From Thermoplasmatota archaeon (GTDB lineage Archaea; Thermoplasmatota; Penumbrarchaeia; Penumbrarchaeales; Penumbrarchaeaceae): a DNA stretch of 64,000 nt. Of the stretch, positions 1 to 64,000 are shown one piece after another. The notes beneath the pieces are model-generated. The model did no database searches, was not told where the DNA came from, and was given only the letters and a program-made list of their open reading frames with translations. Made by a program: the position numbers and the translations under genes. Where the stretch lies: NCBI GenBank assembly GCA_029762535.1, contig JARVGK010000016.1:1-64000 (forward strand), read 5' to 3'. Each line of letters starts with the position of its first letter. The stretch's first letter is position 1.

Positions 1-1
1 G

Positions 2-1708
2 TTCGGTTACGATGAGTGGAAGAACCATTCCATGAGTGGATCTGCGGATCTATACGAGTATAGGATAATAATACCCGAGAACAGGCTGTATCAGATGGAA
101 TACGTCATAAGCGCCAGGGATCGTGTGGGGAACTGGAACGATACGGGAATTAAAAAAGTGATGATCAAGGACAATGACCCTCCCATATTCGTGATCGACA
201 ATACCCCGAACCATGTACGGACCGGGGATATGTTCACGTTCCGTACGACGGTTCGGGACAACATCAAGGTCTCCGAGACCTTTGTCAACTATCGCTTCGG
301 ATCTTCTGATTACAGGAACGTGAGCATGTTCCGTTCCGGCGATTATCAGCATACCATGAAGATCCCTCTTGATTCCCCGGACAGGTTGTATTATTATTTC
401 TTGGCCGTTGATACCTCCGGCAACTGGAACAATACAAAAGAGAGAGAAGTTGTTGTGGTGGATGACCGTCCTCCGACGTTCGGGAAGGATCTGACCCCGG
501 ACGAGATAGGTACCGGGGAGGATCTCGAGTTCTGCGTCGAGGTCTTCGACAACATCGAGCTGTCCTCGGTATATGTCGAGTACTGGTTCGGATCGGGAGA
601 GAGAAGTAATGAGAGCATGTCGGGGTCTGGTCCTTTCAAGCACAACATAACGATCCCGTCGAACTCGACCGAGAAGTTGTACTACATATTCCATGCCGAA
701 GATAAGAACGGGAACTGGGCCGGCATGTTCGGGTCCGTTCTCGTCGAGGACACGATCCCACCTGTCGCGGTGATAGTGTCGGAAAGAACCGTAAATGAAG
801 ATACACCTTTCATTCTTGATGGTTCTCTCTCGAGCGACAATATCGGTATCACGAGCTGGGTGTGGAGGATCGAGATCGGTCCAAGATACGTGATAGCTCT
901 CGGTGAGCGAATAGAGCATATCTTTGAGGATCCGGGGATCTACAAGGTGAGCTTGAAAGTGACCGATGGTTCCGGCAACTGGGACATCGCCTCCATACAG
1001 CTGACCGTTCTTGACATCACTCCTCCGGTTGCGGATGCCGGAGGGGATCGCGACATCGAGGAGGGTTTGCTCCTTATCTTTGACGGTTCCGGTAGCCGGG
1101 ATAATGTCGGGGTCGTGAACTGGACATGGAGGTTCGTTTTAGAGTCGATTTATGGCATAGACAAGGAAGTGATACTCTACGGTATCTCCCCGTCGTATCT
1201 CTTTTCAAGGATCGACCTCTACGAGGTTTTCCTCAATGTGTCCGATGCTGTTGGGAACAGCGCTGAGGACCGTATCCTTGTGCGTGTCCGAGATGTGACC
1301 CCACCTGTTGCGAACGCCGGTCCGGACCAGAGAGTGAAGATTGGAACGATCGCTCTTCTTGATGGATCGGGATCGAGGGACAATATCGGGATCGTGAACT
1401 GGACCTGGAGCTTTGATACCGATAGCGGAGCGGAATATCTATTCGGCAAGTTCGCGGAGTATAATTTTACTGATGTAGGGAATTATACTGTCATTCTTAT
1501 TGTGGAGGATGCGGAGGGCAACTCGGCCGAGGCCGCCTGTTTGGTGGAGGTGTATTTGATCGAGGAAATAGATTTGGAAGAGGACAAACGATCTATTCTC
1601 GATTATTGGTGGATACTTATGTTGATCCTTCTGATCGAATGTGTTTATATTCTGTTCGTGATGGATAGGAGAAGATACCGGGAAAAGATCCATGATGCGG
1701 ATGACTAG
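2..1708 (+). CDS. PKD/Ig-like repeat cell-surface protein with C-terminal TM anchor (5'-truncated by window)
   Basis: Frame is open from nt 2. Repeated 'PPVADAG.D...LDGSGS.DN.GI.NWTW' PKD units and 'DNI.VS..VEY.FGS' Ig-like units, followed by a hydrophobic C-terminal helix and basic tail. Confidence 0.85.
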   Translation, partial: FGYDEWKNHSMSGSADLYEYRIIIPENRLYQMEYVISARDRVGNWNDTGIKKVMIKDNDPPIFVIDNTPNHVRTGDMFTFRTTVRDNIKVSETFVNYRFGSSDYRNVSMFRSGDYQHTMKIPLDSPDRLYYYFLAVDTSGNWNNTKEREVVVVDDRPPTFGKDLTPDEIGTGEDLEFCVEVFDNIELSSVYVEYWFGSGERSNESMSGSGPFKHNITIPSNSTEKLYYIFHAEDKNGNWAGMFGSVLVEDTIPPVAVIVSERTVNEDTPFILDGSLSSDNIGITSWVWRIEIGPRYVIALGERIEHIFEDPGIYKVSLKVTDGSGNWDIASIQLTVLDITPPVADAGGDRDIEEGLLLIFDGSGSRDNVGVVNWTWRFVLESIYGIDKEVILYGISPSYLFSRIDLYEVFLNVSDAVGNSAEDRILVRVRDVTPPVANAGPDQRVKIGTIALLDGSGSRDNIGIVNWTWSFDTDSGAEYLFGKFAEYNFTDVGNYTVILIVEDAEGNSAEAACLVEVYLIEEIDLEEDKRSILDYWWILMLILLIECVYILFVMDRRRYREKIHDADD

Positions 1709-1887
1709 GATAGAATTGATTGAGTGAGTGGATCCAACCGGATCGATCCGCGATCATCGAACCTATTTTAACCGTTCGAAAAAAGATATTTCCCCTCAGA
1801 AGGAGAATAGAACTACCTACAACTAGCAGAGGGGATCGCCTCCTCTGGGCAGCTTCGATGGCCTTCATACTGCTCGTGATCCCCCTC

Positions 1888-2031
1888 TATGAATTCACCG
1901 AGAAGGAAATTATCGATCCTGGAGATAAGATCCCCACATTCAGGGCGGATCGCCCCTTCATGTTCCTGATAATGCACAAGGAGACGAACTCGATCCTCTT
2001 CATGGGAAAGGTCGAGGATCCCACCGTATAA
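1888..2031 (+). pseudogene. Isolated serpin C-terminal fragment (distal reactive-centre loop + s1C/s4B/s5B) inside ORF 1720..2031
   Basis: TFRADRPFMFLIMHKETNSILFMGKVEDP is the serpin signature and is similar to the 3' end of 2586..3848. There is no upstream serpin body. Confidence 0.85.
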
Positions 2032-2034
2032 GAA

Positions 2035-2115
2035 TTACCTCTGGATCATTCTATATTCATTTCCCCGAAAGACCATTGCAGATATGAGAACGCTGGTATC
2101 GATGAACAATCTCAT
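2035..2115 (-). pseudogene. Truncated PIN-domain (VapC-like) toxin stub, 26 aa
   Basis: Hand translation MRLFIDTSVLISAMVFRGNEYRMIQR* matches the PIN N-terminus (cf. MKVVIDTNVYVSGILWNGNE at 4669). Start overlaps the AbrB stop as ATGA. Confidence 0.8.
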
Positions 2116-2366
2116 TCTGCCCAAGTCTCCTTCCTGGCCTTCAATATCGCCTTCTCGATTTCCTTACGCGATACCTTCTTATTTTTGGCGGCTTTGGACA
2201 TGAGTTCATTCAATTCCTCAATACGGACATTGGCCTTCTTCAATAGAATGAAATCACCGATGGCTTCGACCATAAGATATCCGTCCTTGTCGATCCGAAG
2301 GGTCTTTCGAATATCAACTGGAAGCGTTATCTGTCCTTTCGAGGTCACTTTGATCACTTCGGTCAT
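2112..2366 (-). CDS. AbrB/MazE/SpoVT family antitoxin
   Basis: KVTSKGQITLPVDIRKTL swapped-hairpin motif. Confidence 0.9.
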   Translation of the reverse strand: MTEVIKVTSKGQITLPVDIRKTLRIDKDGYLMVEAIGDFILLKKANVRIEELNELMSKAAKNKKVSRKEIEKAILKARKETWAE

Positions 2367-2380
2367 ATGGCATCCATTAA

Positions 2381-2397
2381 AGTAAGGAATTCTTACT
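2381..2397. promoter_or_regulatory. Inverted repeat AGTAAG-N5-CTTACT, probable AbrB autoregulatory operator
   Basis: Palindrome ~15 bp upstream of the AbrB start. A similar motif precedes the second AbrB gene. Confidence 0.55.
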
Positions 2398-2585
2398 ATT
2401 AATAGATTTATATCTTGATCGTAACTCCAAGCCAGTCCTTTGCTGGTATGATTGAAAGTAGCTGATGATTTGTCCTAATTATCCAAATATTATGATTCCA
2501 TTACCCCGATAATTCCCGGACCCTTTGATCTGATGTTAAATTCTCGTACCAATGTTACTAATATATACCTGACCAATGACATGTC

Positions 2586-3848
2586 GTGATCGCAATGGGA
2601 AGGAAATTCGTTTTCATCGGGATCGCACTCGCGATCCTTATATCCTCATGCCTGTCCGGGTGCCTCGATAGTGAAGATGAGGGGATCCCCGTCGAAACAA
2701 AATACGACCTTACGATGAAGAACGAACTGGTCAGGACCTCGAACGCCTTCGCGTTCGACCTCCTGGGGCCACTCGATGATGGCGAGAACCTCTTCTACTC
2801 GCCGTACAGCATCACCATCGCGATGGGAATGGCCTACGAAGGCGCAAGAGGTGACACGGCAAGTGAGATGGAACAGGTCATACACCTCCCCGCCGATAAT
2901 GGGACCAGGCATCAACTGTTCTCCGACCTTCAAGGCCGGATCAACGATCCTTCCTCGGAGTTCCAGCTCTCGACGGCGAACGCATACTGGGCCCAGACGG
3001 GCTATCCGATATTGCAGCTCTACAAGGACATCCTTGTGCAGTACTATCTCGCCCACGGCGAGGACCTGGACCTCTCCGGGGATCCTGTTGGCTCCGCTGC
3101 CAGGATCAACAAATGGGTCGAAGAAAAGACGAACGGTCGCATCAAGGACCTGATCTCCCCGGACCTGCTTTCCGCCGCCCGGCTGGTACTGACGAACGCC
3201 ATATATTTCAAGGGCACATGGCTTTACGAGTTCGATGGGGAGGCGACCGAAAATGAGCCGTTCCTGACCGCGAACGGGTCCGAGATCGAGTGCGACATGA
3301 TGAAGATGTGCGATGAGGATATAGATCTCTACTACGCCGAGAAGGACGGACTGAAGATGCTCGAGCTCCCTTACAAGGGCAGGGAGCTGTCCATGTTCGT
3401 GATCCTCCCGAGCTTAAAGACGGCGGACGCATCGGCCCTTCATATCGATGAGGATACCTTCGCCTCGCTCCATGACAGCATGAGGACGGCGTGGGTCGAT
3501 ATATGGATCCCCCGCTTCGAGTTCGAGAAGAGATATTCATTGGTCGAGACCCTGAGCGGCATGGGAATGCCCACGGCCTTCGGGATGGATGCGGACTTCT
3601 CGGGGATGGATGGGACGAGGAACCTATACATCAGCGAGGTGATCCATCAAACCTTCGTGAAGGTCGATGAGGAGGGCACCGAGGCCGCCGCCGCAACCGC
3701 TGTCATCATGTCAGAAAAAGGCGGCATCGGCGGGAGCGATCCCATTCCCGAGACCTTCCATGCGGACCATCCTTTCCTGTTCCTCATCCAACACAAGGCA
3801 ACGGGGCAGGTCCTCTTCATGGGCAAGGTCGAGTATCCCACGATATGA
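2586..3848 (+). CDS. Serpin (inhibitory type), lipoprotein
   Basis: LSGCL lipobox, NLFYSPYSI, LTNAIYFKGTW, hinge DEEGTEAAAAT, FHADHPFLFLI. Predicted P1 = Lys by counting from the hinge. Confidence 0.95.
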   Translation: MIAMGRKFVFIGIALAILISSCLSGCLDSEDEGIPVETKYDLTMKNELVRTSNAFAFDLLGPLDDGENLFYSPYSITIAMGMAYEGARGDTASEMEQVIHLPADNGTRHQLFSDLQGRINDPSSEFQLSTANAYWAQTGYPILQLYKDILVQYYLAHGEDLDLSGDPVGSAARINKWVEEKTNGRIKDLISPDLLSAARLVLTNAIYFKGTWLYEFDGEATENEPFLTANGSEIECDMMKMCDEDIDLYYAEKDGLKMLELPYKGRELSMFVILPSLKTADASALHIDEDTFASLHDSMRTAWVDIWIPRFEFEKRYSLVETLSGMGMPTAFGMDADFSGMDGTRNLYISEVIHQTFVKVDEEGTEAAAATAVIMSEKGGIGGSDPIPETFHADHPFLFLIQHKATGQVLFMGKVEYPTI

Positions 3849-4261
3849 GAAAAACCGTCCATCGTGTGAAGATCCCTATCGATGGGATCCACGAATCTCT
3901 GGAACATCTTATTGTCCCAGATTTATTAACTTCAATCAAAGAATAAATCTTCCCTTTGTTTCATCGATGATCATTCACTAGCTTCGCTTCATTTCTTTTC
4001 CAAAAAGAACCGTTCGCCCATCCTACTTACTTTCAGCTCCAGAATCCTGATCATCGACTCAAACTCACCCGACAGCCAACCGTTTCTTCACTCCGTTCAT
4101 CCACTTCCCGCGTTGAACACTCCCCCCTTCTGCACTCAGTTCGAAATCGCTTGAAGAGACCAGGGAAATACTTCACGAAAGGAATTTTTCAAAAGAATCG
4201 GGAAGTAAATACGTGAAGCTATGTTCACGATTATTCATCAAGGAAGAATGTCCATTATACT

Positions 4262-4669
4262 TTACACACAACTAATCATTTCAAGAAACTCTCTGGAACT
4301 TATTATTCTTATCCCCTCCACGTCCTTCATCACCAGTAGATCTTCATCTCCGGTGATTATATAATCAACATTTGTGACAACAGCACATTCCAGTATCTTG
4401 TTGTCTGAGGGATCCCTGCTTTTTATATCTGACTTAACCTTAATAGATACCAACCTTGAAAAGGAGAAATAGATCTTCAGGAGTTTGTCTATCTCTTCAT
4501 TGGTCAAATTGAATTTTCGGTATGACAACACGCGTTCCACTTCAGATAGAATATCAATGGAAGTATGATTTTCAAGTATTCCATCCATGCACATGTCAAC
4601 GATCTTAGATTCGTTGCCGTTCCAAAGAATGCCTGACACATACACATTGGTGTCAATGACTACCTTCAT
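4262..4669 (-). CDS. PIN-domain toxin (putative TA toxin)
   Basis: VVIDTNVYVS, RDPSDNKILECAV, IITGDEDLL. Confidence 0.92.
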   Translation of the reverse strand: MKVVIDTNVYVSGILWNGNESKIVDMCMDGILENHTSIDILSEVERVLSYRKFNLTNEEIDKLLKIYFSFSRLVSIKVKSDIKSRDPSDNKILECAVVTNVDYIITGDEDLLVMKDVEGIRIISSREFLEMISCV

Positions 4670-4930
4670 TCAGTTTTCCCTTGCCTTCTTGACAGCTTCT
4701 TTCACATCATCTCTCGTGATGCCCAGTTCCTTGATCCTTTCCCTGATCTTCGAAGTTGTCTCATCGAATTCCTGCTTAAGAGTGGAAGAACCGATCTTCT
4801 TGATGACAAGCGTGTCACCATCACCAATGGCAATAAGTTCCTCTCCTTCTTTCAGATCCATGCTTTTCCTCCAAGCAGCGGGGATCACTATCTGACCTTT
4901 GGATGATACCTTAATTACCGAAGCGTGCAT
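4670..4930 (-). CDS. AbrB/MazE family antitoxin (start re-assigned to ATG 4930)
   Basis: MHASVIKVSSKGQIVIPAAWRKSMDLKEG. Its stop directly abuts the PIN start. Confidence 0.9.
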   Translation of the reverse strand: MHASVIKVSSKGQIVIPAAWRKSMDLKEGEELIAIGDGDTLVIKKIGSSTLKQEFDETTSKIRERIKELGITRDDVKEAVKKAREN

Positions 4931-4946
4931 AGTATCACATGGATAA

Positions 4947-4962
4947 GTAAGACATATCTTAC
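4947..4962. promoter_or_regulatory. Inverted repeat GTAAGA-N4-TCTTAC, probable operator of the abrB-PIN operon
   Basis: Palindrome between an AT-rich TATA-like tract and the start codon. Shares GTAAG...CTTAC with 2381-2397. Confidence 0.55.
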
Positions 4963-5110
4963 ATATATATTTTCTTGCTATCTGCATTCCAAATATCTCC
5001 GAGTAGCCACAAAATTGTACAAAACCTTCTATATCATCCCCAAAAAGGATCCTTACTTTACTGACCGCCACAACCTCCTCATTCCGATCTTTCTCGGGAT
5101 CCCCCTCCCG

Positions 5111-5842
5111 CTAAAAGATGCCACAAAGGGATCGGTCCCTCGCCCTCTTCTCGTCCAATATCCTCCCGGATCTGACCTCCTCCACGTGACCCCTGCGAAG
5201 GCCCTCATACAGCGTCAGGAGCCGGGGGGAGATCCCCTTCAAAGCCTCCTCTATCCTCCGCCCCTCGCGGATCGCCTCCGGGCAGTCGGGGCGACACGGG
5301 ACGAACCTCTCCACAAAATAGGCCCTCGGATCGGGACCCCCATATTCCCTCAATTGCCTCGTGGCCTCGGCATCCTGATCGGTGCAGGCCATCAGATGCT
5401 CCACGAAGCTCTTCCTGCAGCACCGGGGAAAGTCCAGGAATGCCCCTGTCATGTTAGCGATAGCTATCTGGGCGACTATGAACTCACGATCCCCCATCGA
5501 CTCGTCGATGTCGGGGATCTTCACGGCCATCGCCTCCTTCTCGGGCCCGAAGAGGAACACCTTATGTACCTTCCTCCCGGCCTTCCTCACTGCCATGCCG
5601 ATCCCGGCCTCGATGGCGAGATCCCTAACGGACAGGATCTCCCTCTCGTTCACGGGATGGAACATCGATCCCTTCCGGATCATCGCCCCGACCATGAACA
5701 CGTTCTCGAGCCTTCTCGCCAGGCTCAACGGCCCCATGTAGCCCCTTATACATACTGTCTCCAACACCCCCTCGGAGGGAGGATCGTCCGGGCAGGATAG
5801 GTCGGCGCTTCTATGGTCCAGGGCAAGGTCTGTGATCTCCAC
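5111..5842 (-). CDS. DUF483-like archaeal protein
   Basis: FLDFPRCCRKSF and FVPCRPDCPEA motifs. Confidence 0.65.
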   Translation of the reverse strand: MEITDLALDHRSADLSCPDDPPSEGVLETVCIRGYMGPLSLARRLENVFMVGAMIRKGSMFHPVNEREILSVRDLAIEAGIGMAVRKAGRKVHKVFLFGPEKEAMAVKIPDIDESMGDREFIVAQIAIANMTGAFLDFPRCCRKSFVEHLMACTDQDAEATRQLREYGGPDPRAYFVERFVPCRPDCPEAIREGRRIEEALKGISPRLLTLYEGLRRGHVEEVRSGRILDEKRARDRSLCGIF

Positions 5843-5875
5843 AATGGTCCCAACGCCTTCTCACGATAAAAGGCT

Positions 5876-7351
5876 CTAGGTCCTCCAGGTGGAGGGGAAG
5901 AAAATGACGAGACATGTGATGAGCTCGAGCCTGCCGAGCCACATGAGGAAGGTCAGATACAGCTTGCCGAACTCGGATATCGAGGAGTAATTCTGCATTG
6001 GACCCACGATACCGAGGCCGGGACCGACGTTCCCAAGTGTAGCCGCAACGGAGGAAAAGGCGGATAGGGCATCCAACCCCGTCATCGTCATTATCAGAGT
6101 GGATACCCCCAGTATGGATATGTATCCGAAGAAGAACAGCAACACGCCCCTGACGATATCCTCCGAGAGGATCACGTTCCCGATCCTCAAGGGCATCACG
6201 GCCCTGGGATGCCCTATCCTTCGAATGCTTCTGAGGATTATCCTGCCGAGAATGAATATCCTGGCCGTCTTTATAGCACCGGCAGTGGACCCGGTCATAC
6301 CGCCCATGAGCATAACGATCAGCAGAACGAACCTGGACAGAGGGGGCCAGAGATCGTAATCGACCGTAGCATATCCCGTCGTGCTCATTAGAGACGTGAT
6401 GTAGAATGCGGAATGCCTCAAAGCCTCAAGGGGCGAATAGATGGAGTTCACAATAAGATCGCCCATCACGAGGAGAATGAAGAAGGACCATGCCAGGATG
6501 TAGAACCTGAACTCCTGGTCCCTCAGATACCCCCTCCACCTCCCCCGGAAGAGGTTGTAATGGAGGACGAAATTGGTGTTGCCGAACAATATGAAAATTA
6601 TGATGACGATCTCTATCAGGATCCCGAACCTCATGCCGGAGAAGTGTCCCACGCTTGAATTATAGGGGCTGAAACCGCCTGTCGATAGCGTGGTGAACGA
6701 ATGGCAGATGGCATCGTATATCGATACGCCAAGGACGGCAAGGGCTGCCGTCTGGGCAAGCGTGAGCGCCACGTATACCAACCATAGAGCCTTCGCCGTA
6801 TCCTTGACCCTGGGCAGTATCTTCTGCTTGGAATGTCCCGGGAACTCCCCCTTGAGCAGCATGAAGCCGGCCTTGGGACCCCCCAGCATGGTCGAGAACA
6901 GCGCCACGGCAAGGACGATGATCCCCATGCCGCCCAGCCACTGCGTCAGTGCTCTCCAGAACAGGATCGATCGGGGCAGTACGTCGATGGTCTGTATGAC
7001 CGACGATCCCGTGGTGGTGAAACCTGAGATGGACTCGAAGAAGCAGTCGATGGGGGAAGAGAACACGTTCATGATGCCGTAGGGGAGGGCCCCGATCGCA
7101 CCAACGCCGAGCCATGCGAGCGAAACTACGACCAATGCCTCGGAGGGGCGAATATCCCTCATCTCGGAGCGACCTGTACCCCTCATGAGCAATCCAAGAA
7201 GAAATGAGAACAGGCCCGGAAGGACGAAAGAGAACATCAGTACGGGGATGTCCTCCTTGAAAAGAAGCCCGACCACAAGAGGAAGAAGCATGAGGGCGGG
7301 AATGACCATCAATATGGTCCCGACCCCGGCCGCTACCGCCTTTATCCTCAT
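5876..7351 (-). CDS. trkH: Trk-type K+ uptake membrane protein
   Basis: FFESISGFTTTGSS, QWLGGMGIIVL, STGGFS, GSTAGAIK, LGNVGPG. Start moved to MRIKAV. Confidence 0.95.
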   Translation of the reverse strand: MRIKAVAAGVGTILMVIPALMLLPLVVGLLFKEDIPVLMFSFVLPGLFSFLLGLLMRGTGRSEMRDIRPSEALVVVSLAWLGVGAIGALPYGIMNVFSSPIDCFFESISGFTTTGSSVIQTIDVLPRSILFWRALTQWLGGMGIIVLAVALFSTMLGGPKAGFMLLKGEFPGHSKQKILPRVKDTAKALWLVYVALTLAQTAALAVLGVSIYDAICHSFTTLSTGGFSPYNSSVGHFSGMRFGILIEIVIIIFILFGNTNFVLHYNLFRGRWRGYLRDQEFRFYILAWSFFILLVMGDLIVNSIYSPLEALRHSAFYITSLMSTTGYATVDYDLWPPLSRFVLLIVMLMGGMTGSTAGAIKTARIFILGRIILRSIRRIGHPRAVMPLRIGNVILSEDIVRGVLLFFFGYISILGVSTLIMTMTGLDALSAFSSVAATLGNVGPGLGIVGPMQNYSSISEFGKLYLTFLMWLGRLELITCLVIFFPSTWRT

Positions 7352-7385
7352 CGGACACCTCCATACCATCTCGATATTTATGAAG

Positions 7386-8375
7386 TTACGTTTTGGGCTC
7401 CCCTTCAAGCACACCTGTGACGTATTCCCTGGCATCGTCCATACAGGTCGCCAGAACATCATCTCCCGGTTCGAAAGGGTGGTTGTAGAGAGGGCCGGAG
7501 GGCCTCTCGTTGTAATAGGGCCTGTTGCACCCGAGGCATCCCCTCGTCACGAAGACCCCCCTCATCTCCCCAAGTATGCTCCAGTCCAGGCCGGTCAATC
7601 TTCCGGAGGCGTCAAAGGAAACGCTATCCTCCGAAGCTCCGAGATCGAAGAGCATGTGCCTCAGGACCTGCATCGCTCTGTACCTGCCTATGGGCGGAGG
7701 GTCCCCGACGCCCTCTCTCTCAACAACCTGGGTAAAGGCGAATAAAGAGGGTGTCACCCCCTTGTTCCTGCATTCGAGCAGGGAATCGAAAACGTCTTTA
7801 TCCTTTTCCCCCATGCCGATTATAAGATGGGTGGAGACCTTCCACGGCCCGAACACATCCAGCGCTTCCCCTATTGCCCGCCAGTGGCCTTCATAAGTGT
7901 AGGCGTTCCCCGCACATGCGCCTTTCACCCGATCGAACACATCCTCGCAGCATCCGTCAAGGGCGATGCCGATGGAATCGGCCCCTTGCTCCTTCATTCT
8001 CTCCATGTAGGGCCTTGGAACGGGGGATATAGAAACGGATATCGGAAGCGAGGATGCGGAGTGTATCCTTCCTATGAGGTCCGGAAGGGATCGCAGATCG
8101 ACGGGGTCCATCAGGACCTGAAGGCATATCCTCCGGAATCCCTTATCCGATGCCCCCCCAAGCGCCTCGAGGAGGGACTCCTCCTGGACATGAGGCCAGG
8201 TAACCCTGCTCAGCCTGTCGTTCAAGGGCGATGACCTGCCCTGGGTGCAGAACAGGCAGTCGGAGGTGCATCTATCACCGACCATGATATATACCGTTGT
8301 GGGAGGCTCCTTGACCTTTCCCCTCCTCAAGCCCAGTGCGAGGGCGCTTCCTATCGATAGACGGAGATGTGCCAT
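7386..8375 (-). CDS. Radical SAM protein, LipS2-type lipoyl synthase subunit / biotin-synthase-related
   Basis: CxxxCxxC (CTSDCLFC) plus C-terminal TRGCLGCNRP, resembling the LipS2 TxGCPxC(N/D)RP motif. Confidence 0.75.
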   Translation of the reverse strand: MAHLRLSIGSALALGLRRGKVKEPPTTVYIMVGDRCTSDCLFCTQGRSSPLNDRLSRVTWPHVQEESLLEALGGASDKGFRRICLQVLMDPVDLRSLPDLIGRIHSASSLPISVSISPVPRPYMERMKEQGADSIGIALDGCCEDVFDRVKGACAGNAYTYEGHWRAIGEALDVFGPWKVSTHLIIGMGEKDKDVFDSLLECRNKGVTPSLFAFTQVVEREGVGDPPPIGRYRAMQVLRHMLFDLGASEDSVSFDASGRLTGLDWSILGEMRGVFVTRGCLGCNRPYYNERPSGPLYNHPFEPGDDVLATCMDDAREYVTGVLEGEPKT

Positions 8376-8534
8376 CCGAGAGGGATATGCCTATCCGATT
8401 ATATGATTTGGGGGGATCGAGATTTTTTTCATTATTTGATAACGGACAAAAATCAGATATATACCTCCACGGGGGATCGACCATTCCCCGGAGAATGGAT
8501 CTCCTTCAAGAAATTACCCGAGGAGCGTTATAGT

Positions 8535-9095
8535 TTGATCGACCATTACATAATACTGGATGTGACGCGGGATGCCACCGAGCCCGAGATCAAGAAAGCA
8601 TACCGAAAGATGGCGGCCGGGTATCATCCCGACCGGGTCGAATCCCTGGGGCCGAGGATCAAGGATTTCGCGATGGCTGAGATGCGAAAGCTCAACGAGG
8701 CCAAGGAAACGCTGCTCGATCCGGAGAAGAGGAGGAGATACGACCAGTCCCTGACAGAGGAGGGCAAACCCCGGACCAGAACATCTCAGTCCTTCAAATG
8801 CCCCCATTGCTCGAGGGCCATCACGGCAACCGTCGGAAACCAGCCCTACGTGACCTACTGTCCCTACTGCCAGAGAGGGATGACGATACCGGCCTGTAAT
8901 GCCGGCCCCTCCAACGGGAACGGACAGAAGAACATGGACCGCCTCTCAATATACAGGGAGGCCGTGAGGAGGGCCATGCTCGACGGGAAGATCACGAACG
9001 ACGAGATGATGATCCTGGAAGGGTTGAGGCAATCTCTATCCATATCGCCCACGGAGCATCAGGAGATCATACTGTCCTCGAAGGCAGTGAAGTAG
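8535..9095 (+). CDS. DnaJ-domain protein with Zn ribbon and C-terminal helical domain
   Basis: J domain with HPD, then CPHC...CPYC. TTG start lies after a GAGGAG RBS. Confidence 0.85.
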   Translation: MIDHYIILDVTRDATEPEIKKAYRKMAAGYHPDRVESLGPRIKDFAMAEMRKLNEAKETLLDPEKRRRYDQSLTEEGKPRTRTSQSFKCPHCSRAITATVGNQPYVTYCPYCQRGMTIPACNAGPSNGNGQKNMDRLSIYREAVRRAMLDGKITNDEMMILEGLRQSLSISPTEHQEIILSSKAVK

Positions 9096-9102
9096 GACCG
9101 AT

Positions 9103-9663
9103 TCATCTGTGATCCGCCATTGCAGTGCGCTCCAGTATCGCCAGATGCCTCTCATCTTCCGATCCCTCAGCGAGCATCAGGAACTTTTTCGACCCTGTCC
9201 CGCCCCATATGGTCGCGTTCGAAGTATCCTTCTTGAGGACCATCCGGGGATCGGCCAGCCCAATACCCTGACATGTAACGATGTCAGGCAGCTCCCGCGC
9301 GTCCTCCTCCGAGGGCCAATCCTCGGGCAGGGATATGGCGATAATGAATTCGGTATCGGGACCCGGGCCTGACAATTTCACCCCTTCACCGACCTGCCTG
9401 GATCCGGACAGGTACCGCAGAACCTCCATATTGCGATCCCTGGCCCTGCACCTGCCATCGACTATCGACCTTGCCGCCTGCATTATCGATGATCGGAGAT
9501 GGATCTCGGAAGCCACGGCGTCCCGGTCAACGATCAGTAACCTTCCTCCACATTCGATGGAGGAGGATAGCGATATCGCATCCTTATTCTCAACACCCCT
9601 GATATCGATGAGATGGACGTATATCTTCGACGGCAAGGATCTCATTCCCCGGGCTTGGATCAT
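9103..9663 (-). CDS. cgi121: KEOPS complex subunit Cgi121
   Basis: SEIHLRSSIMQAARS...RARDRNMEVLRYLSGSRQVGEG pattern. Confidence 0.75.
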   Translation of the reverse strand: MIQARGMRSLPSKIYVHLIDIRGVENKDAISLSSSIECGGRLLIVDRDAVASEIHLRSSIMQAARSIVDGRCRARDRNMEVLRYLSGSRQVGEGVKLSGPGPDTEFIIAISLPEDWPSEEDARELPDIVTCQGIGLADPRMVLKKDTSNATIWGGTGSKKFLMLAEGSEDERHLAILERTAMADHR

Positions 9664-10994
9664 GGCTCGGGGTGTAGGGCCCCGCAGATCATCTTCGCCG
9701 TCTCCATGTCGATCCCCTTGATGAGGACGAGATCCTCAGGAACGGCCTCCTTGAGCTCATCAAGGTTTCTGTAGCCGGCTCCTTTGAGCAACTCGATGAT
9801 CTCCGGCCCCACACCCGGAATGTCCTCCATGCTGTTTATCTCGGGGGGAGGCTCCGGGGCCTCGACGACGGGCCCCTGAACTGAAACCTCTTCCTCAGCT
9901 TTGTCCTCCTCCGGGACATCCCCTTTGTTTTCTGGAGAGATACCCTCGGGCCCCTCCTTTTCCTCCTTCTCAGAGGCGGCCTCGGCATGGTCCTCCTCCT
10001 TTAAGGTTCCACTATCAGACCCAGCCTCCGGTCCGGAGGGCTTTTTCGAGAAGAACCTCTTTATGCGGTCCATCAGGCCCTCTTTGGGTTCTTCCTTCTC
10101 GGGCGGGGCCTCGGTTGGCTGCTCCACATCCTCCTGTGGGGAGGTAGCCTCGGGGGCTGGCTTCTCCGCCTGCTCCTCTTCGACGGGTTCGGCAAGGTCC
10201 TTTTCAGGTTCCGGCTCGCCCGATTCGGCGCTGGCATCTACGGCCAGAACCTCTTCGTGGATGGGATCTTCCACGGGATCGGGGATCCCCGGCTCGGATG
10301 GCTCCTCGGGTTCGGGTCCCTCCTCCTTGTCCTCGACCGGCTCCGGAACGGGGACCGATCCTGTCCTCTCCTCTTCCTGAGGGGAGGTCGGCGCTTCCGG
10401 CTGGGCCTCATCCTTCCTCCCGGAGAAGAGCCCCTTGAAGAAGCCTATGATCCTATCGATGATCCCCGGAGCGCTCTCCTCCTCGGCAGGCGCCTCGGCC
10501 TGACCCCCATCCGCTTGAGGTGCCTCGGTGACCGCCTCGGCGCAGGCTGATATGAGCATGTCCGCGGTCTTCTTGCCGATCCCTCTGATGGTCACGAGGC
10601 CCTCCGGCCCCTTCTCGAGGATCTTGTCCGGTGAGTCGATGCCCTCGCTCTCGAGGATATCTATCACGTTCGAGCGTATTCCCCTTTCCTTCATATACGT
10701 CCTGTATCGGGCCCTGGCCTCCTCGATCTCCTGGCGCTCCCGGATCCTCCCGAGATCGTACAGGGCCTGAGCGGTCCTATCGCCCACTCCAGTGAAAGAC
10801 ATGAAATACTTCAGGTCCCCGGATTTGAGCAGATCATAGCTGCTAAGCCCCATATCGTACAAAGATCGAGCCAGTTTGGGCTTGACCCTGCCGGTGCTCG
10901 TCAGGTATCCAGTGAATTCATCCCTGAACGGGTCCGCCTCTACTGCAATGGCCGCATCATCGGCCGAACTTTCATCCTGGGCCATCCTTATCAC
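9660..10994 (-). CDS. Multi helix-hairpin-helix protein with long acidic Pro-rich linker
   Basis: HhH motifs FTGVGDRTA, IRGIGKKTA, IPGVGPE, IKGIDMETA, with an E/P/A-rich centre. Confidence 0.75.
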   Translation of the reverse strand: MIRMAQDESSADDAAIAVEADPFRDEFTGYLTSTGRVKPKLARSLYDMGLSSYDLLKSGDLKYFMSFTGVGDRTAQALYDLGRIRERQEIEEARARYRTYMKERGIRSNVIDILESEGIDSPDKILEKGPEGLVTIRGIGKKTADMLISACAEAVTEAPQADGGQAEAPAEEESAPGIIDRIIGFFKGLFSGRKDEAQPEAPTSPQEEERTGSVPVPEPVEDKEEGPEPEEPSEPGIPDPVEDPIHEEVLAVDASAESGEPEPEKDLAEPVEEEQAEKPAPEATSPQEDVEQPTEAPPEKEEPKEGLMDRIKRFFSKKPSGPEAGSDSGTLKEEDHAEAASEKEEKEGPEGISPENKGDVPEEDKAEEEVSVQGPVVEAPEPPPEINSMEDIPGVGPEIIELLKGAGYRNLDELKEAVPEDLVLIKGIDMETAKMICGALHPEP

Positions 10995-11044
10995 CGTGCT
11001 TGGATAGAAAGGGGGACATGCCCCTTTTTACCGTGGAATGGGGG

Positions 11045-11500
11045 CTAATGTATAATATCTTTCCCCGTTTCGCCGCTTGCGGGTCTCAATAGTTCAACAG
11101 CCTCTCCCCTGGATGATGGATATGTATGCACCCTGATCCTGATAACTATGCTCTCCCCCTTTTTCCAAAGAGTGGGCGCACCCGAATAGCAGGAGTCCTT
11201 GCCCAGTCGGATATGATATACGAGATGGTCGTCCAGCCTTTCATAGGGAGGGACGAAAGAAGCGGCATAGTAATCCGATGACGATATCCTGCAAAAACAT
11301 CTCTGGACCTCCTTGTTACGGGTAAGTTCGACGTTGAGTATCTCTATCGGATTTCCGAAGCTCCCCTCGGCCATGGCCGAGGATATCATCTTCTCATCGA
11401 TCTCCCCGATAACGTTCGTTACGCATTCGATCACCTTATTTCGGTCCTCGGTCGCGTTGACGAACGCCGAAACCGATATCGACCCTATCCTTCCGGCCAT
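11045..11500 (-). CDS. DUF54/COG1325 RNA-binding protein (exosome-associated family)
   Basis: FVNATEDRNKV, EGSFGNPI, HIRLGKD. Confidence 0.75.
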   Translation of the reverse strand: MAGRIGSISVSAFVNATEDRNKVIECVTNVIGEIDEKMISSAMAEGSFGNPIEILNVELTRNKEVQRCFCRISSSDYYAASFVPPYERLDDHLVYHIRLGKDSCYSGAPTLWKKGESIVIRIRVHTYPSSRGEAVELLRPASGETGKDIIH

Positions 11501-11537
11501 GGAGGGTCAACCATAATATCCTAAAGATACATTTTGG

Positions 11538-12317
11538 ATGCGAGGCGTATACATGACGGTCCCCCGCAGCCACCCCAGGTACTTATCGTTAATGACAAGG
11601 GACAAGCTCGTCGAAGGGTTCCTCAAGGGCCTTGCCGCGCCCCAGGGACTGATAGCCCATGGGAGGGGCGAGGCCTTCGATTATCTGCTTGGCGAGGAGA
11701 CCTGCCCGGAGGCCAGGGAAGCGATAGCGGCCGCAGCTTACAGGCTGCTAACTGCTCAAAGCCCCGTGGTCTCCGTCAACGGTAACGTCGCAACGCTGTG
11801 CCCGGAGGAGATCTCCCAGCTTTGCAACCTGCTCTCCTGTCCCGCCGAGGTCAATCTCTTCCACCGCAGCGAGGAGAGGGTGAGGTTGATAGCCGCCGAA
11901 CTCAGGAAGTCGGGTTGCGAGAGGGTCACGGGGGAGCACCCTGACTCAATGATCCCGGGCCTGGACCATTCGCGGGCGCTGGCGTCCGGCGATGGGATGA
12001 TGGGGGCCGATGTGGCCCTCGTCCCTCTCGAGGACGGGGACAGATGCGAAGCGCTTAAGGCCATGGGCAAATTCGTGATCACCATAGATCTTAACCCTCT
12101 CTCCAGGACCGCAAGGAAGGCCGATATATCCATAATAGACAACATAACAAGGGCCTTGCCGGAATTGAGAGAGGGGATCGCCCTATTGAAGGGGCTTGGA
12201 GAGGAGGGGCTCAAGGAGGCAGAGGAGGCTTTCGAGGATTACGATAACGAGCGTGTACTCGCCCAGCTACTGGATAGGATGACCAGGAAATACCTTTCCA
12301 ACCCGACACAGGATTGA
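11538..12317 (+). CDS. pps: 4-phosphopantoate--beta-alanine ligase (archaeal phosphopantothenate synthetase)
   Basis: SHPRYLSL, GLIAHGRGEAFDYLLGE, VSVNGN, VPLEDGDR, IDLNPLSRTA. Confidence 0.93.
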   Translation: MRGVYMTVPRSHPRYLSLMTRDKLVEGFLKGLAAPQGLIAHGRGEAFDYLLGEETCPEAREAIAAAAYRLLTAQSPVVSVNGNVATLCPEEISQLCNLLSCPAEVNLFHRSEERVRLIAAELRKSGCERVTGEHPDSMIPGLDHSRALASGDGMMGADVALVPLEDGDRCEALKAMGKFVITIDLNPLSRTARKADISIIDNITRALPELREGIALLKGLGEEGLKEAEEAFEDYDNERVLAQLLDRMTRKYLSNPTQD

Positions 12318-12326
12318 AGTGGGCCT

Positions 12327-12896
12327 TTACGGCCTCACATATCTCCTCTGGAACGAGCTGAGATCGCTCCTTCTGCTCTCGAACAGTGAGTCGAAACCCG
12401 ACATGGACCCCTCCCGGTCCATGATCTCGATCAGTGACTCGCCGATCTGGGAATCGAGGAGGCTCCTTTCTCCGGAATCGATTAGAGTGGTCTCCTCCGT
12501 CATCGACCCCTTTCGGAACTCGTCGAATAGGTCCATAACGGTCTTCTGATGTGCCAGATGGGCGGCCATCCATCTATCGAACGCCTCATCCATGTCCTTA
12601 ACGATGCCCTGGCCGGGGCCCACTTCCCGTTCGGCAACACTTGAATCCCTGACCTCTATCAGAAGGCAGAGATGGATGTCCGAAGGGATGTCGAGGAACG
12701 ACCTTACCATCTCCAGCATGTCGATGGTCCTCTCATCGATGGGCTTCCTGCAGGCCCTGTAAAGTAGAGAGCGGTAGAAGTCCATAACTTCCATACGCTG
12801 ATAGACCTTTCCCGTGTATGGGTTCCTGACCTCTCCGGTGATCAGCCCGTCGAAAAGGGCCAGATATCCACCTTGATCGGAAAGAGGGACCCCCAT
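12327..12896 (-). CDS. Hypothetical protein containing a helical module like the C-terminus of the DnaJ protein
   Basis: Fills the gap between genes. YRSLLYRA...I...MLEMVRSFLDIPSDIH pattern. Confidence 0.6.
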   Translation of the reverse strand: MGVPLSDQGGYLALFDGLITGEVRNPYTGKVYQRMEVMDFYRSLLYRACRKPIDERTIDMLEMVRSFLDIPSDIHLCLLIEVRDSSVAEREVGPGQGIVKDMDEAFDRWMAAHLAHQKTVMDLFDEFRKGSMTEETTLIDSGERSLLDSQIGESLIEIMDREGSMSGFDSLFESRRSDLSSFQRRYVRP

Positions 12897-13031
12897 GAAG
12901 TTACCGTCCTTGATACGGGATATTCCCGAAATGCACCGTGGGATCGATGGGATATTGAGTTTATAAAACTATTCCCCAATACATGTATCAACACTGACAA
13001 TGTTCATAATGTTTGTATCTGATACGATGTC

Positions 13032-13832
13032 ATGCGCGTGACGGTCAACGAAAAGGAGAGGGAGGTGCCCGAAGGCTCGACCCTTGAGGACATCAGAAGA
13101 ACGTTCAAACCACATGCGGATGTCATCGTCCAGAACGGCTTCCCGTGCGTCAGCGACTTCAAGGTTAAGGGATCCGACAGGATAGTGCTGATAAAAAAAG
13201 GGGAGATCCCGCCGATATCAGAATTGGAGTCGATGATGATGGCGAGGAACGCACCTGGAGCCCACGAGCGTCTCAAGAGCTCCACCGTGGGTATAGCGGG
13301 AGCGGGCGGTCTGGGGTCCCATGTCGCGATATCGCTGGCCAGGGCAGGGGTGGGCAAACTAGTACTGGTCGATCATGACGTGGTAGAGCCCACCAACCTC
13401 AACAGGCAGATGTACGGCATCGATCATCTGGGCATGAAGAAGGTCGATGCCCTGGAACATATACTGCTGCAGGCGAACCCCTTCGTAGAGGTGGAAAAGC
13501 ATGACCTTTACCTCGACGACAGCAACTCCCCGGGCATATTCCGCGATTGCGAGGTCGTCGTGGAATGCCTGGACGATGCCTCGGCCAAGTCGGAGCTGAT
13601 ATCCACCGTCCTATCCAACCTGGAACATGTTCGAGTGGTCGGGGCATCAGGGCTTGCCGGATACGGCCCGGCCAACGAGATCATCACGAAAAGACACGAC
13701 AGGCTATACATATGCGGCGATGGTGTAAGTGGGATCGCCCCCGGCATCGGGCTGGTATCCTCCCGGGTCATGGTCTGCGCCGGACATCAGGCGAACCAGA
13801 CGATAAGGGTACTCCTCGGTGAATATGACTGA
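13032..13832 (+). CDS. thiF: ThiF-family sulfur-carrier adenylyltransferase with N-terminal ThiS-like domain
   Basis: MRVTVNEKE ubiquitin-like N-terminus, GIAGAGGLGS, DHDVVEPTNLNRQ, VCAGHQAN. Confidence 0.85.
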   Translation: MRVTVNEKEREVPEGSTLEDIRRTFKPHADVIVQNGFPCVSDFKVKGSDRIVLIKKGEIPPISELESMMMARNAPGAHERLKSSTVGIAGAGGLGSHVAISLARAGVGKLVLVDHDVVEPTNLNRQMYGIDHLGMKKVDALEHILLQANPFVEVEKHDLYLDDSNSPGIFRDCEVVVECLDDASAKSELISTVLSNLEHVRVVGASGLAGYGPANEIITKRHDRLYICGDGVSGIAPGIGLVSSRVMVCAGHQANQTIRVLLGEYD

Positions 13833-13900
13833 GAACATGCACCTTGAACCCCTTCATCGGGGCATGGCATTAATATCGTTTGCGGTCATTACGTCCCCTA

Positions 13901-14860
13901 ATGAGCGGAGAAGGAGTTCTCGTAACGGGCGGGGCGGGTTTCATCGGATCGCATCTCGTTGACCTCCTTGTGGAGAAAGGACATGCGGTCTATGTGCTGG
14001 ACGATCTATCAAGCGGGAGAATGGAGAACCTATCAACGCATGAAGGTTCCGACGCCATCAGGTTCATCAAGGGAGATGTGTCCAGGCCTCTGGACGAATG
14101 TCTGAACCCCGGCTCGATGAAAGGAGGGCCGGATATAGGGGCCATATTCCACCTCGCGGCAAGGGTGGATGTGACGACATCGATCAGCGACCCGATGGAT
14201 GACGCGAGGGTGAACTACATAGGAACGCTGAACGTCCTTGACTTCGCTTTGAGGAACGGGGTCCAAAATATGATATTCTCATCGTCGGCCGCGGTCTACG
14301 GGGACGTGAGGGAGATCCCCACGCCGGAGGATACCCCCAAGTCCCCGATCTCGCCTTATGGGTCCCACAAGCTCGCCTCCGAGAACATACTTGGAATGTT
14401 CAACGAGCATTACGGAATGAGATGCACGGCCCTTCGGTTCTTCAACGTGTACGGGCCGAGGCAGGATCCCTCGAATCCATATTCGGGGGTCATATCGAAG
14501 TTCATAGACGCTTCTTTGAGAAAAGACCCTCTCATCATATACGGGGACGGAGATCAGAGCAGGGACTTCGTTTACGTCAAGGACGTCGCCGAAGCCTTGT
14601 ACAGGGCATATATCCGAACCCCGTCCATTGCCCTGAACATCGGAACTGGTAGGGAGACGACGGTGAACTCGCTCGCGAAGACGGTTACCAGGACATCGGG
14701 ATACGAGGGCAGGACGGCACATATGCCTGGGAGAAAGGGGGAGATCATCCGCTCATGTGCCCGGGTCTCGATGGCCAGGGAGCATCTGGACTTCACTGCC
14801 GAGACGGATATTCAGGAGGGCATCGCCGAAACGATGAGATGGTTTCGGACACTGAGATGA
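13901..14860 (+). CDS. NAD-dependent nucleotide-sugar epimerase (GalE-like)
   Basis: VTGGAGFIGSH, SSAAVYG, YGSHK, FNVYGPRQ. Confidence 0.92.
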   Translation: MSGEGVLVTGGAGFIGSHLVDLLVEKGHAVYVLDDLSSGRMENLSTHEGSDAIRFIKGDVSRPLDECLNPGSMKGGPDIGAIFHLAARVDVTTSISDPMDDARVNYIGTLNVLDFALRNGVQNMIFSSSAAVYGDVREIPTPEDTPKSPISPYGSHKLASENILGMFNEHYGMRCTALRFFNVYGPRQDPSNPYSGVISKFIDASLRKDPLIIYGDGDQSRDFVYVKDVAEALYRAYIRTPSIALNIGTGRETTVNSLAKTVTRTSGYEGRTAHMPGRKGEIIRSCARVSMAREHLDFTAETDIQEGIAETMRWFRTLR

Positions 14861-14912
14861 ATAAAATTTTTCTATGTGCGTACATCTTCGGGTATCGACA
14901 TGGGTGATATCG

Positions 14913-15233
14913 ATGACGGAAGATGAAAATATAGAAGATGAAGAACTTCAAGATCAGAGGGCCGAATTCGCAAGGATGCTATCCTCCGTCGTGGACGCAT
15001 CCTTATCGAACCTCTCCCTGCTCTCAACACAGGCATGGCATCATATGGGCATCAAACCCCTGCCCGGGATCGATGTTTCCGAGATGGACCTCGAGCAGGC
15101 CAAGATCGCGATAGATCTATACGAGGCGAACCTCAACATAGTCCTAGGTAGGTTGGAAGCGGATATCGGCAAGGAGCTCAAGAGGGAGCTTATGAACCTC
15201 CAGATGAACTTCCTCAATAAATCGGGAAAATGA
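14913..15233 (+). CDS. DUF1844-like protein
   Basis: QAWHHMG...DLEQAKIAID...LQMNF pattern. Confidence 0.7.
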   Translation: MTEDENIEDEELQDQRAEFARMLSSVVDASLSNLSLLSTQAWHHMGIKPLPGIDVSEMDLEQAKIAIDLYEANLNIVLGRLEADIGKELKRELMNLQMNFLNKSGK

Positions 15234-15235
15234 TC

Positions 15236-15916
15236 TCATATCCTGGGTCGCCTCGGAGGAGGGCCGCGTATGGTAGGACCTCGTGCTTGAGCAGGTCTTT
15301 GGGGATATTGCATTTCACTCGGGGCGGCATCATCGCCGCTGCCTCTCGGCCAGAAATAATAAGCGAGCAATCCGCCCCCGATCAGGAAGAACAGGATGGC
15401 CACCGGGATCAGATAATAGGGGACGTATTTGTTCTCCACGTTCCATACCACGACATAGTTCACCAGCGTGGCCCTTGAGGTCAGGACCTCCAACGGGTCC
15501 ATGTCAGCATCCCTATACAGGATCATAACGAGATAGTATGTGTCGTGGTCCCCGATCGTGATGGTCTCATCGAATATCGTTACATTCTGTTTCGAGAACC
15601 CGGCGACGACCTGATAGGTCATATCCATGTCGGTGATGTTGCCCCTGCGGATCTCATCCGCTTCCAGATGGTCGATCTCCTGGAATCTCTCGAACTCGGA
15701 ATCGCCCTTTATCAGCATGACGCTGATGGGATAGCTCAGGGCCTCGACCCTGGCAGAGACCCTCAGAGCCTCGCCTTTTGTGAAATCTATGCGAATGTGC
15801 TCGTAATTCTCGATATTGACGAGCTTCTGTTCCTCGATCCTTTCCCCCGTAACCGCTCCGGACAGGGCGATGAGGATGATCGAAGCCGCGAAGAGAACGG
15901 CCTTGAATCGGTCCAT
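15236..15916 (-). CDS. Hypothetical membrane-anchored exported protein
   Basis: Signal peptide, C-terminal TM helix, Pro/Arg tail. Confidence 0.75.
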   Translation of the reverse strand: MDRFKAVLFAASIILIALSGAVTGERIEEQKLVNIENYEHIRIDFTKGEALRVSARVEALSYPISVMLIKGDSEFERFQEIDHLEADEIRRGNITDMDMTYQVVAGFSKQNVTIFDETITIGDHDTYYLVMILYRDADMDPLEVLTSRATLVNYVVVWNVENKYVPYYLIPVAILFFLIGGGLLAYYFWPRGSGDDAAPSEMQYPQRPAQARGPTIRGPPPRRPRI

Positions 15917-16026
15917 GGGACGTATTGAAACATAATCCCCTTTTATAATTTATGGATGGGTTTGAAAGCGTGAGGGATTGCAAATGTTAAAATACCCCCC
16001 ATTCCCCTATACATCAGGGAATATCC

Positions 16027-16347
16027 ATGGCGGAGATCTACGACATCCACACCGAGAAAATGAGTATCCATGAACTCTTCAAGAAGACGCCTATAGCGAC
16101 GGTCAACGATCATTTCTTCGGCCTGGCATGGCTCATGGGCGATTACGTGCTGCATAAGCATGATGTGGACGAGTTCTACCTGGTCATCGAGGGACATCTC
16201 ACGATCGAGGTATCCGGCAAGATCCACGAGCTGGACCCTGGCATGGGCATCAAGATAGAGAAGGGGGAGCCTCACATCTCCCATTCCGAGAGGATGACCC
16301 TCGTGGCGATCTTCGAGCCACAGAATATCAAGCCCATCATGCTGTAA
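16027..16347 (+). CDS. Cupin domain protein
   Basis: HKHDVDEFYLVIEG...GEPH. Confidence 0.85.
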   Translation: MAEIYDIHTEKMSIHELFKKTPIATVNDHFFGLAWLMGDYVLHKHDVDEFYLVIEGHLTIEVSGKIHELDPGMGIKIEKGEPHISHSERMTLVAIFEPQNIKPIML

Positions 16348-16446
16348 TGAGCCTGCGACATCCTTTAACCCATTCGTATCCTGCCTGGGACGATCATTTA
16401 TGTTATCGGATATGGGTTATATACCCTCCATTCACTGCCATGGACC

Positions 16447-17838
16447 ATGGGGGACCTGACGCTTATGTTCGTGTTGGTGTTGTTCCTACCATATGGCTTT
16501 ATGGGGGCATCATCCTCCGAGAATGATCTTATTCTTTGCAAGGGTTTGATGTTCGATGGCGTTGAATGGTCGGGAGATACGGACCATATCATAGGTTCGG
16601 GTTCCAGTTGCGATCCCTACCTGATATCAAACCTCGGTTTCGATCTGCGTTCCGGCACAGGTATAAAGATAATGAACTCGAGCAAACACATCGTAATACA
16701 CCATGTGGGCTTATACTACGGGAATGGATCCACAGCAATAAAATTGCTCAATTCCTCGAACATCGTCATCAGGAACGTTCTATCGTTCCGGTGCTGGATG
16801 GGATTGGAGATAGGCGATTCAACGGACCTTACCATCGAGAACGCGACCATTTATGGAGGGTACAACGGCATTACGATCCACCGTTCCTCGAACCTGGAAT
16901 TCATCGGCTGTTCATCGACGTATAACAACGCCAATGGTATGATCGTCAACGATTCGGAACGGATCAGGATATCCCATTGCCTTCTGGAGGTCAACTCACC
17001 CCGTTTGGGGTCCGATCAGGGTTTGCTGATACACAACTCTTCATTTATCGAGATCGACCGTACTGCGGTCATGATGAATTACGGGACTGGCATCCTAATA
17101 ACCGGCGAGGAGGGTTCGGCATCCGATGGGATCGTTATGAAAAACTGCACGATAGACAATAACGTCGATGGCATTCGTTGTGAAGGTGGCTCCTTATCCA
17201 TTTTCGATACGACCTTTTCTAGCAATACCCATGGCATCATCATGTTCGACTCCACAGGTTCCACTATTGACGGATGTCTTTTCAAAGATAACCACAGGGC
17301 CCTATCGTTATATGATAGCGAACGTACGATGATAACATCTTCGAAATTCCAATCGAACGATGGCTCAATATCTCTCAAGGACTCCATAAACAACACCATA
17401 GCTTCGAACGAGTTCCGCAACGATACCGATCATTCCATCATAATAGGGCGATATGGGCCAGAAAGGGACGCTTCCTCGCAAAATATCATTATGGACAATC
17501 ATTTCATCGATCATAGAGGGTTGAGGGATTGTACGCTGGATATGGGATGCGATAATTACTGGAACGGACCCGATAAAGGAAATCGATGGTCGGATCATCT
17601 CGGACCGGATAATGACGGGAACGGGTTCGTCGATAGCCCCAGGATGATACCGGGACTTGCCGGATCCTCCGACACATTACCTTTGGCATCATTGTATCCC
17701 GAAGAGAATGAGAGGGATATGGAGGGTCCTTCGATCGATCTCATATTCCTGTTCTCATCCATAACGATAGCTTTCTCGCTTCTTTCCCTGATCATAGTAT
17801 CCCTCCGCTGGAGGGGACGGAGTTCACGTGATACATAG
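16447..17838 (+). CDS. NosD/CASH right-handed beta-helix surface protein
   Basis: GI.I..S.N..I..C repeats, GNRWSD...DNDGNGFVD.P, C-terminal TM. Confidence 0.85.
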   Translation: MGDLTLMFVLVLFLPYGFMGASSSENDLILCKGLMFDGVEWSGDTDHIIGSGSSCDPYLISNLGFDLRSGTGIKIMNSSKHIVIHHVGLYYGNGSTAIKLLNSSNIVIRNVLSFRCWMGLEIGDSTDLTIENATIYGGYNGITIHRSSNLEFIGCSSTYNNANGMIVNDSERIRISHCLLEVNSPRLGSDQGLLIHNSSFIEIDRTAVMMNYGTGILITGEEGSASDGIVMKNCTIDNNVDGIRCEGGSLSIFDTTFSSNTHGIIMFDSTGSTIDGCLFKDNHRALSLYDSERTMITSSKFQSNDGSISLKDSINNTIASNEFRNDTDHSIIIGRYGPERDASSQNIIMDNHFIDHRGLRDCTLDMGCDNYWNGPDKGNRWSDHLGPDNDGNGFVDSPRMIPGLAGSSDTLPLASLYPEENERDMEGPSIDLIFLFSSITIAFSLLSLIIVSLRWRGRSSRDT

Positions 17839-17865
17839 AAATATGACACACGAATTAACCCATGC

Positions 17866-18546
17866 ATGGCCTCGAACACGATCTCCAGCGGGATCCCGGT
17901 CCTGGACCAGGCGCTCCATCACGGGGGGTTCAAGAAAGGCTCGATAGTATTGTTGATCGGGGATCACTCCTCGAGGAAGGACCTCTTCGGACTCACCTTC
18001 CTTCGCGAGGGATTGCTCAAGGGAGAAAAAGCCGCCTTCTACGACATTGAGGCCTCCTCCGATGAGATAATGGACCTGCTGATGGAGAGCACCGATGTCG
18101 ATATTCTAAAGAACCTGCGGTTCGTTGACGCCTGTCCTGAGTATTCCAAGTTCTTCATCAACGCGGTCCCGGCCCGGATAATCGAGGACATGAGAAGGCT
18201 CGACCCTCTCACCATCAACCGGGTTCTCATCAACCCTTTCACCTTCTTCATAGAGAAGTTCGGATTGGAGGATTCTGGGGATCTCCTCATCATGATCAGG
18301 GATATCGCTATCAAGAAGAAGCTGACAGTGATGTTCCTGATGGCGGACATTCTGGACGAGAGGAAGATGCAATCTGTGATCGACAAGTTCGACGGGATCA
18401 TAGAGCTCAGAACGGTCGAGATCCATGAGGGGACCTACCACACCCTGGACATCAAGAAGTTCTCCTCGCAGCAGAAGAGGATACAGCTGACCTACAACAC
18501 CATGGGCGTCGAGGTCAGGATAACCTCGACCGGCAGGATCATCTGA
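17866..18546 (+). CDS. KaiC/RAD55-like RecA-fold protein with degenerate Walker A
   Basis: ISSGIPVLDQAL..GGFKKGSIVLLIG followed by DHSSRKD, and DGIIEL. Confidence 0.8.
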   Translation: MASNTISSGIPVLDQALHHGGFKKGSIVLLIGDHSSRKDLFGLTFLREGLLKGEKAAFYDIEASSDEIMDLLMESTDVDILKNLRFVDACPEYSKFFINAVPARIIEDMRRLDPLTINRVLINPFTFFIEKFGLEDSGDLLIMIRDIAIKKKLTVMFLMADILDERKMQSVIDKFDGIIELRTVEIHEGTYHTLDIKKFSSQQKRIQLTYNTMGVEVRITSTGRII

Positions 18547-18559
18547 TCATGATCGCCGA

Positions 18560-21364
18560 TCACCAGTCCTCTTCCTCGTGGGATCCCTCCTCATCCTCCT
18601 CCAGCTCCACCTTGACCTTGCCGGACCTTTGCTCATCTTCCACAGGAGCGGGGGCCTCCTCCTCTTTCTCCGACTTCTTCACCTTGGTCTTCCCCTTTAT
18701 CGCCGAGGCCAGTATGAGGGATGCGATGACGATGAGGATCCCAAGGAGGAACGTCCCCAGACCCGGGTGTATGATCTCTTTGGTATCCACGATCTGCCTC
18801 TCCTCCTGGGTCCATATACGGTCCTTCGTCCAGATGTAGAACGTCTCCGACTCGGCCTCGTTGAAGGTCATGGTCCTGTTCTCGATGTTGGTATAGGCCA
18901 GCCTAAGGGAGAAGCTGTACGTGGTTCCGTCCGAGAACTCCTTGCCGGATCTTACCTTGAAGGATATGACCTTCTCCTCGCCGGGAGCGAGATCCCCTAT
19001 CTCGGCGATCCCGAGATCGAACGAGAACATGGGGTAGGCATAAGGGATCATCGCCCTGATGTTGAAGGCTGGGGATCCTCCCTGGTTGATGATGGTTATC
19101 TTGATATCCTTGGTCTGGCCCCTGTCGAGGACCGGCACCTCCACCTTCTTTATCGCAAGGTCCGGAAGCTTCGCGTATATTTCGTATTTGATGTAGAAGC
19201 TTCCTCCGGTGAAGAGTTCGTAAGAGTAACCCATCTCATCCGTGTATGCGAAATAGATATACCCGTAATAGGTCCCGTGATAGTACCTGGATTCGGACAT
19301 GGCCTTCACCCAGAAGGAAAAATCGACAGTATCGCCGCTGGGGAGGTCACCAAGCATTTGAGGGTGGTCAAGACCCTCGTACCCGGTAGTGCTCGATACG
19401 AAGAACGCCGTAAGCCCCTCGGCGTTTCCCAAACCGATGTTCGCGATCCTGGCGGTAACCATGACCCTCTGATCGTCGGTGACGTTCCCCGCGATCGTTT
19501 CGATCACCTGGAACCTGGGCTGCTTGGACTGGATGAACATCTCCAATAGTACGGTCTTCTCGAACGGTTGCATGAACTCGTCGTATCCGGTGATTTCCAT
19601 CGGAATATAGTTGATGCCGGGATTCGCGTCCTTCTTGATAGATGCGTAAACGTAGAACGAGTCGGAGCCATAGCTCGTGAAGGATCCCCTGCTAAGATAT
19701 GCCCTCAGCACCGGCGTCAAGGTTGTCATGTTATCTGCGGCTTCCCCGATGTTCTTCAAGGGAGAGGAACCGTCAACGTGGATCGAGTAGGTCAGCCCGT
19801 GGAATGTATAATGCTCCTGGTTGTAGACCCTTATCGAGAGATAACGGTTGATAGCTCCCTGCTGCTGCTGATAGTATGATGAATCGAACATCGCCCATAT
19901 GTCCGGACCCGAAGGCTCTTCCTCGACATTGATGAGGATATACGGGATGAAGTTGTTGCTCATGTCCTCGGGGAAGGACCTGGAGCGCATGATATCTCTG
20001 TGTTGATAGTATCCCTTCTCCTGCCAGTAACCGGTGAGGAAGTCCCCGGAGGGCATCTCATCCGAGCCATCGTTGTGATAATAAGCATAGTAATCGATAG
20101 GGATCATGTAATTGCCCGGCGGGAGATTGAGCAGGAACGTTACTGAGGGGAACGTGGCGGTCTTCGTCTGCCCGACCGCTAACGACCCCAGATCGAAGGT
20201 CAGGTCCGACCAGGCCTTCTGTCCGTTGCTCTCCTCGTTGTAAAACTGCTTGTCTCCCTTGACGTAGTATGCACTGTCCATATCGAGCCTGACCACTACA
20301 TCCTTAAGGGGGACGTTCCCCTCATTGGTGAAGGGCACCTCGATATCCATCACTGTGTCCCTTCGGCTCACGGTCGCCACCGGCGCTGTCATACCCATAT
20401 GGTCCGGAGGGAGAAGGAGCGGTGTGGCCCTTACTATGAACGTCTGGAGGGTAGGCGCCTCTACGATACGCTGTCCGTTCATCATGTATGAAAAGGACAG
20501 CATGCACTCGTGCCTCCCCGGAGGCACGTTATTGGCCACAGTGATCCTCCAAAGGATATGGCCTGGCATCGCAGGATGGTTCATGACAGGTTCAGCTATC
20601 GTGATCCCTGGTGTCATGAACTCGATCGAGGCCGATAGGTCCGTAAGGACGCCGGTATAGGCATAGGTGTTCCTGATGCCGAAAAGCTTGTTCTGGCTTC
20701 CCGAATACAAGGTATCCAGATTGTATGGCTCCCTCATCCCGACCAGATTGTAATTGACCTTGTTGTTCGTCGGCGCGATATAGCTGATCACCGTGAACTT
20801 GATGTGGTCCTCGTTCACAGCCGGAGTGAACGTATAGACCGATCCTCCGTCCCAGTTGGAAATAAATTCGAACTGCTGCCTAACCGCTATAAGATAGGTT
20901 CCGGGCTTGATGTCCTCGGTCTTCACATTGAACGAAAGATAGCTGGAGGAGGCATCGGCAAAGAAACTGCGGCTGTTCCACGAAGCTATTTCGTACCCGT
21001 TCCCGTCGTTATTGTAGAACGAGCTTACCGTCCATTCTATCGGAGAGGGCGTTGCCGGCGTCATGTCCTCGTTGTAGATCCCGATTATTGTCAGTTTGAC
21101 CCTGAATAAATAGGTGCTGTTCCACGGGGCGGAGGATCCTCCGAAACCGCTACCGTCATAGGTGTTCTGTACCGTGAAAAACGTATCAACCTTGCTGCCT
21201 GGCAACCTGTCGCCTGGAAGATTGTATGCGCTCATGTCCATGGCGTCGGTCACTCCTCCCCTTGAAGGAGGTGCAGTCCCACTCGCCCCGGAGGTGCTCA
21301 AAAATGCGATCCCTGATATCACAATGGTCAATGCCATAAATAACGCGATTGCTCCTTTTCCCAT
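18560..21364 (-). CDS. COG1361-type S-layer domain / Ig-fold surface protein
   Basis: Signal peptide, repeated 'I.N.G...A......LGDL.PG....V.F' units, C-terminal TM and acidic tail. Confidence 0.8.
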   Translation of the reverse strand: MGKGAIALFMALTIVISGIAFLSTSGASGTAPPSRGGVTDAMDMSAYNLPGDRLPGSKVDTFFTVQNTYDGSGFGGSSAPWNSTYLFRVKLTIIGIYNEDMTPATPSPIEWTVSSFYNNDGNGYEIASWNSRSFFADASSSYLSFNVKTEDIKPGTYLIAVRQQFEFISNWDGGSVYTFTPAVNEDHIKFTVISYIAPTNNKVNYNLVGMREPYNLDTLYSGSQNKLFGIRNTYAYTGVLTDLSASIEFMTPGITIAEPVMNHPAMPGHILWRITVANNVPPGRHECMLSFSYMMNGQRIVEAPTLQTFIVRATPLLLPPDHMGMTAPVATVSRRDTVMDIEVPFTNEGNVPLKDVVVRLDMDSAYYVKGDKQFYNEESNGQKAWSDLTFDLGSLAVGQTKTATFPSVTFLLNLPPGNYMIPIDYYAYYHNDGSDEMPSGDFLTGYWQEKGYYQHRDIMRSRSFPEDMSNNFIPYILINVEEEPSGPDIWAMFDSSYYQQQQGAINRYLSIRVYNQEHYTFHGLTYSIHVDGSSPLKNIGEAADNMTTLTPVLRAYLSRGSFTSYGSDSFYVYASIKKDANPGINYIPMEITGYDEFMQPFEKTVLLEMFIQSKQPRFQVIETIAGNVTDDQRVMVTARIANIGLGNAEGLTAFFVSSTTGYEGLDHPQMLGDLPSGDTVDFSFWVKAMSESRYYHGTYYGYIYFAYTDEMGYSYELFTGGSFYIKYEIYAKLPDLAIKKVEVPVLDRGQTKDIKITIINQGGSPAFNIRAMIPYAYPMFSFDLGIAEIGDLAPGEEKVISFKVRSGKEFSDGTTYSFSLRLAYTNIENRTMTFNEAESETFYIWTKDRIWTQEERQIVDTKEIIHPGLGTFLLGILIVIASLILASAIKGKTKVKKSEKEEEAPAPVEDEQRSGKVKVELEEDEEGSHEEEDW

Positions 21365-21677
21365 AGTTGATCCCCGCTGCGATATATCTCTGTAAATAGT
21401 TATTCTTTTCCATGGGATGAGGGGGTTTGATATTATCGGGTCTTTTTCATGATCTTCGAAATATTTTCTGGGTCATCACATCCATTTATCATATGAGACC
21501 GGGTATTCCGATCATCACCAGCATATTTGTGATAATTGAAAATGGCCGCTCCTTTTCATGGTTTTAAGGAATAGAGGATTTCAAAAATCTATACTCCTCC
21601 TCTGAGAAAAGGACGGTCGGACCAAATATTTATATTATGGAAATGTCATGATGTAATTAGATTTGGAGGATGTTTTG

Positions 21678-22226
21678 ATGGATTATAGTTCTGCAAAAAC
21701 CGTGAGCCTGGTAGCATTGATCATGATTATCATAGGATTCATATTCGCATTGATATTGGGTTTAATATACATTATCCAAGCGATCTTTTTAGGGGGAGCG
21801 CTCATCTCCGGAGGAGAAGAAGGTTCCGGTGTAATGTGCATGCTTGTGATGATCGCCCTTGCAATTATATTGATGGCCATACCTTCCATAAAGCTCAAAA
21901 TGGCTCTTACCGTCCATAGGAATGTAAAGATGAGGAATCTCGCCAGGGAGGACAATACATATCTGGTAATACTCACCGTATTGTGCTTCCTCACCGCTGA
22001 TCTTATCTCGGGGATCATGTATATCCTCATAATCACTTCTTTGGGTGAATTGACCATACCCCGACCTATGGTCGATGAGACTCTATCATCAAATAGGTTC
22101 GATCCTTACGGGACATATAATTACGTTGATAGGGACCGAATGGGTAGCGGTTGGAACCAACAACCTCCTCAATACGGATCCTACCAGCCCCCCGGTCAAG
22201 GTCCGGATTACAACCAGCGATCCTAA
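21678..22226 (+). CDS. Hypothetical AT-rich membrane protein with Q/P/Y/G tail
   Basis: GGAGG RBS and 3-4 TM helices. Visibly lower GC than its flanks. Confidence 0.75.
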   Translation: MDYSSAKTVSLVALIMIIIGFIFALILGLIYIIQAIFLGGALISGGEEGSGVMCMLVMIALAIILMAIPSIKLKMALTVHRNVKMRNLAREDNTYLVILTVLCFLTADLISGIMYILIITSLGELTIPRPMVDETLSSNRFDPYGTYNYVDRDRMGSGWNQQPPQYGSYQPPGQGPDYNQRS

Positions 22227-22227
22227 C

Positions 22228-22441
22228 CCAAGGAACCGAGGTTCGAACCCGGCCCCTCTTAAAATAATAAATAAATAGGTGCGAGGGGCCGGATCCGTCT
22301 TTGAAAAATGCCTGTTGGCATTTTCCAGGTCTTTGGAACTATGATCGCATGCACCAAGTCACCGTTCCAAAGAAACCAAGGTTCGAATTAGGCCCCTCGC
22401 TATTTGTGTAACAAATTGGTGCGAGGGGCCGGATTCGAACC
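22228..22441. repeat. tRNA-Leu-linked 140-bp-period repeat with inverted and direct tRNA 3' copies
   Basis: GGTTCGAA at 22240 and 22380, GGTGCGAGGGGCCGGA at 22278 and 22418. Confidence 0.85.
22298..22373. mobile_element. 76-bp double-hairpin element inserted in the T-loop of a tRNA-Leu 3' copy
   Basis: GAAAAATGCC-tgtt-GGCATTTTCC plus TCTTTGGAAC-N24-GTTCCAAAGA. Removing it restores GGCCGGATCCGAACC (1 mismatch to the tRNA). Confidence 0.6.
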
Positions 22442-22501
22442 GACGAACCACTAAGGAACAGATCTTGAGTCTGTCGCCGTTAACCGCTTGGCTACCCTCG
22501 C
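22417..22501 (-). tRNA. tRNA-Leu(CAA), CCA encoded
   Basis: GCGAGGGTAGCCAAGCGGTTAACGGCG ACAGA-CT-CAA-GA-TCTGT, long variable arm, GGTTCGAATCC GGCCCCTCGC ACCA. Confidence 0.97.
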
Positions 22502-22595
22502 AGGATCGGTCGGGAGCCCACAAATATCCGTAGATATTAAAAACCTACCCTCTCCCTTGGAACGATAATAATAAGTGGATCCCCCTTTTCGGTTC

Positions 22596-23645
22596 ATGGA
22601 CCTCAAGGAATACGGCCTGGACGAGGGGATCCTCTCCGCCTTCGAGGATCTCGATCTTGAAGGCGTCGGGATCGGGAGGATCGTCAACTCCGACGGGTTC
22701 AGGATGATGACCTCCGAAGGCGAAGTCCAGGGCAGGCCCTCCAAGAAGCTTCGATCCCTGCCCGAGGGAATGCCCGTGGTTGGGGATTGGGTCGTCTTCA
22801 AGGAACTGGAAGGGGCCAACGTCATCGTCATGGTAATGCCGAGGAGGTCCTCGCTCAGCAGAAGATCCCCCGGAAAACGAACGGTCGAACAGATCGTGGC
22901 CTCCAACATCGACCAGGTGTTCGTCGTCATGGGCCTCGATCACGACTACAACATCAGAAGGCTCGAGAGGTATCTCGTGATGGTCTCGGCATCTGGAGCC
23001 GAATGCTCCATCATCCTCAACAAGGCCGACCTGGTCGAAGATCCCGCCCCCTATCTGACCGAGGTGAGAATTGCCGCGGGGAACGTTCCAGTGCATACCA
23101 TCAGCGCCCTCATTGGTCAGGGGGTAGGGAGCATTTCCCTTCCAAAGGGCAGGACCATCTGCCTCGTGGGATCCTCCGGTTCCGGCAAATCCACGCTCAT
23201 AAACCGGCTGATCGGTTCGGACCGACAGGCGACGACGCCTGTGGGTGACCATAAATCAAAAGGAAGACATACCACGACTTCCAGGGAGCTTTTCCTCTTA
23301 CCCTCCGGGGCAATGATCATCGACAACCCGGGGATCCGGGAGATACAACTGTGGGCGGATCCTTCCTCATTGGAAGACGCGTTTCCCGACATAGCCAGGC
23401 TCGCTGCGTGTTGCAGGTTCAAGGACTGCAAGCACGACCGAGAGCCGGATTGCGCGGTCCTTGAAGCCGTCTCATCAGGCGAACTGCCGCGGGATCGATA
23501 CGAGAGCTACCTGAAGCTCCAGAAGGAGATCCGTCACAACATGGTCCGATCCGATAGAGCACTTGCTGCTGCGGAGAGGGACCGATGGAAGGCTTTGATG
23601 AAGGACGTCAAGAATTATCAGGCCTACAAAAAGAGAGGCAGATGA
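22596..23645 (+). CDS. rsgA: Ribosome small subunit-dependent GTPase A
   Basis: OB fold (PVVGDWV), circularly permuted G motifs NKAD / GSSGSGKST / GRHTTT / DNPG, Zn finger CRFKDCKH.EPDC. Confidence 0.95.
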   Translation: MDLKEYGLDEGILSAFEDLDLEGVGIGRIVNSDGFRMMTSEGEVQGRPSKKLRSLPEGMPVVGDWVVFKELEGANVIVMVMPRRSSLSRRSPGKRTVEQIVASNIDQVFVVMGLDHDYNIRRLERYLVMVSASGAECSIILNKADLVEDPAPYLTEVRIAAGNVPVHTISALIGQGVGSISLPKGRTICLVGSSGSGKSTLINRLIGSDRQATTPVGDHKSKGRHTTTSRELFLLPSGAMIIDNPGIREIQLWADPSSLEDAFPDIARLAACCRFKDCKHDREPDCAVLEAVSSGELPRDRYESYLKLQKEIRHNMVRSDRALAAAERDRWKALMKDVKNYQAYKKRGR

Positions 23646-23702
23646 GAAGATACTGGAAAGTCGTTGATATGTTTTTATCCGGGATCGGGCTTGGGGTCAA
23701 GC

Positions 23703-24731
23703 ATGCGTTCCGATGACATTCGCAGGTCGAAGAGTGAGCCGGGCCTTCACATCGTCATAGAAGATAGGGGCGGGATCGTGGAGGCGCTTCATCATGTCCA
23801 TGCCGCCGTCGTTGACAGCTCCGGTCGCCTGATCGCGAGCAGCGGGGATCCAAATCACTACACCTTCACCCGCTCCTGCCTCAAACCCATTCAGGCCATA
23901 CCGATATTGGAGCACGGCGTCCACGAGGCCTACGGTCTCACGAATGAGGAGATCGCCATCATCGCAGGATCGCATTCCGGCGAGCCGGACCATATCCGAA
24001 CGGTCAGGTCCATACTGAATAAGTCTGGCATTGACGAGGCCATGCTCGGATGTGGGGGCCATGAGCCATTCCACAAGCCCACGAACTTCGAGATCGGGGG
24101 GAAGTTTTCCCCCATACACGACAACTGCTCGGGGAAGCACGCGGGATCCCTCGCTTTGACGAAATATATGGGATGGGACCTCGGGACATACCTGGACCCT
24201 TCCCATCCCGCCCAAAAGGCGGTCCTTGAGGTCGCCTGCTCCCTGGGCAATATGGAGCCAGAGAATGTCACCATAGCGCCCGACGGCTGCTCGATCCCCA
24301 ACCTTGCATACCCCATACGAAACCTGGCGCTTCAGTTCGCAAGGATCGCGGACCCGGGCTCCCATACCTTGAAGGAGGAGTGCCAGGTAGTATTCGATTC
24401 CATGATGGGGAACCCTTACATGGTCTCGGGGACCGGAAGGTTCGACAAGGACCTGATGGAGGATCACCCGCACAGGCTGCTCGCCAAGGCCGGAGCGGTG
24501 GGCCTCCAGGCCTTGGCGGCAAACATCAACGGGCGATGGCTTGGGATCGCGATCAAGATAGAGGACGGGTCCCACCCGGCATTGACGACAGCGACGTATC
24601 ATATCCTCGACGAACTTCTAATAAGGATAGGAGAGAGCATGGGAGAAAAATACAGGGATCAGACGGTCAAGACCCGATCAGGCGAGGTCGTTGGAGCGAT
24701 CCGATGTTCCGGGGAACTGCTTGTCAATTGA
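23703..24731 (+). CDS. L-asparaginase II (Rhizobium AnsA type)
   Basis: RSCLKPIQA, GSHSGEPDH, NCSGKH, DGCSIP, AIKIEDG. Confidence 0.9.
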   Translation: MRSDDIRRSKSEPGLHIVIEDRGGIVEALHHVHAAVVDSSGRLIASSGDPNHYTFTRSCLKPIQAIPILEHGVHEAYGLTNEEIAIIAGSHSGEPDHIRTVRSILNKSGIDEAMLGCGGHEPFHKPTNFEIGGKFSPIHDNCSGKHAGSLALTKYMGWDLGTYLDPSHPAQKAVLEVACSLGNMEPENVTIAPDGCSIPNLAYPIRNLALQFARIADPGSHTLKEECQVVFDSMMGNPYMVSGTGRFDKDLMEDHPHRLLAKAGAVGLQALAANINGRWLGIAIKIEDGSHPALTTATYHILDELLIRIGESMGEKYRDQTVKTRSGEVVGAIRCSGELLVN

Positions 24732-24777
24732 CCGAATGTTTTTTTAAGTTGCTCGACCATACATTTTTGGTGCTTTC

Positions 24778-25071
24778 ATGATAATGGAATTCACCTTCTA
24801 CCCATATGTCGAGAAGAACATCGAAAAGGTCGAGGAGAGATGGGGGGTCTTCAAGCTTGCGGATCGTTCCAAGAAGGTGGTCTTCATCGGCCGTGGGAAT
24901 ATCAGGAAGCATCTGTTCAACCATCTCCCGGACGGCAAGGCCCCTGCGGAAGATGCGGTGTTCTTCTCCATCGAATACTTCGACACCAAGGAGGAAGCGA
25001 TGGAGGCCTGGATCGAACAGGTAGAGGCATACCAGTCAAAGTTCCATTCACTCCCACTGTACAACAGATGA
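24778..25071 (+). CDS. Small GIY-YIG-like protein, degenerate
   Basis: WGVFKL...VVFIGRGNIRKHL...H, C-terminal LPLYN. Confidence 0.55.
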   Translation: MIMEFTFYPYVEKNIEKVEERWGVFKLADRSKKVVFIGRGNIRKHLFNHLPDGKAPAEDAVFFSIEYFDTKEEAMEAWIEQVEAYQSKFHSLPLYNR

Positions 25072-25122
25072 TGCATCAGCGTCTATTATTAATCCTAATT
25101 GGGCATTGACCCTTCGATATAC

Positions 25123-26448
25123 ATGCCCAACAAGATATGCATCAGGAAGGAAACGAAGAACCGTTGGGAACGACGGACGCCGCTGACCCCGGATAACGTA
25201 TTGAGGCTTCGGAACGACCAGGACATATCCGTAGCTGTCGAGCCCTCCGATCTCAGGGTATTCCCGGACGAGGAATACTCGGACGCGGGGGCTGAGCTGA
25301 CCCATGATCTGTCCGGATGTGATATCATCCTCGGGATCAAGGAGGTTCCGATACACGACATACTGGAAGGCAAGACATACCTGTTCTTCTCCCACACCAT
25401 AAAAGGCCAGAAGCACAACATGAGGATGCTCGAAAAACTCGTAGAGCGAAAATGCACGCTCATCGATTACGAGAGGATAACGGATGAAAGGAACAGGCGA
25501 TTGATATTCTTCGGCTGGCATGCCGGGGCGGCGGGCGTCATAGATACGCTATGGGCCGCGGGAAGGAGGCTTGAATGGGAGGGGGTGAGGAACCCATTCT
25601 CCTCGATAATGACCGCTCATGAATACTCTGACCTTCAAGGCGCAAGGGAGCACATGGCCCAGGTCGGCAGGCTGATCGCCACCTACGGGATCCCATACTC
25701 GGTGAGGCCGTTCGTCGTCGGAATAACCGGAACGGGGAACGTTTCACGCGGTGCCCAGGAGATGCTCGACCTGTTGCCCGTCGTCAACGTAAAACCCGAG
25801 GAACTACCGCTTCTAAAGAAAAGGAAGGATACTGGTAACGTGATCTACAAGGTCGTCTTCGAGGAGAAGGATATGTACTCACCTGTCGAGAAGGGCGCTG
25901 CCTTCGACCTTCAGGATTATTATGACCATCCGCAGGGATACATGTCCAGGTTCATCGATTATGTCCCCTACATGTCCGCTATAATAAACTGCGTCTACTG
26001 GGACCCAAAGTATCCCCGCCTCCTGACGAAGACCCAGGTCAAGGACCTTTACTCGGGCCATATGTCCCCAAAACTGAGGGTCATCGGCGACATCAGCTGC
26101 GACATTGAGGGGTCGATGGAAGTGACAATAAAGCCGACCATTCCTGACTCTCCGGTATTCATTTATGACCCCTGGGAGGACAAGGATATCCCCGGATGGA
26201 AGGGAACAGGCCCAGTTGTGATGGCGGTGGAGAACCTGCCGGCGGAGATCCCTTTAGAGGCCTCCGAATATTTCGGGGGGAAACTGATGGAGTTCATTCC
26301 GTTCCTGGCGAACGCCGCTTTCGATGGAGAGCTAAAGGACCTCAAACTCCCAAAACCCCTGATGAACGCCCTCATCCTTTTCAAGGGAGATTTCACTGAG
26401 AGTTACAGGTACATGGAGGATCTCCTGAATAGGAGGAATGATAGATGA
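25123..26448 (+). CDS. Lysine-ketoglutarate reductase (LKR)-type saccharopine dehydrogenase
   Basis: IRKETKNRWERRTPLTP, FFSHTIKGQ, LIDYE, GTGNVSRGA, GDISCDIEGS, MAVENLP. Confidence 0.9.
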   Translation: MPNKICIRKETKNRWERRTPLTPDNVLRLRNDQDISVAVEPSDLRVFPDEEYSDAGAELTHDLSGCDIILGIKEVPIHDILEGKTYLFFSHTIKGQKHNMRMLEKLVERKCTLIDYERITDERNRRLIFFGWHAGAAGVIDTLWAAGRRLEWEGVRNPFSSIMTAHEYSDLQGAREHMAQVGRLIATYGIPYSVRPFVVGITGTGNVSRGAQEMLDLLPVVNVKPEELPLLKKRKDTGNVIYKVVFEEKDMYSPVEKGAAFDLQDYYDHPQGYMSRFIDYVPYMSAIINCVYWDPKYPRLLTKTQVKDLYSGHMSPKLRVIGDISCDIEGSMEVTIKPTIPDSPVFIYDPWEDKDIPGWKGTGPVVMAVENLPAEIPLEASEYFGGKLMEFIPFLANAAFDGELKDLKLPKPLMNALILFKGDFTESYRYMEDLLNRRNDR

Positions 26449-27749
26449 AGAGCGTTCTGGTACTCGGGGCAGGGCTGGTTTCAAAGCCCCTCATCTCATA
26501 CCTGATAGACCGCTGTGGATATTCTCTCACGGTCGCCAGCCGCACCTTGGATAAGGCCCAAAAGGCGATAGGGGAGCGCAAGATGGGGTTTGCCATGAGT
26601 TTCGACATCGATTCGGACCCCTCCCTCAGGGAGATCGTCTCCCAGCACGATGCCGTGGTCTCCCTTCTTCCATACACCCATCACCTGGATGTCGCCAGAG
26701 CGGCCATAGCCGAGGGTGTGCATCTGATCACCACTTCATATGTGAGCGATGCCATGAGGGACCTGGACCAAGAAGCCGAGGATTCGGGCATCACCCTTCT
26801 GAACGAGATAGGATTGGACCCGGGCATAGACCACATGGAGGCCATGAGGATAATGGATGCCGTCAAGGAAAAGGGGGGTGAGGTTCTGGAGTTCGTATCA
26901 TACTGCGGGGGGCTGCCTGCTCCCGAGGCTAACGACAACCCTTTCGGTTACAAGTTCTCCTGGAGCCCCAAGGGAGTGGTCCTCGCCTCGAGGAACAAGG
27001 CTAGGTTCAGAAGGAACGGCAAGGTCGAGGAGATCCCCGGAAAGGAACTGTTCGCCAACTACGAGACCGTCGACATACCCGGCCTGGGAAGCTTCGAGGG
27101 CTATCCCAATCGGGATTCCGTCCCATATGCGGAAATTTACGGGATCCCGGAGGCCAGGACCATACTCAGGGGGACGCTAAGGAACAAGGGCTGGTGCGAC
27201 ACATGGAAAGGGCTTCACGATATCGACATGCTCGGGGACCATCCGGTCGAAGGTGACACCTACCTCGAAATGATGGACTCGTTGTTACCTGGAGAGGGTG
27301 AAGTTCGAGACAGGATCGCATCGCTGTTGAGTACGTACGATAATGAGCTGGCCCTCTCGAACCTGGAGTGGCTCGGGCTTCTATCTGATTCTCCCGTGAT
27401 GGACCGCACTAGCATCGTGGACGCTCTTTCGAAGCTCCTTGAATCAAGACTGAAATACAAGGAAGGGGAACGGGACATGATCGTTCTCCAGCACCGCTTC
27501 GAGGTAAAGCTCCCGGAGGGAGAGAGGACACTGCTATCGACCATGATAGATTTCGGGATCCCGGGAGGGGACTCGGCAATGTCCAGAACCGTAGGGATCC
27601 CGGCCGCGATAGGTGTGGACATCCTGCTGAAGGAAAAGGATATTCCAAAGGGTGTTGTGATCCCGACGATCCCCGCTATCTACGAACCCGCATTGAAGAG
27701 GCTTGGGGATGAGGGAATAAAATTTGAAAATACAGCAGAGGCCCGTTAA
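26445..27749 (+). CDS. Saccharopine dehydrogenase (glutamate-forming; Lys9/SDH type)
   Basis: LGAGLV, EIGLDPGIDH, SYCGGLPAPE, YKFSWSP, EGYPNRDS, AMSRTVG. Confidence 0.93.
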   Translation: MKSVLVLGAGLVSKPLISYLIDRCGYSLTVASRTLDKAQKAIGERKMGFAMSFDIDSDPSLREIVSQHDAVVSLLPYTHHLDVARAAIAEGVHLITTSYVSDAMRDLDQEAEDSGITLLNEIGLDPGIDHMEAMRIMDAVKEKGGEVLEFVSYCGGLPAPEANDNPFGYKFSWSPKGVVLASRNKARFRRNGKVEEIPGKELFANYETVDIPGLGSFEGYPNRDSVPYAEIYGIPEARTILRGTLRNKGWCDTWKGLHDIDMLGDHPVEGDTYLEMMDSLLPGEGEVRDRIASLLSTYDNELALSNLEWLGLLSDSPVMDRTSIVDALSKLLESRLKYKEGERDMIVLQHRFEVKLPEGERTLLSTMIDFGIPGGDSAMSRTVGIPAAIGVDILLKEKDIPKGVVIPTIPAIYEPALKRLGDEGIKFENTAEAR

Positions 27750-27773
27750 GGACCTCTGCATACCGCCCTCACT

Positions 27774-28313
27774 TTAGTTTCCGGAGTTCCTGTTCTGGGC
27801 TCCGTTCCCGCCGTTTGTCTGGTCTCGATCCCTGTCCTGGATCTGGGTTCCGGACCGATCCTGTTCTTCCTGGTCATACGGCTCCTCTGAGGATCCAGGT
27901 TCGCCCTCATCGCAGGAGCCGTCCTTGCTCTGATCGCGGGACCGATCCTGGACATTCTCAGGTTCGCTCTCATCGCAGGAGCCGTCCTTGCTCTGCTCAC
28001 GGGACCGATCCTGGGCGTTCTCAGGTTCACCCTCATCGCAGGAACCGTCCTTGCTCTGCTCGCGCGCCAGCTCGCTAACCTGCATCCCGAACTCACCTGG
28101 ATCGCCCTCGCTGCAGGACCTATCCTTCAAGCGTGCACGATCTCTGATAAGGGCCCCCATGGTCTTTTGGACCCTTTCCAAGGCAGGCGTTCCCTCCGCC
28201 GCTCGTAGGATCGAGCCTTCATCCATCGCACCTGCTGCGGAAGAGATAAGGGCGACCCCTATCAGGATCCCCAACGCCGCAAGGGAGCCGAGGACCAATG
28301 CTTTGGTTTTCAT
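27774..28313 (-). CDS. Exported low-complexity protein with 21-aa 'QDRSREQSKDGSCDEGEPENA' repeats
   Basis: Signal peptide, GGAGG RBS, tandem repeats. Confidence 0.75.
   Translation of the reverse strand: MKTKALVLGSLAALGILIGVALISSAAGAMDEGSILRAAEGTPALERVQKTMGALIRDRARLKDRSCSEGDPGEFGMQVSELAREQSKDGSCDEGEPENAQDRSREQSKDGSCDESEPENVQDRSRDQSKDGSCDEGEPGSSEEPYDQEEQDRSGTQIQDRDRDQTNGGNGAQNRNSGN
27896..28064. repeat. 63-bp coding tandem repeat, ~2.7 copies
   Basis: caggttc(g/a)c(c/t)ctcatcgcagga at 27896, 27959 and 28022. Confidence 0.9.
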
Positions 28314-28364
28314 TTTTTCCTCCTGGGCACATTACACGTAACCCATAGGAGACAGGACCATCGA

Positions 28365-28490
28365 TACTTAAACCGATTATGGAACGCGGCTCTAGATGTG
28401 GTACGGTCCTCTAGATATCGGAACGCCCCGATACTTCATGGTGGTTAACCCTATCTCGATTAGAGCATCGTACCATATTTGACTTATATA
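28365..28490. promoter_or_regulatory. Divergent promoter with three GGWACG-N3-CTCTA operator-like boxes and two TATA boxes
   Basis: Boxes at 28381 and 28400 (direct) and 28461-28474 (inverted). TATA-like TTTAAGTA (- strand) and CTTATATA (+ strand) each lie 8 nt from a box. Confidence 0.6.
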
Positions 28491-28511
28491 TCGCGACATA
28501 TACTAAGGAAC

Positions 28512-29519
28512 ATGAGAAAAGCGGCTATCGCGGCATCGATCCTCCTGGCCTCGATATTACTTTTATCGGGTTCGGCAAATGCCAATGATCCGATGGGAGG
28601 ACGGGGCTCCGATGAAGGAATGAGGCAAAACGGAACACCTGGTGGCCCATCAGGTTCGCCCCATCCCTGGGGAGCGATGGAAGGGGGCAGGAATATCGGC
28701 AATGAGATGATGTTCAGGTATTCCCGTAACGGACCGGACATTGGGATAACGGATAAGGACGGAAAAGGTATAACGATGAGGATATCCGATGTTGGATTGT
28801 CGGGGGATGACGGATATTATCTCATAGATATTGCCGAAAGGAACTGGACATACAGCGAACTCGATGATGAGAACGGCGGGGCCATAGGAAGATATGACCT
28901 TTCGTCCTCATGGAGACCTGGAAATTCAACAGTGAACATTTCTCTCGAGTTCGAGCTAGAATGGACACATGAAGGCGGACAGCTCCGATACCGTCTAAAT
29001 ATCGAGGGCATACCCGATGACGGCATGTTAACGATACGCAGCACCTATCGTCTGGAATCCTTTGATGAATGGGGGCCCGGGTTCAAGGCGGAAGGCAGAG
29101 GAGTTAGAATAATAGGGGAGAGGGAGGACGATCTCGGAAGGATCGAGAGCGCAGGCCGTATGAGATACCGATCATCGAACTCATGGGAGGAGGCCCCGGC
29201 CGAGATAACGATAACACCATCTGACGACGAAACGTCCGTGAACACGTCAGCTACCCTTGAAAAAGGCGCTGATTCCATATCCACGGAAGCAACGATAACC
29301 CTGTTCGAGAGCTTCGTGAACGAACTAAGCCATGTCATCGATGGAGGGATCAGCTACGTAAGGGACCATATCGCATCCTTCCTCATCGGTCTCGGATCCG
29401 CAATGATGGTCGTTGTCGTCTCTTTGGCCCTCCTATCCCGGATCAGAGTGGACGGGTCCGAGGGTGTCGTTTTGGAGAAGAACAGATATTACCGCAGCGT
29501 CAAAGGACGGAGTCGATGA
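28512..29519 (+). CDS. Hypothetical membrane-anchored exported protein
   Basis: Signal peptide MRKAAIAASILLASILLL, C-terminal TM. Confidence 0.75.
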   Translation: MRKAAIAASILLASILLLSGSANANDPMGGRGSDEGMRQNGTPGGPSGSPHPWGAMEGGRNIGNEMMFRYSRNGPDIGITDKDGKGITMRISDVGLSGDDGYYLIDIAERNWTYSELDDENGGAIGRYDLSSSWRPGNSTVNISLEFELEWTHEGGQLRYRLNIEGIPDDGMLTIRSTYRLESFDEWGPGFKAEGRGVRIIGEREDDLGRIESAGRMRYRSSNSWEEAPAEITITPSDDETSVNTSATLEKGADSISTEATITLFESFVNELSHVIDGGISYVRDHIASFLIGLGSAMMVVVVSLALLSRIRVDGSEGVVLEKNRYYRSVKGRSR

Positions 29520-30006
29520 TGCGGTCGAATATACTGGTCTTGTACATCACCAAAAGCGTTCCCATCAGGTCCGGTTCGGCAACGTGATAGAACCTTTCCC
29601 GGCCGACCGTTTCGGCTCGGAGTATCCCCATCCCCTCAAGCCTCCTGAGGTGATAGGAGAGAGTCGCGCTCGTGAATGAAAAGCTCTCCAGAATGCGGCT
29701 GGGATTCGATCCGGGATGTTCGATCAGATAGAGGACTATTCCACGGGGGATCTCTCTCCTTAGAATGGATAGCGCCTTCTTCTCGTCCCTCGAAAAACTG
29801 TCGCGAACGTAATACCTGACATGTCCATCCACATGTTCGGAGGTGATCATCTCGGCCTTGATCATGGCGTTGATATGGAAATCTAGCTGCCCTACCGCCA
29901 CTTCGAGGTCCCTTGAGATCCCCCTGAAATGCAGCCCTGGATTGGCCCTGATATGCTCGAATATCCTTTTCCTAACCGGGAGATCGAGCAGGTCCTTCAA
30001 CATCAT
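29500..30006 (-). CDS. Double winged-HTH transcriptional regulator (ArsR-like, archaeal)
   Basis: RKRIFEHIRANPGLHFRGI...LDFH, and a second HTH HPG...ATLSYHLRRLE. Confidence 0.88.
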   Translation of the reverse strand: MMLKDLLDLPVRKRIFEHIRANPGLHFRGISRDLEVAVGQLDFHINAMIKAEMITSEHVDGHVRYYVRDSFSRDEKKALSILRREIPRGIVLYLIEHPGSNPSRILESFSFTSATLSYHLRRLEGMGILRAETVGRERFYHVAEPDLMGTLLVMYKTSIFDRIIDSVL

Positions 30007-30269
30007 CTCCTCCACAGGGCGATGGACAAGAACCCTATGATCACACCGAGGACTATAATGAAATACCTGACCCATCCTGGAACGAACAGCGTTCCTATTT
30101 TCGACAGGATGTCAAGGGAGGAATAGATGAGGATCAAAGCCCCCGATATAGACAGTAACGGCGGCCCGATCCCTCTCCTGTATCTGAATGCGATGATCCC
30201 AAGGGCGATCATTATCACGGAAAGGCACAGCAATGCCCCCGAGAGCAGATCGAAAGGGAAAAGCCGCAT
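30003..30269 (-). CDS. Small 3-TM membrane protein coupled to the wHTH regulator
   Basis: Three hydrophobic helices. Stop overlaps the regulator start. Confidence 0.7.
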   Translation of the reverse strand: MRLFPFDLLSGALLCLSVIMIALGIIAFRYRRGIGPPLLSISGALILIYSSLDILSKIGTLFVPGWVRYFIIVLGVIIGFLSIALWRR

Positions 30270-30290
30270 AGGGGATAATATGCTACTTCT

Positions 30291-31217
30291 TTATTGAACC
30301 TTGCCGGAGCGATACCTAAGAATGAATCTCTTAACGGCCTTCTCGGCAACGACCAGATATATAGAGAAGGATATCAAAAAAATCGAAAGAACCCTCACGG
30401 CGGAGGGTGCCTCGTAGAGAAAGGCCCATGCCAGGAACGAGGCTATGATGGGTTTGAGGTAGAAGAACGATGATCCCTTCGACACCTCGATCTTGTCGAG
30501 GGCTATGAAGAAGAGCATGTAGGCCAACCCCACTGAGATGAAGGACATGAACAGCAGCCCCGCCCAGCTCATCGCCGATATCGAGGCTATATCGAGCGAC
30601 GCCCCCCTTATCATAAGAAGCGGGATCATGAACAGGGATCCCACGATCAGGCTTATGGGGGTCGTGACCCTAGGATCTATCCTTTTGTTCAATGGCTTCA
30701 TCATCACCGAATAGACGGAGAAGCATATAACGGAGAAAAGGATCATTATAGGGGATGAATTGAACGATAACCCACCCCCTTCAGAGACCGAGATTATCAC
30801 GATCCCTGCGGCTCCGAGGACGATCCCCGCCATTCCCACGATGCCCATCCTCTCTTTGAGGATGAGAAGGGACAAAGGGGCTATGAACAACGGCACAGTG
30901 GATATCAATGTCGCCGCGGAGGACGCGCTTATGCCGACGAGCGCAAGATGGAAAAGGGTGAACGTTGCCGTTATGCCAAGCATTGAAAGGAGCATGAGCT
31001 GGGTCCAATCCCTCAACCGGGTCTCCTTCCAGTTCACCTTCTTTCGATATATCCAGATGGCCGGGACCAGTACCAATCCCCCGAGAAAGAAGCGTAGAAA
31101 AGCGATCCATAGAGGATGCATATCATCATTGATGGCCTTGGTGATCACCTCTATCGTGCTCCAGAGGAATATCACCCCCAATAGCATCGATATGGCCCCT
31201 CCTCCATCAACCTTCAA
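30291..31217 (-). CDS. DMT/EamA family transporter
   Basis: 10 TM in two repeats, AFLRF, LKER motifs. Confidence 0.9.
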   Translation of the reverse strand: MKVDGGGAISMLLGVIFLWSTIEVITKAINDDMHPLWIAFLRFFLGGLVLVPAIWIYRKKVNWKETRLRDWTQLMLLSMLGITATFTLFHLALVGISASSAATLISTVPLFIAPLSLLILKERMGIVGMAGIVLGAAGIVIISVSEGGGLSFNSSPIMILFSVICFSVYSVMMKPLNKRIDPRVTTPISLIVGSLFMIPLLMIRGASLDIASISAMSWAGLLFMSFISVGLAYMLFFIALDKIEVSKGSSFFYLKPIIASFLAWAFLYEAPSAVRVLSIFLISFSIYLVVAEKAVKRFILRYRSGKVQ

Positions 31218-31347
31218 CGCATGACTCTCCTGAAGCTGATCACGAACGACAAAAACCTGGTCGTATTAATCCTTTTTCTCGCCATTCACGACGCATCGCT
31301 ATCAGGATTGTTTTATATACATACCCGCAATAAGGTTGGGTTCCACC

Positions 31348-33231
31348 ATGAAATGGCCTAGCCCGACCAGTTGGTTCCGAGATACGTATAGCAAGTTCCC
31401 CGCCGTTTACTGGACAGCCATGAGCTTCGAGCTCATGGAGAGAGGGGCATACTATCTGATGATGCCCATTCTGGTCATCCATGCCCAGTACAACGTCGGG
31501 GTTCCCCTCTACATGGCAGCATGGATCACCATGTTCATGTACCCGCTCCAGTACGGTATTCCGATCCTGAGCGGGGCCCTCGCCGAGAAACTGGGATACC
31601 GAAAACAGATAATCTTCGCCTTTTCCGTGCTCTCTATCGCGTATATGTTCCTCTCGTTCGCCAATTCCACCGTCACGATAATTCTATCCGTGATGCTCGT
31701 GGGGATCGGCATCGGCTCGTACAAACCCCTCGTTTCGGCCACAGTGGCCAAATCCACATCGGACAAGGACCGAAACTATGCCTACAGTATCTACTACTGG
31801 ATCGTGAATTTCGCCGCGGCCGTATTCCCAACGATATGGACCCTGATGGAGATCGCCAAGATCGTCGACCCTACCGTTTACGCTTACGTGTTCAGGGTCG
31901 GTTCCATATTCATGGTCGTTAATATATTCACGGCCATACTCATATTCAAAGAGGTCCCCCGAACAGGCCAGGTCAGGACCGTCAAGGACGTGGGAAGGAA
32001 CATTTCCATCGCCTTCAGGGATGGGAAGTTCGTTGTCATGGTCCTTTTGATTGGAGGGTTCTGGGCGCTATATTCCACGATGCTGAACGCCCTTCCGTTG
32101 ACCCTTTTCAATTTCAAACTGGTCCCCATATGGTTCACCCCCATGATGTTAGGGATATTCAACCCCGCCACCATAATACTCCTGGGTTTCAAGATAAGCA
32201 AGTTCGTGGAGAAGATGGAATCGCTGAAGGTCGTCATGTCGGGGATCATACTCTATCTGGTAGGACTTGCGATAATCGGTCTGACCTTGAATTGGATCCT
32301 TGTGATCGTCGGGATCATCATCGTTTCCATAGGAGAGTTCATGGTCGCTCCCGGTTACCTCGCATTCGTCTCGAAGCTGGCACCCAAAGAGAAGGTCTCG
32401 GCATACATAGGTACGAACTTCCTCTCGTCCATGGTCGGACTTGTTGGGGGAACCTTCGTCTTCGGAGGACTATATACCATCGTAGGGGCGGGCATGGGGA
32501 GGCCCAGGTTCTTCTACGGCCTGCTTATCGCAATAGGCCTTCTGCTTCTCATCGGATTCATGATCTACTACAAAGCATGGGGCCGGGAGATCATAGACAG
32601 GTCCAAGAAGATCAGGATGATGCAGGAGGGTGGTTCGATCGAGGATTATGCAACGACCGAGCCATTCATCATGAGGATATTCGACCGGAAGAGATCCGCC
32701 ATAGTACCGATGCTCCTCATCCCAATAATATTGGTATCGACGTTCATGATGGGAACGAATGAATATTTCCCGCCCCCTTCCCAGACGGATGATGTCATCG
32801 TCGTTTACGAGGAGAACCTCATACAGATAGGGTCCAACGGATACCTACAAGAGGGTGCTTCCGAGATCATCACTGTGGAAGTGCCTGGAACGCCGATGTG
32901 GTTCAACCTCAGCCTGTCATGGCAGGACGAGCCCGCCGGCGGATTGTTCAGGGAGAACCTGGCAGATTCGTTCAGGATCGTTCTGACCTCGCCAGAAGGC
33001 AGAGTGTATGATGGATGCAATGCCGAATCATACACCGGAAGCCTGACCATCAGTTTCAACACCCCTCCCGAGGACAGGCCTACTTTGTCCGGTGAATGGA
33101 CCGTCACCGTGACATGCGTCGAAGCGGGGGACGTCATATCAAGAGGGCCCTTCGGCCTCATCACCTTCGAAGAGGACAACGGAAATGATTGGGCCCTGAC
33201 CGGGTCTATAACGACACTCGTTGAGGCTTGA
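31348..33231 (+). CDS. POT/PTR-like MFS peptide transporter with extra TM and C-terminal extracellular beta domain
   Basis: ELMERGAYY (ExxERFxYY), GSYKP, YSIYYWIVN, SIGEFMVAP, and a ~150-aa soluble tail. Confidence 0.85.
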   Translation: MKWPSPTSWFRDTYSKFPAVYWTAMSFELMERGAYYLMMPILVIHAQYNVGVPLYMAAWITMFMYPLQYGIPILSGALAEKLGYRKQIIFAFSVLSIAYMFLSFANSTVTIILSVMLVGIGIGSYKPLVSATVAKSTSDKDRNYAYSIYYWIVNFAAAVFPTIWTLMEIAKIVDPTVYAYVFRVGSIFMVVNIFTAILIFKEVPRTGQVRTVKDVGRNISIAFRDGKFVVMVLLIGGFWALYSTMLNALPLTLFNFKLVPIWFTPMMLGIFNPATIILLGFKISKFVEKMESLKVVMSGIILYLVGLAIIGLTLNWILVIVGIIIVSIGEFMVAPGYLAFVSKLAPKEKVSAYIGTNFLSSMVGLVGGTFVFGGLYTIVGAGMGRPRFFYGLLIAIGLLLLIGFMIYYKAWGREIIDRSKKIRMMQEGGSIEDYATTEPFIMRIFDRKRSAIVPMLLIPIILVSTFMMGTNEYFPPPSQTDDVIVVYEENLIQIGSNGYLQEGASEIITVEVPGTPMWFNLSLSWQDEPAGGLFRENLADSFRIVLTSPEGRVYDGCNAESYTGSLTISFNTPPEDRPTLSGEWTVTVTCVEAGDVISRGPFGLITFEEDNGNDWALTGSITTLVEA

Positions 33232-33244
33232 TCATCAGAGAGGA

Positions 33245-34177
33245 TTACCAGGGGATCGCGATCGCCATGAACGCCGCATAGCTCAAAAGCAGCAGGAACC
33301 CCTCCTTCCGTCCCATCCTCTTCCTGCTGAGTATGACCCCGATGAGGGTCACGAGCATCATCGCGGGTATGATCCCGCCCGCCATGGTCTGGGAGATCTC
33401 CAGTGGGTCTATTATGCCGGACACTCCGATTATCATGAGGATGTTGAACAGGTTTGATCCCAGTACATTCCCGATGGCGATGCCCTCATGGCCCTTGATC
33501 GCTGCGATGACGGCTGTTAAAAGTTCGGGGAGCGAGGTGCCAAATGCGATTATGGAAAGTCCAATAAAAGTATCCTCAACGTTGAGCAGTTCGGAAAGCC
33601 TGACCGCGGAATTTACAAGAATAGGAGAACCGGTGAAAAGCAGGATGCTGCCGATCAAAGTCATTATTAGGAGAAGCGGTAGTGGACGGGTCTTCTCTAT
33701 GAACTCCGCCGATAGTTTGGACGTTCTGAAAAGGTAGATCGTGTATCCGATGTAAGCGAGGAGGATCATCGCTGCTTCCCATCTCTGGATCCCTCCGATG
33801 GCGGCGACAGCGAAGAGGGCCGTTGCGAGTATAACGGCCCATCCATCCCTGATGACCATCTTATCGGAGCGTATCGGCAAGATGATCACCCCGACCGCTA
33901 GAACTACGCCCACATTGAAGGCGTTGGACCCCACCACATTACCAACGGCGATCCCATTATAGCCCGTTATCGAAGCGGTGACAGATGTGGCAAGCTCGGG
34001 CAGTGATGTCGCGGTCGCAACGAGAGTGACGCCGATGAGATGGCCGCTGATCCCAATTTTTCTTGCTAGGCCCGCCGCCCCCTCTATGAGGAAGTTGGCC
34101 CCTCCGACCAACATCCCAAGTCCGATGATCGTGCCGAGGACCGGCAATATCAACTCTAACACGGATAGCACGGACAT
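33245..34177 (-). CDS. Ca2+/Na+ antiporter (YrbG/NCX family)
   Basis: Alpha repeats ATSLPEL / GTSLPEL and GNVVGSN / GNVLGSN. Confidence 0.93.
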   Translation of the reverse strand: MSVLSVLELILPVLGTIIGLGMLVGGANFLIEGAAGLARKIGISGHLIGVTLVATATSLPELATSVTASITGYNGIAVGNVVGSNAFNVGVVLAVGVIILPIRSDKMVIRDGWAVILATALFAVAAIGGIQRWEAAMILLAYIGYTIYLFRTSKLSAEFIEKTRPLPLLLIMTLIGSILLFTGSPILVNSAVRLSELLNVEDTFIGLSIIAFGTSLPELLTAVIAAIKGHEGIAIGNVLGSNLFNILMIIGVSGIIDPLEISQTMAGGIIPAMMLVTLIGVILSRKRMGRKEGFLLLLSYAAFMAIAIPW

Positions 34178-34223
34178 ATGAGCTGATATATGAAATAATG
34201 GTCGATATTCTCGCTGCCGCCTA

Positions 34224-34904
34224 TCAGATGATGAACTCCTTGGCCTCTCCATCCACCAGTTCGTCATTCAATACTTCTTCGAACGAGGCTATGAACCGCT
34301 CCAATGATGCGATGCTCGGATCTCGACTAGCACCCTCCTCACCCAAGTCTATCCTCTCGGGAGAGAGAAGGGCCATCTTTATGCCGGATCCCTTAAGCTC
34401 CAGGGCTAAAGATCGGGTCAATACCGCCACGGCGGTCTTGGCCGCCCCGTGTGCAGCCACCATCCTGTAACCCATGTTCATTCCTGTTCCAGCAAAGCCG
34501 ATGTTCACGATCCTTCCCACACATCTCCGATACATCGCTTCGATGGCTGCGCGAGACATGAAGAATACGGGATAGATGGAGCCTTCGATTGCCGCGCGGA
34601 ACTCACACTCGCTCATATCGAGAAGTGAACCCTCGAAATAGCTCGAGGCGTTATTGACAAGGAGGTCCAGGCGTCCCGCCTCGTTCTCCACCTGCTCTAC
34701 CATAGATCTCGCATCGGTCTCGGACCCGGGATCGCCATGGAGGACCCCGAACCCCTCTGATATAGCCCTTTCGAGTTCGGGACCACTTTCTCGCCTTGTG
34801 GTTATGAAGACACGATATCCCCTATTCAATAATACTTTCGACATATGGGATCCCAATCGCTTCCTACCTCCGGTCACAATGGCGACTCTATGATGTTCCG
34901 ACAT
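34224..34904 (-). CDS. SDR family oxidoreductase (FolM/pteridine-reductase-like)
   Basis: VTGGRKRLG, LVNNAS, HGAAK at the YxxxK position. Confidence 0.8.
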   Translation of the reverse strand: MSEHHRVAIVTGGRKRLGSHMSKVLLNRGYRVFITTRRESGPELERAISEGFGVLHGDPGSETDARSMVEQVENEAGRLDLLVNNASSYFEGSLLDMSECEFRAAIEGSIYPVFFMSRAAIEAMYRRCVGRIVNIGFAGTGMNMGYRMVAAHGAAKTAVAVLTRSLALELKGSGIKMALLSPERIDLGEEGASRDPSIASLERFIASFEEVLNDELVDGEAKEFII

Positions 34905-34965
34905 GATCTCATCATTGGTATGACCATCATCGATTTAATATGTGGCGGGGTTCGGATACCTTTCA

Positions 34966-35506
34966 TCAATGAGTGCTATACAAAATAAAAATGGTGCGGG
35001 CGCCGGGAACTTTGGATCGTCCTCTCATTGACGATGATTCAGATCCAAAGGGCCAGGAAAATGCCAGAGAGCAAGTGTAATTTGGCATTTTTCGTATCGA
35101 ATTATCTTGAAGCACTCTTTTTCGGAACGTTAAGGATCGACGAAAGAAAAAGAGTGCGGGCGCCGGGACTTTTGGATCGTCCTCTCATTGACGATAATTC
35201 AGATCCAAAGGGCCAGGAAAATGCCAGAGAGCAAGTGTAATTTGGCATTTTTCGTATCGAATTATCTTGAAGCACTCTTTTTCGTAGCGTTAAGCATCGA
35301 CGAAAGAAAAAGAGTGCGGGCGCCGGGATTTGATACTTGGAAAGACCGATGGTCTTTCCGCATCTCGTGAGCTGCTTATCGTCAAAGAGGAATACGCATC
35401 TCACGAGAACCCGGAACGTTTAGTAAACGATTCGTGGGGTTCAAATCCCTCTCGTCAATGAGTGCTATACAAAATAAAAATGGTGCGGGCGCCGGGATTT
35501 GAACCC
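34966..35506. repeat. tRNA-Gly-linked array: three units (160, 160, 169 bp) delimited by tRNA 3'-end copies
   Basis: GTGCGGGCGCCGGGA at 34994, 35154, 35314 and 35483. A 43-bp direct repeat spans 34966-35008 and 35455-35497. Units 1 and 2 are near-identical. Confidence 0.93.
35334..35408. mobile_element. 75-bp double-hairpin element inserted in the T-loop of a tRNA-Gly 3' copy
   Basis: GGAAAGACC-gat-GGTCTTTCC plus TCTCGTGAG-N28-CTCACGAGA. Removing it restores GTGCGGGCGCCGGGATTTGA|ACCCG exactly. Confidence 0.65.
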
Positions 35507-35556
35507 GAGTTTTTAGCTTGGCAAGCTAAAGTGATACCAGGCTACACTACACCCGC
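35481..35556 (-). tRNA. tRNA-Gly(GCC), CCA encoded
   Basis: GCGGGTGTAGTGTAGCCTGGTATCACT TTAGC-TT-GCC-AA-GCTAA AAACTCGGGTTCAAATCCCGGCGCCCGC ACCA. Confidence 0.97.
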
Positions 35557-35596
35557 ATGCGGGAGAGGGTTGAAAGCGCTACCTCTTTTTAAACTT

Positions 35597-36181
35597 TCAC
35601 ATCGCCGATCGCTTTCTATTCCTGACCATTTTCTTAAGTTTCTTCGCACCGTCGTGAGGGCCTCTGAAAAATAGAATATCCCCTCCCTTGATGACCTGGT
35701 CCCTCTCCGGACCGTATATCCATCTCCTGCCTCTCCGGATCGCGATTACCCACATCCCAGTCTCCGAGGCGAGCCTGGCAGCTCCAAGCGAAACTCCATC
35801 GAGTACCGAGCCAGTATCCACCTCCCTCCTGAATATTCCGATATCGCCCTCTCGTATGGATTCCTTCAATATCGGGTGCGGTTCGATCTCCCTCGTCACA
35901 ACCTCTGAGATCGAGAGCGCCGCCCTTGCTATCGAGTTGACATAATTGCACAGATGCAATGCCATCAGCGTCGCATCCGAGGATCCACAGGACATCTCCT
36001 CTATCGCTATCTTCTGTAGCCTGGAAGAGAGCTCGGACACCTCATCACCGAGATGTTCCACCTCCCGGGCGATCTCCTTGCTGTTGTAGAGAAGAGCGGA
36101 ATATGAAAGGTCCACCATCAGCTCGGACGTGTCCTTCATCTCAAGGAAAATGTCCATTATCTCCTCGAAAGGATCGCTCAT
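35597..36181 (-). CDS. PhoU + TrkA-C (RCK-C) domain protein (COG3273-like)
   Basis: EMKDTSELMVDLSYSALLY, ETGMWVIAIRRG. Confidence 0.88.
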   Translation of the reverse strand: MSDPFEEIMDIFLEMKDTSELMVDLSYSALLYNSKEIAREVEHLGDEVSELSSRLQKIAIEEMSCGSSDATLMALHLCNYVNSIARAALSISEVVTREIEPHPILKESIREGDIGIFRREVDTGSVLDGVSLGAARLASETGMWVIAIRRGRRWIYGPERDQVIKGGDILFFRGPHDGAKKLKKMVRNRKRSAM

Positions 36182-36807
36182 CTCTCGTACTTCCCCCATC
36201 CGATCTCACCTCTGGCATAGGCCTTCAATTCCTTCAGTCCGTCCTCGACACCTCTGACTATGAGCACATCGCCAGCCTTTATCAACCTGTCCCCCTCTAT
36301 CTCGTATATCCATTTGGTACCCCTCCTTATGGCGATGATCCTGGCACCTGTCTCCGCCTCTATTCCGAGATCCCCCACATTTCTCCTGCAAAGGTCCGAA
36401 TCGCTCACTACCCTGAGGGCCCAAATCTTCTCCTCCGCCTCTTTTAGAAAGAACGGGGCGAAGGGCCTGAACTCGATGTCGGAATCCAGTATCTCGACCA
36501 GGTCCTCGGAGGCGTTCCCGATCCTCTCTGCCGCGTTGGCCACCTGAAGGATGCCCGCGAGCTGTTCGGCCTCCTCCCTGGTCCTGGCCGCGAGCAGCAC
36601 GCCGATCCTGACGATGTGTAGCAGGCGGTCCAACTCCTCCTCGAGCTCGCCTACCTGCCTTCCAATATCCTTGCTGTCGAACAGTATCGCCGCGTAGGAA
36701 AGGTCGATTATCTGCTCGGAGAGGTCCTTCATCTCGGTAAGTCCCTCCTTCACGCCCATTGGCTCGTATTCAAGCTTTTTCGACCTTCTCTTGAACAGAC
36801 CCATCAT
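36178..36807 (-). CDS. PhoU + TrkA-C domain protein, tandem paralog
   Basis: EMKDLSEQIIDLSYAAILF, ETGARIIAIRRG. Confidence 0.88.
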   Translation of the reverse strand: MMGLFKRRSKKLEYEPMGVKEGLTEMKDLSEQIIDLSYAAILFDSKDIGRQVGELEEELDRLLHIVRIGVLLAARTREEAEQLAGILQVANAAERIGNASEDLVEILDSDIEFRPFAPFFLKEAEEKIWALRVVSDSDLCRRNVGDLGIEAETGARIIAIRRGTKWIYEIEGDRLIKAGDVLIVRGVEDGLKELKAYARGEIGWGKYER

Positions 36808-36866
36808 TACAACTCCGATACGATCCTTTATCTTCTATTCATTTCATCATAGATAAAACTGACACT

Positions 36867-37718
36867 TCAATCCCCGGTAGTTTCCCTTTCCCCTTTTATC
36901 GTTCTGATGATCCTCTCATATATTTCCGGGCCCGTATCCCTGATGGTCGGACGGTGATGCCTGGATTCGATCAGAGTTTCTCGGGAAAGGGATGAGGTGA
37001 TATCGTCATCCTCGAAGTATTTCCCCTTGGCCATCACCGCACCTCTTGGATCAAGAACGGTGCCTCCACCCCAGAATACCATTCTCCCGTCCGGCCCGAC
37101 CATGTTGGAATAGATGAAATAGCATGTGTTCTCAATGGCCCTGGCAGTCATTATCGATTCGAAAAAGGGTCTTGTAGTGTTGGGAGATGCGGAGATGCAG
37201 ACCAGTGCATCCGCTCCGTTCAATGCGTAATACTTGCACAGCTCCGGAAAGAATATATCGTAGCAGATGAGGACTCCGAACCTTAACCCCTTGAACTCGA
37301 ACATCAAAGGGGCCTTCCCCGGTGTGAAGTATGCCCACTCCTCGAACGGGTCGAAATCGACCAGATGCAACTTTCTGTAATATTCGACCCTTCCTTCCGG
37401 TAGGAAGATCCCTGCAGTGTTGTGCACCTGGCCCCTGATGGAAGGGCTCTTTTCCGGGAATCCGGCGATGATGACCTTGCCTGAATCACGCGATAAGGAG
37501 GAAAGGGCCCCGATCACCGGCCCCTCGCGGTCTAATGAATGCTTGAAGACGTCCCTGCCTAGACCATATCCGGTAAGGAACATCTCGGGAAACACCAGGA
37601 TATTGGATGTTGACGTTTCTACGGCGGCCTCTATTGATCGCATATTATGATCGGGGTCGAAGCGCTTATGGTGCCTCTGAACGATTTGAACAGCGACATC
37701 AACATCATGGACGGGCAT
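36867..37718 (-). CDS. Carbon-nitrogen hydrolase (nitrilase superfamily)
   Basis: Catalytic triad FPEMF, YRKLHL, ICYDIFFPE. Confidence 0.93.
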   Translation of the reverse strand: MPVHDVDVAVQIVQRHHKRFDPDHNMRSIEAAVETSTSNILVFPEMFLTGYGLGRDVFKHSLDREGPVIGALSSLSRDSGKVIIAGFPEKSPSIRGQVHNTAGIFLPEGRVEYYRKLHLVDFDPFEEWAYFTPGKAPLMFEFKGLRFGVLICYDIFFPELCKYYALNGADALVCISASPNTTRPFFESIMTARAIENTCYFIYSNMVGPDGRMVFWGGGTVLDPRGAVMAKGKYFEDDDITSSLSRETLIESRHHRPTIRDTGPEIYERIIRTIKGERETTGD

Positions 37719-37877
37719 CTCACCCGTATGGACTTTGCGCTTATTTCAATCATGCCCCGTTCGTGTTCTACCACAATTTATGTAATATACCAAAACCTTG
37801 ATATACGTTCTCAAGTCTACATATATCGCGGAGCAGACCGGCTTAGAGGCCAGGCACCCACTGAAGGAAGCGATCCC

Positions 37878-38072
37878 ATGACCCGAGATGAGGAGAAGAT
37901 GATCAAGTCCATCGAGGAGCTCCGGACGGAGGTCAGGGAACTTCGCGAGATGGTCAACATGCTTGTTGAGATGATGATACACATGGAGACCATGGATGAT
38001 TCCGGGCCTGATATGGAGAACAACATGATGGGGTATGACAGCCTCCTAAAGAGTGGCAGGTACTGCATGTGA
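37878..38072 (+). CDS. Small coiled-coil hypothetical protein
   Basis: MTRDEEKMIKSIEELRTEVRELREMV, downstream of an AT-rich promoter region. Confidence 0.65.
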   Translation: MTRDEEKMIKSIEELRTEVRELREMVNMLVEMMIHMETMDDSGPDMENNMMGYDSLLKSGRYCM

Positions 38073-38154
38073 TGACGATCCACATCCGAAATCCGGCAAG
38101 TATTTAATTAACGTTTGATTGTTCCCCCCCTAACCTATCATCCGGAGATATCAC

Positions 38155-38424
38155 ATGGTAGAGAAGGCAAACAAGGTCATCAACGCTCCCAAAAGGGCGT
38201 TACTGACCCCGATGCAGTTGTGGCTGAGCGCCAGTTCCATGCTCGCTCTGATCATTGTTCCCGCTTCGATCGGGATGTTCTACATATTCGAACTGGCCAA
38301 ACATCTATTCAAACAGCCGCTTCAATACAGCGCCGTGTATGGCCTTATCTTCGGCATCGTCCTTTCCCTGATAGCCGGATATTTTTACTCCAGGATCGCC
38401 AGGAAGAGGATCGAGAAGGACTGA
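38155..38424 (+). CDS. Small 2-TM membrane protein
   Basis: GGAG RBS, two hydrophobic helices. Confidence 0.7.
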   Translation: MVEKANKVINAPKRALLTPMQLWLSASSMLALIIVPASIGMFYIFELAKHLFKQPLQYSAVYGLIFGIVLSLIAGYFYSRIARKRIEKD

Positions 38425-38482
38425 ATCTGGACCGCATCCTATTTTATACTTAACATCGATTAAGGCCTCGTTCAGTTCAGGT

Positions 38483-41400
38483 GTGGACGTGGCCGAAAAC
38501 GACGATGGATCGGGATCCGGACCGTATCGTGGCCGGACTGGTGGTAGACCGGGCAGAGAGGGCCCTCCATACAAGGTGGATGAGACTCTGGACCGTGTCG
38601 TTTCGGATATCGGGGACAGAACACCCGAATATCGAAGCCGCGCCCGCAAGTTCATCAAGGATGCGAGGAGAAGGCTCGAGGACCTGGATGATAGGGGCGA
38701 GGAGTACACTCAGAGGATGTTTCGTGCTAAACCGGCCGACGCTCTTATGGAGGGCATACTAAAATACAGGGTCCTGAGCTTCATCCTGATAATTCTCATT
38801 GGCCTCTCCCTGGGTTATTTCGGAGTGATCGGCAACGATTACATCGGCAGCGATGATGAGGACCGATTGATAGCGATGCAGTCCAAGATAAGGGGTGATT
38901 TCGAGGTCTATCTTCCGGGCGGATCCGACGCGGAAAAGGTCCTCGCCGAGGTCAAGATCGACTGGTCTACGGACCTGGCGACCCTGATGATCGAGACCCA
39001 GAACAAGTTCGACCCAACTGATGAGACGAATATCACCGACTACAACGTCCTAATAGAGATGTCCAGGATAGAAGAGGCGCTAAACCCCCAAAAGGAGGAC
39101 CGCGGTTCGAACGACGGCATAAATTACGTTTTCTCAATATCCACGATAATAAAGACCCTCCATAACCTCACCAACGCCACTAGCCAAGCGGTGATTGGGA
39201 ACATCCCCTACAACATCGAATTCGATGCGCAGGACGGATCGTTCATTGGCAATTATTCTATACCCACTGATCAGCGGATGATCGACGAGCTCTTCTACCG
39301 CATCCCTCCGAACCAGCTCAACGCATTGGTGGCAGATATCAACAACGACGGCATATACGATTCCGCTCTGATCATGCTCGGCCTCTCGAAGAGCATCGAT
39401 GAGAGAACGCTATTAAAAAGGATCAACAGCTTGATCGAACCGTATTTCGTTGACACCGGGGTCCGCCCCGGAAGCCAGGATACAACTGGCGAATGGTTGG
39501 AGAGATACAACAACGGCGATGTAAACTCCAGGATGACGCTGACCGGCCCGACACCTCTGGCGAGGATGATCTCAGATCGGACCATGAGCGAGATGAAGAC
39601 GGTTCTGCCATGGGCGATGGTGATGGTGTGCGCGTCGCTTCTGATCTTCCACAGAACGTGGAAGATATGGATAATCACGATGGCCCCTGTGACAGTGTCC
39701 CTGATAATGACCTATGGCCTTCTGGGACTTGCGATGGACGTGCTGACACCGCAGGTCGTATTGGTCGCGCCGATATTGATCGCCTTAGGCGTAGCCTACG
39801 GCCTGTACATCGCGAACCGATATTCGGAGGAGATCTCCATCAAGGACAAGGAGCTGAGGATCCGGGCCGCGATAAGGACCACTGGAAAGGCCATCTTCCT
39901 TTCCGCCATGACGACGGCTTTCGGTTTTGGATCGATGCTCACCGTTGACCTGGCAACGATGCAGGTCCTCGGTTTCGGGCTCTCGACGGGCATATTGTTC
40001 TGCTATCTAACCACGATGATCATGACCCCTTCCCTCGTGATATGGCTGAACTATACAAAGGAATCAGGAAAACGTTCAGGAGGATCGAAACCCCGCTCAA
40101 GAAAAATGGGCGATATCCCCCTCAATCACAGCCGTAAGATCATATTGGGGGGGATGGTGCTCGCCATCATATCGATATCCCTCGCTCCCGCTTTCGACAT
40201 ACCCGGTACCGGAGCCAAGATAGGCGGCATGGGCATGGTCAAGGCAAACATGGATTACATCAAGTTATCCCCACAGGACGAACCAGTGGTACAGAAGATG
40301 CGTGAGCAGTCGGATACCTTCGGTTCCGGACAGATAGGGCTCCTGATCATAAGAGGTCAGCCGACCAAGGACACGAATGCCGACGGGATCGATGACTTTG
40401 TCGATAATTCCATCAAGGACATTTCCCTTCTTCATGACCTGGAGACGCTGGGTAACCGAACGAACGGCCCAGACGGAGTTGAGATGGCCCAATCCATTTC
40501 CATCGTTGATATAATGATGATGGTGAACGTCCCCGATTTTACGAACTCGACCTGGTACAAGTCCTTTCTCGATGTTATCAGGAATGCGCCCGGACTCATC
40601 ATAGAGGACCCGGAGAGGATGATAGACGAGTGGGTACGGTCCAATGTTATCGGTAAAAGCTTCTGGGACGCGATCAACACCGTACCGGACGACAACGCGG
40701 CTATCAAGCTCCTTCTGGGAGTTGAACCAAGCCTTTTCCTGATCAATGTATTCTACGATTCCATGGGCGTCGAACTGAGGTCGATGCTAATAAATGATGA
40801 TTATTCCAAGACACTCGCATACATCAACATGCCGAACATGGATATCATAGAGACGGAGGTCGCCGTGAACGAGATGGACGATGTTATTGACGGGATATTC
40901 GATGTCCAGGTGAAGGAAAGCGCGGGAAGTAAGACCACAGCATCGCCCCTTACCGGATTCGGAAAGGTCCTCGTAACGATCAACAATCTCCTCGTGGCGA
41001 ACGCCAACCAATCCACGATAATCGCAATATTGCTTGTGTTCCTCCTGCTATCTCTTGTTCTAAAATCATGGAGGATCGCCCTCGTTACGGTGATACCAGT
41101 GACCTTCGTGGTCTTCTGGCAGTATTTCGCCATTTGGGGAGTGGCCTCGATAGAGGACATCATAAGGCCTGGTCAGAACATGTTCTCGGGAGACCTGAAC
41201 CTTTTCACGGCTCTGATCGGATCCATCATCGTAGGGACAGGAGTGGATTTCTCCATTCACATCACAGAGCGGGTCAGGGAGAGGGGGCTCTCGCTCGAGG
41301 GAGTGAGATATGCAGCTGAGACATCCGGTTGGACGTTCATCGAGGCCACTACAACGATGATAATGGGCCTGACCGCAGTCTTCCTGGTCAACATCCCCTC

Positions 41401-41536
41401 GATAAGGGAATTCATACTCCTGATAATGATCCTGCTCGCGTTCTCCGCGTATGCGGCGATCTTCATCCTAACATCGATCTACAGGCTTTACCTTCCCCGA
41501 TACAATAAGTTGAGGGCCTTGAAGAAGATCAACTAA
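38483..41536 (+). CDS. MMPL/RND family transporter
   Basis: Two repeats of TM1 + large loop + 5 TM, TGKAIFLSAMTTAFGF, GTGVDFSIH. Confidence 0.9.
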   Translation: MDVAENDDGSGSGPYRGRTGGRPGREGPPYKVDETLDRVVSDIGDRTPEYRSRARKFIKDARRRLEDLDDRGEEYTQRMFRAKPADALMEGILKYRVLSFILIILIGLSLGYFGVIGNDYIGSDDEDRLIAMQSKIRGDFEVYLPGGSDAEKVLAEVKIDWSTDLATLMIETQNKFDPTDETNITDYNVLIEMSRIEEALNPQKEDRGSNDGINYVFSISTIIKTLHNLTNATSQAVIGNIPYNIEFDAQDGSFIGNYSIPTDQRMIDELFYRIPPNQLNALVADINNDGIYDSALIMLGLSKSIDERTLLKRINSLIEPYFVDTGVRPGSQDTTGEWLERYNNGDVNSRMTLTGPTPLARMISDRTMSEMKTVLPWAMVMVCASLLIFHRTWKIWIITMAPVTVSLIMTYGLLGLAMDVLTPQVVLVAPILIALGVAYGLYIANRYSEEISIKDKELRIRAAIRTTGKAIFLSAMTTAFGFGSMLTVDLATMQVLGFGLSTGILFCYLTTMIMTPSLVIWLNYTKESGKRSGGSKPRSRKMGDIPLNHSRKIILGGMVLAIISISLAPAFDIPGTGAKIGGMGMVKANMDYIKLSPQDEPVVQKMREQSDTFGSGQIGLLIIRGQPTKDTNADGIDDFVDNSIKDISLLHDLETLGNRTNGPDGVEMAQSISIVDIMMMVNVPDFTNSTWYKSFLDVIRNAPGLIIEDPERMIDEWVRSNVIGKSFWDAINTVPDDNAAIKLLLGVEPSLFLINVFYDSMGVELRSMLINDDYSKTLAYINMPNMDIIETEVAVNEMDDVIDGIFDVQVKESAGSKTTASPLTGFGKVLVTINNLLVANANQSTIIAILLVFLLLSLVLKSWRIALVTVIPVTFVVFWQYFAIWGVASIEDIIRPGQNMFSGDLNLFTALIGSIIVGTGVDFSIHITERVRERGLSLEGVRYAAETSGWTFIEATTTMIMGLTAVFLVNIPSIREFILLIMILLAFSAYAAIFILTSIYRLYLPRYNKLRALKKIN

Positions 41537-41655
41537 GGACTCAACGGTATCCTTCTTAAGAAACCTGACCTAATAATTAAAATAGGTTCAACAATATGGA
41601 AGTCGCCAGTTACCAATATCCACGATGTAATGTAACGACATCATGGAGGAATCGG

Positions 41656-44600
41656 ATGAAACGCGAAGAGTATTTTTCCTTCGGGGCCGCCGTCGTGACG
41701 GTATCCATAGCATTCATGGCGATGATATTGATCCTCGCACTGATGCCCAATAGTGGAACGGACGCAGCACCGGATGTATACAAAAGGGCGGTAGACCTTG
41801 AGATGGAGAAGATATTCGGCCCTTACAAGGGATCGATATCCAACAGCACGTTCGTGGGCGATGGAGACGTTATCGAGTTACTTGTCTATAACGAATCCTC
41901 TCCCCTTGTAACCACCGACAGGCTTGCCGTGGATATCGAAGCAAGGGACGAAGATGACTCCTTGGCCTTCAGATTCACCTTGGAGCTGAACTATTCAGGG
42001 TCTGGAAAGGGATTCACCGGAAATATCACGATCAACAGCACTCTGAGCAATTTCTCATACATCTCTTCCGGGAACGTCGGAGCGGAGATCGGTGCCAGGG
42101 ACAATTACGTCGTCACAGTGTTGCGGCTCGAGCCAAGCGTTCAATCCTTGGGTAATTTTAAGGTAGATGCCGACGGACCAAGTATCGGCTTTAGCCTCAA
42201 CCCATCGAACGTCAGGGAGCTTGACGGCGAAATATACTTCAAGCCATCGACCACATTCCAATTGACGGTCGAGGATACTGACCCGGACGCGGATGGGGCC
42301 TATTTCAAGACCGGGTCGAACACCAGATACAGATGGAACAGCTCTACGTGGAACAACTGGCAGGGGAATGCCATAACCACTCCTTCGACCCATGGGGACC
42401 ATTTGTTGGAGATCGTCGCCATTGACAGGTTCAACCAGACAACGGCCGTTTCGAAAACATTCCACAGCGCCCACTTCCTTTCTGACCTGGACATCGATTC
42501 ACATGTAAGCTATGTGAACACCTCCGTATTCATATCGAACACCAGAATCCTAACGGGCGGCACTTTCGACCTCTACAACTGCACCCTCTCATTCTCTGGG
42601 GATTCCCAGACCCTCATAGTGGAGAAGGGGGGCAGCTTCCTAATGGATGGGCCAGGCAATGCCAGTTCCATTTCGATAATAAGCTCGGTCGGAGTCGATT
42701 ACGAGATTATCTCGCAGAGGGGGTCCTCCCTCTACATCAGGAACACCACGATCCGCTGTGGGATGAACACACTATCACATTCCTTAACCCTAAACACCGG
42801 TATGCTGGACTCGGTCGAGATCGTGGACCTGAAGAACTATTTCCAGATCCGCTCACAAGGCGTCGCGATAATGGATTCGAACATGACCCAGGCCTCATCC
42901 GGAGGAGGGCTAATGATCGATCTCAACCACACCTGGAGCACTAATCCGGTACTGATCAACGGCCTGGTGTCCGAGGGATCGGGGGATACTCCTTTGCTTA
43001 TAAGGAACGCGTCCGTCTGGACCGATCATCTAAACGGGACCGTTTACTACGCGGGGGATTCCAACTCATCTTATCAGTTCGCACTGGATAGGACGTCCTG
43101 GGCACCTTCCACGAACCCATATATCAAGGTCCCTTACTTCATCGATTCCAGATCGAGCAATGCGAGATTGAAGGTCGAATATCTGACCGGAGGAGATACA
43201 TGGAATACGCTCTCCTCCTTCGACAAGCACAGCGCGGTATCCTCTCAGTGGACCAACGGGGATGGGGCCAAGATCGACATCTCATCCACTCCCATCCAGA
43301 CCAGTTTTAGAATATCCTGGTCTACGTTGGATGCCGGAACGGGAGCTGCATATATCCAGAGGCCAAGCTATGGGGATGCCTCCAGAGCCGAGACGTTGGC
43401 GCCTACTGGATCGAACACATGGACGCCAGTTACAGGAAATGGAATGTTGATAAGGTCGGTATCTATCAAGAACGCGAGCCGTACCTTCGTGGAGATATAC
43501 AACAGCGGGATGATAGACATCAACGACCTTATGACGGGTTATCCCGGCCAGGACTCTCCCGCATATCTGGGGATGCTGCTCGATAACTCATCGGTCCATC
43601 TGCGTAATTCCAACATCAATTGTTATAAGGAGGGGGGCATCGGAATTCTCTCCAGGTTCACGGCCGGCGATGACTGGGCCACCACCAAACTGGACAACAC
43701 CAGAGTGGGTTCTCTGGGAAAAAACCTGACCTATTCCATTCATGTCACGGGAGGAAGGATGCTGATCCTGGACGGCACACTCTCCAACGCCAATACGGGC
43801 TTGTTGTCCCAGGGTGCGCACCTGAGAATAGATGGGGTCGAAGCCAGCGTCAAGACCCAGGGCATTGATTTCCATTTGCCCAACAATTATCCATTCCAAA
43901 AGGAATTGGAACTTCGGCGCACCAAGGTCGAGGGTCACACCGGGCCCGCGATACGTGTCGGAGGAGTCGCGAACTCCCATTGGGCCGTTAGATTGACCTC
44001 TTACGATCTCTCCTCGACCAAAACATACACATGGACCCGGGACAGCGGTGTGGGAGCAGTGACGATAGACATACCCGGATCGGGGAGCGTGTCTCTGCTC
44101 TTGCAGGGTAATATCACGGGCGGGCCGGTACACGGGATCGCATTGACGAGGCTGCCGGCCGGATCGACGGTGAACTTCACCGGCATAAGCCGGATCGCTG
44201 AAATGGACCTCGATGGGATCTACGTTCCCATACCCAGAGACGTCAGGATATATTCGACATCGATCGTGGACTGCAAAGGAGCGGGATTGTTCACGGGAAG
44301 CAATGCCGAGATCCTGTATAAAGGTCCGAATTCGGAGGTCAAAGGTAACGGCAAGGAGGGGGTGGCGCTTGGCCAATCCTCAAATCTCCAAATGTACCAG
44401 GTCAAGATCTCGTACAACCTCGATATAGGAGTGGCCATAGGCATCGGGTCCCAGGTCGAGCTTGACGAGGTCGAATCAATGAATAACAGAATGGGTTTGG
44501 ATGTCGCTCCCTCATCCACGGTATCGATCATGTCCTCAAAGTTCAACGGCAATATGGGAAGGGGAGTGTTCGCAAGGAGCGCCGATATAATCTTCGTCCA

Positions 44601-47600
44601 ATCGGTATCCCCATCGCAATGGAGCGAGGTCTCGAACAATATGGATGACGGCCTATTCGTTCAGAGCGGGTCCTTGAACGCGACCAACGTTCAGGTAAGG
44701 TCCAACAACGGGAACGGCATAACGCTTTGGGATGTCGACATAAGAGTTCTCAGGAACTCCTATTCTGCCAGCAACGGCCAGGATGGTATCGAAATACACC
44801 TCGCATCAGCGACCTTGCTCGGTGCGAACAACGAATACTTCTCACTATCAATGGTACAATGCTATGAGAACAACGGGAACGGATTGGTCATAACGACCGA
44901 CCCCACATCCATAACCGGTACCATCGAGGTCAAGCTGGGGAACATGAGCCTGCATTCCAACACGCTTCTGGACCTGTCATCTCCCTCCGGAGTGCATATA
45001 TTCTGGAGGATGACCTCGCTGGACCAGGCCGGGGCGGAACTTACCCAAGGCAGCTTAAGGGGAAATATGGATATCGTCGTCATCTCCGCGGTCTCGCCCA
45101 GTGTCCGTAACGTGGAGTTCGTTTTACTAAAGGACGGGAACAGTATCACGGTCGCGCCCTACGCACAGCTCGAGATGAGGGATGTTAAGATAAGGCCAGC
45201 AAGGAGCGACCACTATTTCGAACTAAACGTTGGAAACATGTCCACCTTCCGCATGATAGGAGGGGGCCTTGAGAATTGCATCGGTTTCGAAGTTATTGAT
45301 TCGATGTTGCTGTCCCTGGACGGAGTTTCCATGGAACATGGCGGATCGACCTTATACCTTATCAACACGACCTTCGATATCAAGGATACGGCTCTTTTCG
45401 ATATGACCGACGCTGCGATCCATGCACAGAGGTCCATGGGGACCATAAGCGGTTCCCATTTCTTCGATTCCCCAGTAGGCATCCTGATACTCGATCCCAA
45501 AGGCCCTATAACGGTCCAGGGGTCGAATTTCGAGAACAACGGGATCGGGATCCATCTTCTCAATTCCAGCACAACCATTCATGTGATCGAAAGCAACTTC
45601 TCGCAGGGACAAAAAGGCATCGTTGCCGAAGGTGGAAATATCACTATGACCGATTGCGATATAGACGAGACAGATATCGAGGTTGCCAACGACGGATACC
45701 GGGTCGAGGTCGGTTATACGATCGCAGCGAAGGTCATCGACGAATTGGATAAGGGCGTCGAATTCTATTTCAACATCACACAGGGAGCCGGGAACGATGC
45801 CCGAACGACAAGCTACTACGTCGGACAGGACGACGGTCATTATCTGGAGAAGGCCTTCGTATCATATGTGGTCCACTACGATAACGTTGATAGGAGGTTC
45901 ATATCGACTTCCGTGATCATCGAATACCAGGATGAAAGAGGATCTTTCCAGTTCATGCACCTGGAAAGAAGGGAGATATTCCTCAACGCATATCAAGCAC
46001 CTGTGAAGACACAATTCTTCAAGAGCAACCTCAATGCCATGGAGGACAGCGGACTGAGGGACGGCCCGGAGGACATCTCCGGCTGGTTCACCGATACACC
46101 TCAGGACCTCCCACTTCTGGTTTTCTCTGTGGAAAGCCTCACTCCTCAGATCACACCCGTGTTGGAGGGTACCTTTCTCGACATCGTTCTTGAGAAGGAC
46201 TGGAACGGAATGGGGGTCATAATGCTGAGCGCGACCGATCCCCATGGAAAATCCTCCACATATCCGATAAACATAAACGTTATCCCCGTAAACGATGTTC
46301 CGATAGCCTCGAACCCCAGGATCCTTGTCCAGGGGAGGGATTCGACAACACCCTACAGCGGAGATACCATAGTCGCCACATGGGATTACTTCGACGTGGA
46401 CGGCGATTCGGAGCCGGCCACTAAGAGGATATTCTGGTGGTTGAACGGCGAGAGAGCCCCCCAGTATGACGGGATAACAGTTATAAATGAAGTCACAGCG
46501 GGCCAGATATGGAACTTCACGGTATATCCAGCCGACCCTCTCTCATTCGGGACGAACAAGTTCGGCCACCCCGTGTCATCCCCGATCGTGATCGTTCGCA
46601 ACATGGCCCCAACGCTTTCCGGGGTCTCACTGACCCCCCAGACACCATATACGGATACCGATCTGAAAGCCGTTCTCGGGGAATGGAACGACCCGGACAC
46701 TTCACTCGTGACCTTCCACTATATGTGGGAGAAGAAGGTTGGTGGCGCGGGTTCTTGGATCGTTCTGAATGCTCCGGACTCCCCGATACTCGACCACTCC
46801 TTCTTCTCCAAGGGCGATGTCATAGGTGTCAAGGCCTGGGTGTTCGATGGATACGATAGAAGCGAGATAGTGACCGATACTATCACGATCGTGAACTCGC
46901 CTCCGCGGATCATCTCTGCAGGATTCGATCCCTCGGTCCTCGACGAGGAGGCACTTTACATCAGGGCTACCGACATCGAGCATTTCGACCCGGATTCGGA
47001 TTACGTGATCTTCGAATTCGACTGGACCATCGAGGGGATCCCCGTTGGAGGTAACTCCGACTACCTGTACAAAACGCCCACCACCTGGAGCTATCCGAAC
47101 AGGGTGAACATCTCCGTCACCATCACCCCGATCGATTCGGAAGGGGCAAAAGGTAACCCGTTGACGTTGAGCATAAAATATACCCCCAAAGAAACGAATG
47201 GAGAGGACCCCGGCATCATCTGGGATTCCGATGGGGACGGTTGGCCTGACACCCATGAACCGCAGTATATGTCACTTTATCCCAACGGGACCTCCAAGGG
47301 CGTCTTTTTCTACCTTGATCCTACTGAATGGAGGGACACCGATGGGGACGGTATCGGGGACAATTCGGACCCTGACATAGACGGGGACGGGATCCCTAAC
47401 GAGCTTGACGCTTTCCCCTACGACAGGAACAGATGGAAGAACGTAGAGGACGAGAACGGAGGATTGAGCTCACTGGAGCTGATATTGATCATAATACTCA
47501 TTTTGCTCATCCTCGTCATCGGGGCTGCCATGTATTCCGTTTACACGGGTATGTTGAAGCTGCCGACGAACGCCCCGCCTGAGATCGCGAGAGGGGGAGA

Positions 47601-47799
47601 AAGGGAGGCCATGATCGAGGAGAAGGGATCCATCGACACCCTCGAAGCCATCGAGGACGAGGATATCGAGGACATGAGGGTTTGCTCGGAATGCGGCGAA
47701 CTGGTCAACCTTGACGACGAATCCTGCCCCAACTGCGGGTCCATTTTCGAGGACTCTGAAGAGGATGAGATGGAGTTCGAGGAAGAGTTCGAAGAGTGA
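41656..47799 (+). CDS. Giant surface protein: beta-helix repeats, Ig-like domains, TSP3-like Ca-binding repeats, TM, cytoplasmic Zn ribbon
   Basis: N..N...GI repeats, VIPVNDVP, DTDGDGIGDNSDPDIDGDG, CSECG..CPNCG. Confidence 0.88.
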   Translation: MKREEYFSFGAAVVTVSIAFMAMILILALMPNSGTDAAPDVYKRAVDLEMEKIFGPYKGSISNSTFVGDGDVIELLVYNESSPLVTTDRLAVDIEARDEDDSLAFRFTLELNYSGSGKGFTGNITINSTLSNFSYISSGNVGAEIGARDNYVVTVLRLEPSVQSLGNFKVDADGPSIGFSLNPSNVRELDGEIYFKPSTTFQLTVEDTDPDADGAYFKTGSNTRYRWNSSTWNNWQGNAITTPSTHGDHLLEIVAIDRFNQTTAVSKTFHSAHFLSDLDIDSHVSYVNTSVFISNTRILTGGTFDLYNCTLSFSGDSQTLIVEKGGSFLMDGPGNASSISIISSVGVDYEIISQRGSSLYIRNTTIRCGMNTLSHSLTLNTGMLDSVEIVDLKNYFQIRSQGVAIMDSNMTQASSGGGLMIDLNHTWSTNPVLINGLVSEGSGDTPLLIRNASVWTDHLNGTVYYAGDSNSSYQFALDRTSWAPSTNPYIKVPYFIDSRSSNARLKVEYLTGGDTWNTLSSFDKHSAVSSQWTNGDGAKIDISSTPIQTSFRISWSTLDAGTGAAYIQRPSYGDASRAETLAPTGSNTWTPVTGNGMLIRSVSIKNASRTFVEIYNSGMIDINDLMTGYPGQDSPAYLGMLLDNSSVHLRNSNINCYKEGGIGILSRFTAGDDWATTKLDNTRVGSLGKNLTYSIHVTGGRMLILDGTLSNANTGLLSQGAHLRIDGVEASVKTQGIDFHLPNNYPFQKELELRRTKVEGHTGPAIRVGGVANSHWAVRLTSYDLSSTKTYTWTRDSGVGAVTIDIPGSGSVSLLLQGNITGGPVHGIALTRLPAGSTVNFTGISRIAEMDLDGIYVPIPRDVRIYSTSIVDCKGAGLFTGSNAEILYKGPNSEVKGNGKEGVALGQSSNLQMYQVKISYNLDIGVAIGIGSQVELDEVESMNNRMGLDVAPSSTVSIMSSKFNGNMGRGVFARSADIIFVQSVSPSQWSEVSNNMDDGLFVQSGSLNATNVQVRSNNGNGITLWDVDIRVLRNSYSASNGQDGIEIHLASATLLGANNEYFSLSMVQCYENNGNGLVITTDPTSITGTIEVKLGNMSLHSNTLLDLSSPSGVHIFWRMTSLDQAGAELTQGSLRGNMDIVVISAVSPSVRNVEFVLLKDGNSITVAPYAQLEMRDVKIRPARSDHYFELNVGNMSTFRMIGGGLENCIGFEVIDSMLLSLDGVSMEHGGSTLYLINTTFDIKDTALFDMTDAAIHAQRSMGTISGSHFFDSPVGILILDPKGPITVQGSNFENNGIGIHLLNSSTTIHVIESNFSQGQKGIVAEGGNITMTDCDIDETDIEVANDGYRVEVGYTIAAKVIDELDKGVEFYFNITQGAGNDARTTSYYVGQDDGHYLEKAFVSYVVHYDNVDRRFISTSVIIEYQDERGSFQFMHLERREIFLNAYQAPVKTQFFKSNLNAMEDSGLRDGPEDISGWFTDTPQDLPLLVFSVESLTPQITPVLEGTFLDIVLEKDWNGMGVIMLSATDPHGKSSTYPININVIPVNDVPIASNPRILVQGRDSTTPYSGDTIVATWDYFDVDGDSEPATKRIFWWLNGERAPQYDGITVINEVTAGQIWNFTVYPADPLSFGTNKFGHPVSSPIVIVRNMAPTLSGVSLTPQTPYTDTDLKAVLGEWNDPDTSLVTFHYMWEKKVGGAGSWIVLNAPDSPILDHSFFSKGDVIGVKAWVFDGYDRSEIVTDTITIVNSPPRIISAGFDPSVLDEEALYIRATDIEHFDPDSDYVIFEFDWTIEGIPVGGNSDYLYKTPTTWSYPNRVNISVTITPIDSEGAKGNPLTLSIKYTPKETNGEDPGIIWDSDGDGWPDTHEPQYMSLYPNGTSKGVFFYLDPTEWRDTDGDGIGDNSDPDIDGDGIPNELDAFPYDRNRWKNVEDENGGLSSLELILIIILILLILVIGAAMYSVYTGMLKLPTNAPPEIARGGEREAMIEEKGSIDTLEAIEDEDIEDMRVCSECGELVNLDDESCPNCGSIFEDSEEDEMEFEEEFEE

Positions 47800-47801
47800 T
47801 C

Positions 47802-48779
47802 TCAATCGCGTTCGTGAATGGAGGCGCTGACGATCCTTTCGAAATCCCTCTTCCACTTGATATGTCGATAAAGGCGGATAGAGCCGTATGAGATGAAACC
47901 GAGCAAAGCTACCAGTACCGCCAAGGTCCCCCAAATGAAATAGAGGTTCGAAAAGACCGTGTCCTGCAAAAAGGAGATCGCCCTTTTCTCAACGGTTATC
48001 GTCAGGGCAGCGATGCTCTCCTCCGGATCGGATGTGCCTTTTCCGTTCGAGTTCGCCTCGACCCTGATGAAGTAATTCCCTCTTCTGGCCCCGCTTGCGC
48101 TCACGATGACATCGACCAGAACGGACCCGCCTTCGGGAACCTCGATGATGTCCTGATCGAGTTTGACGTGTATTCCCGTCTCCTTCAGGACCTCTTCGTC
48201 GATAACGGATAATTTATACGCATCGTTGGCGTTCCCGGTGTTGTTTATCCTCATGGGGAATGTGAGGGTCTCACCCTCGGACATCTTTCCGAACGGAGTT
48301 GGAAAATACAGGTCCGCTCCGTAATAAGGCTGTATATTGATGCTAGAGCTGTCCCCCTCCACAGGAACGGTCGCACCGGAAGGATACATCCTTGCGGTCC
48401 CGCTTATGACCAGGTCGCCTCTCAGTAAAGAGGAGGTGGAGGGAGCAACGGTCATGTTACCCAAGACCGTCGCTTCGGGGCTTTCCCTGCTCAGACTGAT
48501 CTCATTGGTCGAGAGATATATGTTCAGGAACGAGGGGCGAGCGGCCTCTATCACCACATCCACCCTTTCCATCAGTGGATTGTTCGGATACGGCAGATAG
48601 ATCCGTATCGATACGGATGCGGAGCCGTTGCCATCGGGGCTCACATCAAAGTAGATGATGTCCTGGGCAATTTCTATCCTTACGATGAAGGCGGATGCCG
48701 CATTAGATGCGGGGATGATGCAATTACCTATTAGGAAGATCAACGCTGCGGCCATAGGGATGCTATGCCTTCCTTTCAT
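47802..48779 (-). CDS. Membrane-anchored Ig-like (NEW3/CARDB-like) exported protein
   Basis: Signal peptide, INNTGNANDAYKL, C-terminal TM. Confidence 0.75.
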   Translation of the reverse strand: MKGRHSIPMAAALIFLIGNCIIPASNAASAFIVRIEIAQDIIYFDVSPDGNGSASVSIRIYLPYPNNPLMERVDVVIEAARPSFLNIYLSTNEISLSRESPEATVLGNMTVAPSTSSLLRGDLVISGTARMYPSGATVPVEGDSSSINIQPYYGADLYFPTPFGKMSEGETLTFPMRINNTGNANDAYKLSVIDEEVLKETGIHVKLDQDIIEVPEGGSVLVDVIVSASGARRGNYFIRVEANSNGKGTSDPEESIAALTITVEKRAISFLQDTVFSNLYFIWGTLAVLVALLGFISYGSIRLYRHIKWKRDFERIVSASIHERD

Positions 48780-48878
48780 GGCGCATATAAAACCCTGGTC
48801 GCTAATAAGTATTACTTTATTTGGGCTCGATCGATCATGGCCTTGATCATGCTTTCGGGGCAGTGATCGGCTTACACC

Positions 48879-50006
48879 TTATTTGAAGGCCCATAGCTTC
48901 GATCCCAGATAGTTAAAGGCGGTAACGATGACTATCACGAAGAACAGGAGTATCTGATATCCAGGCACCCCTCTGACCCCCATGATGTCCACCCCTATAT
49001 AGAGGAGCATACTTCTCATGGCGAAAGCCGCTGATGCCACAATGAAGAACTTGACATATTGGGCCACCCCAGAGCCGGAGGATGCAGCGAAGGTCCAATA
49101 CCTGTTCCACAGGAAGTTCCAGGTAAGGGCCGCAATGAACGACGCACCCTGAAAGAGGTAAAAGGACCTGAGATGGAGGTTGCCTCTTATTTCGATCATA
49201 CCGTCCCCGAATGTCAACAGCAATAGGGACAGGGCCCCAATATCGACGATCAAACCTGATCCACCAACAGCAAGGAATTTCAGGAGTGGTGCGGAACCGG
49301 GGTGCAGATACAGCTGCAGGAGATGAACCAGATAATTGAGGATGACCCTGCTTCCCAGCTTGGATTCTCCCACCTCTCTGTTCTTGAATACGATGGGTAC
49401 CTCCTTCAGTTTGCCGTACCTGCCCTTGACGAGTATTTCGAGAAGGATCTTGTATCCTTTCGCTTTCAAGGGAGCTTCGCGTATCACATCCGGTCTCATT
49501 GCGAAGAAACCTGACATGGGGTCCGACACTCTGGTCAGAGGTCTCGACATGAACGCCGCACCCTTCGATATTATCCTCCTGTGAAGGGGCCACTCTTCGA
49601 TGCCGCCTCCTTTGACATGCCTTGAGCCTACAGCGATATCCGCCCCTTCATGAGCAATGGCCCGATACATCTGGGGGACGACCTCCGGAGGATGGGAGAG
49701 GTCCGCATCCATCACGAGGAGGACCTCCCCCCTTGATAGGTGAAAACCCTCAATTACCGCAGGAGAGAGACCATGGTCCGCCTCCCGCTTGATACATCTC
49801 GCCTCGGGATGGTCCTTCGATATCCTCTCGACCTCGGCGGCCGTCCCGTCCGGGGAGGAATCATCCATGACCAATATCTCGAAGCTGATGGATCCCTTCG
49901 ATAGGATATCGCAAAGACGGGGTATGAGCAGGGACATGTTTCCCTTCTCGTTGTAAGTGGGGATAATGACCGATAGGCTAGGCTTTCCTTCTGCCATCAA
50001 TATCAT
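48879..50006 (-). CDS. GT2 dolichol/polyprenol-phosphate mannose synthase-like protein fused to GtrA domain
   Basis: IIPTYNE, DDSSPDGT, MDADLSHPP, DPMSGFF, and GtrA motifs KFLAVG / NFLWNRYWTF. Confidence 0.92.
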   Translation of the reverse strand: MILMAEGKPSLSVIIPTYNEKGNMSLLIPRLCDILSKGSISFEILVMDDSSPDGTAAEVERISKDHPEARCIKREADHGLSPAVIEGFHLSRGEVLLVMDADLSHPPEVVPQMYRAIAHEGADIAVGSRHVKGGGIEEWPLHRRIISKGAAFMSRPLTRVSDPMSGFFAMRPDVIREAPLKAKGYKILLEILVKGRYGKLKEVPIVFKNREVGESKLGSRVILNYLVHLLQLYLHPGSAPLLKFLAVGGSGLIVDIGALSLLLLTFGDGMIEIRGNLHLRSFYLFQGASFIAALTWNFLWNRYWTFAASSGSGVAQYVKFFIVASAAFAMRSMLLYIGVDIMGVRGVPGYQILLFFVIVIVTAFNYLGSKLWAFK

Positions 50007-50019
50007 CCTTTACGGTTAC

Positions 50020-53000
50020 TTACTCCTTCTTCGACGGAACTGGAGGCACGGGAGGTGCCGGAGGGGCCGCCGGAGGAGGAGGTATGGGTTTGGGCTGTGC
50101 CGCTGGAGTCGGAGGCGACGTCTGAGGAGCAGTGACTTCGGGGCCCTTATCCGGGGTGATGGGTGGCTTTACAGGTGCGGATGGGACCGTTATGGTGGAG
50201 GGCTGCAGTGTCGCAGCTGGCGGAGGGGGCGTGTAGCCGTCCTTTGCCACAATGGTCTTGGTCGCTCCCGAGCGGACCTCGTCATCCAGTATGCTCTTCT
50301 GCTGCTTCTTGTCCTCGGCCTTCATCTTTTCTATGAGGTCCAATTTCCTTGCCTTCTCCTTCTTGATCTTCATCATGTTCAGAACATTCAGTCCTATGAA
50401 CACCATGAGGAGGAGGAAGTAAAGGGCTGCGTAACCGATGATCCCCGCTCCCAGTCCGAAGCCGAGGTCCTCCACTGAGAATATCTTTCCGACTATAGAT
50501 GTCGGGAGCTCCGGCGGGTCATGTGTGACCGTTACCCTGTAAACCTTCTCGGTGATCAATCCCTCCAGGTCCTCGGCTACAACGGTCACCGTGAACTTGC
50601 CAACATCGTTCGGGGTTACGTCCTTGACGTCGAAAGTATAGGAGAAGCCAATTCCACCCTTCTCCGGTCCGAAGGCGGTCTCGGTCGATCCTCCCTCCTT
50701 CCTGATGAATACCGTTACCGTCAGGTCCATATACGACCTTCCCTGGGTGAATAGATCGCTATCCTGGTCGCTGAACTTCGTGAAGTTGAAGACGACCGTC
50801 TTGGTATCGCTCTTGACGGTCTGCAGTACCCATGTAGGTTCCACGAACTCGACGTGGTTCAGGGTAGGGAGGCCCTCATTCTCCATTATGAGATCGATCT
50901 TCGGATAGTAATCCCAGGCCAGATCGAACACTATCCACGAATTGACGGACTTGAACCCGGCATCGTCTTGGAGGGTTACGGTCAAGTTGTATATGCCCTC
51001 CGGGTAATCGAGAAGAGTGCCCTTCTGTTTGCTTATATCGATGTCGAAATTGAGGAAGTATCCACCGGTCTCGTTCGCCTTCTTCACATCCGTATCCACC
51101 ATCGTCTTGTCGAAGAATTCGACACCGGTCTCGTACTTGAGGCTTATCATGGCCATTGTTATCCTCTTGCCGCTGCTGATAATATCTGACTGATAGTCCC
51201 GGTCGTACGCATTGGCCGTCACCTTGATGACAGGTGCCTGATTGGTAACATAGATATCCAGAGCCTGCCTCACAGCAGGTTCTGTAACACCCCTGGAATG
51301 CTGGACCTGCACCGATACGAGCACGGGCCTGTGGTTAACTGCGTTCCTGTCGAAGACGAGGTTGAAATCCTTTCTCACCTCATACAGCGAGTCCTTGGCA
51401 ACAAGGCTGAATGATTTCTCTCCCTGGGCTTCCGTCTCAGTATCGAGTTCTATGGTCCACGTGCTGTAGGGTGGAGCGCCTTCTGGAGCCGTGCTTCTGG
51501 CGTTGGCGATGACCCTATCCCCCTCGTAGAGGATAACTTCCTGCATCGTGCTCACGGGCGATCTGGAACTGGCGACGCCCTCTATGGTGATCTCGCCTCC
51601 GACCGTCATGCCGTTTACGAACGGGGCGCTGTTTATCGTTGCGATGTTGAGATCTATTCTGGTTATGTTGATATTCACGTTCCTGTTGGATCCTTTCTTC
51701 GTCACGAAATTCTCCATCAGGACCTCTTCGGACCTCTCCCTTACCTGGCCGAATATCTCAGCCTCGAAGCGATACTTCATCCTGTCGACGTTGATCCTTC
51801 CTTCGACCTCGATCTCAGCCTTGCCCTCCTGGTCCGTTAAGTATTCGGCGCCGTTCCTCGGATATGGCACGGGATCATCACCCCTGTACCACTGAACCCT
51901 GGCCCCGTCCAGGTTCTCCCCGTAAATATCGCGTACCCTGACGAACGCCCACCAGAAATGCCTGATCGTGGTCGAGCCCTCTGGACTGGGAATGTTATCG
52001 CCGACATCCACTTGATGGAACTCGGCCATGTTCGGTGCGTCGATTATCGTTGTTGATGAGATGTACCTGCTGAGTGAGATGAACCTTTCATCGCTATCCT
52101 TTTCGTGATCCACGAGGAATGAGCCTTTGTTGGATTTTGCGACGAGCCTCGATTCCGGGTTTCCCGTCTTCTGGGTGAACAGGCCGGGAACCGACTGTAT
52201 GTCGCTCTTGTAGATGATTATATCGTTGGTGGCACGCAGAGATATCTCGGAAAAACCCCCCTGATTGCCCTCGAAGGAGGCGGATCCAGCGTCGCCCCCC
52301 TGCGCCCTCAATCCTACCGACTGTCCGATAGCGCCCGGAGATTCGGTAACCCTGACGCTGTCTCCCACTATGTAGATCCGGGCCTCTCCGCCCGGACCGG
52401 ACCTCATCCCTGCATTGTAATTGTCCCCGCCCTTGCCACCGAGCGCTTTGACCTCTGATCTATCGAGGGTTATCTCATTGGATCCCAAGGACTGAAGGGT
52501 GATATAGGCTCGGCCTCCTGCGGACCCGTAAGTGACCGTGTCCCCCTGCGCCCCTGTTTGGCCGGAGACCGTTATCGTGGTGTTCTCGATCTTGAGCGGC
52601 TCCTCTCTGGATATGAGGACGAGCGATGAGTCACGGCCGGATTCGCCGAGCTTCGCCGGCGGGGTATCGTTATCCACGGTCAACGTGGCCCTGTTAAGGG
52701 ATATGCTATCGGCCTTTATGTTCATCACTCCCTTGCTGACCCTTATGAACGAGCCAGCCTCTATTACGAGAGATGTGTTGGTCGTATCCTCACGGCAGAT
52801 GAACTCCTCGACCTCGATCCGAACACCTCTTATGGTCAGATGGCCGTCGCTCCTTATGCGGATGGATTTGAATATCTCGTTCTTGTCCAGTACTACTGTG
52901 GTGTTGATCACCAGTTCCTCTCCGATCTCCCTCGTTGGGGTCTGAAAGCCCGTTGCTACGTTACTTGCGGCCGGTATCGCCAACAACAGGAACATGATCG

Positions 53001-53043
53001 CGAAGGATACAGCAGCATAGGTCCTCGTATCATTGATCATCAC
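50020..53043 (-). CDS. Large surface protein with TM anchor and Pro-rich cytoplasmic tail
   Basis: Signal peptide, Gly-rich beta-helix-like N-terminus, Ig-like C-terminus, TM, PPPPAAPP tail. Confidence 0.82.
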   Translation of the reverse strand: MMINDTRTYAAVSFAIMFLLLAIPAASNVATGFQTPTREIGEELVINTTVVLDKNEIFKSIRIRSDGHLTIRGVRIEVEEFICREDTTNTSLVIEAGSFIRVSKGVMNIKADSISLNRATLTVDNDTPPAKLGESGRDSSLVLISREEPLKIENTTITVSGQTGAQGDTVTYGSAGGRAYITLQSLGSNEITLDRSEVKALGGKGGDNYNAGMRSGPGGEARIYIVGDSVRVTESPGAIGQSVGLRAQGGDAGSASFEGNQGGFSEISLRATNDIIIYKSDIQSVPGLFTQKTGNPESRLVAKSNKGSFLVDHEKDSDERFISLSRYISSTTIIDAPNMAEFHQVDVGDNIPSPEGSTTIRHFWWAFVRVRDIYGENLDGARVQWYRGDDPVPYPRNGAEYLTDQEGKAEIEVEGRINVDRMKYRFEAEIFGQVRERSEEVLMENFVTKKGSNRNVNINITRIDLNIATINSAPFVNGMTVGGEITIEGVASSRSPVSTMQEVILYEGDRVIANARSTAPEGAPPYSTWTIELDTETEAQGEKSFSLVAKDSLYEVRKDFNLVFDRNAVNHRPVLVSVQVQHSRGVTEPAVRQALDIYVTNQAPVIKVTANAYDRDYQSDIISSGKRITMAMISLKYETGVEFFDKTMVDTDVKKANETGGYFLNFDIDISKQKGTLLDYPEGIYNLTVTLQDDAGFKSVNSWIVFDLAWDYYPKIDLIMENEGLPTLNHVEFVEPTWVLQTVKSDTKTVVFNFTKFSDQDSDLFTQGRSYMDLTVTVFIRKEGGSTETAFGPEKGGIGFSYTFDVKDVTPNDVGKFTVTVVAEDLEGLITEKVYRVTVTHDPPELPTSIVGKIFSVEDLGFGLGAGIIGYAALYFLLLMVFIGLNVLNMMKIKKEKARKLDLIEKMKAEDKKQQKSILDDEVRSGATKTIVAKDGYTPPPPAATLQPSTITVPSAPVKPPITPDKGPEVTAPQTSPPTPAAQPKPIPPPPAAPPAPPVPPVPSKKE

Positions 53044-53052
53044 ATCACCACC

Positions 53053-53463
53053 TCATATCCTTCTCCTGACAGAAAGATCGCTTGCCTTCGATCGGGTCGA
53101 GTCGTATAGCCGGTCGTTGAATATCATGAATATGAAGAAGGCGAAACCCGTCAGCATATAAAGGACCAATAATGTGATCGTCATCGTCAGGTCCTTGTCC
53201 TTGAAGAACAGTAGAGGCAGGGCCAGGGCGAAGAAGACCGCCATGAATATCGTGGAGAACTTCTTCCTTGCCTTGTATTTGTCCATTTGGGACCTGAGAT
53301 CCACAACCATCTTCCTGCGGATATAATCCTCGTCCTCCTGGACGACATCGTCCCTGTTGAAAGTGTATCCGCAATATTTGCAGGTCATCTTATCTTGCCT
53401 GGTGTCCTCCAGCTGCTTGTTGCAACCTGGACAATCCAATAATCTTGCTTTCTGGGGCGGCAT
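53053..53463 (-). CDS. Zn-ribbon + 2-TM membrane protein
   Basis: CPGC...CKYC followed by two TM helices. Confidence 0.75.
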   Translation of the reverse strand: MPPQKARLLDCPGCNKQLEDTRQDKMTCKYCGYTFNRDDVVQEDEDYIRRKMVVDLRSQMDKYKARKKFSTIFMAVFFALALPLLFFKDKDLTMTITLLVLYMLTGFAFFIFMIFNDRLYDSTRSKASDLSVRRRI

Positions 53464-53585
53464 GGGATCGGTTCGGATACTAGCTCAGTGGATAAATATC
53501 TTTTGACCCTTCCGGAGTTATTTCAGTGAAGAAATGGGTTTTTCCCGGGGAAATATTATCTAATCCATCGGACATACATTCCTCG

Positions 53586-54860
53586 ATGTCCAAAATAGAA
53601 TTCAGGGCTCTTCTGGAAGGGACGGGCGCTGTACACATGGAGAAGGCCGTCGATCGGTGTCTCGAAGCCTCGTCCCTATCGAGAGAGGACCAGAGAAGGA
53701 CCTGGGTCGCCCAGGACCGGGCGAACTCCTCGTTCCGTCTAGCTGGAAACGTATATTCCAACAGGGACAGGATAGCCTCTATACTGGGGGTGGAAAGGGA
53801 CAAGGTGCCGAGACTTATCCTCAGCGCGATGGAAGGTCCCGTACCCCCTCAGGACATATCCATTCCCGGCCTATACAGAACGGTGGAACCGGACGATCTG
53901 CCTATACCGACCTACTATGAGGGGGACGGCGGCCCTTACATCACCTCAGGGATCTTCCACGCGGTCCGTAAGGGCAGGGGCAATCTCTCTTTCCACAGGA
54001 TGATGTACCTTGGCGGAGGCAGGTTCGCGATAAGGGTGGTCCCTCGACATTTGAGGGCGCTGATGGACGAGGCACTATCATCCGGCCAGGAACTGAGGGT
54101 CTGCGTCTCCATAGGATGTGACATCGCATCGCTGATATCGGCCTCATGCTCGGCAAGATACGGCATGGATGAGTTCGAGATCGCATCCTCCCTGCACAGG
54201 TCCGCCACCGGAGAGCCTCTCAGGACCATATACGAGGACGGTCTCAGAGCCCCGGAAGGTTCCGAGATCATACTATACGGCAGGATCGGAAAGGAGACGG
54301 CCAGCGAAGGGCCTTTCGTGGACATCACGGGAACCGTTGATAATACTGGCATGGAGGGGCAACCGGTATTCACGGTTGATACGGCCTACGCCAGAGAGGA
54401 CCCCATTATGCACGTCCTGCTTCCAGGCGGATTGGAGCATTACCTCTTGATGGGGCTTCCAAAAGAACCCGCTATCCTGAGTTCCGTAAGCAAGGTCGTC
54501 CCCAAGGTCCATGCCGTCAGACTTACCGAAGGGGGCTGCTGTTGGCTTCACGGGATCGTCTCGATAACTTCACAGAAAAGCGGCGATGGGAAGAATGCTG
54601 CCATGGCGGCATTCACCGGGCATCCTTCGATGAAACGGGTCATGATCGTGGACGACGATATTGACATATTCGACGATGAGGAGGTCGAATGGGCCCTCGC
54701 GACAAGGTTCCAGGCGGGCAGGGACCTCGTTGTAGTTGAAGGAGCGCGAGGATCGACGCTGGACCCCTCCCTGGCAGAGGATGGGACGACCTCGAAGATG
54801 GGGATCGACGCAACGATGCCCTTCGGCGACAGGAGCGGTTTCAGGAGGGTCAAGGTATAG
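53586..54860 (+). CDS. UbiD family decarboxylase (candidate anhydromevalonate phosphate decarboxylase)
   Basis: DGGPYITSG, EGPFVDITG, GGCCWLH, VEWALATRFQ, GSTLDPS, KMGIDAT. Confidence 0.88.
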   Translation: MSKIEFRALLEGTGAVHMEKAVDRCLEASSLSREDQRRTWVAQDRANSSFRLAGNVYSNRDRIASILGVERDKVPRLILSAMEGPVPPQDISIPGLYRTVEPDDLPIPTYYEGDGGPYITSGIFHAVRKGRGNLSFHRMMYLGGGRFAIRVVPRHLRALMDEALSSGQELRVCVSIGCDIASLISASCSARYGMDEFEIASSLHRSATGEPLRTIYEDGLRAPEGSEIILYGRIGKETASEGPFVDITGTVDNTGMEGQPVFTVDTAYAREDPIMHVLLPGGLEHYLLMGLPKEPAILSSVSKVVPKVHAVRLTEGGCCWLHGIVSITSQKSGDGKNAAMAAFTGHPSMKRVMIVDDDIDIFDDEEVEWALATRFQAGRDLVVVEGARGSTLDPSLAEDGTTSKMGIDATMPFGDRSGFRRVKV

Positions 54861-55505
54861 ATGACGGGAGGATGGTCCAAGGTAGAGTATCCGCCCAGAT
54901 ACGGAATATGGTCATCAAGAGCCCTTCTCTTGATCATCGTATTGATCATAGTCAACACCTCCGGATGCTTCGATGTACACACGGCAAGGAGGATATTCTA
55001 TCCGGCAGAGGACGACAGCATAACGTTCGTCTCCGGTACCATCGCATCGGTGAGATACGATTATAAAGGCCCGATCGACGCGCTCGGAAGGGTTCAGGTT
55101 GGATCGGCGGAGTTCCACAGGGAGATCGATAATTTCGTGATCGCCGAGGGCGGAGGCAACCTCTACCTTTGGGTCCAGGTGCACTTCTTTCCCGACACCG
55201 GGAGCATGCTTGATTTCCCGCGGTATGTGAACGTCACGCTGATATTCATGCCAGAGGGAGAGGGTCCGAGGGTGATGATCTTCAGCCCTTACTTCTCGAG
55301 GGCCGGATCCGAGGTCGATGTCGCTGAATCCGTAGGAAATGTCGTTGATCCCGGCCCCGGGCTCTGGTCCCTCAAGGTGGAGGGCGTCGGAACATCGGTC
55401 ACATCCGGAGGGTCCACCTATTACGATTGGTTCAGAGTGACTGTGAACGGCGTCTATTCGGACAGGTCCTACAACAACAACGCCCCCGGCACGGTAGTGC
55501 CTTGA
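54861..55505 (+). CDS. Hypothetical lipoprotein
   Basis: Hydrophobic stretch followed by TSGCF lipobox. Confidence 0.7.
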   Translation: MTGGWSKVEYPPRYGIWSSRALLLIIVLIIVNTSGCFDVHTARRIFYPAEDDSITFVSGTIASVRYDYKGPIDALGRVQVGSAEFHREIDNFVIAEGGGNLYLWVQVHFFPDTGSMLDFPRYVNVTLIFMPEGEGPRVMIFSPYFSRAGSEVDVAESVGNVVDPGPGLWSLKVEGVGTSVTSGGSTYYDWFRVTVNGVYSDRSYNNNAPGTVVP

Positions 55506-55544
55506 AAATGCTTGAACAAGGTCCGATGAACGATTCGAGACCCG

Positions 55545-57107
55545 TCACTTATATAACTTGGTGAGATGGACCACTCTCTGCGGGAACGGTATGTTGATCC
55601 CCTCCCTTGCGAACCTGTAGAATATCCTCTCCCGCAGTTCGCTGGATACCCTCCACTGATCGTTGAAATCCTTGACCCAGAAAGTGACGGCGAAGAGAAG
55701 GGATGAATCGCCGAAATCGTTGAACCTGTAGAATGTTGCATGGTCCTTGTCCTCGAAAGTATCCGGATGTGCCGAGACCTCATCGATGAGGATCTGGCCC
55801 ACCTTGCGCGGATCGGACCCGTAGCTGACGCCCACGCTTATCGTCGTCCTGCCATACATGTCCGGCTCGCTGAGGTTCGAGAACAGGCGATCCGATATCC
55901 TGTTGTTGGGTATCGTAACGAGCTGATTGGTGAAGGAATGGAACATACGCGTGGACCGCAGGCCGATCTCCCGGACCTGATAGAGCTTGTCGTCCATCAT
56001 TATCCAGTCCCCTTCCTTGAACGGGCGGTCGAGCATCAGGGATATGCCAGAGAAGAAGTTCGAGAGGGTGTCCTGGGCGGCGAAAGCGATGACCAAACCG
56101 GCTATCCCCATACCGGCGATGAGTACTGTGACATCAACGCCCATCGTGTCCAGGACCATGATCCCGGCCAAAACCCACACGGCAACGAACATTACCTTGT
56201 CAAGGACCGGGATGAGGACGTCATCGGCCTTGGTCTCCGTCTTGGCGGACATGGACTTCAGACGAACGAATATTACGTTCTTCAGCAGTTTCACAGCGAT
56301 CACGGAGAGCAGGATGATGGCCGTTACCCTGTATATGCGGTAGAATGCTATGACCGTCCTCTCGGGTATAGTCAGCAGCGCGATCGATATCAAAAGCCCG
56401 TAGAGCATGATCACAACGAAGAAGGGGATCCTTATCGACCTGATTATGCTGAGGTCCAACCCCGGGAACTTCCGTGTGAGAATGGATATGATTATCCTGA
56501 TGAACAGCCAAAGAAGGGCGGTCAATAGGAACCAGATCGACAGGACCAATCCTGACTTGACCAGGGGCTGCTGCATGGGTTCGGGCAGGAAGCTTATGTC
56601 GATCTTAAGTCCTAGAACCTCGATCACATCGCCGTCGGTTATCAGAATTATCTGGTCCGGGGCGTCCTTGAGGAGTCGGATACCTTCGATCGGGCATTCG
56701 ATCCACTCCTGCCCTGAACCCTGGCCCCCGATAGATATCACAGTTACGTTGAACTCAGCTTTGGCCCCCCTCTTCAGCTGCGATGTCCAATCCCCCAGAA
56801 CCGTCAAATTGTGCCGGTACATCCCGCCACCCGTGGACTCGAACCAGATGATCGTGTCCCCGTTCCTGTCCAGTTTGGACATGGAGATGGTATCGAGGAA
56901 GAGAAAAGTGTCTTGGGGTTCCAGCCCCCTGAATTCCCTGTTATCGGGGTTGTAGAGGGCCATCAGATCGCTGAAGTCCATCTCATCGCTGCCAAAGTTT
57001 AAGGCGTTCGCGGATCCCATCATCAGGGACAGCGCCCCGATGATGATCACGAAAGAGATGACCTTGGCGATCCCTGGACCCATGCCCTCTCCGATGCTGT
57101 TTATCAT
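55545..57107 (-). CDS. MscS mechanosensitive channel with N-terminal extracellular domain
   Basis: AFAAQDTLSNFFSG, DRPFKEGDWI, IGLRST, IPN, GINIPFPQR. Confidence 0.92.
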   Translation of the reverse strand: MINSIGEGMGPGIAKVISFVIIIGALSLMMGSANALNFGSDEMDFSDLMALYNPDNREFRGLEPQDTFLFLDTISMSKLDRNGDTIIWFESTGGGMYRHNLTVLGDWTSQLKRGAKAEFNVTVISIGGQGSGQEWIECPIEGIRLLKDAPDQIILITDGDVIEVLGLKIDISFLPEPMQQPLVKSGLVLSIWFLLTALLWLFIRIIISILTRKFPGLDLSIIRSIRIPFFVVIMLYGLLISIALLTIPERTVIAFYRIYRVTAIILLSVIAVKLLKNVIFVRLKSMSAKTETKADDVLIPVLDKVMFVAVWVLAGIMVLDTMGVDVTVLIAGMGIAGLVIAFAAQDTLSNFFSGISLMLDRPFKEGDWIMMDDKLYQVREIGLRSTRMFHSFTNQLVTIPNNRISDRLFSNLSEPDMYGRTTISVGVSYGSDPRKVGQILIDEVSAHPDTFEDKDHATFYRFNDFGDSSLLFAVTFWVKDFNDQWRVSSELRERIFYRFAREGINIPFPQRVVHLTKLYK

Positions 57108-57116
57108 ATAAATAAA

Positions 57117-57923
57117 TTAGACCGGGCGAATTTCTTCGACCCTGATCAACTCGATATCGTTATGCTCTCTTTCGAAATACTCGCTTATGGACCTCAAGGA
57201 GTGGGGGGTCCCGAAGGCCAATATCGGTCTGCCTCGCATCAGATACCCGGCCACGGTGCTCTGGCTCGGCATCTCCAGATGATATTCGAAGTCGCTTCTG
57301 ATGAGCATCGCCGCCGATTCCATGTCAAGGGCGGCGACGATTACCCGGTCCGAAGATGGCCCCCCTCCCATGGACCCTATCCCTTCTATGACCTCAGGGG
57401 GCAATCTAGCCGATCCGCCTCCGGAGCGGGCCGGAGGCACCTCCACAAGGCGGAGAGGCGGGATCTCCATATCCACCAAGCCCTGCAGGTCCCCGACCTG
57501 GACCATGCCCCCGGGCGAAGCGTCCGTCTCAGCGATCCCCGATGAGGACCCGGGCCCTTCTCCTGCATAGAGGAGACCTCTTTTCATATAGAGGTTGACC
57601 TTCATGCCTTTGCGGACCTCTCCCTCCGAGATGGCATCCGTCGAGCGTATTATCTCCAGGTTCCCTATGCTCGTATCGGCGAATCCCTTTAACTGGAGCA
57701 GGCTGCTTTGCAGGTATTCCATCCCTTTCGCGGTCGCGTTCAGCGTCCTGCCGTCGCGATGGACAAGCCCCTCCTTCTCCATTTCCCTCAGATGCTCGGA
57801 TGCGCCCTGCGACGTGATCCCCACCGTTCTCGCTATAGACGCGCCGTGCTTCAGGCCGTCGAGCAACATGGACCTCAATATCAAGAGCCTCGTAAGCTGT
57901 CCCTTCATCCTCAGGAGTTCCAT
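57117..57923 (-). CDS. Winged-HTH transcriptional regulator (COG1497-like)
   Basis: IARTVGITSQGASEHLREMEKEGLV, VNLYMKRGLLYA. Confidence 0.8.
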   Translation of the reverse strand: MELLRMKGQLTRLLILRSMLLDGLKHGASIARTVGITSQGASEHLREMEKEGLVHRDGRTLNATAKGMEYLQSSLLQLKGFADTSIGNLEIIRSTDAISEGEVRKGMKVNLYMKRGLLYAGEGPGSSSGIAETDASPGGMVQVGDLQGLVDMEIPPLRLVEVPPARSGGGSARLPPEVIEGIGSMGGGPSSDRVIVAALDMESAAMLIRSDFEYHLEMPSQSTVAGYLMRGRPILAFGTPHSLRSISEYFEREHNDIELIRVEEIRPV

Positions 57924-58019
57924 TTCAACGCCTCGTAAAATATTTATAAACGCTGAGGATATGGGGGAAAGACTACTTTAACTTTGTCAAGCAAACCTGA
58001 TTTATGTATAATGTGATCT

Positions 58020-58982
58020 TTGGAGATGACTTCCATGAAAGATAAGGGGCTTGTCAGAATTCTTCTTGCTGTTGTAATAACGATACTGTTCTCGAGCATG
58101 ACCCCGGGCTGTCTGGACGATGGTCCCGTGGGCAGCAGGGAGTTCGTGGACGACATGGGGGTGATCGTCAGGACGGACGGCGTTCCATCCAGCATAGTGA
58201 CGTTGACGCCAGCCCTGACCGAGATCGTGTTCCTGCTGGGACTAGAAAACGTACTGGTCGGATGCGATTCCGATTCGAACTACCCCTCCGAGGCGGACAA
58301 GATCGAGAAGGTCAGTTCATGGTCCGGCCTGAACTCGGAGAGGATCGTCGAGTTAGGTCCCGACCTCATATTCATGGACAACACATTGGACGCATCGGGA
58401 TCCAGATATGCGGAGCTGACCGGGTTGGGCCTGAACGTTTACAGAACACACCCTAGAACGCTGGAGGACATCCTGGAAAATATCGAGGCGATCTCCGAGA
58501 TCATGGGGGTCAAGAGCAAAGGGGAGGAGGTCGCCAATTCCATGAGGCAGAGGATACTCTCGGTTGAGGGGCAGGCATCCACGGACCCTGCCGGAGATCC
58601 CCCCTCCGTCCTTCACGTCGTCTATTACGACGGAACGGACGATCCGTGGGTGATGGCCGATTCCACGTTCTCAGGGGATCTCATCGATAAGGCCGGGGGA
58701 AAAGCTCCCATCCGAAGCGGCCAGGGTCTATCCGTTCAGGTCAGCCTGGAAAGGATCATAGATGGGGACCCCGATATCATCATCTGCTCGCAGAGCTCTC
58801 TCTGGCCCACACGGACCCGGGAACTTTTGATGAACGACACGAGGCTGTCCGGGGTGGCAGCGGTATCAGGGAGCAGGATATACGAGATCGATGCTGACAT
58901 CATCGATCGGACCGGACCGCGGCTGATCGATGGCCTGGAGAGGATCAGGGCATTGATCGAGGACTTCCATAAAGGTGATTGA
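58020..58982 (+). CDS. Cobalamin/Fe-siderophore ABC substrate-binding lipoprotein (BtuF-like)
   Basis: PGCL lipobox, VTLTPALTEIVF, RTGPRLIDG. Confidence 0.9.
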   Translation: MEMTSMKDKGLVRILLAVVITILFSSMTPGCLDDGPVGSREFVDDMGVIVRTDGVPSSIVTLTPALTEIVFLLGLENVLVGCDSDSNYPSEADKIEKVSSWSGLNSERIVELGPDLIFMDNTLDASGSRYAELTGLGLNVYRTHPRTLEDILENIEAISEIMGVKSKGEEVANSMRQRILSVEGQASTDPAGDPPSVLHVVYYDGTDDPWVMADSTFSGDLIDKAGGKAPIRSGQGLSVQVSLERIIDGDPDIIICSQSSLWPTRTRELLMNDTRLSGVAAVSGSRIYEIDADIIDRTGPRLIDGLERIRALIEDFHKGD

Positions 58983-60009
58983 ACTGAGGAAGGGCGCGCT
59001 GCCGTTCATGGCCGGATCGCTCATAGCACTCCTGCTTGCCGTCCTCGTAGGTACCCTCCTCGGGCCTGTTCGAATACCGCCCCCGAGCATACTGAGGATC
59101 CTGCTCTCCCTCCTGCCCGGGGCAGGGGGCCTTTTCGATGGCCCGGAGGGGTGGAGAACGATCATCGTCCAGATAAGACTCCCTATGGTGATAATGGGTA
59201 TTGCTGTGGGGATCGCGCTCTCTAGCTCGGGATCGGCGCTACAGGGGCTGTTCCGGAACGACCTGGTGGACCCCTTCATAATAGGGATATCGGCCGGAGG
59301 CGCTCTTGGCTGGGTCATTGGTAACATCGTGACCGATGGATGGGCCTATGCTTCCGCGACCGCCTTCAAGGTGGTGTTCAGCTTCCTTCTGTCCTTGGGA
59401 AGCGTTGTCCTGGCCTACATGATCGCCAGAAGAGGTTCAAAGCTTCCGATATCCAATCTGCTTCTTGCCGGGATCGCCGTCTCGGCCCTGTTCACATCGA
59501 TCGCGCAGGTGGCGATCTACCTGTTCGTGGACAATCCGGCGGAGATGATATTCTCCCTGATGGGCGGCCTTGGCAACACCAGGTGGCATGAGGTGGCCAT
59601 CGTCCTCCCGATCTCGGTCTTGGGCGCGGCCGCCCTATCCGTTCTCGGCAGGGATATAAACGCTTTCGCGGCGGGGGAGGGCGTCGCCGCTCATCTGGGT
59701 GTCGAGGTCGAGAGGTCCAAGTTCATGATTATTGCGATATCGGCACTTATCACGGCGGTCACCATCCCCTTTTGCGGGGTGATCGGCTTCGTAGGGCTGA
59801 TGATCCCTCACATCGCAAGGCGGTTCGTGGGGCCGGACCAGCGCATCCTCATCCCATCATCGGCCCTATTAGGAGGGGGCTTCCTGGTCCTGTGCGATAT
59901 TCTCTCCAGGTCCATCAGCGTCGCGGTGATCCCTCTGGGCATGATCACCGGCCTGATAGGAGGGGGATTCTTCCTCTACCTTCTCGCGTCCAGGAGGGGA
60001 GTCCGTTGA
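58975..60009 (+). CDS. FecCD/BtuC ABC permease
   Basis: LQGLFRNDLVDP..IGISAGG, GVIGFVGLMIPH. Confidence 0.93.
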   Translation: MIELRKGALPFMAGSLIALLLAVLVGTLLGPVRIPPPSILRILLSLLPGAGGLFDGPEGWRTIIVQIRLPMVIMGIAVGIALSSSGSALQGLFRNDLVDPFIIGISAGGALGWVIGNIVTDGWAYASATAFKVVFSFLLSLGSVVLAYMIARRGSKLPISNLLLAGIAVSALFTSIAQVAIYLFVDNPAEMIFSLMGGLGNTRWHEVAIVLPISVLGAAALSVLGRDINAFAAGEGVAAHLGVEVERSKFMIIAISALITAVTIPFCGVIGFVGLMIPHIARRFVGPDQRILIPSSALLGGGFLVLCDILSRSISVAVIPLGMITGLIGGGFFLYLLASRRGVR

Positions 60010-60767
60010 TCGAGGCCAGGGACGTTCATTTCTCCTACGGGCCGGGGCCTCCCGTCCTGAAAGGAGTAGACCTCAAAGTTGAAAGGGGCACCATCATGGG
60101 GATCGTAGGCCCGAACGGATGCGGAAAATCAACGCTTCTGGGATGTTTGGGAGGAGTGCGTCGGCCGGATAGAGGACGCGTTCTGCTCGATGGGAAGGAT
60201 GTTCGACATATGAGGCGGAGGGATCTGTCACGGATAGTATCGACCCTGCCGCAGGACGCGTCCTATGGATTCGATTACACGGTGGAGGAGATCGTCTCCA
60301 TGGGCAGATACCCCCATATGAACTGGCTGGAAATGTCTGGAGGGGTGCACAAGGGGGTCGTGAGAAGGGCATTGTCCGGTGTAGGGGCCCTACAATTCTC
60401 GGGCAGGGCATTCTCGGAGCTGAGCGGGGGGGAGAAGCAGAAGGTGAACCTCGCCAGGATCCTTGCACAGGAGACCGACTACGCCCTTCTCGATGAGCCC
60501 ACGAGGGACCTCGACCTGAAAAGCTCCCTCGATCTTCTGGACCTGATCAAAAGGGAGAACATGGAGAGGGGATTGACCTTCATCGTGGTGATGCACGACC
60601 TTATGCTCGCCCTCAGGACGTTCAAGGAGATCGCCATGATGAAAGCCGGGCGCATCAAGGCGATCGGGGGAGCGGATTCGGTTCTGACGCCCGGATGGAT
60701 CAAGGATACCTTCGGGGTCGATGTAGAGGTGGACCATCACAACGGTGTGCTGAGGATACTCGGATAA
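60006..60767 (+). CDS. ABC ATPase (BtuD/FepC-like), TTG start
   Basis: GPNGCGKST, LSGGEKQ, LLDEPT, VMHD. Confidence 0.93.
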   Translation: MIEARDVHFSYGPGPPVLKGVDLKVERGTIMGIVGPNGCGKSTLLGCLGGVRRPDRGRVLLDGKDVRHMRRRDLSRIVSTLPQDASYGFDYTVEEIVSMGRYPHMNWLEMSGGVHKGVVRRALSGVGALQFSGRAFSELSGGEKQKVNLARILAQETDYALLDEPTRDLDLKSSLDLLDLIKRENMERGLTFIVVMHDLMLALRTFKEIAMMKAGRIKAIGGADSVLTPGWIKDTFGVDVEVDHHNGVLRILG

Positions 60768-60836
60768 TTTCGCCCTCCTCCCTCCGAACATTATAACACT
60801 GGATGCGACATTAGGGCCTCTCCCCGGAGACCATCA

Positions 60837-62990
60837 ATGACCGATTTCTGCCAAAGGTGCGGATCGCTTCTCCTTTGGAACTTCTCAGGAGGCAGGCGGG
60901 TGAGGAAATGCCCGCGCTGTGGAAGGCTCGAGGAGGCACAAGCGAAGGATGAGGGATCGCCACCATCCGTTAGGAAGGGTGTGTCCCCCAGATCATCCTC
61001 CTATGCCAGGCGTTCGATCTCCACGGCGGTCCTATCCGAAAGGAGCGATGTCATAAAGGGCAAGGGGCCGGATCAGAACTGCAGCGTTCTGGAACCTGTA
61101 CCCGATGGGATCCCCTTCCCCTTCGACGGCGTAAGGAAGGGGCAGCTGGATTTCATGAAGGACGTCGATGATACGATACGAAGGGAGGGATTCCTCCTGG
61201 CCAAGGTACCGACGGGCATAGGAAAAACGGCCGCGGCACTGTCCCCCGCCGCCGCCAGATCGCTCAAGGACGGGTCCTTGACCATGTTCCTCACATCCAA
61301 ACAGTCCCAGCATGCCATAGCTGTAGAGACGGTAAGGAGGATGGCCCAGAGATGGGGGCTGAGGATCAGGGCCGTAGATGTCATGTCCAAGCAATCGATG
61401 TGCCCCAGGGACATCGCCTCCCTGCCCCGGTTCACCTTCAATCATATGTGCAAGCAGCAGCAGAAGGACGGCACATGTCCATTCTACAAGCCAACTCCCG
61501 AGCAGCTTGTGAAGGAGATCACCATCGGTCATTTACCCGCGACGGAACTTTCCTCGCTCGCGGCATCCAGGAGGATATGCCCTCACCGGGCGGCCCTGGA
61601 ATCCGCCAGAGAGGCCGATGTGATGATATGCGATTTCAACTACGTATTCTCTGACCTGAGGGACCCGATCCTCAAGGGTATCGGAAGGGACCTAAAGGAC
61701 CTGATACTGATAGTTGACGAAGGCCATAACCTTCCGGACAGGATCCGGTCCAACCTCTCATCCGAACTGAACCTGGGCACGCTCGAGGATGTAGAGGGTG
61801 CGATGTCCTCGAACAGGCGCCTCAGACATTACGTGTCCGAGATAGCCAGGGTCATTTCCAGTGCCGTAGGGGCCGCCCTCGACGATAAGATGGAGGCGGA
61901 GATCGATAGAAGGGAGCTGCTCTCGAATATTAGGGGGGCAGCGAGGACTGGTCTTGATGAGGGCGTCGAGATCGAGGATATACTCGATGCCGTCGAGAAA
62001 CATGCCGTTGATAGGGGGCTCAAAGATGGGGATGGCGACCCACTTCTCTGGTTCGTCGAGTTCCTGAGGGGGCTGCTCGAGATCAAGGAGTCGCACCTCC
62101 TATTCGCGAGCCGCCCCGAAAAAGGTAACGGGACCCCGAGGTTGATCTACAGGAACCTGGACCCCTCCGAGATATCGGGCCCCGTTCTCAAAGCATGCCG
62201 AAGCGCGGTGATAATGTCCGGGACGCTGTCGCCTCCTTCCATGTTCGGGGACATACTCGGAATGGCCAGGGATCGAAGGATGGAGAGGGAGTATGTCTCT
62301 CCCTTCCCGGCGACCAACAAGCTCACCCTCCTTGACGATACGGTGACGACGTCGTACAACAGCCGAGGCGAATCCATGTTCTCCAGGATCGCGGCACGCA
62401 TTGTGGAGGCTGCCAATGCCACGCCTGGCAATTCCGCCGCTTTCTTCCCGTCATATTCCCTCATGGAAGAGATCGGGAAAAGGCTCGATGGGGTCCACAA
62501 GGCCGTTCTTACAGAGGACCGATCCCGATCGGGCAGCAGAAAGGTAGGGGTGATGGAGGACCTGGAAAGTGGCAGGAGAAGGGGAGGCAGCCTCCTTCTC
62601 GGAGTGATGGGTGGATCCCTCTCCGAGGGCCTGGACTACCGGGACAACCTCCTATCGACCGTGGCGATAGTTGGACTGCCCCTTGCGCCTCCCACCCTGG
62701 ACGTGATGGCGCTCAGGGAGTATTCAAGAAAGAAATGGGGGCGAACTAGAGGGGATGAGTATTCCTATGATTATCCAGCTGTGAACAGGATGCTGCAGGC
62801 GGCCGGAAGGTCCATACGGTCGGAGAGTGACAGGTCCGTCATACTGCTTCTGGAGAGAAGGTATCTCGAACCGAGGTACATCAGATTCCTACCCGAGGAG
62901 ATGATCCCAAAAGTGGTCAAGGGAGATATCGCCCGGCATGTCAGGGATTTTTATTCTCCGGACGCAGATAGGAGTCCTCAAGGGACCTGA
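60837..62990 (+). CDS. xpd: XPD/Rad3/DinG Fe-S DNA helicase with N-terminal Zn ribbon
   Basis: PTGIGKT, four Fe-S cysteines, DEGHN, MSGTL, QAAGRSIRS, N-terminal CQRC..CPRC. Confidence 0.9.
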   Translation: MTDFCQRCGSLLLWNFSGGRRVRKCPRCGRLEEAQAKDEGSPPSVRKGVSPRSSSYARRSISTAVLSERSDVIKGKGPDQNCSVLEPVPDGIPFPFDGVRKGQLDFMKDVDDTIRREGFLLAKVPTGIGKTAAALSPAAARSLKDGSLTMFLTSKQSQHAIAVETVRRMAQRWGLRIRAVDVMSKQSMCPRDIASLPRFTFNHMCKQQQKDGTCPFYKPTPEQLVKEITIGHLPATELSSLAASRRICPHRAALESAREADVMICDFNYVFSDLRDPILKGIGRDLKDLILIVDEGHNLPDRIRSNLSSELNLGTLEDVEGAMSSNRRLRHYVSEIARVISSAVGAALDDKMEAEIDRRELLSNIRGAARTGLDEGVEIEDILDAVEKHAVDRGLKDGDGDPLLWFVEFLRGLLEIKESHLLFASRPEKGNGTPRLIYRNLDPSEISGPVLKACRSAVIMSGTLSPPSMFGDILGMARDRRMEREYVSPFPATNKLTLLDDTVTTSYNSRGESMFSRIAARIVEAANATPGNSAAFFPSYSLMEEIGKRLDGVHKAVLTEDRSRSGSRKVGVMEDLESGRRRGGSLLLGVMGGSLSEGLDYRDNLLSTVAIVGLPLAPPTLDVMALREYSRKKWGRTRGDEYSYDYPAVNRMLQAAGRSIRSESDRSVILLLERRYLEPRYIRFLPEEMIPKVVKGDIARHVRDFYSPDADRSPQGT

Positions 62991-63903
62991 CCAAACGGTA
63001 AAGGGTTCGATTGCAGGGCGCATCCATTCCCTTTTCCTCGGCCTTGCGGATTATTGCCCCGTTTATGGACTCGATCTCGGTCCTGCGCCTTCTTTTTATA
63101 TCCTGAAGCATGGACGATATATTGCCCCTTGTCCTCTCAGCGGTACGGAAGGTCCGCGAGAGGATCTCATCCTCCGTTAGGGGGATGTTATGGGATGATG
63201 CCACCGAGACGCCTTCCTTCACAACGGCTCTGGCCAGATCCTTGATGTTAGGGTCGCTTAGTATGATGCCGTTGGGTTCTCCTCTGATGGCGGTGAGGGG
63301 GTTTATCGCGGAGTTTATCAGCGCCTTGGCCCAGATCTCCCTCTCTATGCTGTCAACGACGTTCATCTGTATCCCGGCATGCTTGAATGCTTCTGCGATC
63401 CCGGTAAGGCCGTCGAGCGCATCGACTCCGGGAGGAGATTCGTAAAGCCCTATCATCGTATCGCCCACCCCGGCATGCTTTACAAGCCCCGGCTCCTTGT
63501 AAGTGACGCCGTGGCAGGTTATCCCTCCGAACAGAACGGCCCCTATCGAGCGTTCTCTGATGTATCTCGAGATCGCTTCCTCGTTGTCAAGGCCGTTCTG
63601 TAGGGACAGTACGTACGTCCCGGGCCTGAAAAGGTGCGAGATCGATTCCAGGGCGATCCCGGTATTGTAGGATTTCACGCACAAGACGATCAGATCGAAC
63701 CTCTCATCTCCGGGAGGCGTATCCACCGCTTTGGGAAAATATTTGCCCTGGGTATGACCCTCTATCGTTATCCCCCTCGAGTTGATCACGTTGACCTGGT
63801 CTGGTCTGCCGAGTATGGTGACCTCGTTATCCATCGACAAAATGCCCCCGACGAGGCTGCCGAGGGCCCCTGCCCCCACGACCAGCAATTTCATTTCCGT
63901 CAA
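62941..63903 (-). CDS. panE: 2-dehydropantoate 2-reductase
   Basis: VGAGALG, LQNG, WAKALINSAINPLTA, SSMLQD...RTEIESING. Confidence 0.93.
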   Translation of the reverse strand: MTEMKLLVVGAGALGSLVGGILSMDNEVTILGRPDQVNVINSRGITIEGHTQGKYFPKAVDTPPGDERFDLIVLCVKSYNTGIALESISHLFRPGTYVLSLQNGLDNEEAISRYIRERSIGAVLFGGITCHGVTYKEPGLVKHAGVGDTMIGLYESPPGVDALDGLTGIAEAFKHAGIQMNVVDSIEREIWAKALINSAINPLTAIRGEPNGIILSDPNIKDLARAVVKEGVSVASSHNIPLTEDEILSRTFRTAERTRGNISSMLQDIKRRRRTEIESINGAIIRKAEEKGMDAPCNRTLYRLVRSLEDSYLRPENKNP

Positions 63904-63998
63904 ACACCCCCGGCCTTCATTACGGCCTCGAGGATCGAGTCCTTGATCCGATCGATACCCCTGTTCCCATCTATCGTCCTTAGGATCCCCTTCTTCGA
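63900..63998 (-). CDS. 3' end of probable adenylate kinase (truncated by window)
   Basis: SKKGILRTIDGNRGIDRIKDSILEAV resembles the Adk C-terminus. Stop overlaps the panE start. Confidence 0.55.
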   Translation of the reverse strand, partial: SKKGILRTIDGNRGIDRIKDSILEAVMKAGGV

Positions 63999-64000
63999 AT

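Follow-up and report, generated by a model that had tools for sequence, protein, structure and literature searches.

Gene-less fold-back repeats linked to tRNA 3' ends in an uncultured Thermoplasmatota archaeon and its relatives

Results

Gene-less fold-back units behind two tRNA genes

In the 64,000-nt window examined here (the whole stretch of DNA analyzed), taken from the genome of an uncultured Thermoplasmatota archaeon (93% complete, 40 tRNA genes), gene-less and tightly folding DNA units lie behind two tRNA genes, tRNA-Leu(CAA) and tRNA-Gly(GCC). Both loci exemplify a lineage-wide family of fold-back repeats that are gene-less and tRNA-linked: downstream arrays of 1–5 units are found at about 20 of the 40 tRNA genes, with extra copies of the tRNA tail spaced 90–190 nt apart. 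Each unit terminates in a duplicate of the final 14–19 nt of its local tRNA (S), in most cases also includes the tRNA 3' end in antisense (S'), and carries between the two a cassette composed of a long-loop hairpin (L) and a short hairpin (Sh). Our best, though tentative, explanation is that the units are non-autonomous palindromic DNA modules that accrete at tRNA 3' ends. The first locus comprises the following features.

22417–22501, minus strand: tRNA-Leu(CAA), anchor of the locus (ARAGORN; Rfam tRNA, 56 bits)
22380–22400, minus strand: S', the 3' end of tRNA-Leu in antisense, positions about 52–72 (inverted repeat I4, 21 nt, 90% complementary; fold)
22331–22372, minus strand: long-loop hairpin L, CTTTGGAAC, 24-nt loop, GTTCCAAAG (arms kept in three genomes)
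22303–22326, minus strand: short hairpin Sh, GGAAAATGCC-aaca-GGCATTTTTC, with G.T at pair 2 (pattern search; relatives)
22279–22302, minus strand: junction aaagac and S, in which the tRNA-Leu tail is directly repeated from A59/T60 through position 74 (direct repeat D8; left extension 2)
22240–22278, minus strand: second A/T-rich spacer and S'2, a second antisense tail copy, where the Leu array ends distally (inverted repeat I6, 19 nt, 95%)

At the second locus, one class A unit is followed by two class B units, in which the cassette is inverted relative to the tRNA.

35481–35556, minus strand: tRNA-Gly(GCC), anchor of the locus (ARAGORN; Rfam tRNA, 64 bits)
35314–35480, minus strand: class A unit (match to covariance model R1, 59 bits; fold), with a trailer containing ATTGACGA, antisense T-arm 35437–35450, L 35363–35408, Sh 35339–35359, and junction aagtat followed by the S copy CAAAT-CCCGGCGCCCGCAC at 35314–35332
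35154–35313, minus strand: class B unit 1 (R1 match 68 bits, plus strand), with hairpin H1 35272–35317, an 18-nt linker, Sh 35216–35253, L 35169–35211 and S copy 35154–35168
34994–35153, minus strand: class B unit 2, in tandem with unit 1 and 94–95% identical to it (R1 match 66 bits), with Sh 35056–35093, L 35010–35050 and S copy 34994–35008
34947–34993, minus strand: second copy of the native tRNA-Gly trailer, its antisense T-arm decayed, marking where the array ends distally (direct repeat D4, 62 nt, 92%)

The plus strand at 22303–22372 reads GAAAAATGCC-tgtt-GGCATTTTCC-aggt-CTTTGGAAC-N24-GTTCCAAAG, and the reverse complement of both 35010–35093 and 35169–35253 reads GAAAAATGCC-loop-GGCATTTTCC-tggcc-CTTT(T)GGATC-N23-GATCCAAAG. 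The first-pass annotation had described one double hairpin at tRNA-Leu and, inverted, twice at tRNA-Gly, and this proved correct base for base; the difference between GGAAC/GTTCC (Leu) and GGATC/GATCC (Gly) that it called compensatory is a true double change. The pattern GGAAAATGCC-N3-20-GGCATTTTYC occurs three times in the window versus 0.00 times expected (100 shuffles). As also reported there, the class A unit at tRNA-Gly (its unit 3) keeps the layout but differs in the sequence of its stems (TCTCGTGAG/CTCACGAGA and GGAAAGACC/GGTCTTTCC), and in element orientation a T-loop-like word (aagtaTCAAAT, gtaTCGAAT or aaagaCGGAT) comes after the short hairpin in every case. Absent from that annotation were the antisense tail copies at 22380–22400, 22240–22258 and 35437–35450, which close the units into a fold-back; in the predicted fold, the Leu S' has two pairing partners, the tRNA tail and the S copy downstream. 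At tRNA-Leu(CAA), no T-run separates the tRNA from the unit. In H1 at tRNA-Gly, the tRNA tail and T-run pair with an A-run and GTGC.

A family at about half of the tRNA genes and in related genomes

We built the covariance model R1 from 27 cassettes and counted matches with E < 1e-6 as strong. The genome scan yielded 35 strong matches, all within tRNA-derived arrays; 32 of them are no more than 700 bp away from a tRNA gene, mostly on its downstream side, in line with the enrichment that had been proposed, and the other three belong to one array displaced from tRNA-Trp. Cassettes run with and against the tRNA in a ratio of about 1:1. R1 also matches 17 of 23 genomes from the same family (EX4484-6-type Thermoplasmatota), so the earlier suggestion of a structure-defined, gene-less family anchored at tRNA 3' ends holds, with copies at about 20 tRNAs and in relatives. 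Contig breaks and N-gaps of the assembly fall within the arrays.

These counts refute a one-off local duplication combined with ordinary terminator hairpins, an explanation that we consider wholly improbable. The two class B units are indeed a plain 160-bp tandem (34980–35299), and H1 does include a T-run, but covariation (below), cassettes common to unrelated tRNAs and a simple terminator scan that found no terminators all speak against it.

The cassettes are portable, whereas S is local. The cassettes at tRNA-Glu(CTC) and tRNA-Leu(TAA) are 93% identical, yet their S copies share only 8 of 14 positions; the shared block stops exactly at S, which matches the local tRNA in both cases. Class A precedes class B in all six mixed arrays, an order too regular for random insertion.

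Tail copies and the junction in the T-loop

Across the genome, 33 of 43 S copies are identical to the local tRNA over positions 61–73. Their left ends fall at T55 (13 copies), C56 (3), position 59 (13) and T60 (14) and never extend beyond T54, and S measures 14–15 bp in class B and 18–19 bp in class A. Since the left ends form two discrete classes, the junction lies at T54^T55/C56 in one unit class and at 58–60 in the other. The insertion point previously placed at T55^C56 was thus correctly located in or at the T-loop, but it is not a single site. The left and right joints of the units are fixed, and because S' and S are mutually inverted, a unit fits in either orientation (class A or B) and still ends in a direct tail copy.

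Read on the tRNA strand, S and then T-rich sequence form the end of every unit. Among 13 class A units, 7 have an S' that matches the local acceptor stem. The antisense copy often runs past the discriminator into the CCA and the T-run, indicating that it copies the gene and not an RNA helix. In class B units, the word TCGTC(A/G)AT stands on both sides of S, and several tRNAs are followed directly by a T5 run ahead of their unit.

Stem pairing, strand bias and the case for trailer RNAs

The covariation anticipated for the stems is present, with compensatory changes at 15 of 19 cassette pairs, and 87.8% of the cells in the cassette alignment are paired compared to 73% in shuffles. The stems are almost wholly Watson-Crick. 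In the element's own orientation, G.T exceeds A.C by 29 to 1 in this genome, which hints at one folded strand; in antisense cassettes, the conserved G.T reads A.C on the tRNA strand. The stems of the relatives show no strand bias (742 Watson-Crick, 12 G.T and 17 A.C pairs), in comparison to 426 Watson-Crick, 17 G.T and no A.C pairs in the tRNA stems of this genome. In class A units, each of the two strands folds much better than its shuffles do, and the DNA fold of the Gly class A unit has z = −5.6 and −5.35 on the two strands.

Using a weight matrix derived from 36 tRNA promoters, we found no enrichment of the tRNA-type promoter motif (BRE/TATA), with 0.40 and 0.27 matches/kb in arrays versus 0.33 in the background. 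Rfam returned nothing beyond tRNA, either at the gathering threshold or at E ≤ 1, and RF00391 (RtT) was not matched. The missing promoter motif, the lack of strand bias in relatives and the folding of both strands together favor modules of DNA.

These observations bear on the main rival explanation, a serious though unlikely one, in which read-through from the tRNA promoter would yield the units as functional trailer RNAs. Such an RNA would adopt a closed three-way fold whose S':S closing helix reproduces the acceptor/T-stem helix and discriminator, and RNase Z, possibly with RNase P and the CCA enzyme, would free small RNAs, comparable to the E. coli tRNA-linked repeats (TLRs) RrA/B/F. The S and T-rich ending of every unit, the fit of S' to local acceptor stems, the missing T-run at tRNA-Leu(CAA) and the purifying selection described below are consistent with this proposal, as are the TLRs of E. 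coli rrn operons, which are read through and processed, with one 3' end lying 3 nt past the repeated block (PMC8144298). Against it, one cassette in two runs antisense to the tRNA and presents A.C in place of the conserved G.T, G.T and A.C are about equal in relatives compared to 17:0 in genuine tRNA stems, the antisense copy frequently reaches into the CCA and T-run, T5 runs intervene between several tRNAs and their units, and neither a promoter motif nor an Rfam family was found. The absent promoter enrichment, the antisense half and the almost pure Watson-Crick pairing likewise weigh against the first-pass proposal of small RNAs with variable loops.

Conservation and turnover between relatives

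Orthologues of the Leu(CAA) unit occur in another genus, where the stems are invariant and the loop is scrambled: in three genomes of that genus the L arms are 9/9 identical and the loop 8–11/24. Sh is 21–22/24 identical in two of these genomes (G010 and G015), in which the distal end of the array (spacer and S'2) is conserved too, and the junction is 6/6 in both and 4/6 in the third (G004). The flanking genes are about 75–80% identical or unalignable across genera. This retention of stems with a scrambled loop indicates purifying selection and argues against a simple selfish element; a dead insertion would not be kept in such a state. Strong purifying selection acts on stems, junction and S in the orthologous Leu(CAA) and Thr(GGT) units, with one compensatory change in Sh.

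The number of units at tRNA-Gly(GCC), in turn, varies within one genus, from one (G008) to three (G013). We sought a clean empty-site allele and found none, contrary to the empty and filled sites expected earlier, and an uninterrupted target form is absent from this genome.

Candidate mobilizing enzymes

As the first-pass annotation stated, the window contains no mobilizing enzyme. A co-occurring Y1/RAYT transposase, which it suggested looking for, is likewise missing: the 93%-complete genome gave 0 matches to PF01797, whereas control genomes do match, and TnpB (PF07282), reverse transcriptase (RVT) and casposase are absent from it as well. It does contain one XerA-like and one IS110 gene, and the sole Cas1 belongs to a CRISPR locus, adjoining Cas2 and an array of 36-bp repeats. 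The idea of a mobile element therefore stands with respect to the family and its tRNA anchoring but not with respect to present mobility, given the lack of these enzymes, of a clean empty site and of an uninterrupted target.

The units share several properties with REP/BIME/REPIN elements: they are short, gene-less and palindromic, occur in 3' flanks in either orientation at tens of copies per genome, combine conserved stems with free loops and persist vertically over long times. REPs, by contrast, have no tie to tRNA genes and no copy of the neighboring gene's end, and the RAYT (Y1) gene of REPINs has no counterpart here. A derivation from a single-strand transposon (HUH, IS200/IS605 or REP-RAYT type), with hairpins as enzyme recognition ends, one active strand and a fixed T-loop word as the insertion site, appears very unlikely to us. 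It would account for two adjacent near-perfect hairpins, the asymmetric conserved G.T in this genome, insertion both ways round and fixed joints, but the stems of relatives lack strand asymmetry, the Y1/RAYT gene is missing, and such elements leave no direct repeat of the 14–19 bp that flanks the units here. The same repeats and the absence of PF01797 and PF07282 set the units apart from IS200/IS605 miniatures (PATE).

Direct repeats of a tRNA tail are a classical integrase footprint. A genuine integrase-bearing element sits at tRNA-Trp in this genome and duplicates the same block, from A59/T60 to +2, the limits of its att repeat being those of 27 of 43 S copies. One could thus regard the units as remnants or miniatures of integrase-type elements, resembling CIMEs and tandem accretion, in which each tyrosine-recombinase integration left an att copy (S), with the hairpins and the repeated TCGTCRAT words having once served as attP arm sites; the TCGTC(A/G)AT words flanking S in class B units agree with this. 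We nevertheless judge it improbable. An integrating element must bring its own S, while near-identical cassettes here carry unrelated, local S on both sides; about 20 different tRNAs would each require an element that matches, and there is only one such integrase; the ends of the tRNA-Trp element bear no likeness to the cassette, and viral contigs yielded no cassette. The units are also only 90–190 bp long with a conserved fold, unlike CIMEs, and have been conserved far longer than debris should last.

Casposons offer a parallel for the duplication. In Aciduliprofundum boonei, a related member of the phylum, the T-loop of tRNA-Pro serves as the 'leader' for a casposon and 15 bp are duplicated at the tRNA 3' end (PMC5137440), which favors the interpretation as accreting DNA modules; duplication of a ~15-bp block per insertion, as in CRISPR repeats, would yield polar repeat-insert-repeat arrays. 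The A. boonei duplication, however, overlaps the tRNA by only 5 bp, and casposons have terminal inverted repeats, Cas1-solo and PolB, whereas Cas1 occurs here only in the CRISPR locus. We saw no casposon-like ends or terminal inverted repeats on the units, although the duplication size does fit.

Discussion

The closest known counterparts of these units are the E. coli TLRs (the 178-bp repeats of tyrT, or RtT, and rrA/rrB/rrF), described by Egan & Landy 1978 and Rudd 1999 (reviewed in PMC8144298). Both are gene-less, lie directly downstream of a tRNA (or rRNA) gene at one to five per locus and are largely unexplained in function, and the E. coli unit ends in an 18–19-bp copy of the upstream mature RNA 3' end, as the archaeal units end in their tail copy. 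There is no sequence or Rfam relation between them. The family described here differs in its archaeal host, its presence at about half of all tRNA genes, its antisense tail copy and its conserved two-hairpin cassette, which occurs in both orientations and moves between tRNAs.

If the units are accreting DNA modules, they would behave like REP/BIME elements or mini-casposons. We infer a site-specific joining reaction that, with the T-loop as landmark, would set a cassette behind a tRNA gene through a putative enzyme and re-create the block from T55 or T60 to N73(+1–4). Arrays could then lengthen via unequal exchange between S copies, and cassettes could be exchanged among tRNA loci. The palindromes would subsequently be retained by selection on the DNA or on either strand, the host benefit perhaps being a stop in both directions, or an insulator, after a strongly transcribed gene. 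The change in unit number at tRNA-Gly(GCC) and the tRNA-Trp element that duplicates the same block favor this explanation; the lack of a mobilizing enzyme and of a clean empty site counts against it, as does S', which in many units is fitted to the local tRNA and which a portable element cannot bring along.

The tailoring of S' would also fit a rather improbable alternative, in which the antisense tail copy in each unit is a working part and not a by-product. As a guide, S' might let a putative recombinase put the cassette beside a matching tRNA, amounting to target-templated, reprogrammable insertion. As a mimic, S' and S together would form an exact copy of the acceptor/T-stem helix, giving dozens of putative tRNA-like mini-RNAs that bear the identity of the neighboring tRNA and may be processed by RNase P, RNase Z and the CCA enzyme.

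E. coli tRNA-linked repeats have been known since 1978 and are still unexplained. Their hallmark, the tail copy, now appears in an archaeal class and is far more elaborate there, with half of the tRNA genes involved, antisense copies and a portable two-way cassette. As some units are deeply conserved while others turn over, the origin of the tail copies and the purpose of the hairpins become testable by comparison. The family also bears on MAG assembly, as the breaks and gaps inside the arrays illustrate, on tRNA annotation and on how tRNA genes draw mobile DNA.

Two tRNA loci with tail copies and paired hairpins

Both tRNA genes of the window lie on its minus strand, and the sequences that the first-pass annotation had quoted for a double-hairpin element anchored at the T-loops of tRNA-Leu and tRNA-Gly were found, by direct reading, exactly as given. 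Three matches to the pattern GGAAAATGCC-N3-20-GGCATTTTYC lie in the window, and 100 shuffles gave none. Relative to the Leu copy, both Gly copies are reverse-complemented; they sit within a 160-bp tandem repeat (94-95% identity). The pair described as compensatory, GGAAC/GTTCC vs GGATC/GATCC, is a true double change. Antisense copies of the tRNA 3' ends, which that annotation did not include, and direct copies add to these features.

tRNA genes, tail copies and promoters at the two loci
22417-22501, minus strand: tRNA-Leu(CAA)
35481-35556, minus strand: tRNA-Gly(GCC)
22380-22400, 22240-22258, 35437-35450: antisense tRNA 3'-end copies (inverted repeat pairs I4, I6)
22279-22296: direct copy of the tRNA-Leu tail (direct repeat families D3, D8)
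35314-35332, 35154-35168, 34994-35008: direct copies of the tRNA-Gly tail (direct repeat families D3, D8)
22540-22555, 35592-35607: examples of tRNA promoters

The genes between and around both loci have housekeeping functions (RsgA GTPase, asparaginase II, saccharopine dehydrogenase, Na/Ca exchanger, SDR, PhoU/TrkA-C) and include no recombinase, in agreement with the earlier statement that the window holds no mobilising enzyme. A 187-aa ORF without Pfam match (21663-22226, plus strand) stops 13 nt short of the distal antisense tRNA-Leu tail copy, so that the Leu array is squeezed between two convergent features. A 63-bp tandem repeat at 27896-28084 (2.7 copies, 78-92% identical) consists of in-frame 21-codon repeats inside an ORF and is unrelated to the tRNA units.

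A genome-wide family with covarying stems

When the units were searched by BLAST in the full assembly (2.96 Mb in 102 contigs, 93% complete), nearly all matches fell in tRNA flanks. Downstream of 20 of the 40 tRNAs reported by ARAGORN we found 1-5 further copies of the tRNA's own tail, spaced 90-190 nt apart; these copy numbers are lower bounds, because arrays break or confuse assembly. Of 43 tail copies, 33 match the local tRNA perfectly over positions 61-73, and most extend 0-4 nt beyond the discriminator. They start at T55 (13), C56 (3), position 59 (13) or T60 (14), and none beyond T54. The joint thus falls at T54^T55/C56 for one class of unit and at 58-60 for the other, rather than only at the proposed T55^C56.

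We aligned 27 cassettes, each a hairpin with a long loop (L) plus a short hairpin (Sh), in their own orientation. Double-sided changes were present at 15 of 19 stem pairs, and 87.8% of cells were paired, compared with 73% in shuffles and at most 62.5% with the partner slid. The covariance model built from this alignment (R1) has 53 matches in the genome, 35 of them with E < 1e-6. A tRNA gene is no more than 700 bp away from 32 of these strong matches, whereas the other three belong to an array on contig C102 whose sense tail copies derive from tRNA-Trp; one tRNA adjoining R1 matches is an intron-bearing tRNA-Ser(GGA) overlooked by plain ARAGORN. Stem covariation and further copies at other tRNAs, both anticipated by the first-pass annotation, were thus found, and trivial duplication is hardly credible as an origin of the two loci. 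N runs occur inside tRNA arrays on contigs C21, C33, C47 and C69, and the very short contigs C3 (503 bp) and C61 are made up of repeat units.

Anatomy of the two unit classes

The Leu unit and Gly unit 3 (class A) read, along the tRNA strand, from the tail S (the sense copy) through an A/T-rich spacer of ~16-30 nt, the antisense copy S', TT-GGGTTC, L, Sh and a short junction to a second S. S' runs antisense to tRNA positions ~52-73 or to just the T-arm; L has a stem of 9-13 bp and a loop of 17-28 nt; Sh reads GGAAAAT..ATTTTYC; and the second S begins at T55 or C56. A cassette inserted into a second sense T-arm was considered and rejected: GGGTTC before L is conserved irrespective of the local tRNA and is therefore part of the unit. 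With DNA parameters, class A units give closed multi-branch folds on either strand (z on the two strands: Leu unit, -6.2 and -4.9; Gly unit 3, -5.6 and -5.35).

Gly units 1 and 2 (class B) carry the cassette inverted relative to the tRNA, in the order S, an extra hairpin H1, an 18-nt linker, Sh, L and S. H1 forms between the tRNA tail with its T-run on one side and an A-run plus GTGC further downstream on the other; the linker ends in an antisense T-loop-like word, and the second S begins at position 59 or 60. Since S' and S mirror each other as inverted copies, class B amounts to a reversed class A-type unit whose own far copy has decayed. Cassette orientation relative to the tRNA is ~1:1 across the genome, and class A comes first in all six arrays with both classes. 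The word (A/T)TCGTC(A/G)AT (ATTGACGAT on the opposite strand) appears in the H1 loop and in the L loop of class B units, for example at 35019-35041 and 35179-35201 of the window and in the alignment that includes relatives. Its conservation across genera, in contrast to the changing stems, suggests that a protein may bind it.

Vertical descent and apparent exchange between tRNA loci

Three genomes from another genus (G010, G015, G004) carry orthologues of the window's Leu(CAA) unit, with distance (38-40 nt) and orientation unchanged.

Identity of unit parts to the window's Leu(CAA) unit (G010/G015/G004 unless stated)
L arms: 9/9 in all three
Junction: 6/6, 6/6, 4/6
S: 16-17/18
Sh: 21-22/24, two genomes
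24-nt L loop: 8-11/24
First spacer: 7/16

As the stems are kept while the protein-coding flanks of these units are only ~75-80% identical, or unalignable, the alignments indicate purifying selection on the stems and a free loop. A hypervariable loop, diversifying in a spacer-like manner, was rejected; the flanking DNA of the compared genomes is itself saturated or unalignable, so the L loop is simply unconstrained. A module near tRNA-Thr(GGT) is also common to relatives and shows one compensatory Sh change (GCC/GGC vs CCC/GGG). Since orthologous unit pairs, junctions included, resemble each other more closely than paralogous cassettes inside one genome, they point to vertical descent and not concerted evolution.

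Cassettes also appear to move between tRNA loci. Those of Glu(CTC) and Leu(TAA) are 93% identical, those of Glu(CTC) and Gly(CCC) 87%, and those of Glu(TTC) and Leu(TAA) 85%; the S copies around them are local in every case, matching at 8/14 positions, which is little above expectation from common C-richness and the GCAC ending. In whole-unit alignments the common block runs from GATAC ahead of Sh to GGT past L, with its limit exactly at S. The unit behind tRNA-Val(GAC) has local S copies and an S' closer to tRNA-Val(TAC) (one mismatch vs three). Off-type tails, namely CCCAATACCCGCAC in the tRNA-Trp array (C102:630-650), a better match to a Gly-type tail than to the Trp tail, and the foreign tail-like block CCCTGCACTCGTAC in the Ser(TGA) array, are possible traces of exchange between arrays. 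Empty sites, which the first-pass annotation had proposed to look for, were not recovered: a search for an uninterrupted antisense-plus-sense T-arm palindrome yielded two chance matches and no true site.

The nearest public records are MAGs labelled Thermoplasmatales or Thermoplasmatota archaeon, including ex4484_6 and EX4484-6, which bears out the first-pass placement among Thermoplasmatota. Within the family, 17 of 23 genomes had R1 matches, bearing out the expected copies in relatives; R1, which is sequence-bound, matched none of 14 genomes in other families of the class. Of the 28 best matches in relatives, 22 follow a tRNA gene at a distance of 39-330 nt, and most of the others are at contig ends. 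By direct reading, a second family of the order has units of the same architecture with other stem sequences after tRNA-Gly(GCC). In three further families, the tRNA flanks sampled contained extra tail copies; in two others, they contained none. Array turnover is evident at the orthologous tRNA-Gly(GCC), where even members of a single genus differ in unit type and number (G008 has one unit, G013 three). Ten pattern matches in metagenome contigs included only one true module, behind tRNA-Ser(TGA).

DNA units or RNA products

Rfam searches of the window, at the gathering threshold and at E <= 1, returned nothing besides the two tRNAs, and seven outlying loci had no match. C/D-box, H/ACA and split or permuted tRNA candidates were rejected, as neither in-register box motifs nor Rfam support was found. 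Most tRNA genes of this genome carry the promoter consensus GAAAGGTTTATATA, which begins ~47 nt ahead of the mature 5' end; the Ala-CGC, Ala-GGC, Val-GAC, Leu-CAG, Leu-TAA and Arg-TCT tRNAs do not, and may be fed from elsewhere. A matrix from these promoters found 0.40 and 0.27 sites/kb in arrays vs a background of 0.33; because of this lack of enrichment, which speaks against independent RNA genes, we abandoned the model of a mini-gene that has a promoter of its own.

A trailer RNA co-transcribed with the tRNA, the second-ranked explanation, is rather unlikely, given that half of the cassettes are antisense to it and that the antisense tail copy frequently takes in CCA and the T-run. The stems of relatives' cassettes also contain G.T and A.C pairs in similar numbers (742 Watson-Crick, 12 G.T, 17 A.C), unlike the acceptor and T stems of this genome's tRNAs (426, 17 and 0, respectively). 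Within this genome, read in the cassette's own orientation, G.T outnumbers A.C by 29 to 1, a weak hint of one preferred strand, although a single G.T, inherited at pair 2 of Sh, accounts for much of the excess.

Candidate enzymes and the tRNA-Trp element

Y1/RAYT (Y1_Tnp), reverse transcriptase (RVT_1) and the TnpB zinc ribbon are all absent from this 93% complete genome. The lack of Y1/RAYT makes an HUH-type element, one of the enzyme associations suggested earlier, very improbable; the other, tyrosine recombinases, is represented by one XerA-like gene and an integrase at tRNA-Trp. There is one IS110 copy, far from the arrays. A casposon was rejected, the sole Cas1 being part of a normal CRISPR-Cas locus with adjoining Cas2 and an array of 36-bp repeats. 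This locus (C5:54000-72000) looks complete, with a 555-aa Cas1-containing ORF, a 91-aa ORF at the Cas2 position and repeats (CTCTCCATGGCCTTTTGGCCGTGGCCCCATTGAAGC) spanning ~3 kb.

The integrase is the second PF00589 match, just downstream of the intron-containing tRNA-Trp (C53:7507-8098) in a gene truncated where the contig stops. Contig C102 (1-805) now opens with the array that formerly belonged to tRNA-Trp (units A, A, B), right behind a lone Trp-tail copy. An integrase-bearing element thus appears to have integrated in tRNA-Trp, separating the tRNA from its old array. A small wHTH-like ORF lies at C102:3-260(-). The att repeat of the element, ATCCCAGTGCCCCCACTT, runs from A59/T60 to +2, and because 27 of the 43 S copies share these limits, a recombination reaction duplicating exactly this block probably exists in this cell. 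The shared limits would also fit an origin of the units as integrase remnants, but we consider this improbable: shared cassettes are flanked by local S, the ends of the tRNA-Trp element do not resemble the cassette, and viral contigs gave no cassette match.

Relation to known systems

Closest in kind are the tRNA-linked repeats (TLRs) of E. coli, of which there are 22, distributed over ten loci; the last 18-19 bp of each repeat the 3' end of the upstream tRNA or rRNA exactly. Apart from three rrn-linked ones, whose processed read-through transcripts bind Hfq and CsrA in vitro, TLRs have no known function (PMC8144298). The archaeal units share the position and the tail copy, but not homology, as judged by the lack of an Rfam match. 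REP/REPIN elements resemble them in palindromes, conserved stems and long persistence, but need RAYT, which this genome lacks. In the Aciduliprofundum casposon, a T-loop segment serves as landmark and 15 bp are duplicated at the tRNA-Pro 3' end (PMC5137440); by analogy, such integration could be a good model for the rise of local tail copies at each insertion, although no casposase is present here. Integrase accretion accounts for the repeat limits, but not for local S around shared cassettes.

The explanation we rate best, while holding it tentatively, is that palindromic DNA units would accrete at tRNA 3' ends. The first-pass observation is confirmed and its interpretation supported in part. 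A full-text search of the available literature, covering tRNA-linked repeats, T-loops together with miniature elements in archaea, and EX4484-6 together with tRNA, yielded no description of the present archaeal system. Both loci are members of a large archaeal family of tRNA-linked fold-back repeats, apparently new to the literature.
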